A stretch of 55,751 nt of DNA, the filler included, from Sluysia triapertura (Eukaryota): assembly GCA_046118255.1 (NCBI GenBank). It is 4 parts of 4 records of this genome, joined end to end, with 100 filler letters (N's around TTAATTAATTAA, not from the genome) between each part and the next. Parts side by side here need not be neighbours in the genome. Positions count along the whole stretch, not along the records: positions 17,788 to 31,506 come from JBJNIA010023289.1; 3 more parts are not named here. One strand, given 5' to 3'. The position numbers and the translations under genes were made by a program. Of this stretch, positions 1-55,751 are shown one piece after another. The notes below the pieces were generated by a model. It was not told where the DNA came from. It worked only from the letters and a program-made list of their open reading frames with translations, and ran no database searches. Position 1 is the first letter of the stretch. Every line of letters starts with the position of its first letter.

Positions 1-2812
1 TTAATATTAAATTTAAATTTAAATATCTTTTAAATTATTTTGATAATAAATATTTTTATTTTAATCTGGCCAAGGTCAGATTTTTTTCGAAATAATTTTG
101 AGTTAGTTTATTTAGTTAAGGCTTAGATACCTGAAAGGTATCACATGTAAAATATACTTAAATTTATTTTTGTAACGAATTGGGAACCATTTACCGGTTC
201 TTGCGTAAAATACTATTAAACTTATTATTTAAATAATTAACTCGACAATAGTTAATTCCGTAAATTTTATTCTTATATTATAATATCCTTTGTAAACATT
301 ATAATTTTTTTTAATATATTACTAAAAACTTAGCTGTTAATTTTGAGTGACGATAACTTTTATAGTTTCGAATATAAAATCTAAACTAAAGTAGAGATTT
401 CTCCTATTAGAATTTAATTCTAATATCGCAAAATCAATAATTACAGATCCTTCTCAAACGATCTACGTAAACTACTCTTAATAATATTTTTCACTTAATA
501 AAATATTAAATTTAAGCCTTTCATGTATTATTTACAGCTTGCATTGACTCCTATTTATTAAAATACTTCCAGAAATCTAACAGATAAGTATTTGAATTAA
601 TAGCAAAATTATTAAATTAAGAGGTTATTCCGCCTTTACTTAGCCCTAACTGGTCAGCCTAGTACGTTGGTGGACTCACATTAAAATTCTATTTTATTCT
701 ATCTTATCTTAAAATCACCCACAGAGTTATCAAATTAAATAATTTTTAATTAAATCAATTGTCTTATCTTGATTCAAGTATTTGATATACTTATCTTATC
801 ATTACAATTCATCATAATCCCTATCTCAATTCCTCAATAACGTTTACCTTATTCTGTTATCCTGAATCTTGAACCTTTATATATACCTTTGCCCTTTACT
901 AATCCCAACATGTTTCCGTTCGCCAAACAAATACCTATCAATACACAGACAACAAAAAAAGAAATTAAGGATGACAAAACAATGAATTTCAATCGGTCCA
1001 TAGTAATTTATACAACATAAAAGAAAGAAATGAATGAAGTTTTTGCTTATTGGAATAATTTATCATCGCATTTTGTTATAATATTTGATAATAATAAAAG
1101 AAACGTTGGAAGGCTTCATTCAAGTTGTATCCTGGAGCATTCTGCTCACGTTCAGAAGCCTATGTTTCATCGGAAAAAGTAGAAATACATATAGATATGA
1201 AGCTTATGAAGCGTTTAATATGGTCATGTAAATAGTATTTACAATTTCTATCAGTTATGTACATTTTATTCATATATAAAACGTCGTAAAATCATGTGAT
1301 TTTAATTAACAAATGTACTTATTAATTAAAAGTTGGTCATTGTTTTCCACTAATGACCACATTTATATAATTACCATAATTACCATAATTATAATTTTCC
1401 GATATTATACACAATAATTTTAGTTGATTTTGAAGAGCTGGCATGTGGTATGTCTTTTGCTTAGAATGAAACGAACCATGCACATAGATTTGTGGATACC
1501 TTCCCTTTTTTAATTAAATTTTTTAAATTTTAAATTTCCTTTTTCCATTGACTTTACTATCAAAGGTTCTAAATGACGTCCACTTCATTAGTCTAAATGT
1601 TTTAAGATAGTATATAAGCCGTCATTTTTTTATTATATTTATTCATATCCAGTATCACGATAAAGGTAAGTTATTTCGTGGAAAACATGTAACTTACCTT
1701 AACATGATCTTCCTTTCTATCGGATTTTTCTTATATCACTCTGCATTACAGGGATCTTATCTTATAGGAAAGTCTTATCTCTTGCTTTTTCTCTTAATTC
1801 ATGCAATAAGTTCACACTCACGCATAACTTACAATTCTATCATTAATTTTTTACTTATTATAATGTTTTCTTTATTTTTCAGGACGCATTTCAGAAAATT
1901 ATGGAACTTATCAATACCACGGATGTGCAAACACAAATAAGCATCCTGGAGGATTAAAAAAGAATATGTAATACTGCCGAAATGGCTGATCTAATTCTTC
2001 GCAGCCTGCCGTATATATCCACAGACACGAAGGCCCGTCGTTATCGAAGAAGATTGCTAATTATCTTAGGCACACAGTTTAATACAGAACTGTGCCTTTT
2101 TGGCGGAGACGAGGTTACGTTATTCGTAACATTTCGTGGCAAGACGGAGGAAATGAGGGCATCCAAAAATACCACAATTGGCCCTCTAGCCCAAGTGATT
2201 CGACGGGCAAAGAAAATCAAAAATGAAATAATCATCAATCACAGGGATAAGCAAATTTCAGGTGCCGTCCAAAAATTCATTTTTATTGTGGATGGTGCCA
2301 CGTTATACCGAATATATCATTGTTCTTTTGAATATTTTTGATTTTTATGATTAATTTGAAACAAAAATCTAAAGAAAAACGTATTAAAGTATTACATTTT
2401 TAAAAGATTTTCAATTAATTCAGCAACAATTAAGTTGCCACAGTTAAGTTGTAACAGTATTTTTACCACAGGTGCCAAGATACATCTTTTAACATTCCAA
2501 TTTAAAATTATTTTCCAAGTTCAACCACTCTTTCTCAATTTATGCATTAACTTTTCGTACAATAATTGTCAAACTTATTTAGCGGTATAATTTTCTTTCA
2601 GCTCATACTAGCTCATACTTTTTGGTAGAAATAAGTATACACAAAATCATGGTAGAAAAGCATATAATTTTTAGTTTTATTATTGCTTGGTTCATAAAGA
2701 ACATTCCGTATCTTTTTTTCTCTTTCTCCTTTTTTTAAAAAAAATTAAGTATTACAAATTTAAATGAAAAATCAATTAACTAATAATATCATTCAAATAT
2801 ATGATCTAATCT

Positions 2813-2815
<3 letters not shown>

Positions 2816-2866
<51 letters not shown>
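2816..2866 (+). repeat. (AAT)17 microsatellite
   Basis: Perfect trinucleotide run. Confidence 0.97.
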
Positions 2867-2868
<2 letters not shown>

Positions 2869-5800
2869 AAAATTAATCAAAAACCATTCATAAAATTTAT
2901 AAAAAGAACAAAAAGCACCATATATCAAATGTCTTCAAATTTTGTTTGCTTTTCACAAATGTAAAATTCATCAATATTCTTATTTTTATTATCAATGAAA
3001 ACGAAAATCAATTTTTAACGTATTGACAATTAAACAAAATCTATGAATTTGTTTCGGATTCATAATATCATTTTCAAATATCATAAAATTATTTTCGAAT
3101 AAAACTTAAAAATAGAACAGGCTGAAAATGATAAACATTGAAATATTTCTTATTTTTAATTGTGATATCAACCCTTTAACTGCTACATTTGGTTCTAAAA
3201 CTAAGTATTTACTAACTTTGAAGGACTAATTAAGATAAAATAATAAAGAAGATGCAAAAAATGCACTTTATTAGGTTTAGTATGGTTATTTTATAATATA
3301 CATAAGATTTGACAGTAGTATTCAGAAAATGCAGTTTTCGGGAGTTCTATGATTGATCCTCACAGAAAATCACTCATTATTATTAGTATGTAATCATAAC
3401 CCAATAAAATTAAATTTATTAACATTGCTTTATTAGTATTTGAATACAGCAAGGACTGAAATTATGGCGCTACTAAAAGAAAATTAGTACCTAATTTAAA
3501 ATTAATAATTGATTAATTAATTATCTGATAAATTAAGCATCATTTTCTGATATTCAAAACATAAAGATAATGATATTAACAAATACTGAAACTCATGTAT
3601 TCTTTAATTTAAACAATGCAATGCTAATATGATATAAATGTATAATTAATTTCATTAACTTGCTCAATATTTAATTAGCAAAGTTAAGTCGAGCGAATAA
3701 ACAGAAAATAAAAGTATAAAAGTAGTGTATAACTAAAAATGACTGATCTGAAATATTCAAAATAATTGATTCTATTGTTTATTGAAAGTTTATTTAAATA
3801 AAATTTTATATACATTTTTTACATTTGTGATTAATAAAATTAAATAAAATTTGAATACAGTACATGTTTATTCAGAATTTTTTATACAGTCATTTTTTCT
3901 TGTTACAAAAGGTAACATAATTCGTTGGAAACAAGTTCTTCAAGCAAATTCATAAGTCCAGGTAGATCGCTTTCTAACATGTGATGACTTCCTAATTGAT
4001 CATCCAATGCCATGATACTACGTAACAATGATTTTGGTTCCGTGGGCAAGGTTCCATTTTCTTGCATATAATTATCAGTATGACCTAATCCACGAGCATT
4101 GTCAACTGCATATCCACTTTTGTCATGTAAATTTACATATCTTCATTAACATTTCCGTGTTCTGTCTTAATCTCCTTCAGTACATATCGCATTAATTGAA
4201 TCATTATTACATTTTTCCAAGAAAGCAATACATATCACAAATGGACAATTTGACGAATGTGTACTGTGTAACGTTTTAGGACAGTCTTCTTCTGTCCATC
4301 CTAACTTGGACGATCGTCTGTCCGACCATCGCAACCGAATATTATATTTCGTAAATATCAAACTTGACTTATATATTTCTTTGGAGAAACAATCACTTAT
4401 AGAATTATAAATTTAAAATTATAAATAAAATGAACCGTTTTTATTTTGGAAAGTGTACACAGATGAATGTATTTGTGATACTCACAAACAATTTGTAAAT
4501 GATATAAAATCAAAAAAAAACATTTTATTTACAACAATATAAAAATAATTAATTAATTAATTAATTAAACTTTTAAATACAAATTTATTGTGTATCATTT
4601 ATTTATATTTTTTGTTCATTCAATTATACGGAAGAGTTATCATGTAATTACCCCATATTCGGGTAATTACATGATAACTGCCGGAAATTGTTTTGTGCTT
4701 TCAAATAAATTTTGTAANNNNNNNNNNNNNNNNNNNNNNNNNNNNNNNNNNNNNNNNNNNNNNNNNNNNNNNNNNNNNNNNNNNNNNNNNNNNNNNNNNN
4801 NNNNNNNNNNNNNNNNNNNNNNNNNNNNNNNNNNNNNNNNNNNNNNCTAGAAAGTTAACATTCCTTAAAGTTCTTAGATAATAAAACAAATGATATACGA
4901 AATAATAAATCTAAAAATTAAATTTTACGAACATTGAATTATAAAACCAAATACACAAATATGTCAGCAATTGTTTAAAGTTATTATACTAAACGCTTTT
5001 AAAACACAAATTTAAATGAAAAAGAGCACATTTTAAAGATGATGTTTTACCTTTTGAGATTCTTGATTGAAATGGATTTACTATTTCAATAATAGAATTA
5101 TATTTAATTATATTTAATTATGTTTAGTTTACATTATATTGCATTTGGATGTAATCTATTTATTTTATTTCTTATTTAATTTATTTTATCACAATATTAT
5201 TAAAATTACTCTTAGTAATGCTTAATAATTTTTTAGTTATATTTTTCTACTGAAAAATCTCTTCATTTTGACTTGTGATAAAAAATTTTTCTTGGTTTGT
5301 TAAACAATGTTATTATTATAAAATTAAATAATGTGATAATTAATAACGGATATTTTTCGTGATAATACATATAAAATATGCAAATTGTTTTAAGTCTAAC
5401 CATATTAATTCATATTATAGTTCATACGATTTTGATTATTAAAATACAATAAACGGTTAGTTATTTATTTAATATTCTTTATTTCGATATAATGTATGTA
5501 CTAAAACCAAATAATTCCGATACATAATAATCATAGTTCAAGGTTTAATTATGTGACTTCTTTTAACAAGCACAATTTGATTTTTCTGATGATGTAGTTT
5601 TTTATTGTTTTTCGCTTTAAATGTATTACCACCAGGTTTTCTGATTAGTAGACTACTTTTATCCACTGATCGTTCGATTTGTCTCATTGCCATGGCAACA
5701 ATACGTTGGAATGCTAATTTTGTAGAAATTAGTTGTGAGATTAGGATATGATTATCTTGGATTAAATGCCTTACCCTTAACGTAAGTTCTCTACGATACT

Positions 5801-7387
5801 GGACTTAATCACTGAAGGGCCAGCACATAGATTCGCAGCTTTTAAGAAAGAAAAGATAAGAACTGGAAGCTTATGTTGATATTTAATTTTGATGCTACTT
5901 GTTTCTTGGATTTAGATACTTATTGGCTTTCTTCAATTAAGATTTTATTATAATTTGGACAAGAATCAATATTAAAAATTATCCCTATCAATTCAGTTTT
6001 ATTTTACTTAAAATACTTCCAATTATTAAATAACACAAATTCTAATATATTATAAGATATTTATTAAACAAGCAACAAGTATATAAAAGTTTAAACACTT
6101 ATACAATTAAAAAGAAATTGTCAATTGTCAAATAAACTTAGAAAGCGTAAAGCACAAATATAAATTTTATATAAAAATTAAAAATTCGTTTATAAATGTT
6201 GTAATATGTTTAATGTCAAAAAATTAAAAATCCTTCTATATTATAGGAATAAAAATTTAACAATATTAATTTATAATTAAATTTTTTTGTCGTATTAAAT
6301 ATACTTTTATTTTCTAAATTCACTTCACATCTCTTTTATATAGTTATAAATTAACTACTCTTAAAAAGCATAAAACTAACGATTAATATAAATTAATTCT
6401 TCCATATGTTAATAAATTTTTTCAAACAAGTAATCTTCTTTTATCAGTCTTTCCAAATATTAATAATTGTTTCGAATAATAATATTTGATTAATATAAAA
6501 TAATTCTTATAAATATTAACAAATTTTTCCAAGCAATTAGTCTTCTTTAATTAGTTTTTTCCAAATATTAGTAATTATTTCGAATAATAATGTTTTTAAA
6601 AATAATTTTCGTTTATTGAGCTATAAATAGATCACTAAAATCAATAACTTCAAAACTATATTGGTGTGAGAGCGTAACTATTCGAAACTATATTCATAGT
6701 TTTTCTAAACACTATTTTTAGTAATTTTATAAATAAAATAAATTTAATAATTAAAACAATAATATATTTAATAATTTTTATACATAATTTAATATTTTTT
6801 AATAATTAATATTGTTAATAAATACATTATTTTAAATTTCATAATTTTTTTAATACGTCAATAATTTTAATATTTAAAATATCAAATATTCATAATACAT
6901 TAATACATACGTTACATTATGATACCAAAACAAAATAAAAAGTATTACCCCTAACATGGAATTGTTTTCTTTAGCATTATGAATTATCATTTTCGTATTA
7001 ATATTGTGCGTTAAAATTAAGTATTCCCTCGTATACTTAAATTTAAACACATCGTTTGAAACTTCCTTGAGGATTACATCGACATTTACATGATAATCCA
7101 TCAGACTTTATTAGGTACAGAATACAAAAATTTGATTAATGATCAACCATTATATTTTACACTCAATATATTTTTCCTTAAATTACTTCTCACAATAAAA
7201 TAACAATCATTAGTATTGTCAACAAACGAAGAAATAATGAATTTAACTCTAGCTCTTAGAATTCAATTAATTCTGTTTTTCAAACTCAATTTTAAACCGA
7301 CAATAACATAATCATATAATAATCCACCACAAGAATAATTTCAATTTAAAATTTTTATATATTATTATAAGGTTTTACATAACATAC

Positions 7388-7563
7388 TTTTATCGATGTT
7401 TGACTTCTCATTTGGTCCAAACCTGATAATGGTGCTGATATCTTCGATACTGTAACAAAGGCAGCTAAATTAGCCGTAAACATTCCCATTAATAAAGAAG
7501 AAGTTATCCAAAATCCTAATACGACGCTTCTTGTAGAATATGCACGAGGATCAAAACTTTCGC
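7388..7563 (-). CDS. IR25a-like receptor, M3 and start of S2 exon
   Basis: ttttag|...|gtatgt. GESFDPRAYSTRSVVLGFWITSSLLMGMFTANLAAFVTVSKISAPLSGLDQM contains the TANLAAF gating motif. Later S2/M4 exons were not found in the window. Confidence 0.93.
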
Positions 7564-10156
7564 CTAAAATTATAAAAATGGCTGCTTGAGCAATATAATT
7601 GAAATATTTTAACAATTTGATTTAATAAATAATGATAAATAATTGTTTAGAATACTTTATTAAAATATTTCGACCATATTAATTAACTAGTTTTTTAGTA
7701 CACATTTTATTTGACAATTGATTTTAAATGCAAAAATGAAGCAACATTTTTAAAACTTATATCCATAAATTACTTAATTCAGGTAAATATTAAGATAATT
7801 TGAAGAAAAATTATAATATATAAGTATATCAAAATACAGAAATGGCTCACTTGATAGTTTTAACAAAACAATTGCATTAGTTTTTTTAGGATAATTAAAA
7901 AATTCAAAAAGATAAATAAATCAATATATATTTATTAATACAATTACGATACAACTATAAAGTCAAGATAGAAAATATTGTAAAATTTTGTAATAATAAT
8001 GCACAAAAAAATTAAAAGTTTACAATTACATATAGCGGTTTGCCACGCATCTCACGATAAAAATAGCTTTCAAATGTGTAAGAAAATGTGATGTTATTAC
8101 TTTTGATTACATTTATAAAAAAATTAAAGTTAGTTCATGTCTGTTATTAATCAATGATTTACTCACTTTAAAATTACTTCTAAACTTTATAAGTTTTTTC
8201 CTTTTAATTCTTTAAAATTATTTTGGTTTAGCTTTAAAATAAATTGCTTTAATTATTTAAACTGTCTCAATGCTTTAATTGATGTTATATGCTTTTTAAA
8301 TCATATTTTTTGTTAAATGCAGGTTATAAATTATAAATTAAATATAAATTAAATATAAATATAAATATAATTTAAATATAAATTATTTAAATTATAAATT
8401 AAAAATAAATTAAACATAATTATTTTGTTAAATATAAATTAATAGCATAATTCTAATTTATCTCTCTACTTAGAAATTAAGTGCGAATAAAATTCCAAAA
8501 TTCTCTTTCAAAGTCTCAATAAGATAAATGATTAACTAAAATCTATTCCAAAATTATAACAATTATGTTTTGTTAAGTTATGCGTTAAGTTCCAAGTATT
8601 CTAATCAAAAAATAAAAATTTTAATAAATAATTTGTAGATTTAAACTTTCAAACTTTGTAATAATAAGATTAAAAAAAATTTCGTAACAAAATTAAATAG
8701 GATATTTCTAATAAAAATCCGATAAAAAAGTGACAATGTGATAAGAAATTGGTCGTAATTTTAATAATAAAATTTTTTAATGGTAAAAACAATAATAAAA
8801 TTCATAATTTATCATATTGTAATTGGAGCGCAACGCACATATAAATAAAAAAGCAGAGATAATAAGGAACTAGAGTTTTAAAATACTACATTTTGTTTGA
8901 CGAGTTGCTACAAATGATCACATTTTTTGATTTCAAATGATGAAAAATCGTCTTGCATGAAAAGATTAGGACTAAATAAATAAATAAAGTAAATAAACCT
9001 GAAAAAAACCTAAAAATTTATTTAAATTTTGGGTGATTATAAACTAGTTATCCGTGTAGTTTATAACAGACTGACTTAATTTAAGACTGTTAATAAAAGA
9101 AAGTAGTTATTTACTAGTGAGTTAGTTAACTGGTTTAATAAGTGAACCAATAATAATAAAATGCAATGGTATTATATAAGATTTAAAAAATCAGTTATAT
9201 TGATGGGGTGCTTTCTAAAACCTATAATGACAATTTTTTCCTTAAAATTTATGAGTTCGCTTGTGATCCGAGAATTACGCAAAAAAGGGATCATCCGAAA
9301 GATTTTCATACTAAATAATTAGGTGACTTTGGAAGTAAAACATGCAGTTACGCTCACTGAACTTTAATTTTTAATTTTCATAACTGCTAAGGCCAGATTA
9401 TTAAATGTACTAAATAGATTAATGTTTAGTTCATAAATCTTTAATGATTGGGGTTCTAGTAATAACTAGGTTAATTTATCAAATAATTTTAATTCTTTCT
9501 TTAAAATAGGACGTGAAAATAATAAATTAATGTCGTTTTAAATTGACTTGTAAAACATAGATGGATTTTATCAATTTACTATTATATAAATTAATATCTC
9601 TTTATTTTTAATCCCTGTTTAAAATAAGATTACAAAGTGGCGCGCATAAATTAAGCGTTAAAATATCGTTACAACAAAATATAATAGAAAAATGCTTTAT
9701 AAATAAATTTTTAGGCAAGACTTAAATAATGTACATGAGAAAATTTTATAAATTTAAAGTTACTAAATATATTAAGAAATTCTGATTAATTTAAGTGGCT
9801 TTAAAATAAAATTAACAAAATAAATTTGAGATTTTATAACTACGTTAAATATAGTAACCTTATCTAAATAATACTAAGGTTAATGTTTATCAAAACACAT
9901 AAAGTGCTAATAAAATATCTTTGTTTCAAATAAAATATCGGTTTCCTCCCAAAGAATAAATTTTATACTTCTCGAAAAATTGATGAAGTTAAATTAGTTT
10001 AAAATTATGAATTTTTAAATTATTTTAATTTTTGTCTACGTTACATTAGTCTTAGATATATACAATAAACCAAGCTTTAAGGAAATATCGAGTTATTCCT
10101 TTATTATATTTTTTCTAGAATTTCTTGAATAATAAAATAAAGTTTAGAATACAAAC

Positions 10157-10335
10157 CTGCTTGTGTAAAAGCTCCCATAATGAACCATGCTGATTCTTTT
10201 AAGGAAAATAATTTTCCTTCAATATCTTCATCACTATTAATTCGATTTTGAAAAGAAAATGGTGATATTCTGTCAAATAAAGCTAACAATACTGTTACCG
10301 TTATAATAGATACCAATATTAACAGCCAAACCCCA
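10157..10335 (-). CDS. IR25a-like receptor, M1 and M2 pore-loop exon
   Basis: tttag|...|gtttgt. YGVWLLILVSII...FDRISPFSFQN...FSLKESAWFIMGAFTQAG resembles IR25a FDRWSPYSYQN...FNLKECLWF. Phases 2 and 1 fit both neighbours. Confidence 0.9.
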
Positions 10336-10640
10336 CTAAATAATATTTAAAATGTCATTTTGATAAGGAAAATATTTATATTATTCTTCGAATTATATTA
10401 AAACAAGGCAGTACAATAACTTCTAGTTGATGAATATAAGAATTATATCTGATGTAGAAATTTATGTATTAGAGCACAAATTATACACATATAATTTAGT
10501 TTCACACTTGCTTATCATGGAACCAGAAGCCAAAACTTTTAAATAATTTAAATTCAAAATTCAGAAAATCGAAATGTTATATCTAATTTTAATATTTTAA
10601 TGTAACACTTATCCAAATAAAAGTTAAACATCTGAAATTA

Positions 10641-11086
10641 AGTTAATTAAGATTTTAATTAATTAATCAATTTTTAGACTTAATCTTATTTTATGTTTAC
10701 TAAACGACTAAAGTTATTTATTAGTTTATAAGACATTCAGGAAGCTCTAGATATTTTCAACTTCACCTTTCTGATTCCTTTTTCTACTTCTTCATGTTAA
10801 TTATTACCATACATGATTTATTCTTAGTACCAAAAACAATGATTTTATTTCTCAAGTATTTTAAAGATTTTAAATACTTTACTAAAGGTTACTAAAGGAT
10901 CTCAAATATTTATTGATGTTACAGAAATACTTAAAAGTTAATAAGGTCTTAAATGATCTAAAGATTTACAAGTTCAAAGGTAACTTAAAGCTTCTAAAGG
11001 TTTTCCAAGTGAATCTCAAGCTTCCGCAAGACCTCAATACCCTATATAGGTCTTTGGAACTCCAAATTATTCTTCAGTTATCCACA
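10641..11086 (+). repeat. LTR-like repeat family A copy (further piece at ~11305-11380)
   Basis: Long colinear similarity to reverse complement of ~40560-40992, e.g. CTGATTCCTTTTTCTACTTCTTCATGTTAATT. Confidence 0.8.
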
Positions 11087-11465
11087 TTACTATAAATGTA
11101 TATGTAGTGAACTTCAAACATACATGACACAATCACATACAAAAGCCATCACAAATAACATTTCATAAACAAGAAAAACACTAAACAAAATTATGTTTTT
11201 TTCGTTAATAAATGAAATTAAGTTAAAACTAAGTATTTTAATAGTAGTTAATATAAATTATTTAATGAAAAATCTTCATAATTCTTCCTCTAACAATATT
11301 TATAAAGTTCGATCCATTACTTTGTATCAATTTTCCCTTCATTTTGTAGTTATATTTTGACTTAATTTCACTCATCTCCTAATTTAAATCTATTTTAAAC
11401 TTATTCATAATATTTATTATTTATTTATTTAAATAAGTTTAAAAATAGATCTAAATTATAATAAT

Positions 11466-12032
11466 AAATTATAATTTGTAGGACCAAACACTAGTTGAAA
11501 AACACATTTCTTATGTAAACTGCTACAAAGTAATGTTTTAAAATAAACATAACTTTAATAAAATGTATTGGAATCAAGATGATTGTGGGGAAGCAGGATT
11601 TATTCAAATTGAATTTTGTAAATTAAAGAATATTAAAGTAATTAATGACTTTGATGAAAATTAGTCTACAAAAATGTGATGTAACCGTTATTGATGACTT
11701 GTACCAAGAGGCTAATAATCAGGATGATTTTAATAATTTATTCACTAAAACAAATAAATATAAAGAAGTGACTGTAATTTTTAATTAAAAATCTGTTTCA
11801 TCTAGGTGATAATCATCATACTCGAAATTTATATGTGCATTATTTAATAATATTTAAGAATCCTAGATATCAAACTGTAATAGATTATTTAACACTATGT
11901 GCATTTTCACATAACAAATTATTTCAAATAAGTGCTTTTCGTGATGCAGCAAAAATAGCATACGAATATTTGTTTTTAGATTTCACACAAGCATGTCCTA
12001 ATCATACAAGTATATTTACTTATTATAAATAA
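11466..12032 (+). pseudogene. Maverick/Polinton packaging ATPase remnant
   Basis: Walker A FVGPNTS*KTHF, Walker B VTVIDDL, NLFTK, HYLIIFKNPR and AYEYLFLDFTQ; contains frameshifts and stops. Confidence 0.82.
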
Positions 12033-12239
12033 TGTACTGAATAAGATACTAATTAATTATGGCTAATTTTAAAAAAGTTGTAGTTTTAATAAAGTTAAAA
12101 ATTAACGTTAAAAATTAATTTAGACTGTGTTCAAAAATAAAAAGATGAAATATGAAGGTAGGCTTTATAGACAGACCTTTAGATAATAATTCAACTAACT
12201 TTATGGAAATTTAACAAAGCCATAATTTAAAACAAACAA

Positions 12240-12705
12240 AAAGAATACCCAAATATAAAATTGGTGACTATGTAAGTTCATAAAAAACTTTAATAATAAT
12301 TAGAGTAATTAGGAGTTTCAAATTCAGGAAATTTGTAAAAGATGAAATCTTTTAATGTGTAATAAAAGATGACAAGGGAAAGTTTATCCTGAAGAATTAC
12401 AGGTTCTACCTGAAAAACCGATAATTTATTGTACTAAATTAATTTTGGAAACTAAAGCTGAAAGAATACCCAAAAATTTACCTGTTAAATAGATTTTATA
12501 TAAGAAACCAGATACTTGAGTCTCAGTGGTACAATTTATTTATTATCATCAAATAAATACTGAAAGTACTCATTTAATGTAACCAAGCGATAAATGTCCA
12601 ACTTACTCAATCAGACAATAATGCTAGCATATTCATTATGGATTATCAAAATCCAATAGAATTACCTGGCAAATGGGAAGGCGCACTAGTCGAATTAACT
12701 TCTAA
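12240..12705 (+). pseudogene. Maverick/Polinton integrase C-terminus and minor capsid (penton) N-terminus remnants
   Basis: IPKYKIGDYV, YPEELQV and degenerate chromodomain VK*..Y...T*V, then DNNASIFIMDYQNPIELPGKWEGALVEL (penton N-terminal PI-L-G-WE-AL-E motif). Confidence 0.72.
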
Positions 12706-13133
12706 ATTTTAGAAAATTTCAATTAGAGGGGGAACAATACACTACTTAGAAAAAAATTAGTATAGCCAAAATTTACCTTTATTACTAACATTAATTTATT
12801 CATTGGTGGGCAAAACAAACTTATAGATAAATCATGCATTGTAGAAAAAATAGATAAAATACAACATACCTATGATTTAAATATTTAATAAATTTGTTAT
12901 ACAATTAATTTAGCCAGACTTTAATTAATTAACTCTTGTACATAATTTACTTATTTATTAAAATGTTTTATTTTTATTCATTTCATTTATTTCAAAAGTC
13001 ATTTCTACCTTTACATAAATATCTTCGATTGTCAAAGCTACTTCATAATTAGCCCATTTATGTCCTACTGCTATGTTCTACTGAACATAAAATTACATTA
13101 AAGACGAAATCTAAGTACAAATCACTCCATTAA

Positions 13134-13569
13134 CCCTTTAACCGCCGGTGAGCGCATTTTTGCGAACATAAATTTATTTGTGAGATTATATGAAATATGT
13201 GTGAGAAAAGCCATTAAAAAGCTGGCGCCACTTGCGTCAGTGTTAATTTCAAAATTAATAAAATAGCATTAAATGTGAAAATTGGTAAATTTAGTATTCT
13301 CTATCAAAGTGTAATATAGTGTGGAATGTTCTAAAGCAATCTGACATCTTCTAACAAAAGTAATAATAAAATATTTTCACTTATTTTATTTGATTCAAAT
13401 ATTTTTCTCACAAAATGGTGGTATATTATTGAAATAACATTGTGCACACATTTTAAAAGCAGAAACGATTATGCAAAACATTGTCTTTATTTAATCCTCT
13501 AAAACAATACGCCTTAGAAACTTGCAGAAATACGAGTGGGACCAATTGGTCCCAGCGGTGGCGAAAGGG
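13134..13569. mobile_element. piggyBac-type non-autonomous element (MITE)
   Basis: TTAA on both sides (13130-13133, 13570-13573); imperfect TIRs CCCTTTAACCGCCGGTG / CCCTTTCGCCACCGCTG. Confidence 0.8.
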
Positions 13570-13670
13570 TTAAGAAACACTAACATCTGACAAATATTAT
13601 TTAAATATTATTTAAAATTGGTACTAATACGTAGTAGTTTTTAAAATGTTAAAATATTTTAAATATTTAC

Positions 13671-13837
13671 TAATCAAAAACTGTCACAAAGTAGAACATA
13701 TTTGAAGAAGAATCATCTGGTGGTATATTTTTCATTATTGGTTGTACACCTACAAAATCGATAAAAGGTATTGTAAAATCAACAATTTTTGATCTCTGTT
13801 TCGTGACTGTAATTGGTCCAATTGCTAAGTCTGCTTT
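13671..13837 (-). CDS. IR25a-like receptor, exon encoding second half of S1 and pre-M1
   Basis: ttcag|...|gtaaat. KADLAIGPITVTKQRSKIVDFTIPFIDFVGVQPIMK...FYFVTVFD retains the S1 Arg and the VDFT motif. Phase 2 matches the next exon. Confidence 0.92.
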
Positions 13838-13943
13838 CTGAATGAGACAATATATAAATCAAATTTACGAAAAATTTATATATATTCAAATTGTACAAAT
13901 AAATTATTCACATTATTTTTAATAAAATTATCAATTAACTTAC

Positions 13944-14129
13944 ATTAATTGAAATTTCATTAATAATTCCAGATTTTGTATAATTAAATCCGGTTGTCAA
14001 ATATGGTTTTGAAGCAGAAAATACTTTTAAATTGTACTTGAACCCAGCAATTTTACTTATTTCTTCTAGTAAATCTACACAAAAGCCACTATAATTGCCA
14101 ATCGGTTGTTGCATTACAAAAATGTCTTC
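13944..14129 (-). CDS. IR25a-like ionotropic (glutamate) receptor, exon encoding first half of S1 ligand-binding lobe
   Basis: tttcag|...|gtaagt boundaries, 186 nt, phase 0-0. Translates EDIFVMQQPIGNYSGFCVDLLEEISKIAGFKYNLKV...SGIINEISIN; GFCVDLL is the iGluR S1 motif. Confidence 0.9.
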
Positions 14130-14328
14130 CTGAAAAATAAATACATTTATTTTATAACATAAAAGCTAAAAAATGGTATATATTAAGGCCGTGATCGGGG
14201 AACTTTTACTTCCATTACTCCAATATGATTTCAGTAATTTACTCATATTCCGCGACCACAGTTTTAATGGATTTAACCGTTTTTATACTATACTCGCACT
14301 TGCAGTACAACCCATTACACTGCTACAC

Positions 14329-14489
14329 TGTTAGACTTCATAAAATGGACTGACCGGGGATCGAACCCGGGACCATCGTCTGCGCAGTCCGACTACTCTA
14401 CCACTGAGCTATCAGCCCCGTCTAACAATTTCATTTTCAATATATTCAATTATACTACTTGGCACTTTTTAGGCCTTTTAGCCCCAACA
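14329..14489 (-). mobile_element. 161-bp LTR-like unit (TGTTGGGG...GTCTAACA) containing a tRNA-like sequence; candidate TRIM LTR
   Basis: TG...CA ends are defined by the other two copies, whose identity stops at TGTTAGAC (31433) and CCCCAACA (43726). Followed on the minus strand by a PBS-like GTGTAGCAGTGTAATGG. Confidence 0.7.
14346..14418 (-). tRNA. tRNA-Ala-like pseudo-tRNA inside the mobile unit
   Basis: GGGCTGA/TCAGTCC acceptor stem with G3:U70 and A73, A box TAGCTCAGTGG, T arm CCGGG-TTCGATC-CCCGG, TTTT terminator. Anticodon arm does not pair canonically. Confidence 0.7.
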
Positions 14490-14829
14490 TATATATATAA
14501 ATCAGTGGGATCATTGTTAAAAGTAGATTGTTATTTTCTGTTCCTCTATTGCTGCTGCTATATTGATGTTGATTTATTGCTGTTGCTGCTGTTGTTGCCA
14601 GAATATTTATCTATCTGCAAAAGTCTGATACAACACGAGAATCACATTCATTCAATATATTTATTAACATACGCAATATCAGACCAACAAAAATAAATAA
14701 AGAAAATAAAATAAAGGAAGTCATTTGGAAACAGAAACAAAAATAAATAAATAAATAAATAATAATTGAATGGAAGAAATGGAACAAACAAATATTGGAT
14801 TAAATTATAAAAACGAAATTAATTATAAC

Positions 14830-15700
14830 CCTATCCTGGATATTGAAGTGCATGTTCCCTATAGGTATTATAGGATGATTCAATGGATAGTATAATGCAT
14901 TGTCGTGCCAAACTGGTCATGTTCGCTTTTCGGAAACCCAAAGATTTTAGTAAGATTACATTTTCGGGATCCCAGGAACCGAGGGCCCCACAAAAAAATT
15001 ATCGAGGAAAACTTGACAATTTAGCTGTTTTTGTAATTTTTCCTTAAGATATCTATATTTTTCCTCATTGAGAGTTCGGGCAGCTCTAAAGTTTTCATAT
15101 TTGTCAATGGGAGATTTGACATCTATGAGATCGAGCTGAGAGGAGTTTGTGCCCCGAGCCTGTATATCTGGCCGTCATGTATCGCCGATTATCGGTGTTT
15201 GATAATCTTTTTTGACAGAGAATCCCATGGATTTTAATTTGTCAACTAAACAATTCAGGATTTTATTATGTCTAACTGTGCTCCCAGTGACAGTATGGGA
15301 CAGAGACACAGAATGTGCGCTAGGGATTCTATTTCAAAACATGTAACAGGAATGCCTAATGTTCGAAGCATTATCATTGATTATATTATCAGCATTTGAA
15401 ATCACGATAATTTATGATTCTTTTCAATGTATATTTCAATGAGTTACTATCGGATGTACGTCTTTTGTAACAAAATAGAAGTAAATAAAACGCAGAGTTT
15501 GAAGATATTGTTCAGAATGATGTCAATGAAAATAGGAGAGGCTCTATTGGTGAACTAACTGTGATTTTATTATGATCAATCGTTATAGTTTATGTATGTA
15601 TTAATTATTCTATTTTAGGTCTTATAGAAATTGGTGAGGTTATAATGACTATGCAATATTTGTAGGTAAGTTTGATGAATCACTGGTACACCACAATTAT
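14830..15700 (-). mobile_element. 3' coding end of an RLE-type (NeSL/Utopia/R2-like) non-LTR retrotransposon, decayed
   Basis: TCFEIESLAHILCLC zinc knuckle, RHNKIL, RPDI, IDVKSP, NEEKY and VGALGSWDPEN across frameshifts. Confidence 0.85.
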
Positions 15701-17127
15701 TAGGTTTATTCCTTACAACCGTTGGCTCAATTTTCACATTTTTATTTATATTTGTATTGCTATTGTTGTCGAAATTAACATCAATTTTATTTTCAGTTTT
15801 GACTATACTAACATTTTCTTGAATATCACTTAAACTTATGATATTTGCAGGAATGTCTTTACTACAGATATTCTTAATAATGAATGTGCTAGGATTATTA
15901 GGTAAGAATTGTTGAAATCTCTCTAGTTAAACTTTTCTTTTGATTATTATTACTATTGCTTTTTGCTAATTATATTATGCTATGCTGAAATTATTTTATT
16001 TTCTCGTTTTTTCTGCTAATTTGTATATTTTAAGGTGAGTTTTCTATGATACAGGACTTACTCACTAAAGGGCCGGTACTTAGATTTTGTAGCGTCAAAA
16101 AGAGTATGAAGAAAGTTGGAGGTCAATAATGTATTGCTCGGTTTTTCTAATTTTCTTTGGAAATTATGCAAAACTTCCTAATTAATTACAATGATTATTC
16201 TAAATTCAATGAAAGATTCTTAAGTTAGTTTCTTAAGATATTTATTAAATAATAAAAAAATATCGATAGTATAATCAACTTTTGTAAAAACAATAAATCT
16301 TTTAATTAATCGTAAAAATACAATGTCGTTAAAAGCAGTATTAATAAAAAGAATTCAACAATGTGCAGGACGATTATTCAAATTGATTACAAAGAAAAAT
16401 CAAATATTTTGAAATTCAAAATGTAATAATTTATAATAACAATATTGAGATTATTATTATTAATCTAATAATAATTTTACATTGATTTAATTTATATTGG
16501 AAAAAATTATTTGCTATTTGCGTTAAAATTGTGTTATATTATTATTATATTTTATTAAAATATAATCTTTAATGAACTGATGGTATCTTTTGTTAAAGAA
16601 TTCAAATAATTCGTTTAATGAAATAAATCGTTGACTTCGTTTAATGAAATAAATCGTTGACTTGTAAAATTAACCACTGATTTCGTTTATAATGAATTAA
16701 CTAACTGACTAACTAACTAAAGTTCAATTTCAAAACTTTATAATTTAAAATTTTATAATCGACTAACTGGTTAAAGTTCAAACATTTTTCATCATTATTT
16801 ATAGCTTTTTTAAAATCTAAATTTAGTAGTTTTATTTTTAAGTTAATGATTTTCATAAATAAAACAATGATTTTAATTGGAATAATAATTTCATAATAAT
16901 AATTTATTAATTTTAATAAAATTTTCAAAAATAAAATCATATAATAATAATTTAATAATAATAATCACAAAAATACAATTTTAATAAAATTAAAAATTTT
17001 TACATTAAAATAAAAAATATATTACACAAAAATACTTTATAAAAATACTTTACACAATTAATATTATCATTTGTAAGTATTAATGCTATATCGTTATTTA
17101 ATATCTTGAACATGCGAGTTAAATATA

Positions 17128-17517
17128 TTAATTCATTATCTGTAATATTTTTCTGAATTTGTAACACATGTCTATTATATTTATATGAAAATATGAGAAG
17201 TAAATTGCTTTATAGTTTTTATTTCGCCAATAGTATCCTATTTCCTTAAGTAAACTTTTTGACTGTAAACAATGTAGTTTAGGAAAGTGTTCATTATCTT
17301 GTAAAAATTCTATAATTTCTTCACTCTTACTAATAGCATCATTAGCACTACATTTCAATACTGAATTTGTGAGTTCTTTATTAAATAATTCAGTAATAAT
17401 TTTAACATCATCAATATTATGAACATCCAGTTTAATATAATTTACTTCCTTTTCATTTTCTCTCCGATTATTACTCTCTGTTAATAATGTATAAAGATTA
17501 CGTACCAATTTTGTCAT
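17128..17517 (-). CDS. Hypothetical 129-aa ORF, no recognised motif
   Basis: Long ATG ORF for this AT content, same strand and upstream of the receptor exons; function unassigned. Confidence 0.3.
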   Translation of the reverse strand: MTKLVRNLYTLLTESNNRRENEKEVNYIKLDVHNIDDVKIITELFNKELTNSVLKCSANDAISKSEEIIEFLQDNEHFPKLHCLQSKSLLKEIGYYWRNKNYKAIYFSYFHINIIDMCYKFRKILQIMN

Positions 17518-17687
17518 ACTAAGGTTTCATTATTTCAATCTTGCTTTTGTAATTGTAGATTCAACACTTGCATTAGTTTTTCGTTAGATGAATCAACTTG
17601 GTTACATAATACTCGAGACACTAGACGTTTATCACGTTTTTGATTATTTGAGTTTCCAGAGTTCGATTATTATTAGTATATAAATTT

Positions 17688-17787
17688 NNNNNNNNNNNNN
17701 NNNNNNNNNNNNNNNNNNNNNNNNNNNNNNNTTAATTAATTAANNNNNNNNNNNNNNNNNNNNNNNNNNNNNNNNNNNNNNNNNNNN
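17688..17787. other. Assembly gap with artificial TTAATTAATTAA linker (also 31507-31606, 43550-43649; plain gap 4718-4846)
   Basis: Identical 100-nt N44-TTAATTAATTAA-N44 blocks; the linker gives stops in all six frames. Confidence 0.97.
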
Positions 17788-19527
17788 ATGTAATATAATG
17801 TAAATTTTAATTTTAATTTTTAATATAATTGTAAGGTAAATTTTCAACGTAAATGTATATAATTAATTAAATTAGAATAAATAACATACTTTAAAAATAG
17901 ATGTAGAAAATTAACATTATTATTATAATTAAGAAACATTATTAACATTATTATTATTAAAAAAATTATTACTAAAATATGATTATTATTACAGTACTTA
18001 TAATATGTATTCAGTTTAATATGTGTAGATAATTAGTCATTATCGTAAATTACACACTCATTATGTTTAACTATAAATAGCGTCATAATAAAGCATATTT
18101 TCTCAGAATTTATAAGTTTTTGAAGAATTTGTCAGAATTAATTGTTTTAAAATTTTTCAATTATTCGAATACGATTTTTGTATTTTTTCAACTATAATTA
18201 TCCGGTCAGAATACGTTATTCATAAACAATTATTTCGGTGCCGATTGTAGATACTAAATAATCGTTAGTATTTAAGCATTTAAGTTAATTTAGTCTTGTA
18301 ATAAAAGCTAATAGAATTTTTTATAATATTATTGTAAAATTTAAACTAATTACAATTATAAATTTCATTACAAAATATTATTGCAAAATAATATTTTAAA
18401 GTATAATTCCATTTTTCTAATCGTTGTTATAATTCATAGATAATTGTTATTATAAAAGTTTTAATAAGCTTGAAATATTTGTATTTATTGTCAAATGTTA
18501 TTAACCTTAATTTTATTTAAATTGTATTGTTAGAAACACTGAATTTTGTATTTAGATGAATGAACTTTGTATTAAAGTGAACTGTGTATGATTTTATAAC
18601 ATTATGCTTGAATTTTAATTTTTAATAATTTTATTTTCGAATATATGAATTTTATATTTGGATTTTTATTTTTTGGAAATATTTAAATTAAAGTAAGAAA
18701 TTATATATTATATTAATTGTTAATTAAAAAATTATATTAAACTAATGTAATAAATAAATTTTAATGTTTTGTTTTAATATGAAGGTCAGATTAAAAACAA
18801 ATATAAATAGATTGGAATTTTGTAAAATAACTCACAATTCCTTAACATAATTTTTGTTATTCATGGTCTACGGTTTCGGAACCAGTTTACTGTTGAATTC
18901 TAAATAAAACCTTTTTCACATTACGTTAGTTTAATTGTTATAAGTTAAGATATTAATAATAATATCAACGCAAAATCACACTTAAAATCTTTTCATTAAA
19001 TATTTAAATCTTATAATGGATCTCACGAAAAATCATTTACAAACTTATTTGATTGTTTAATTTTTAATCCTTATTGAGTTAAAAATACGTAAATTGATTT
19101 CATTGTAATATACGCTTTATTATTGTTTCATAATTGTTTTGTAATAAATTATTAAAATCGAGTTTTATTGTTCAATTTTTATAGTTGCAATTATAAAATC
19201 AATAGAAGAAAATGTTTTCAACAATTGGAATTTAAATCCAATTATGTAAAATCTTTTTAAGATTCCATTTCAAGGAATCTACTTAAATAACCCAACAATA
19301 TCATTATTAATTCTTGATAAAGTCTCATAAAATTTTTTAATATCAAAACTTACCTCCATACATTTTTAATTCGCAATTTAAAATATAAAATTAGCATCAC
19401 TAGCAAAAAAATTTTATTACAATATTAAAAACTTACTATTTTAAATTAGAATATTTAAGTAAAATTCATAATTTATATAGTTATGAAGATATAATCAAAA
19501 TAAAAACTATAAATCTATTTCTATTTG

Positions 19528-20293
19528 TTAAACTTCAATAAATGCATCTTTCAAGTCTCTTATCCATTGATTTTCTGTCGTTTTGTTAATATTAAATTGA
19601 GTAAAATCGCATTTACAGCAGCATCCACTGGGCATTCTTTGACAAACAAAATCCAATGGTTTAAATATTTTGTACAAAAAAGGATACCAAGATTTTTTGT
19701 AAATAGCATATAATGAAAAAGCAATTAAAACACTAATACATTGTACGGTAACTATGAATAAACCAACAACTTGAAATAATATCGGCGATTTCCATCCAGT
19801 AATTACAACCATGTATGGCTTCTAAACGACAAAAAAAATTTTATTTCAATTATCATAATGAAACTGTTAATTAAATAAAACTAAATAAAGCTGTAAATTT
19901 AACCATATTTTATTCATTTACATATTAATGAGCTTTATTTAGACATTGAATATATTAAAACTAACGATAAAATTATAATAAACAGTGAATTCCATAGGAA
20001 TACACATCAATTGAGCACAAAGTAAAAATAATATTTTTTTGTACTCTAATCTTATCGTATAAACCATCATTCCACTGGAAATTACAAAATTTACAATTAC
20101 TACAAATCCATAGGCCAATGCAAAACCTTCTTTACTATTTTCATGAACTCCTTCTGGAGTAAAAAGACTATTTATTGGAGTAAGACAAAAATAAAAAATA
20201 CTCTAAAAAATTATATTTTGCAAAAATTAATTATAAAACTACCCATAATAAATAATTAATAATTATAAAAAACTTTTCTGCCATCAAATACAT
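19528..20293 (-). CDS. Three-exon gene (20293-20243, 20202-19966, 19821-19528) for a ~193-aa four-TM protein with Cys-rich tail
   Basis: ATG start, two GT-AG phase-0 introns (40 and 144 nt), open to TAA. MYLMAEKFFIIINYLLW|SIFYFCL...GFALAYGFVVIVNFVISSGMMVY...ILFLLCAQLMCIPMEFTVYYNFI|KPYMVV...GCCCKC...FIEV*. Confidence 0.7.
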
Positions 20294-22469
20294 TTTGGAA
20301 TTTGAAAATTATAATTAATGAAAAAATTAATTTTAAACAAAAGTTTGTATCATAAATTTCCTCATAAAATTAATAAGGAAGTTTTGCATAAGTTATTTAA
20401 TTTTATATTTCGATATATTATGATATTCAAAAAAATTAAGTTTTTTAATTCCATGACAAATTTTTAAAATAATAAAAATGACTAGCATTCTTTTAATTTA
20501 ATTGGTTCATTTATTATCGTGTATGAAAATGAAAAATTAATAATAATGGAATTATTTTGGTTTGAAAATGTTTGACATGAGCAAAGTTCGGCAAAAATAA
20601 ATATATAATCTATTCGTGTAATCGATAGACTTAATTTTCATTTTTACGATTCATACATCATTGATGTTTTATCAAAAATAAAATTTATTATATTTATTAT
20701 TTTATTCAAGTGATTATTTTCTGATAGCTTAGGATTGTGATGATAATATAATCGATTAAGTTTAAAGATACCATAGCATCAGAAATAGATCCGCAGACTA
20801 AGAAAAAAAATTAGAGGTAAATTCTAAACATCTGGGAAAAATTGCCGATGCATTAAATATAAAACTACACTTTGAGTTAGGTTTGCGAGGGGCATTAAAT
20901 TGTGTAGTCTGATTTCCAGATATATCTTCTGATTATGAATCACCTTAATAGTTTTGACGACGTCCTAATTACCAATGAATGTATCAGCACATCTTTCATA
21001 TATGTCGTTACTTTCATATTTTGTGTTAATCTCACGCGTCGTACATCGAAAATTAAGTGCGAACTTAAAATTATATATTGGGTAATATGAGTTATTCCTT
21101 TTCCTGTCTATCTCTAGGTATATCGTTTAAAAAATAATGTTTCATAAGCATGGCTAAGGTTTATTTCACCATTATAATTATCAAATAGAATATCACAGGA
21201 ATTCATTTCATCCTAAACTCGATATTAATCTGAAAATGTTTGAGCTTAACTTGAATTGTTGCAAATATAAAAATGTCTAAATTCATATTTTGGTGTAGAG
21301 GGGAAGCGATGTACTCATTCGAAAATAAAATAAACATAAAATTCATTATGTTCGATTTCTCTATAAAAATCGACAATTATAATTTTAAGTAAATGGGTCC
21401 GTCTGTATATTGCGATTTAGGTCTAAAAGAGGACGCCATTACAGATACTAAAATAAATTAAAGCTTTCCTACAAAAATCGAAAGATCAACGAGCGGGTCA
21501 CTAATTTTCTTTTTAATCAATGGTATACAATCCTTTAATTTAATCTGCACTTTACTAGTTTTACTTTTCTACAAACTCCTAAAATTAATTTACTTAATCT
21601 ATGCAAATTTTAGTTTAGAGTTTTCCCCGAACTTACAATTATTAATGTGATAATATATTCTATGATAAACTCTTAATTATAAGCCTTACAATAAACTTCC
21701 TATCGTTATTATTATTTCAATATTTGTTCTTCTAAACTTAACGAAAGAAAAGTACACAAAGAAAACAAAATTTTATTAAAAAAATCTGGAATTAATATGG
21801 CAATATACAGCAATATAAAACAATAAAATAAACAGTTTAAAAATAAAGATTTTAGTCTTCATTTATTTTAAATTTTAAAATTAATTAAGCCAGGTATAAT
21901 ACTTGGCGTACATGAATGAAATTTTAAGTCAGATTTTAATACAGAAAATATTTTTGTATAAACTTAACAATTATCACCTTACGTTATTCCCAAAAGAATT
22001 TTTCGATTCCAAATTAATTAGAGGATTATTAGCTCCAAATCGATAACTCGTTTCTCAATCAATCAAATTAAATCTACTTCGTCTCAAAATCAAATTTATA
22101 ACCAAATCGAATTTGTAACTTCAACAAATGTCTTTTCTAACAGCAACTTTTTGTGCGCCCGACAAAAATAATTTCTTACCTTATATATGATTTCGATAAT
22201 GGATTTTTTATATATTTTTATTAATTATTTTATTGCTTTAAAACATAAAAACTAGATAAACTAGTATTTGTTGTGTGGTGTTTTGCTGGTTTATCAATGC
22301 GAAATTTTAACTGAAGAGGTTGAAACACCACATTTTTAATTTATTTTACAAATTTTCAGAAAGATCAACGAATATGGCAAAAATGTTAAAAGGATGTATA
22401 TACGCCCTGTTTCAAAGGTATAGAACAACACCTATTTTTGCTCTATATACAAACACAATTTATATTAAA

Positions 22470-23400
22470 ACAAATTAAAACGTCTTTCTTTTCATATTTA
22501 ATTCTTTAAAGTATGTACAAAATCTCATTGTTACGTCTTTCCTTTTAATTAATAAAACTGGTGATAAAAATGGAGTAAAGACCGGTCTTATTACTTCTAC
22601 TTTCTTCGTAGTATCAATTTGATCTTGCATTTCTTTTATTACGCAGCGTAATCCTACATGATTTATTTCTAATGACACTGTCTGTTAGAGATATTTCGTG
22701 TTTAATTATAATAGAATTATCAATATGTATGTGATCTTAGCAATTGCTCTTGAATATCTATAAATAACTTCATATAATTGTTCCTTTTGTTTTCCTGTGA
22801 GATTTTTATTTGTATTTTGTATTTCTCCATAATCTTCATAATCTGTTTCTCTTTTCAGTTCTATGGTATTACTTTTGGATTTGTTTGTAATTGTATTAAT
22901 ATGCGTTTGTTTTTACCTTATAATTAGTGCTCTTCTATAACAACTTCTCACCATTAGTATGATTTATTATTCGAATTGATGGCTTTCCTTAAAAATTTAA
23001 ATACCTGTCCCTCTACCTTTTTTTCTTGATTAATTTTTGATGTCGTAAACATAATATGGCCCTTTAACAAACTATTTATTCGTGCCATTATGATGTATTC
23101 ACTTCTATTTAATAATTATAAAGGTGCGTCATATTTTAAAATTCTGTTGGAGTAACTGGCCATCAGTCTTCCTTTATCATAATACAATATAACTCCTTTG
23201 AGTTGTGATAGAATATTCATTCCCAATATCATATCTTCAGAATAACTGCTCATCACTCTTAGCTTAACGTCGAACTTATTTTGTCCTAACTCTCAATGCG
23301 CTTACATTTATTGCATTTCGAGTAACTTCTGCTAGGTGATCTGCAAGACATTTTCTTTCATCATTAATATAAATAATTAAGTTTTAAAATGTGGTTGTAA
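22470..23400 (-). mobile_element. Second diverged Gypsy protease to RT-N fragment in tandem
   Basis: DMILGMNILSQLK parallels EMIMRTDILSQLK of the first copy; SPVLLIKRKDVTMRFCTYFKELN. Confidence 0.8.
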
Positions 23401-23599
23401 ATATTTTAATTAAAAGGATTTTAATTATCTCATAAAATAGGGTTCTTTTTCTAAATATTAGAATGTTTTATTCAATATTAGTAAAAGTTACCTACTCTTA
23501 AAATATTTTATAGACTGATTTTAATTTTTTCATCAAGTCTTTTATTAGTCTGATCCATATCTAAAGTTCTTCGATCTGAAATCGTTCAAACATGTACTC

Positions 23600-24720
23600 T
23601 TAATGCCTGTTTAAAGTTGCGGGGGCACCTGTTAATCCGAATGGAATTTTCCCCCATTCATATAATTCATCTACGCATGTAAATGCAGTTTTGTGCTTGT
23701 CTTTATCGGCGATTTCTATTTGCCAATAACCATTTTGCAAATCGAGAATTGTGAAGTAAGTAGCATTCCCTAATTTATCTAATATTTCATCTATTCGTTA
23801 TCCTATTTAACTCCCTAAAAGCTCTGCAAAATCTCATTATACCATCTTTCTTTTTAACCAATAAACTGGAGATGAAAATGGAGAGAAGATAGGTCTTATC
23901 ACTCCAGCTTTCTTGCATTTCCTTTTGGTTACATATAGGTATCCTATATGGTTTTTTACGAATTACTTTATCTATTATTAATGGTACCTCATGTTTAATT
24001 ATCACTGAGTCCCCAATATCATATTTATTTTTAGCTATAGCTCTCAGATTAAGATAAATAACATTATATAACTGATCTATTTGTTTCTTCGTTAGATTTT
24101 CATTAGTTATTTCCATTTCTCCGTAATCCTCATCTTGTATTTCACGCTATAATTTTATATTATTCTTATTTTTGTTTTATGTCTTATTTTTATCTTCCAT
24201 TATAATATTAATATGTGCAGATATCTTATACTTGAAGATTTTTCCTAATTTGGTACCAGTATAAAGCCATTGGTATAATTTGTATAATTTATAATGCGGG
24301 CAAATATTTTTCATTCCTATATCTAACTTTTCTTGATTAGTCACTGATGCAACAAACATATTACTGCCAGTTAATAAACTGTTTGTTTTAGCTGGAATTA
24401 TATATTCACTTCTACTTAATAATCAAAAGCACTTTTTGATCGTCTATCCATCAATCTTACATGGTCAAAATCTAATGTAATTACTTTTAATTGTGACAAT
24501 ATATCCGTTCTCATTATCATTTCCTCAGATCATTTCTTCAAGATTCTTAATTTAATTTCTAATTTATTTTGTCATACTTCACTATAGCTTTCATTTGTGT
24601 CACCTGTAACTCCAGAAAATTCCTTGGTTAAGAAAGTTTCATTAATCACATAGACCACCGCTTTTGTGTCTATTAATGCTGAGACCATTCTATCATTTAT
24701 TCTTATATTTACCATTGGTC
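23600..24720 (-). mobile_element. Ty3/Gypsy pol remnant: aspartic protease and N-terminal RT
   Basis: RPMVNIRIN..VSALIDTKA (degenerate DTG), KKPYRIP, LVKKKDGIMRFC, LDKLGNATYFTILDLQNGYWQI..DKHKTAF..PFGLTGAPAT. Truncated before YxDD. Confidence 0.93.
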
Positions 24721-24968
24721 TTTATTAGCCATTGTAGTTGTTATTTGCACATATCATGTACACTACATGTTGGAGTGATAGGATATATTCTTTTTTTCTG
24801 ATTTTCTCTTGTTTTTTGATTTTCTGTAAATTTTTGATTTTGATTTTTGATTCCTCACTTTTATTATTCTGTAGTGACTGTAGAGTTACGTTTTTCATTT
24901 ATTGTCTTTCTTCTGTTCGTTGTCTCTCTTTTTCTTCATGCATTTATTTGTGCATTTGCATGATGATG

Positions 24969-25760
24969 TTAGAGATATTGCGCTAAAAATGGAGAGCATC
25001 CAATTATTAATCTCCACGTTAATCCTGAAACTTTATAAATTCCGATTACCGAAAGCACTTGAGAAATAATCAACGCTATTACTTTAATTAATATATAAAT
25101 TCCTTTTAATCCAAAAAATGCTTGTCCCAATATTAGAAATTTTCTTCATTTTTGTTTTAACTTATCTTATGCGCCCTTTTAAAGTGATCCGGTCCCACTA
25201 GTAATTCGAAGTTTACTTGTCCATTCTTTTCAAATATTGCTTTGCCTACAATTTCTGTTAATATTTTTGATCTTCTTATTGGGAATAATATTTCTCGCCA
25301 AGCTGCTTGAATGTAATTGTTTGCATAAATACCTGAATTAGATATATTTTTGTAGCCAAAAATTAAAATTTCCCTTTCAGTTCAGTTAATCCTATAATTT
25401 CCGTAGTTTTCACTTGACTCCTATGTGGTAACGATATCCACAAATTATCATCTATTCTATATTCCGGTGCCATGATATTTGAGGAATGCATTAATTTTAG
25501 TTTGACTTTGTTCGGAAAAATTACTCTGGTTACCGGTTCAAGGTATGTTTCTATTTGCCATAAATATAGGTAATTCATTTTTGCATTCTGTAGTTGATCT
25601 TAATTGTACAATACTTCTTCCATTACTCGACCAAAAGCTAATTCTTCTAATGTAAGTAATGGTGCGACTAAATCCGGGATGGTAATGACCACTGCTAATT
25701 TTGTCCGTAAAAATTTCCTTATTTAATTGACAATTACGTGTAACCATAATTTGGTAAATC
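24969..25760 (-). pseudogene. C-terminal half of the same envelope glycoprotein including TM anchor
   Basis: IYQIMVTRNCQL, TTECKNELPI, YLEPVTRVI, APEYRIDDNLWISLP, SGIYA, then hydrophobic GIYILIKVIALIISQVLSVIGIYKVSGLTWRLIIG. Confidence 0.72.
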
Positions 25761-28480
25761 TTTTTATTGTGAATAAGTTTATATTATTGCTAGATTTACT
25801 TATGACATGAAATTGACTATAAAAAGGCTTTTTACACAGTTGTTCAATAATCACTTTCAGAACAAAATATAACAAAGTTTCCTTCATCATGATAGTTAAA
25901 CTAACTAGATTGTCCAAGAGTACAGTCAGAGATACTGTTACGTGCCTGCAGTTCACTAGGCGGGTCATGTCTAGAGCGATACATAGGCCCAGTCGAACGA
26001 TCCTGATTATTGGTTTCCGGATTCTGCCTAGGATCGACCTAGTGATCAGTTTCTTTAAGAAAAAGCCTAATGTACAATCTTTTGTACGATAAACATTATA
26101 AAAATTACAAGAACTAAAAGGGCAGAATAGTTATGATAAAAGAGCGATTTTGTAATGGAAATTGTCATTAGAAGGTAAGTTTCCGTAAAAATGGGTAAAC
26201 ATTGCCTTAAAGACTGTGCAGCAGTTTTGATACATATATTCAAAACATAAAAAGATAAATGATAAAGATTTTGTATGATTAACTTGGTCAAGTTTTAAAT
26301 ATAATGAAATATAATATTACTGTTAGAATATAAAATTCAAACTTAACGTCTTTAATTACTATAAAATTTATTCCAACACACTCATTCAACTCTTGGAGTG
26401 ACTGAACTATATCGTTAACTGCATCTTCAATATCCTTGCCTTTAGCATCACGATAGAATAGCACCTCGCGCTTTCTATAAGGATCTACCACTTTGTGTTA
26501 GCACTCTACTAACTTCCACAAATTCTTCCATACTAAAATTACGATTGTTGTGAGATATAGAACTAATACTGGCGTAATCTCGCTTACGGTGAGACAATAT
26601 CATCACGCCCATAATATCTGGTCGATTTTTATCTATATCCGACACACTATATGTATTTGTAATTGATAATCAAAAGCCCGAAAAGCACCGTCCGAGTCCT
26701 TAGCTGCATCCTGCACCTCGTCTTCATTCAAATTTAATTTATAGACCCGGTATACATTGTTCGAAGTTTCAACAGCACGAGGTCTCATCTCGTGCATTAA
26801 GCCATATGCTGCATTTAACTTGATTGTTTAGTATAAAGTCGAGGAATTTCTTGAGAACAATATTAAGACAAATTTTCATAACTGTTAATATATTTAAAAG
26901 TTCTAAATCTTGCAATTGTGCAAGAAGCTAAAGACTTGTCATTTTGAAAATCTTTTTTAAGCTTGTTTTTAAAAATTCTTCAGATTAAAACAAAAAGTAA
27001 AAAATATAAAAAGTATTAAAATATCTTTTTTATCACATAATTTAATATTATCTACTGTTTACAATTATTTGGTGCATTTTGTGGTTAACTTAATGAAAAA
27101 CATCATGTTCTTATATTATTTTATTACTACAATTATAACCTTAAACATGCAATAGCAATATTTGCTTCTTCAAATAGATTTTTTTAACTGTCAAGTTAAT
27201 TGTTGCCACATGTTGGACACCGAGTATTTCCTGATTTAACACTGACACATCACCTTTATTCAAATGCATATACATTTCTAAATTAGTGTCTACCAATACT
27301 GTATCAAAAGTTTTATACCAAATTATGCCGTTTTCTTAGATAAATGGTTTGTCATGGAAATAAGGATATTTGAAACAAAACTACAAAATATACCGTGAAG
27401 TATACCAGTTAACAATTTCATTTTTAAGTAGAAATAACAGTGAAGTTTTAAATTTGATCATTTTCAAATGCTAATAGTAAATATTATTATTATTGAAATT
27501 TTGTCAATATGCTTAGTATAACATCAATAAAAATACAAAATACTAAACCATAACATAAAACTAATTTCACAATTAACTTGAACTTAAAATGAATATAATC
27601 AAACGTATCATAGTTCAGGTTTGTCGCAAATTAACAATACGAGTTTACAAATAATAGAGTTCTAAGTAATTTGTAGACAGAATTCATCCCTGATACAATA
27701 GTTTTATCCACAGGACAATGAAAAATAGTATGATATTGTTCGCGACTAACATTTATTCAGTATTTGGGAAATTTGAATAAATTAAGTGTCTGTTTGATCT
27801 GATCGTGATTATAAAATACAGTAATAAAGTCAGAAAAATATAGGATTGTAATAAAAAATAGATAAATGTAAAATTTTTCATAATGAATTCAAAACAATAG
27901 GTGAGTATGTTGATCGAATGTGTCGTGGATTAGCATTAAAATAAATGATCATTAGCAGATATAGATTAAAAATATACAATTAGAAGCTTTGATTAAGGCC
28001 GACACCGTAAAAACAAAACCAAAAACCAAACAAAAACATCCCGCTACCATTGTGGAATGCTTAATAACTTGGTTTTCCGTCCGAAGTAGTTTTATACGAT
28101 TTAAAATTATAAAATTACAGAATTATATAGAATTATAATATTTAAAAATATAAAAAATAAAATTGTAAAAGGGTACGATTTATAATCTTATAAATTGCAA
28201 AAAACATGAAAATGAAAATGAGACACCAAAAAAAAGTGTTGCGTCATATTGACGACCGGATGACAGAGTGTATTATATTTAATGTTCTCTTTTAAACAAT
28301 TAATAAAACAAATTTTATTAGGCATCTGTGATTTTATAATATTGAAGGGACAATGAATAATGTAATGTTACGAGTGATATAGTCAAGACATGTTACAATG
28401 TATTTTTTATGATGAGGTTCGTGTGTTATTGGTTATATAATTTATGTGATGAACGTAGTCGTCGGCTGAACCACCTCACC

Positions 28481-29519
28481 TTTCTAAAGATATTAAGCCT
28501 GGATGATAATAAAAATCGATGTTATTGTTAAAATAGGTATTTAATTTTACGTTTTTCATGTTGACTCCTTTTTTAGCTTGTATTGTTTTTTCCGACAAAT
28601 AAATTCCTTGGTAGTTTGTTTCAGTTATTTCTTTACCACAACGAATTATTGTTCCTTTTGAGATAAATATCAAGCAATCTTCCTCTCTATTCGCCATTAA
28701 TATTGTTGATGTTTCTATTTCATCCAACCTTTTACCCAGTATATTATCAATATTTTCTCTACTTAACTGATTTTTGTTTATTTCTTCTATTGGATATTCA
28801 TCTTTATCTTGATATATGAATTAAATTATATTTTATTTTCTAAAATTTGCTAAAATACTAAATTAAATTTTATTTGCTTTAAAAATATTAATGGACATTG
28901 AAATTTGTCCAACTCATAAATTAATGTTGATTCTCCTGTTTCATAACCTTTACAGTATAATTATTGTTCCTTTCTCCAAGTCAAAACTTTCGTAAACTGA
29001 CTTTAAACTCACGAAATATGTTCTACAGCATTGTGGTAAATTTTCCTTTCATAATCTATTGTTCTTTATTCGCAAGTTCAATATATACATTGCGGTTCTA
29101 ATGTTATAAATTATTTCCTATTTTTAATTTATCTCCTTTATTTAAACTTATATATCCTGTTTCAAACATATCTCAGCACTATTTTGGTAGGATTTTAAAT
29201 GCTTGAGAACATTTGACAATTCTATTATTGAGGAGTGTCTGAGATGGTCACAATATCAAATTGCTATTGATCGTTTTACCATGCATTCTCTTATTAATAT
29301 TGTTACTAAATTTCTCTCTTGATAAACATTCATTACTTTAGTATCTTTCTCTTGGATTAGATTTGGCCTTGACTCAGTGAAATCTTCTGTATCCAATAAA
29401 GAGAATTTTCTACCTATTTGAGGTTGACTGCAGTCGAATACCTTTGTTGCATTAGTCCTATTTACACCGTACATAACTAACAGTATTATAATAACATATT
29501 GTTTGTTGAGTTTCCTATT
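28481..29519 (-). pseudogene. N-terminal half of chuvirus-G/gB-like (class III) envelope glycoprotein
   Basis: Signal-like YVIIILLVMYG, then VFDCSQPQ..FSLLD...ECMVKRSIAI*YCDHLRHSSII, later RCGKEITETNY...LNTYFNNNIDFYYH. Motif order matches chuvirus-like G as I recall it. Confidence 0.72.
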
Positions 29520-29559
29520 GAACTCAACTGTATTACTGTTACTGTATTACTTTATTGCC

Positions 29560-31170
29560 GTTATTACCGAATAGGTGTGTAATTCGATTAGTCGGCTCTT
29601 CTGTTTTTTTATTTTATTTTCCTTTTATTATGTTTCTCCAACCTTAATTTTCTTGTTAACAAAATCTATAACTTTATCTATTTTGTTTTTTGTTATCATT
29701 CTCTCTTTATCGCATTGATAAATAATATACGCTAAGATTATTTTAAATTTTCTTTACTATTCCTTTACTAATTTGCTTATTTATTATCAACTTATATTAT
29801 CCAGTGTCTAGAAATTCACTAACATCTTTATCTACGTTTTTCTTCAAACTGTCTTACTAACTTATTTATAAAAACTCTGTAGCCCTTTTTATTTCTGGTA
29901 ATAACTTCTTATCATTATTAAAATTAGTGAACCCATCAGACAACAACGCATAAATTACTCCTTTAGTATCTAATTCAATTTTTTCATAATCATTCTCACA
30001 ATCTATTTTAGACAAATCAATAGTATTTCTAACAAGTATTTCTAACATTACATCATTCTCATTCTTCTTGAACAGTCAGGCCTTCTTTTTATTGTATTTT
30101 TTCCTTTGTCAACAGTTATTGCGATTTACTATATAATGAGGTTCTTCAGTAATTTTACCATTAATTCCCATTTCGTCATTAATAGCAACTCCAGTATTAT
30201 TTTCAATTATTTGTACGTCATCATCCGTTAATTTTATCAAAAAAGAATGTGTGGAATCATTAACTTTTCTATCTATTTCTTCTTTAACTTCAGCATTTTG
30301 GGATTTTCATATATAATAACGGGTAACCGTAATCAGTTAAAAATCCTCTAGGTTCTAAATATCTATTATAAAAATATAATTTTACATCTACTATTGTCGG
30401 ATCATTTAACTTAATTAAATCTATTATATCTTCTATTACTATAGTTACTGGTAATTATTAATTCAGCAATTAATATATTAGTTTTCATTAAAGTTTTAGG
30501 TTGTTCTGTGTTGTCAGTTAAACATATTTTTTCTTAACAGCTACCTTGCTTTAAACTATATGGGCTATCTTCCCGACTTAAATAAAGTAAACTTGGTCTA
30601 ATACTTTGTCTATTAAACATAATTAAATTTTATTTAAATATTATATATACATTTTCGTCAATATTTTTACCATATGTTAACTCTGAGAGAAATGTATCTA
30701 CATCTTCATATAATTTTGGTTCTTCAACCAAAATAACTATTGGATCAGAATCTGAAGGTGTATCATTAGTAGACTCCTCTTGATCAAATAAACTGATTAT
30801 TTCGTCTTCTTCTAGATCAGATAAACACTTAACTTCTTCTCTAATTGATAATATTGATTCCTTATCTTCATCTTCTTCCTCATCTATCACACCATTATCT
30901 TTTTTCCATCTTTTTATGATTGATTCTTCATATGTTATTTCTTCTTCGAGTTCTTGAGCACTTTTAACTAATTTAGGTTTTCGCTGCTCTTCTGCTAATT
31001 GTGCTTCATTTTTATCTTCATTTTCTTTTTCTTTTAAGAGCTGCATAAATAATTATGTATATAATTAATAAACATATCCTCTTCGTCATCATGTTTTCTT
31101 CCCAAGTAATTTCTTTCTTCCTTACTCTCGACATTATCCATCTTTATTCTGCGAAATTCTCGTAATATCT
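29560..31170 (-). pseudogene. Decayed acidic/charged ORF between LTR and env of the Gypsy element
   Basis: ORF-track pieces 30630-31046 and 29866-30048, same strand and composition as env/pol. No Gag zinc knuckle seen. Confidence 0.5.
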
Positions 31171-31193
31171 CCTTGTTGGGATTGTCAAGTTAG

Positions 31194-31432
31194 TGTATAG
31201 AATTTGAAATATATAAGAAAAATGACATAGAATATCTGAAATATGATAATATATACGTAATTAAATATTTCTAGAGCAAGAATAATAAACAGTAAAATGT
31301 TTATCATCATTTTGTAACCGAAGAATACCTTGGAGTTCCAAAGACGTTTTTAGGGTATTGAGACCCTCTGAAGACTTAAGTAAGGTTTGGAAAGATGTCT
31401 TGAAGAGTAAAGTTATCTTTGAACTTCGGAAC
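31194..31432 (-). mobile_element. Partial LTR (family A) upstream of acidic ORF-env-pol
   Basis: GAATACCTTGGAGTTCCAAAGAC matches 40566-40588; flank TGTTGGGATTGTC matches TGTTGGAATTGCC beside the 40.5-kb copy. Confidence 0.6.
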
Positions 31433-31506
31433 TGTTAGACTTCGTAAAATGGACTGACCGGGGATCGAACCCGGGACCATCGTCTGCGCAGTCCGACTGC
31501 TCTACC
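31433..31506 (-). mobile_element. Second copy of tRNA-containing unit, cut by gap, abutting a Gypsy-type LTR
   Basis: Two substitutions versus 14329-14402; one restores the D stem (GAGC). Confidence 0.85.
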
Positions 31507-32426
31507 NNNNNNNNNNNNNNNNNNNNNNNNNNNNNNNNNNNNNNNNNNNNTTAATTAATTAANNNNNNNNNNNNNNNNNNNNNNNNNNNNNNNNNNNNNN
31601 NNNNNNAATCCAACGGCTGGCCCTCGCTGGTAAGTCCAGTACGTTGGTGAACTCACGATATCTTAAATCAACTTTTATTCTATCACTTCTTTAACTTATA
31701 TTTCTCTCACAAAAGTTTACAAATAGTTTATTAGTTTAATATGATAAATCTAGTATCATTCAGTTTAATTTATTTTGCTACCAGTTATTGAATATAAAAT
31801 ATAATTCACACGGATTTAATAACATTTCAGTTAGAATAGTCAAAACAATATTATCATTCTATTACTAACTTCCACTACTTAATTCTTCTGACGTCTCAAA
31901 ATCTATGCGCTGGCCCTTTAGTGATAACCCGCACAAATATATACATCTTACAAAAAAGCTAAAAGTAGCAAATTTCCACTTATTTAAGATATAAGTAAAG
32001 CAAAATTAAAGTAAAAACGAATATTCCACTTATTTTAACAATACATAATATAACTAGCAATATTTCACATTTATGATTAATCCTAATTATATTTATGAAT
32101 AACCTTATAAACAACCTAATTAATTGAATTTGAAATTGAATTATTATATTAACTAAAATTTAATAGGAAAATGTAATTTCAAATAAGATTATCTCTAATT
32201 GTACAATAATACCCACCATTAGACAGATTATTGCACAAGATATGATAAATAATTTATGAAAGTTATTTGATAGTCAAAATAAATATTATTATTTACGAAG
32301 TTCGATTAAAATAATCAAGTCTGTATTTATTATTATTTTTTAAATATTTAGTAACTAAATTAATAAATATAAAATTAAACTATTTGTATCAAAATATTTA
32401 AACAAGATGGTATTATCTTTTTATTA

Positions 32427-32595
32427 CAGTGGAATCCGCTTAATCGGACCAGCCGCTTATTTGGACCACTTTTAAAAGTCCCGAATCCAATCCACTATAT
32501 TATTAGATAAAAGTATTGTTTGTTTAATGGGACCAGCCGCTTAATCGGACCAAAAAATTGTGTCCAGATGTGGTCCGATTAAGCGGATTCCACTG
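32427..32595. mobile_element. pogo/Tigger-like (Tc1/mariner) MITE, 169 bp
   Basis: TA on both sides; perfect 25-bp TIR CAGTGGAATCCGCTTAATCGGACCA; internal repeats of CCGCTTAATCGGACCA. Confidence 0.93.
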
Positions 32596-33084
32596 TATTT
32601 CAATAAATAAATAAATTAAATATCAAAATTATAAATATCAAATATTAAATATCACAATTAAATTAATTGTTATTTGACTTTACCAATTGAAATTGTTAAT
32701 TTGACACTGCCAGTTGATCACGTTGACCACACCAACAAATGCAAGAGTAGAATTCAAAATCAGGACAATAATTTACAAATGTTTACATTATGGAAAGTCC
32801 TGAATAACACTTAGAAATAATAAAGAATATCATTGAGGCAATCTACACAAAATCCACAGTGATAATAAGCTAGGTAATAGGTCTGCAAGTGTTCTGCCTT
32901 AAAAAGAACCTACTTAGCAAAATTGTCAACGTCTGGAGGAGGGTTCGGCTAATTAGAGACGGTTTATGTCACCAGCTGACGACGGTCCAATTAGACTTAT
33001 TAATAATGTAAAGAAATTAACTGTAAGAGATAGTCTCACGTAAAAATCAACTGGTAGCAATATTTAGTAGGATAGTTTAATTTT

Positions 33085-33600
33085 TTATCTGCAAGTTAAT
33101 ACAGCCTTTTTACGGTCTGTCAAATATTCAAATATTTTAAAGGTTAAATCATCCTTTTTACGGTCTGATTGTAATCAACAGATGATTTTAATAAAAACGA
33201 AAGAACTCTCAAATAAGAGTATATTAATTACAACTTATACAAATATAAAATTATATTAATTGCAACTTATACACACACTATAATAAAGATAGGATTTTAA
33301 ATCTTAAGGTTTCCCTTAGACTGAAATGATTTTAATTAAAAGGTTAAGTCAGCCTTTTTACGGTCTTACAATACTTAAAAAATATTTTGAGTGCATTTTA
33401 TGGATCCTATTATTTAAAATTAGGATAAAAGAAACCTATATAAAAACAATTACTTTTGCATGGATATTTAGTCTGAATATCTTCTCTGGATCCAACTTCA
33501 GGTTTTGTGTTATAAATTGTCTTGTGTTCTCAACTATTTTCCTCTTGTCCTTTGTGCCAAAAATGTTTACTATTTATACTAAATTTACTTACCTCCATTT
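33085..33600 (-). repeat. Internal leader of family A element with three CCTTTTTACGGTCT motifs
   Basis: 33300-33590 aligns with 40100-40410 (TTAAGTCAGCCTTTTT(A/G)CGGTCT). Confidence 0.6.
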
Positions 33601-34519
33601 TGTTTCACAATTTAATAATTTACTTCATTAAAACAAAATATTTCCTAGTTCTATTTATAATGTAATATTTAATAATTTTAATAAGTATATTAATAATTTT
33701 TTGATCAATAATATAATATTAATAACAAAAATAAAACATCATATTTGATAATAAAATACTTAAAATCAAAAATAAACATATTAATGTCTGATAAAATAAA
33801 ATATTAATGTCTAATAAAATAATTTTGCAAATTATAATAATGTCGATTAATTTTCAGTGCTCGTCACATTAGTATTATTTATTACCACCACCCAACAGGT
33901 CATATACCGTTTATATTTCAAAAATATACAACAACCACCTACCAGAAAATATGAAATTATTGAAAGAGTATGAAATATTTAAGAAAAATGCAAATTTTTT
34001 TATGTTTTAGAAATATTATAATGAATGATTTATCTTAAGTGCTTTGAGTATATATGAGCGCAATACAAATTAATATATTATTATTATGAAATTATAACAA
34101 TAATGATTACAGTAATTATAAAAATTACAAAAATTATAAAATTATAATGATTATAAAAATTAATAAATAAAGTTGAATAAAAAATTCATTACATACTAAC
34201 ATAATGGCATTAACACTACCATTATCACCATCATCACCATCATATACAGTATTATTAAGAAAAAGTATATACCAAAATCAATTTATAAATATGTTTCAGT
34301 TTATGTGTATATTAAATGTAAATATATTGAATGTATTATATATTAAAAAATATATTAAATGTAAATTATGTGCATTTGAGCACCATTTTTATCGTTATAT
34401 TAATCGAATACAAAATGTAGATTATTTTATATAAATATAAAGAAAATTATTCGTTAAATTAAACGATTATGTCAACTGCTGATATTGACGTTTCTACTTG
34501 TGAAGATGAAACTGTTTTG

Positions 34520-34696
34520 AGAGGTCTTGTATAGGTCTTTGGAACCTTAAGATATTCTTTAGCTGTTAAGATCATTATAAATGTTTTCTTTTTCGTGATT
34601 CTTATTTCAATCCATCACTTTGTATCAGTTCTTCCTTGATTTTATAGTTCTATATGTTTCTTACTCATCTCCTGTTCTACAGTTGGGCGATCTCAA
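34520..34696 (+). repeat. 3' part of family A LTR plus PBS-like site
   Basis: GGTCTTTGGAACCTTAAGATATTCTTTAGCTGTTAAGAT matches other copies; ends TACA-GTTGGGCG. Confidence 0.7.
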
Positions 34697-36648
34697 TAAT
34701 TTATTTATGTTATTATTTAATTATTACCTACTTGTAATAGTGAGTAGATAATAATTACATTTATTGTAAAGCTTCTGATTTAAATAATCAACGAGTTTAG
34801 GAAACTGAGCATAAATAAATTAACCACAAAAAAGCAATTGGACAATCGGTCATACTTTTATTCCATTTCAATTCTTTGAATACTTGAAATAAAAAAATTA
34901 TAAAATATTAAAACATTAAATATTTAGAATTAACAAATAAATAAGTAGTTTGACTACTTGATTAAAGCCAAAATCACATGTCTTACTGTTCATTATCGTT
35001 TCAAAATGTAACTTTAATGGAGAACAACTCAAATATTGTTTCTTTAAAACAGTCATGAGAATAGTTTGCTTTTATTGTAATTGTGACATTGTTGTAGCTC
35101 AAATAAATAATGTATCACTGAAATCGTCAAAATTGAAGTTTACTACAAACACGAAGATCACGTCATATTAGTCTCTTAAGGAGGTTACGTGGATTTTTGT
35201 TTATTGTAGGTTTATCTTATTACTAATTTTATCTTTTCTTTATAAGTCAGACTGTGCAGCTGGTAATAAGCTAATATTCTACAGAAATATTGATGGATTA
35301 TTACTGTTAAATGCTATAAAAGAACCTTCTGTTAATTATTTAGTTATTACCAGTGGTATTGGCAAAGGTAAAAATGCGCAATCTGTTGGTGTTATGCTAT
35401 TTCTTGTGTTGAGTATCTGAAACATTTGTTATAAACGAAACAATGAGGAATGGAGAAACAATTTTGATATGGATACAAATTAAAAAGATATGATTTTATT
35501 GATTTTAATGATTTTAATGTTTTGTGTTTTGTTTTTAACGTTTAAATATATGCTTCATCATCCTTTATTATTTGTCGAAAATACTTTACATGTAAACTAT
35601 TTATACCTAAAATAAATTTATCATTTTATATGTAAAGTTTTTTATTATTTGTCGAAAATATAAGATGGTAGATGGTGAAAATCTACATAGCTACTAGAAA
35701 TTTACCATATGGAAAGGCACTGATACAATTCAAATCTGAAATTGTGAATGAAAATTCTCCGGATTACGAAACTAGTACGATTGACAATAATGCAGTGGCA
35801 ACTTGTTCAACTGATGGCCAACACTATACTGATACACGCAAAGAGCGATTGTGCAGGTATTCTAGTAAAATTAAAGAAATCGTCGTCGGGTAAAAAGACT
35901 ACAAATAGAATTAAGAAACATTTGTATGAACAATGTGATTATCCTAGTATAATTTTTAATTTGTTTTTGAATTTATATATGTTATATTTTCGTTTTTCTA
36001 AGTCAATTTATCTAACTAATTTTACAAAGCTGTATTTGCATGGCATTAAGCAGGCACCTAATTTATAATTTATAATTGAGATAGGTTATAAATACTAAGA
36101 ATGTAAATACTAAGGAGTTAAAGTTACAAAATGTAAGACAGATACCATAAAGTATAAATAACTTAATTAAAAGATTTAAAATAAAGACTTTAAAATATTT
36201 GAAGATAAAGAGATCACTTAAACGTTCACTAATAACTAAATTTATTAGATATTTAATGATAAAAGAGTTAGGAGCAGAAAAATTAGAATTAACATTTATT
36301 AATAAGATTATTATTAGATCTAAAGTTACAATTAAAAAAACCCGTTAGCATCTCTCAAAATGAGTTTAGTGAAATAATTGATTGGTATAAAAATATAACC
36401 GAGTTAATTTAATAGTGATCACTGTTTGTCATTAAATACACATGCTTCGCGAATATTTAAAACCATATTAACCATCAATATTTGAATTATTGTTATTATC
36501 GTTTAAGTATCTTTCTGAGTTTCTTAACCATTATCTTGAAATTTGAAAATATTTTATTTTCTTTAATAAAAATGATAAATTTTCTTTTAATTGATGTACC
36601 AAATAATATTTATTCATTATCATTATTAATACAAAGGTTTTTCTTTAA

Positions 36649-36876
36649 CCCCTTCTCGGTTTATTTATTTTTCAAGTGTATGGTCGAAAACTGGCTATTT
36701 TTTTATTAACAAAAAACAAAAATAGTGTATAAAGATATTTCCGACGTCGTTTTATAAATATTACGAAGATTACACTTATTTTTCGTTTGATTGTTTTGGT
36801 GCCGCATATACACGGCATTTTATGCTCTGGACAGTTTTAGTTATGCCGTAAATATACGGCATAAACCGGGAAGGGG
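36649..36876. mobile_element. piggyBac-type MITE, 228 bp
   Basis: TTAA both sides; 16-bp TIR CCCCTTC(T/C)CGGTTTAT; two internal TGCCG...CGGCA palindromes. Confidence 0.88.
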
Positions 36877-38008
36877 TTAAAAGTAAATTCTAACACGCAA
36901 AATAATCTAGCGATAGACAACTTTGTAGAATTTTATTAACACTAATTACAATGAAATTAAACTTGAAAAATTACTGATTCTAAGAATAATTACTTAAAAT
37001 AGCTTTTTTGTAATCTTTCTTTTGATTCCTTGTAATACTTGGGTTCTGTATGAGTTCAGTTAGTTCAAAAACGTATTTTTATATAACTTATGCGAGTGAC
37101 TACTTAACGGTTTTTCTTAATTCTAGTTCGTTATTCGTATAAATTGATTATTGTATCAACTTTTTATAACTATTATATTAATCAAAAACGATTCGTTTTG
37201 TTTTATTATTATGTACAAAAAAGAACTAAATAAGGTCTTTATTTATACAAAACACAAAAGAGTTAAAAATATGATAATAAAGTATACAAACAATTGACAA
37301 TATCAAGAAAAAATATTTATGTAATGTAAATTTATAGAAAATTTTAGTGGTAGATAATTGTTATAATAATTTTAGTGTATTTTGGACCTTGCTTAATCAA
37401 GAATAAACTTAACAAATATAAACTTAGGATTTGTACACAACAAAATGAAATATGCTTTATCCTCTTTCCGGGTGAACTGTTCACAGATGAATCATACATA
37501 AAAAAATGCTGATAATTGGAGGGCAGTTCTACGACGATTTTACCAATGCGGTCGGATCACGAATAGAGAGTCTAGGATGAGTCTTTGTTTGATTACACTT
37601 ATAGTCGATGTCGTTGCCGGATTTATCTTATAAGTTTATAGTTCGATAAATTATTCGGTAAAAATTTGGTTTCAGTTCTAATTACTTGAGTCTACTTATA
37701 CTATTTATTTTTCAACATGGGTGCTACGCTCTAAATATCAGTTTTATTTTCTGGCAATTAATACGAAATGGACGTTAAGCCCTAAATATTATTACACTTG
37801 TAATTCATTATTCGTAAATTTATTATAAGGGTTATTTTGTAATTATTGTCAATACTATTTATTGTTATTACTTTGTTATTATTATTATTGTTGCTGTTGT
37901 TATTATCATTATAAATAAATCCTTGACATTATAAACATAACAATAGATGTAAGAATTCCAATGGAGTCGACTTACCGCAACATATTTAAAGAATATTTTC
38001 ACATTTAG

Positions 38009-38723
38009 GTTACTACAAAATGGTTTGGTGGTTCTGTTACCGCATGGATATGATGGTGCTGGTCCTGAACATTCATCTAGTCGAATAGAAAGGTTTTTGC
38101 AACTAACTGATTCTTTAGAAACCCAACCTGATAGTGACAAAGTCAATATGTCCATAGTCAATCCAACAACACCTGCTCAGTATTTTCATGTACTCAGGCG
38201 TCAAGTTATTCGACCGTTTCGTAAACCACTTATTGTGATCACTCCTAAACTCCATATTCGTTCCACACAAGCAATTAGTTGTCTAGATGATATGGCACCT
38301 AATAAACATTTCCAACACATCATAGCAGATGCACCAGTATCAGGTGATCCTGCAACTGTTTCGCATGTACTTTTATGTTCTGGAAAACATTATTACACTT
38401 TGAAACAACACCTTTTGGAGATGAACGAAAACGATAGTAAAAAATTTTCATTGATTCGAGTAGAACAGTTGGTACCTTTTCCAGTAACTGAATTATATCA
38501 AGAACTGCAGAAATATAAACGAAATAATCGCATTATAAGATGGTGTCAAGAAGAACCAAGAAATATGGGAGCTTGGAACTTTGTAGAAACACGAGCTAGA
38601 AATATTCTTGGTATAAATTTAGAATATGCAGGTCGTCGAGAATTGGCCACACCAGCAGTTGGAATTGGTGAACTATATAAACAAGAAGTATCAGATATCA
38701 TAAAATCAGCTTTTAGAATTTAA
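38009..38723 (+). CDS. DHTKD1: Terminal exon of 2-oxoadipate dehydrogenase E1 (DHTKD1, OGDH family)
   Basis: Acceptor catttag at 38002-38008. (W)LLQNGLVVLLPHGYDGAGPEHSSSRIERFLQ, NPTTPAQYFHVLRRQ, SGKHYY, WCQEEPRNMGAW, PAVGIG. GAGPEH, SGKHYY and PAVG favour DHTKD1 over OGDH. Confidence 0.88.
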
Positions 38724-39683
38724 ATTAAATTGTTTAATATTTATTTTGTAGTTTTATTAATTATTATACTTAAATATTTAATATATGAATTATTTAAAGT
38801 GTATTTTAATATTTTAAATTCTCGTTTGAACACGTTTTTAGTTTCTCGATGTAATTACATGCGCATTAACCCTAAACCAATTATTGCAGCTACAAAATTA
38901 TCAATACATGCATAATTTGCTTCACATATTTAAGGGATTCCTAAGAATTATTTTAACAATAATTTTTATGAAGCAAGTTATAATACCACTTCTTTTCTGA
39001 AATTTGTTTTTCTTTATTGAAACGGTGCGGTAATTTATTCTTTTATGCCAACTGAAAAGCAAGTCTTAAAATACCTATAAACTTTCGATATCTTTAAAAA
39101 ATGTGGTAAACGCAATTTCAAAATCTTGACTAGAATCTAAATTGATATTAGAGTTTAACCGCCATACCTTATGCTGGTATTTTATGTTCTCTAAAAACGT
39201 ATATCCTAACAAATATAAGTTTTAATTAATGGGTTCGCTTGAAGTCAACGATTTAAATGCGTGGAAGACGTTGCTTCAAGATTTTTCTGTTATAAAAAGA
39301 AATTCTTATGCATGTAAAGTATTTTAATTGTCTGAATTCCTCTTATGCTACGAATGCGAAGGTATGCTTAATACTGACAAAGTTGTAATAATTAAATTTA
39401 CACTACACAAAAACTATCTTCAACAAACTATCCTCCTTAAATCAAAATGTTTTATCTTAATAATTGGATTATTAAAACATTAAAGAAAAATAACTTTAGA
39501 AAACTTTATTAATGATATAAAAACAAAAATGTGATACATTAGGTACAATCGACAGATTTTAAAAGTATAGTTTAACCCAGGAGTAATTCTGGGGCGTGAA
39601 AATGTAAAAATAATTTAAATAGATTTTGAAACTTATTCAAAAAAACTTACGCGGACATTAAATTTGATCAATTTTCAATTAGA

Positions 39684-39785
39684 TCGAATCGCCAAGTAAA
39701 GGATTGTAAGTCAAATCGAATTCAAATCGAAAGATTGTGAGGTGAATCGAATTTCCAATTCAAAGATTGTAAATCAAATCAAATT
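39684..39785 (+). repeat. Degenerate ~31-32-bp tandem repeat, about 3 units
   Basis: TCGAAT...AA(G/A)GATTGT recurs three times. Confidence 0.65.
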
Positions 39786-40479
39786 AATTAATTTCAGAAT
39801 GTTTTGACGTATCTCGAAATAACATTCTCCATAAACAAAATTGATCTTGTGGCTTGTTAAGATTTTTTTATGTCACTCGTTGTGTAGAAGTTTATGTTTA
39901 AATATGAATTAAATTGCCTTCATTTTTCCGATTATTCAAAATAAATAATTTGTTTATAAATAATCGATAAATAAAAAATGATTTTTAAAATAATTTGTTT
40001 ATTAAAAATTTATCTTTGAAATTATCAAAATTAACTATTAACTAAATGATTTATTTATAAAATTTATTTTCGGCATAAAATGAAATAATATTTTAAATCT
40101 TAAGGTATTGATCCTACCTTAGATTGCAATGATTTTAGTTGAAAGTTTAAGTCAGCCTTTTTGCGGTCTGACAATAAATTAAAGATTTTAAGTAGGAGTT
40201 CAGCCCTATTTATTAAAATTAGGACATGGAAAAACTTATTAAAATAGAATTACTTTTTTATGGAAGAATTTGAGATTTTCTTATAAGAACTGGAATAATT
40301 TAACTAAATAGCTCTTCCTTTCCACTAATCTTATTTTCTGTATGACGACTGTCTGTTTTGTGTCTTGTACTTGTCTAAAATTTTGTTAATTACTTGGTAT
40401 TTTTATACCTGTTTTTGTCATCCATCTTGTTTAGTTTATACAAATTTTTAAATTGATCTATTTGTTGGAATTGCCCAAC

Positions 40480-40992
40480 TGTGGATATGGAAATGAACAA
40501 AAATATATAAAATAAGAATAAGAATCATGAAAGAGAAAACATTTATAATAATCTTAACAGCTAAAGAATACCTTAAGGTCCAAAGACCTATATAAGGATT
40601 TGAGACCTAATGAAAGCTTGAGATGAACTTGAAGAACTTTTGGAGACATTGAGGTACCTTTGAACTTTGGAAAATTTGGATAATTTAAGACCTTAGCAAC
40701 CTTTAAGCATTCTTGGAATATCGATAAGCATTTGAGATCCTTAAGAAACCTTATAAAGTGTATAAAACCTTTAAAATGATTGATAAATAAAATCTTTGTC
40801 AAAATAATAAAGATAAGTTTAACATAGTAATAATTAACATGAAGAAGTAGAAAAAGGAATCAGAGATGTGAAGGCGAAAACATATACTCTCCTGAATGCC
40901 TTATAAACTACTAAATAACTTAATAAAACCTTTAAACATAGAATAAGATTAAGTCTAAAAATAGATTAATTAATTAAAAATCTTAATTAACT
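40480..40992 (-). mobile_element. LTR-like repeat family A, followed by PBS-like GTTGGGCAATTCC and internal leader (to ~40100)
   Basis: Reverse complement of 10641-11086. Ends ...CCACA then GTTGGGC; the same junction (TACA-GTTGGGCG) occurs at 34678-34689. Confidence 0.7.
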
Positions 40993-42429
40993 TTTGAATG
41001 CGTATTGCTATGTTAAGTTTGAAACTGTGCATGTATTTGTTTTGAAAATACCTTTCGATGAAGGTATGGTTTGACTGAGCTCATGCAAGGAAAGCCTTAA
41101 TATTGAGCAAAGTCAAATTTTAATTAATTTTTAATTATGGAATTTTGAATTTTTAATACTTAGAGTGATGCAAATGTGAATAATGGAATATGAAAGAGAA
41201 TTTAAAAGTGAGTTTGAAATGTTTGTAAAATGGTTCATTTGAGAAGAAGAACCTTAAAACATTTTTCATTAGAAAATTGGGGTGAAAAATAGAAAATTAA
41301 TTAGATAATAGAAAGTAAAATTAAATTCATTATTATTAATAGTATTGGTGATTGTTATTTTAATGTGAGAAGTAATTTAAGTAAAATTAGATTGAGTAGA
41401 GTAAAAGAAAATAATAGATACTCGTAAATCAATTTTTTGTGTTCTGTATCTAATAAAATTTGACAGTCTGCACCATGTAAGTATCAAAGTTATTAGTGTC
41501 GAATTGATTCTCAAAGAATGTTGAAGTGATATATGTGAGAGTTTGATCACAAAATTGGAAATTATTGGATAATTAGAAAATATAAAAAGAAAAACTTAAA
41601 AATTTTTATCACACAACACAACAACAATTACGACAATGCAACAATAATAACGATTAGCAATGAAAATGAGAAGATCGATGCTTTAAGTAATTTTTGAATT
41701 TATTTTATAATTCAAAAAACTAATATTTTTTGGAGGATTTTAGTTCTTGTTTTGAAAAAATTTATGTTTGATTTTTAGTTATTTTTAAGATAATTAATTG
41801 AGAAACATTTTACGTAATTTTTGTTGAATATTATATTTAGATTATATTTGATTTTCAGCTATATTCAGCTATTAATAGAAACTCCCTACTCAATTTATTC
41901 CATCAAAATATTAAGTATTTTATCTTTAGAAATTACTGTTAAGTTTTTCTTTAAAGTTATTATTACCAAAGAATTTTATTGTAATCATAATCACTCTTTG
42001 TTACGTTGACCAAAAATATTCATCTAACATAATTACTATTAATTTTCTAGATATTGATATCGTTAGCATCTGTTGCGTCACTCCTGGTTGTTTTGTCTTA
42101 ATTAGATTGTAATATTTTTGATTTTATTATAAACGCTATAGTTATTTTTGTCTTTTTAGTTGTTCTCAGTATTTAATAAAGATTCTTATTGATAATAAAT
42201 TATATTACGAGTTTTGTTTAATAGTACATCATTGTCTTAGTTTTGATTTGATTTTCAAGGAGTTAAATTCGGGGTAATAGTTATTAATTACGGTAAAATT
42301 ATACTTGATATACTAACTATTGAAAATATTAAAGTTTAAACTGATCAAGATAATGATAGTGAGTTTAATATTTAACAAGTTTTAAAGATTCAACAATCTT
42401 TTTAGGGACCTATATGAGGATAGTAGCAC

Positions 42430-43549
42430 ATGTTACAAATTCAAGAACCTCACTACTGATCCTGTTCCAATTAGATATGGTGTAAAACAAGGGTGCCCTA
42501 TTTCAATGACTCTTTTCTGTTAGGCTATTGATTACTTATTTCATAGGTTCACCTCCATGGAAGATTACATCGCAAATAGTGGAATATCGTTTCCTCCTTA
42601 TCTTGCCTATGCGGACGATATTGCACTTATTGATACTTCACATAAACACCTCCAGCAGATGTTCCACTACATCGTGGGACATGCTAAATCTGCTAATCTG
42701 ATATTCCGCTCTAGTAAGTGTTTCTATTTCCACACTATCCCTGATTCGACAAATCTTTTTGTCTTCATTGATGGCACCCGAATTGTAAATATGAAAAATG
42801 GTGAAAATACGATTTATCTAGGGATCCCATTTGGTGAACTTAAAAAACAAAACCTGAATGACCTTCTTGGAGAGAACCTAGCAATGGTCAAAAAAAAATC
42901 AAAGACTCCAGTCTAAGTTGCAGAAATAAATTTCTTATGTTTCGCAACTTTATTCACTCGCGCCTTCCATTTCACTTGCGAAATCTAAATATTAATACCC
43001 AAACCCTTAGTAGTCCTCACGCATGACAATCCAAAATCCTTCCCCAATCTGTTGGATATGACGAAAAAATAAACTATCTATTCAAGAGCTTCCTAGGATT
43101 GAAAAACTTCCCTTAAAATAATTCTTTCTTTATGCATACAAAAATCACGGCGGTTTAAGCCTGATATCTTCTTACGATGACTATATGTGCCAGAATATAA
43201 TTTGGGCATTCCGTTTATTTAATATTTGAACAAACCTTATTCGTATCCTTGCCTTGCATGAAATTCTTCGCGTCGCCAATGATAGATTAAATAAAATCGA
43301 GAACATTTCTGATGCTCTATCTTGGCTGAATGGCGGTAAGCCCGATAAGCGTTCACGAGGACAATCTATCCTCAATTTGAGCCGAAATACCGAATTTCTG
43401 CAAGCTTCTTTTATTGTGAGAACCAATAAAGTTAAATATCAAATGCGTCATCCTTTGTGAAAACGAAGTCACATTAAATCGGTTTCATAAAGAGAAAGTA
43501 GGTAAATATCTTCATGAATTGATTAATATTTCCAATAGCGACATTTGGA
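42430..43549 (+). mobile_element. Reverse transcriptase fragment of an R2/NeSL/Utopia-like non-LTR element, decayed, cut by gap
   Basis: PIRYGVKQGCPISMTLF, LAYADDIALI, FRSSKC, YLGIPFG and later HGGLSL. Confidence 0.85.
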
Positions 43550-43649
43550 NNNNNNNNNNNNNNNNNNNNNNNNNNNNNNNNNNNNNNNNNNNNTTAATTA
43601 ATTAANNNNNNNNNNNNNNNNNNNNNNNNNNNNNNNNNNNNNNNNNNNN

Positions 43650-43726
43650 CAGCCCCGTCTAACAATTTCATTTTCAATATATTCAATTATACTACTTGGC
43701 ACTTTTTAGGCCTTTTTACCCCAACA
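43650..43726 (-). mobile_element. Third copy of tRNA-containing unit (5' part), cut by gap
   Basis: Nearly identical to 14413-14489; ends at CCCCAACA with a different flank. Confidence 0.85.
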
Positions 43727-46700
43727 CTAATATCTTTATGATATAAACAGAAATGTCCAGATTGTTGTCAGTTACTGATGATAAATAATCGAAATTTTTG
43801 ATTAACAACATTTGTTAATACATACAAATACATTTGTTCAGAAGCATAGAGTTTTTTTATTTCACATTAAAGACACTAAAACTATCATGCGAATTAATAC
43901 TTCTTTCGATAAAATATGTTGTTATTCTTTTTTCTTAACAGTTAATAGTTTTCTTTTTTAACAGTTTCATAGAGAGGATGAACCTCTTGCTTTTTCTTGC
44001 ACATACGTGTTCCTTGCATTGCAAACACAAACATTAATTCTTTATCCTTTAGATGATTGTTTATGTAAATTAAATGTGAATCATAAGTTGTACTCTCTCA
44101 ATTTAATCTAATAGGAAAAAACTAAATAGTTTAATTTTTGATGCATAATTATCAAAAAATAATTTCTTTTAATAGGCAACGTTCGTTGACCGCAATCACT
44201 GTATATCATAAGAATTACTTTTAATAAGTCGTACAACTGACATCTTTGATCATAATTCAACATCGAATGGCTGAATCGCATTCGTTCAAAAATAGACTAA
44301 TTGAATCGTCAAAATTGTTCATATTTTTGTTTGACTGTTCAGTGCGATTTTTCTATTATCTTGTAAATTTATTTCTTAACTATTAAACACTATATGATTG
44401 TTGAAAATTAATGTAACACTAATGCCAATATTACTCTTTTTGTGAACCTTAATTTTATTTATCGTCTAGTGCAAACAATATATCAATATTTCTTTTTAAC
44501 TAATTATTGCTCTTTGTTTATAAACGTACGTACAATATTACTGCTAAATTTTTGTACTTTGGTTGGCTGACCAATATATGTGTGTAGTATAAATTGTTGA
44601 TTACTTGTATTAAAAGACGTCTCTTAACTAAATATGTTATAATAATATGATGTGAATGTATGTCATCGGCAGACAATGAGTAAGACACATTAAATCATTC
44701 TAATTAAATTGTCTGCCGAAAGCAGGTATATACATTCAATGTAGTTACTAAATAAATATAATGTAGATAGTTAATTATAAAAAATAATAATGATTATAAA
44801 AATGGGTGAAGTAAAAATTATTTGTAAAAATACAGATTAAATAAAACATAAATCTTTTAGAAATTTCATGATCTGTTTATAAATTCTTTTATTTCTTAAC
44901 ATAATATTAAAAAGTCATTTATTATCTTTGACAGACTATGAAGTTAGATGTTGAGATTGTGAACTTATGATGGTGTTGTGAGAAGATGAATTAAAAAATC
45001 GTCAATGGAATTTAAATGTGTATTGAGGATTTTAGATGCAATTGATGTGATTATGATTATGAGTGAAATGATTTATGAATCTTAAGAATGTATATTGTAG
45101 GTTCTAAAGGTGAATGTAGTTTATGTGATGGCATAATAAATTTGTAAGAGTAACATGTTGACCACCACAATCTGAAAGCAAAATGGTTAGAATTACTTTT
45201 AAAATTTATCCAATTATCCAAATTTATAAAATTAAGAAATTTCAAGAAGCAAATAAGTAAAAAAAGTGATTTCATTAGTTTAAAATTTAAACTTATTAAA
45301 ATTTGTATCATCAGTGTTAAATATTTAAATTACTAGATTAAATTATTTATTAGTTTAAAGATTTAAAAATTGAATTTTAAATTAATTATAAAAAATTTCA
45401 CTTCCACCTCTTCAATCAAAGACAAGTTAGAACTAACCTGCGCGAAATCTACAAACTCGTTTGATTATTTAGTTTACAAACTAAATATGCTTAAGACATA
45501 ACTGTTTTAATGAATAAAAGAATTTTAAAGTTAGATATTTCTACTAAGTGGAAAAAGATACTATAGTAAAATAAATAAATTCATGAAAATTTTTAATAAC
45601 TCGAAAATTAAATAATAAAGCAATTATTTTTTCTTATTATTTATTTATTAATTATTACATATATGGATAAATGCAAATAAATTTTATAAACATAATGTAA
45701 TAAATAAATCATAATATATAAATCAAAAACATAAACAAGATGAACAATTTATTTCAACAAGGGAAACATAACCAATTGTATAATTATACAAATATTTTAG
45801 TTTGAATATTTTAGAATAATATATGATCATATGTGTAACTAAAAGATAATATTTTATTTCAAAAATTTTAAAGTGTTTTCAAATTTTAAAATGCCAAAAA
45901 TAACAATATTTAAATAAGTAATGTTTTAAAACCAAAGTTATTATGGATATTCAAAATCATTTTAAGATAATATTAATTATAAAATATGTAATTAAATGTT
46001 TAAATAAAATGAAACAATTTTAATCCGAAAACTTATAAAAGTTTATCTGAAAAATAATTAAGATTTAATAATAAAAATATGTATTTAATAACATTTTCTT
46101 TTTTGTGATTGCCGAATGGTTTTAAGCCATTCAATTGTTGATAATTTTACTCATGTGAAAAAACGATTTTCTGAGCTGGTATTGTGATAATTTCTGGAAA
46201 TGTATGGTGTGTTGGTATAAACATGAACAGAAAATGGTCCATAGAAACTAAAAATGATAGAATAACATACTCAATTTCGAATGAATTGAACATGGAACAA
46301 TCTCGCTTAAGTAGCTTGAAAAACTCCTAAGAAGACTATCACTGTTATGAATTATGATATGAAATTTAAGGTTGTTGGATTTGAACTTATACTTGTCAAC
46401 GTGTGTTTGAGAGTCTTACGATGAAGAAATTTGCTTAATAAAAATTACGTAGTAAAATTTTAGTAGGAAATGAATCTTATGAGTTGTAGTAAAATTGTAT
46501 TCTGGGTAATATATGCTACTTCTTTTCAGTCTTTATATTTTATAAAATTGGATAGTTTATAGGGACGGCTTGAGTTTATTTCAACCTTAATGTCAATTAA
46601 TCGAACTTGGTAGAAATTTATTTAAGCTCTTATGTTCATTCATCTTTGAATAATATCAGTATCGCTTGAAAATTAATTTTAATTTCATTATGAATTATAA

Positions 46701-49700
46701 AATTTTATATTGTTCTTGAAATGGAAAAATGATCAATTAATGAATAAATTAATTATGCTATAAAATGAACTAGAAAAAATAATAAAGTACAAAACGATTA
46801 TTAAAATGATAAGCTAAACATTTACTGGATTCTGAAGTGCATAAATCGGTTAGACATTGATCATTGATGAAAATGTCACCTGGACAAGGAGCACACACAT
46901 GTGGTGGCCAACCTTCACCTTAATAAATTTTCTTAAAAACATATCTTAAATATTTTACACATTTCATCAAAAACATTCTTTTTACATAAGTTTTTGCCAA
47001 TATGACAATCACTCCCTAAATCTACAACTCACATTTTCAAATTCACAAAAATAATTAAAATCATACTCGTTTCAATACCCACAACAACCTTGTAAAATTA
47101 GTTACAACCGTTTTATACCTTTTCACATCCACCAAAATAAACTTTCACTTTTAAAAACACTTCAAACCTACAACCTTATAACATTCAATCACAATCATAT
47201 TCGAAATTAACTAACATTATAAATTCACGATCTTGTATCATTAAATCCTAACGACCAAACAAGACTTTCTTTCAAAACACCAAGCATACATTTAAAACTA
47301 ATTTAAAACAGATCAAATCGTAAATCTCTAGAATCACAAGATAATAACAGTGTTTTAAGTTTTAAAGAATCTAAGTACTTAATGCATTTATGATAATAAT
47401 AATAATAATAACGATAACATTGTTGTTCTTATTATTGTTATTCTTAATTTCATCATTTTTTAACTTTTGAATATGTTAAGAAATCAAGGATATAAAAGAA
47501 TAAAATCAAGGATAAAATACAGACATTTATGTGTTTTTAGGATAATAATAATAATAATATTAATAATAATAATAACAATAACATTCAAGTTATTATTATT
47601 ATCACCATTTTTAATTTTATTATTTTTAATTTTATTATTTTTATTTTCATTAATTTAGTAACTACCACTACCAGTGGTGACTGTATTAATTTACAATTAC
47701 AGTCACTGTCACCACTGCTAGCGGTTTGCACATGAATCACTGGCTTCTTATCATCATTATTATTGGTTGTCCAACCAGAGTTGTTATTATCACTATTTTT
47801 ATATTTCTCTGGTTGGACGGCCAATCAGGTTGATATGTGCTGTGACAGTTTTTATGTTATTTTTATACAACCAATCAAGAATTACTAATTAACAATAGAA
47901 AATTGTAAAACATTTATTGGTTTGTTTAATAGTGCACTTTAGCGACTAAATATTGATTTGCATAACTGAAAATCAATTCGAAATTATATAAACAGTCAAA
48001 CTATATAAATAACAAACTCCATACGATCTTTTTTTTCTATTCTTTACTGTTCTTACATATAAATAAAAAGAAATAAAACTGATAACATGTTGTGAAGGAA
48101 CAACGGCAACGAGGTATACTAAATCTCGGTTATATTTGTTTCATATTAAGATAATGAATTGTTTAAAGTTTAATTGTTTATTTTTAAAGGAAATAGAAAT
48201 GAATTGAGTTGTAATTGAAACGAAGAATGTTAGAATAAATTAATAAAATTTATGAGTTTTAAGAGTTTGTGATTAAAAATAAGATTTAAGCCTTGAATAG
48301 TTTGATAGTTTGAGATGCTTATTGAAAGGTTGGAGTTATTTTAATTTTAAAAGACGATTACAAAATAAGTCTTAACATGTTTATGGTGTTATTAAAAATA
48401 AGTGTTGATGATGAATATGTGTAAGTGAAGTAGATTTAGTTTGGTGTAGTTGGTTGAAGATTTTAATGTAAATGTTTTCTACTTCTGGGGTACTTGTTAA
48501 CGTTGTTGAATGGTGTTATTGTATTTGTGATCTGTGTATTATACATTGTGGTTGTGGTTTGTTTGATGGAATCGTTTTTGAGTGAATGCTGTGGATTATT
48601 CGGGATTGATTATCAGAGTATGTTGTGAGGTAGATGATTAAGGGTATTAATCGAATTGTTGATGTATATGAATTGATGGGATGTTGTAAATGTCGAGTGT
48701 TGTTTATGCTGATTGAGTTGGTGTAATTCGATAGTAAGAAGTGTGATTGCTTTGGAAATTATGTTTTAGTGAAGTTTAAATTATGGATATTGAATATTAT
48801 GTTTTAGAAAGTTTTAGGCTGCGAATGTTGGCCACTACAATTTATTGCCTAACCCAAATAAATGAATGTATTGTTTGTGAAAATAAATATTTACAATGTA
48901 CATGACTACTATAATATTACATATAAAAAATAAAATGCTAAGAAAACAAAATTTTATGAGAGTTCTTCGGTTTCTAGTTTCAGATGAACTTTTTCGTTAT
49001 ATTTCGCTATGTATTGGCAAGTTTAGTAAATCTTTTATTATTAGTTTGATATTTAATAACTCAGCAAAAATCATAACTGCAATATGAAATAAGGATAATT
49101 TGAAATTAATTTCATTCAATACATAATCATCCTAAATGTTGCAAATAAATAGCATGAAAATTGTGAGTGGAATATACAATAAATTATTGTTTAAAACTGA
49201 GTTATTCAGTAATATGGGCGCAAGATGCTCGTTTTCAGAAAATATCAATTTTTATCATATGCATTTATGTCTTAAATTATTTGAATTATTATAGTAATAA
49301 TAATAATTATTATTTATAAATAATGGTACTTTTATAGCATTCTTATTTTAAATTACATATTATTATCATTTGGAAACGAGTCTAGAAATTAATTCTTCAA
49401 TTATAGATTTATCAAGATGATCACAATCGTCTATGTCAGATAATTGAATTGAAACTGATGAGAACGAATGGAAAAATAACGATTGTGAAGGATGTGGCTG
49501 TGAAGACGTATCAATAACTTCTTCTTTACAATACGACAATGATTTCGTTAAAATTTTAGTACGTAAATTATTAATTGTCGTAACTTGCAATAAATAAAAA
49601 TTACATCACAGTTAAATCTCTAAATCACCAAATTTACGAAAGGTAAAAAATAAAAATATATTAAAAGAGTGGTGATGAAATGCTGATATAATGATGATAG

Positions 49701-51149
49701 ATGTTACTCGGATTTTACTATTAAAAGAATGTTAAAATTTTATAGTGTTACTATAATATTAGTAGTTTTGTTATGAATTTGTGATGTATTGCAGATGAAA
49801 TTGTACCAGTATGAAGGTTGTGAGTTAGCTTTCTATTAATATGGTTTTTGTGATGAAATCTATGTGATTATTGATTAAAGTAGGTGTAATTTGTGCAATC
49901 TAAGAGGCTGTACCACCACACATGTGACCGATCTTAAACAAATATTAAACTTAGTATATTACAAGTGTCAAGGCTCATTTTATACTTTTATGTTTATATA
50001 TGTTAAATAGTCATTTTATTTATCAAAAAAGGTCATTATTATATAATTGCAAAGTTATTTTATGTTAATTATTAATTATATTTATTAAATATCGATTATT
50101 ACTACGTGTATATTTACATATATTTATTTATTTAATATTATGTTATTTTAAATTAAAAGAATTATGGTTCATTAAAAAAATTAAATATTAAAAAACATTT
50201 ACATATTATAGTTTTTAAATTTATTTTTTAAATAAAAAAATTTGTTTACTATGAAGAAGTAAAATCAGATATTTAAAAAGGGTATAAATATATGATGACA
50301 ATCTACAACTTCACATAATTTGTTTGATAATTCTGTTTTTTCGAAAGTGTTGGTTTCTGTAAATATTTATAATGTAAGTAAATTTTATGTAAATTTGTAG
50401 ATTTAATTTTAATTTTTAGTAATTTCTTATTTTATATTAAATTATGTGAATTATGTAAAATCAAATACATGTAATTTTAGTAAAATTAATTATTTAATTA
50501 AATATTTACATCAAATTAGTAATCTTAGTAAATTAATAATTCTAATTCTAAAATTGAATACTTACATTAAATCATCTACGGAAATCCTTTTTAATTTTAT
50601 TGAAATAAAATATTTATATGTGAAATAATTGACAAAAAATCTGGAACGGAAATTTAAATATTCATTTTAAAAATGGCATATTTATTAAAAGGAAATTAAA
50701 AAATCATATAAATAGAGCTGCGATAACAAAAAATGGACACACGAGAGAAAACATCAAGTTATCAATCATTTACAAAAGTTCTCAATTTATTAAACGCAGT
50801 GAAAATTTCGAAATTTGATCAAGCAACGAATATTAGTGTAATAAAACAATATAACGAAGACTGTTTTACGTACCACGAGGATTAGAAAGAAAACTTAAAA
50901 TAATTCGTACCGGATAATCAGAATATTTGGAATTATATCGAAATCTTAGCTGATGCCTATTAATAAGTATGCTATTTGTTTATAAGTTTGCGCAATAATA
51001 TTTGCGTTAAAATACACACAAACTCATTAATATTTTAAAAACTCAAAGATTAACTCTGAGTTAAATTCAATTTAAAATATCTTGTAAATATTAAACATAT
51101 ATCTCATTTGTAATTATTTATTTATTTATATTTATTCTATTGTTTGATA

Positions 51150-51260
51150 TTTAATAAAATTTCATCTGAGTTTATTGTTAAGTTTTGTAAAGTTAACGTT
51201 TATTGTTTAATAAAAATTCATCTGAGCTTATTGTTAAATTTTGTAAAATTAACGTTTAAA
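51150..51260 (+). repeat. ~57-bp tandem duplication
   Basis: TTTAATAAAA.TTCATCTGAG.TTATTGTTAA.TTTTGTAAA.TTAACGTTTA occurs twice. Confidence 0.8.
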
Positions 51261-51749
51261 ATTAATTGAAATTAGTGCATCGTTATAAAATAAAAGTAAG
51301 AGTTTTAGAAAACATTAAAAGCTTTAGCGAATACTACATAGTAGTGACCCTCTTTATTAAATTCTTTCAGCAAATTCCTACGTAGACGTCCTTCTTTAAG
51401 ATAAATCGTTTAACGTAGGTGGACCCAATCTATTTAATAATATTCATAATTGTTCAGGTTAAGAAAAAGACGAACAATATTTTTCTTTGAAAATAAAAAT
51501 AATCTAATAGATGAGAATTTACGTCAGTGTTTACTACCGTATAGACCGTAACTAGTTTTTTTATTTCTTAAACACATAACTTATACATGTTTAATCAAAG
51601 CTTGGTCGAAAATAACCAAGAAATTAGAATTAGCTTCATAAATTCATCAAATTGAACGAGATAAAAATAATACTTTTAATTATGAGATTATTTTCTTTCA
51701 CTGTAACTCTTCTACATCAGAATCAGTTAATTTATTCAAAAAATATGTA

Positions 51750-52680
51750 CGCATCTAACTTTATTTCACAATATGAACGCGGACATAATCATCGACAATA
51801 TAAACGAAGATGATTTAACTGAAGAAATTGATATGAATTCAGACGGAATGAAGCAAAGGATCTAGTAATAGCTAAATCAAGCAAATAATATTAATCAAAT
51901 GTATCGAGACTACAGAATATATAGACCAAATATTTTGAAAAACAGCAGGAACAGCTCGAGTGGGAAAATGTAAGTCCGTTATTGAATCATTTGGCAAATT
52001 TATGAACGAGTAAATAGTTGAAAATATTGTTTACTACACTAACTGAAGATATGTAGACACTAGATTATATCTAAATAGAAAGCATCTTCCACAACCAATC
52101 ACAAATGTCGACACAGAGCTTTATATTCATCGACACACATATTTGTCAAGCTGCGCTAACCACACCTTTTCATATTATGCAAAATGAAATAAGTCTGTTT
52201 TGTTTCGGAATACAATGTATAATACTATCGGCAATTTCGATGGTGAAAAGAAATAAACAAACGAAATGCAGCCTATATGTAAAAGATCAAATATCATAGA
52301 AATATTCCGATGGTCACTAAGCATGTCTTACACAGTTGTTGATATATTTTGTTTCAATAATTTATCATCAAATCCGGAATGGAAAATTAATCTGGATATT
52401 AAAGAAAATAGTCCCTACATGAACTTGCATTAGCACTTAAATAACTTGGTTTTTCGAAGATACTAAGTTATGTGCTTAAGAAAGAGCATCGAAATTGAAG
52501 GATGCTGTTCGTGGTAAATGTTTCATTTGGTATAGCGAAACAAATAATTATAAGGTAAAGAAAAAATGCAAAATGTTAGTTTAAAATGTTCCACTTTCGC
52601 GAAATTTGTTTGTAAAATTCATTCTACGAACAAAGTATTATGTAACCCACGTCAATCATTGTCAGATTCGAATGAATAAA
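51750..52680 (+). mobile_element. Decayed piggyBac transposase remnant
   Basis: Acidic N-terminal stretch, CIILSA, RWSLSMSYTVVDI and C-terminal Cys-rich RGKCFI...KCSTFAKFVCKIH..VLC. Confidence 0.6.
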
Positions 52681-54809
52681 AGTGATTCATTTGTTTGAAT
52701 TATTTTGTATTTTATAAAATTTGTATGTTGGTCAAATTTGACCAAGCTTGGTAAAAGTTGTGATTCTTTTTGTCATGAAAACTTAGAGGATAGTAAAACT
52801 ATTAACATCAACGTGGAACTGTAGTAAATCTAAAATTAATTCCCAATACCATCATTTCCCAGGATTTTCTTATAAAGTCCTATATATAAATTTTCAGACG
52901 GATAACTCCTAACGGATAATGTTGCAATTAAATTACGAACGGGAAGCATCCGTAAACCACTTATTGAACAATAATATGAATCGTTTATCGTCTTGTTTCA
53001 GTCGTTCTAGTTCTATTTCGATTTGTTTCAAAATACATTTTATAAATGTTAAGTACGTATGAAATTATGAAGTAAAGTTAGGTCTTAATATAATATTTGA
53101 ATGATATTATAATACTATAATATTTGAACGATATTTATTTTCTTATTATCCATTTTTTAACCAATCAAATATGGTTTTAGTTTAGCAAAATATAATTAAT
53201 TAATAATGTTCGACAAATAATTTAGAAAAGTAAATATTAAAAACCACAGTGTTTTAATAATCTTATAATACTTATGCAACGACAGTTATAGTCAATTTAA
53301 ATGATTAATTTTATTTTTACTGAAAACATCTGAAAAAAATTCAAATCATTTAAAAAAACAATTTTATTAATTGTATCTTTGTTTCAGTCACAAATTAATT
53401 AAAAACAAAATCGTTTTCTCTTTTAGACAGTTTAAATGATGTTATTTTCTACAAAATATTTCAAGACAAAATGACAAAAATTTGATTTCTCGTTTGAGAT
53501 TTGTGTGGGTAAATTAACATTCATTTGTTAGGTTATTATTACCATAACTACAGAAAAATGTATTTATTGTATATAAGTTATGAAAATCGCATTAATGTTG
53601 TTTAGTGTTGTGTAGAAGTACATTGTTTGTGGGACATTTTGTGTTGGTACTGTTGCGAGTGTTACACCGTAAATAAAATAATAAAACTTTCAATTAATCT
53701 TTTACACATGTTACAAAATCTTTTTTCTAGTTATTTTATTTATAATAAATATTTGTTATTTATTATTTAATTTTATTATTTATAACATCATTTAACAATT
53801 AATTTTTCTTTATTTAAAAGTAGTAAGAGGATTATTATTTTACAAAATTAACACTTTCAAATTTTAACAACTGAAATTAATTACTGAACATTCACCTTCT
53901 GAATTATTAATCAAGTTATCGATATTGCATTTCAATCAAAATCAAACTATTTTTAATCTAAATTTTTTCAATTCCGACAACAGTTAGTATCTTATTCTAT
54001 CGCAGTCTCTAAATCTGTTTACCTAAAGAAGAAAAGTAAATATTCTATGAAATTTTATTGATATATATTTGTTTTAAAATATATATATGTGAGATGTAAT
54101 AACAATAAAATGTTTTAAAAATTACTAAGTGAGTCCATCTACGATCCTAGTCTTAAGAGTTACGGCTAGTCAATTTTTAAGAACACTGTAAATTTAAAGT
54201 TATCGAATAACGAATTTTCGATCCGCCTTTGGCGAAGTTAATTGAATTTTAGACCTTACTAGATATTTAGGTTCCGTATACTCGCGCGATTAAACTTTTT
54301 ACGTACACTTAAATATGTAAATACTTAACAATGGGTCCACTTACGTTTCATGATTAAGCCTAGCGCGTCGTGCACGTAAGATTTATCAATGTGTATTCTC
54401 CTTAGGAGGGTTTCTGCAATAATTATTTTTTAATATTTAGTTAAAGACATGCCTTACACTTCTCATTATACGACTGCAACGATTATGATTTCTTAACAAA
54501 CTCCTATAAATGTATTATATGTTTTCTTTCAATATAAGCAAAATAAATGTTAATGTGCGTCCATCTATAGAATACGATTTCCACTTCACGAAGTCGTAAT
54601 TAATTTAACTAGATTAAACAAACGAAAAATTTATTACTAAACACTTTATTCACTCAACTATATGTTGTTTAAACGAAATGTATGTAAGATTCTACTTTGT
54701 ATTATGGATAAATTCAACTTATGTGAGTTCCTTACGATGTTAGACTTACTTACTTAAGGGCTAACATGTAAGTGACACATAAAATAAGATTAGTTAAATA
54801 CGAAAAACA

Positions 54810-55360
54810 ATTTTTATTGAGAACTTCTTTAACTTCTTGGATGTCAAAGTTCACAGAAAGTCCAATGGGATAATTTCAACGATTTGTTTTCGTCTTATTG
54901 CAGTGGCGATTTTAAATAATAACTTTGCGTAAGATCCCGATTAAAGAGGATCTATAAACAAAGAATTTAATATTTAATTCAACGGTATAAAGGTAGATTT
55001 TAAATGGGAATTTGAAACGATATAAGTTAATTAATGCGAGAAAGTAATCGACTTTATTAAAACAATGTAAGTGTAATCAACTGATTTATATTAATACAAT
55101 GTTCGAAAACATTAAATTATATATAAGTAATATAGTATGATTATAATTGCAAAGCCAAACTATTTTATAAGGTTAAAGCATCAAAGGATATTAATCTAAG
55201 TTTAAAAACGTAATTTAAAAGGAAGTTTACTTTAATCTAATTAAAGGATTTTATTAATAATTTAAATGGATATTACACCCAATTAAAATTTCGTTAAACT
55301 TAAATAACCAAACTAACGATGATTTTCGAAAACAAAAGATCCTTGTGCACGAAAATATCT
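54810..55360 (+). mobile_element. Highly decayed Penelope-like RT C-terminal remnant
   Basis: ENFFNFLDVKVHRKSNGIISTICFR resembles Penelope FLDV-I-R---G---T--YRK; downstream KTKDP. Confidence 0.45.
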
Positions 55361-55751
55361 TCGTAAATAGAAGTAAACAAAATGTTCTTTGAAATAAACA
55401 GTGTCCTCGCGAACAAAATTTTAAATAATATTTGAATTGCGTTGTTATTGTTTTAAATTTGTGTTCAAAAATTTATGTTTATATCGTGATTTTTCTTTGT
55501 TTGTGCCATTTGATATAGTAAAACAAAATTACACAATTTGATTTGATAAAACAAAAAGTATTTTAAAATTAATATAAAATTAAATATTGTTTCATTAAAA
55601 AATTAATTTATCGATTGAATAATTTTATAAATATTTTCCAAATTAATTTGTCAAAATATATAATATTAAGATTAAAATATTAATTTTAACATTTAAATTG
55701 TAACAGTATAAATCAATTAAATGTAATAAAATCTATAAATAAACATATATA

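Follow-up and report, generated by a model that had tools for sequence, protein, structure and literature searches.

Organization of the locus

The locus analysed here raises the question of whether an envelope gene (env) upstream of protease (PR) and reverse transcriptase (RT) is the native architecture of a retroelement or an accident of a rearranged copy. The window, that is, the whole stretch of DNA that was analysed, comprises 55,751 nucleotides from Sluysia triapertura (assembly GCA_046118255.1), joined from parts of four records. Three-frame translation of the minus strand revealed, within one contig bounded by gaps at 17688-17787 and 31507-31606, a partial LTR-like repeat followed by 1.65 kb of decayed coding DNA, env, a transmembrane (TM) segment, a linker, a protease and the first half of RT. 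Pfam and collinear tblastn matches confirm this order, in which a preliminary description had placed env upstream of PR-RT. Taken together, the data indicate that the element is very probably a decayed, partly deleted Ty3/gypsy copy that belongs to the GAG-ENV-POL type and whose envelope is a gB/chuvirus-like class III protein; the host genome is probably that of a flatworm. Its features are as follows.

31194..31430, minus strand: 3' remnant of an LTR-like repeat (blastn to two other copies in the window)
31173..31188, minus strand: degenerate PBS-like site (similar motif behind the repeat copies near 40470 and 34700)
29500..31141, minus strand: decayed N-terminal coding region of about 550 codons (A-rich strand bias shared with env and pol)
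28480..29516, minus strand: N-terminal half of the envelope, with an internal signal-like hydrophobic stretch, stops and frameshifts (PF24664, phmmer, tblastn)
25764..28479, no strand assigned: unrelated insertion of 2,716 bp inside env (4-bp direct repeat at its ends; env homology resumes directly behind)
24960..25763, minus strand: C-terminal half of the envelope including the TM segment (PF24664 471-516 and 544-627)
24722..24959, minus strand: charged linker (cytoplasmic tail) from TM to protease (spacing compared with relatives)
24404..24721, minus strand: decayed retroviral-type aspartic protease with a degenerate catalytic motif (RVP, E 0.0012)
23606..24403, minus strand: sequence linking PR to RT, and the N-terminal half of a Ty3/gypsy RT (RVT_1, E 1e-10)
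22489..23309, minus strand: second, diverged fragment (C-terminal half of PR, N-terminal part of RT) of a related element (64% nucleotide identity over 852 columns to 24596-23798)

Translation and tblastn show many stops and frame changes across env and pol. The copy is dead and unable to perform any step of the element cycle proposed below. An A-rich strand bias runs uniformly along the element (A 0.39-0.47); the insertion at 25764-28479 lacks it (A 0.34) and gave no Pfam match in any of its six frames. Reassignment of TAA under an alternative genetic code was rejected, because a host exon of 256 codons is open under the standard code and because TGA stops and frameshifts also occur.

The LTR proposed at 31194-31432 is borne out in part. 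The sequence is repeated elsewhere in the window, with blastn matches at 10970-11080 (75% over 113 nt) and 40520-40672 (69% over 159 nt). Only the 3' part of the repeat is present, and the four-copy alignment is good only over about 31426-31270. The 5' part has been removed by a tRNA-like repeat (31431-31506) together with the contig gap, and no 3' LTR of the element was found within the window.

A class III envelope interrupted by an insertion

Three pieces of the window match the Pfam family PF24664 (Monjiviricetes_fusion): profile positions 6-96 at 29150-29546 (E 1e-6), 471-516 at 25150-25360 (E 1.6e-4) and 544-627 at 24870-25142 (E 6e-7). The N-terminal half contains the signal-like stretch (hydropathy 3.1 over 11 aa), and the TM segment lies at about 25094-25038 (hydropathy 2.5 over 19 aa). 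The tblastn matches of relatives are collinear across the insert, as P0005 illustrates (397-477 to 28718-28479, then 471-620 to 25779-25360). The preliminary description recognized one frameshift, behind the TM segment. That frameshift is present, but env itself changes frame several times in the tblastn matches.

The fold was tested on the relative with the best env match, P0001, and the window envelope was assigned by its PF24664 matches. The AlphaFold model of P0001 (mean pLDDT 72) matched chuvirus glycoproteins best (E 1e-41) and also resembled herpesvirus gB (Foldseek E 2e-13, TM 0.33-0.44 over about 650 columns). The assignment to a chuvirus/gB-like class III envelope thus stands, on the profile matches in the window and the model of this relative. 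A word-based homolog search with the env piece 28480-28820 retained none of 267 candidates, the piece being too decayed, and an ESM Atlas search with the N-terminal env piece returned only unrelated HTH-like clusters and was uninformative.

Protease and RT follow the envelope directly

An aspartic protease lies ahead of RT, as in Ty3/gypsy elements, on the combined evidence of Pfam, profile score (z = 18 against 40 shuffles) and tblastn (P0045 2088-2256). The RT breaks off ahead of the catalytic YxDD region. Among 10 PDB sequence matches the best was Ty3 RT (E 6e-15), and the PR-RT/RT region is 38-51% identical to 10 relatives; by sequence, the RT is assigned to the Ty3/gypsy type. RNase H and integrase were not found anywhere in the window (best tblastn E 0.63). 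The second PR-RT fragment, at 23309-22489, was missing from the preliminary description; it matches P0045 2209-2283 and 2327-2467 in tblastn.

The frame first proposed for the linker contains 4 stops in 96 codons; the two alternative frames contain 7 and 9. Taken alone, this count is a weak sign, and the spacing shared with relatives carries more weight. From the pre-TM motif to the protease motif there are 157 codons, compared with 147-390 in the 13 of 17 relatives in which both motifs were matched. Similarly, env start to protease measures 682 codons net of the insert, compared with 685-913 in 11 relatives. This spacing leaves no room for gag between env and pol, as originally proposed, and a six-frame search of the whole window with capsid and CCHC profiles gave no match.

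Relatives carry env ahead of pol in one polyprotein

Phmmer, queried with the N-terminal env frame, yielded 39 proteins at E<=0.001, and a search with the env-protease region of P0003 yielded 9, of which 6 were new, giving 45 relatives. One of these 9 carries the label of a bacterial MAG protein. The Pfam scan covered 25 of the 45, namely the 6 new proteins and 19 from the first search (the long ones plus five with lengths of 447-639 aa), and omitted 20 proteins under 500 aa. Env and protease occur in one protein in 17 of the 25, and env comes first in all 17; 10 of these also carry RT, and 9 also RNase H followed by integrase. No scanned relative has RT or integrase ahead of env (0 of 25). 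In P0017, P0040, P0043 and P0045, capsid or CCHC, env, PR, RT, RNase H and integrase follow one another in one unbroken chain. The suggested (gag)-env-pol polyprotein thus finds its counterpart in the relatives as a native architecture. Were env encoded in its own ORF downstream, it would show up by itself as a protein of about 650 aa; P0039 (639 aa, the weakest match) may be such a case. Two scans for DNA of the relatives in bacterial or archaeal genome contigs confirmed none of 342 and none of 21 stretches.

The relatives map collinearly onto the window by tblastn. Backing for the env-linker-PR junction comes from these sequences only, all of them distant, with env identities of 20-43% to the window. 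A chance join of env and protease appears unlikely, because the relatives are env-first in every case (17/17) and collinear, and because the spacing of 157 codons falls within 147-390. By these comparisons, the env-first order appears to be neither a deletion nor a nesting accident.

The capsid region has probably been lost

The preliminary description suggested that gag may have been deleted, citing the acidic ORF right after the PBS-like site. Loss of the capsid is probable, with profile scores at shuffle level. The acidic ORF by itself is no sign of a deletion, because relative P0042 has an acidic leader ahead of its capsid. In the window, the acidic stretch occupies 31052-30630, inside the N-terminal coding region. 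Three of the four single-chain relatives were among the training sequences of the capsid profile, which scored the held-out P0043 at E 4e-42; held-out capsids of relatives score 42-63 in their best 35 columns. In the window the capsid profile scores 17, a value equalled by 16 of 40 shuffles, whereas the equally divergent protease scores 50. Capsid conservation among relatives equals that of the protease, which the window does show. The likeliest reading of this copy is that the capsid/nucleocapsid region was deleted.

Two other readings of the N-terminal region were weighed. The roughly 550 codons ahead of env could represent a whole gag plus spacer, diverged or decayed past detection. Their length matches that of compact relatives (548 aa ahead of env in P0002, 525 in P0017 and 470 in P0018), and some relatives have an acidic leader ahead of the capsid. 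Because compact relatives pack gag plus spacer into 470-548 aa, this reading keeps some standing, but the shuffle-level capsid score, set against 50 for the protease and 42-63 for held-out capsids, and the absence of a CCHC signal from the window profile searches make it unlikely.

More doubtful still is a lineage natively without a capsid in frame, either with gag in a separate upstream frame or as an env-pol element borrowing Gag in trans. Eight of the 17 relatives with env and protease have no capsid or CCHC in the called protein, and P0041 and P0044 begin just ahead of the spacer module described below. In addition, a start codon follows the PBS-like site at a distance of about 30 nt in this element and of about 40 nt in the repeat copy near 40470. 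Those relatives may, however, be truncated or mis-started gene calls, the leader similarity is not significant (67 of 500 shuffles were equally good), and one decayed copy cannot demonstrate a lineage.

Between the acidic stretch and env, the window may hold a helical plus ubiquitin-like (Ubl) spacer module. In hhalign comparisons with relatives, using segments chosen by eye, 2 of 60 shuffles were as good as the helical piece and 5 of 60 as good as the Ubl piece. A frameshift-aware score for the module was reached by 1 of 40 shuffles, but at a column that misfits the by-eye alignment. Hmmsearch with Ubl/helical and Bcl-2 profiles gave no match in the window region upstream of env, nor did Pfam find a helical/Ubl or Bcl-2 domain there. 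The likeness is faint and non-significant, and we take it as a hint only.

The modules are clearer in the relatives. In the AlphaFold model of P0009 (mean pLDDT 61), residues 19-190 or so adopt a retroelement capsid fold (Z 10.8-11.7 to PEG10, MLV and Copia), the N-terminus aligning with PEG10 CA (Z 11.7, rmsd 2.2, 83 aligned) and the MLV CA CTD (Z 11.1). Residues 459-538 of the model resemble ubiquitin (Z 12.7, rmsd 1.9, 77 aligned), and ubiquitin-like profiles match 10 of 22 relatives. Some relatives have two or three protease motifs. Ubl domains and extra proteases are thus seen in relatives and are weakly hinted at or absent in the window. A Bcl-2-like domain in three relatives is a weak Pfam lead (E 0.001, 0.0015 and 0.055, below cut-off); in P0009 the stretch has a pLDDT under 50, and ESM Atlas returned no usable match for it.

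Origin of the env-pol junction

A deletion or a nesting event could have fused the env of one gag-pol-env element with protease-RT sequence from a second element. The locus is indeed rearranged, with an insertion in env, a truncated RT and a second PR-RT fragment behind it, and a frameshift is located just behind the TM segment. Blastn detected no LTR-like repeat between TM and protease, the spacing agrees with that of single-ORF relatives, the nearest env relatives are themselves env-first polyproteins (17/17), and the strand bias is uniform along the element. We consider such a chimera highly improbable. The least credible origin is an Anakin-type BEL/Pao element, or a Gypsy relic with a free chuvirus glycoprotein inserted beside it: chuvirus-like G has been described from Pao elements of mosquitoes and from solo insertions (PMC7642597, as far as available) and chuvirus glycoproteins are the best structural matches of the P0001 env model, but Ty3 is the best solved match of the RT, and the relatives bear RT_RNaseH and Integrase_H2C2, domains on Ty3/gypsy-kind Pfam lists, with env fused to that pol.

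A probable flatworm host

A DHTKD1 exon at 38010-38720 was used to place the host. Among the best 120 of 720 matches, animal homologues share 51-63% identity with it; the one exception is a plant paralogue at 40%. In the tree it groups with one further protein (100/92) and with Macrostomum (98/88). The tree comprises 41 hand-picked rows and 229 columns of one gene, without nematodes, bryozoans or acoels, and its bootstrap was unconverged. With one gene and sparse sampling, the placement suggests a flatworm host as more likely than an arthropod.

A proposed cycle for the active ancestor

Hydropathy and general knowledge of membrane protein biogenesis suggest how an active ancestor might have worked. 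One polyprotein would be threaded through the ER membrane: the Gag part would be synthesised in the cytosol, the ectodomain of the envelope would enter the lumen by way of the internal signal sequence, and the TM segment would halt transfer, so that Env would bear PR-RT-RH-IN on its cytosolic tail. The parts would then be separated by host signal peptidase together with the protease of the element. Budding particles would carry the gB-like fusogen, which could allow them to move from one cell to another (from soma to germline or stem cells). Once inserted, the copy in the window probably lost its capsid/nucleocapsid region; it also lost all sequence beyond mid-RT, received the 2.7 kb insertion into env, and decayed.

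We tentatively extend this to a wider reading, which we regard as somewhat less probable than its opposite. The window would belong to a lineage of single-frame polyproteins of 2,100-4,000 aa, organized like those of flaviviruses or alphaviruses, with Pol packaged as the tail of Env and not as Gag-Pol, and with Ubl, Bcl-2-like, extra protease and post-integrase hydrophobic segments as accessory modules. In the literature searched, which covered few subscription journals, we found no published description of Env-tethered Pol packaging, of a Ubl domain between gag and env, or of multiple proteases in such elements.

Taken by itself, this fossil locus contributes little. Intact relatives show that one reading frame can encode gag together with a class III fusogen, predicted to be luminal, and pol, predicted to be cytosolic. 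Sacco and colleagues are said to have described nematode ERVs with a continuous gag-env-pro-pol ORF. Such single-frame proteins raise the question of how Gag:Env:Pol ratios are set and how Pol is packaged, and the ubiquitin-like and extra protease modules of the relatives merit specialist attention.

Comparison with known systems

The novelty implied for an env-before-pol order is not supported. Ty3/gypsy elements with a gB-type env in GAG-ENV-POL order have already been published from three phyla: according to the available part of Chary and Hayashi (eLife 2026, PMC13524379), gB-type env is the only kind present in the errantiviruses of Nematoda, Bryozoa and Platyhelminthes, where it occurs in this order in several clades. 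The same source gives ENV-GAG-POL order in two mites, 9 flatworm rows in its supplementary file 1 with up to 215 copies in Schmidtea, and the transmission of such elements as not known. Its main text, in the part available, is silent on env and pol sharing one frame, on ubiquitin and on Bcl-2. It credits the flipped env/pol order in nematodes to Sacco et al. 2022 (J Gen Virol 103:1739), where a metavirus captured an RNA-virus glycoprotein as env. The window element shares this flipped order with these non-canonical ERVs, which were reported from nematodes and are compared here by description only (via the available part of PMC13524379).

Anakin BEL/Pao-chuvirus hybrids of mosquitoes, in which Dezordi et al. 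described chuvirus G in Pao elements (PMC7642597, available part), likewise have a chuvirus-type glycoprotein in an LTR element; they are BEL/Pao elements of arthropod hosts, whereas the window element is Ty3/gypsy. Drosophila gypsy and ZAM errantiviruses are, like the window element, Ty3/gypsy elements with a fusogen gene. Their env is made from a separate spliced RNA. Unlike the window element, they have an F-type env and gag-pol-env order (PMC13524379, available part).

The closest likeness is to the GAG-ENV-POL gB-type 'ancient errantiviruses' (PMC13524379, available part), with which the window element has in common a Ty3/gypsy-like pol, a gB-type env before pol, an ectodomain flanked by a hydrophobic segment on its N-terminal side and by a TM segment, and, probably, a flatworm host. 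As described there, those elements are intact, often multi-copy and LTR-flanked, whereas the window copy is decayed and truncated, with stops and frame changes throughout in place of intact ORFs and without a detectable capsid. The kind of element is thus already described, and the window copy is a further, decayed member of it.

Additional modules in the relatives of the envelope protein

Some of the database protein relatives of the window env (numbered P0001 to P0045) carry a helical plus ubiquitin-like module between the zinc knuckle and env. The ubiquitin-like part lies at residues 459-538 of P0009, and the module profile also matches P0003, P0006, P0012, and P0040-P0045; the helical plus ubiquitin-like module occurs twice each in P0042 and P0045. 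Directly before env, three relatives give weak Pfam matches to Bcl-2 (P0001 9-70, P0009 651-748, and P0042 1172-1233), with E values of 0.001-0.055 that are below the cut-off, and neither fold nor Atlas results confirmed a Bcl-2 identity of this stretch.

The polyproteins P0004-P0007, P0018, and P0040-P0045 each contain two or three motifs of an aspartic protease, and some of these motifs are positioned after the integrase. Hydrophobic segments follow the integrase in 7 of the 9 long relatives checked. P0042 additionally has ankyrin repeats, and both P0041 and P0044 have C2H2 fingers. P0003, a full env-PR-RT-IN polyprotein, is labeled in the database as a protein of a Flavobacteriaceae metagenome-assembled genome (MAG); we infer that its presence in this bin is most likely eukaryotic contamination.

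Other features of the window

The record joins consist of N runs flanking a 12-nt all-frame stop spacer, and the order in which the contigs follow one another does not show that they are neighbors. Coding-like stretches at 26340-26800 (minus strand) were observed within the insert that splits env, and they matched no family. The remaining features are as follows.

Features of the window outside the env-pol element
about 8000-14200, minus, and 11500-13400, plus: putative exons of a presumed ionotropic glutamate receptor-like gene and, in an intron, putative decayed Maverick/Polinton-like fragments, all by eye
about 14850-15400, minus: decayed endonuclease-like tail, called by eye; no informative Pfam match
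37953-38723, plus: host DHTKD1 exon, the basis of the host guess (flatworm)
42524-42916, plus: non-LTR-type RT fragment (RVT_1, E 7e-5)
17688-17787, 31507-31606, 43550-43649: scaffold joins
10601-11099, plus: further copy of the LTR-like repeat, beginning with TG
34526-34700, plus: further copy of the LTR-like repeat
40993-40470, minus: further copy of the LTR-like repeat
14346-14418 and 31431-31506: tRNA-Arg(GCG)-like sequence, two copies

A PBS-like motif is located at the end of two of the three further LTR-like copies. The two tRNA-Arg(GCG)-like copies share 97% identity and probably represent a tRNA-derived repeat.
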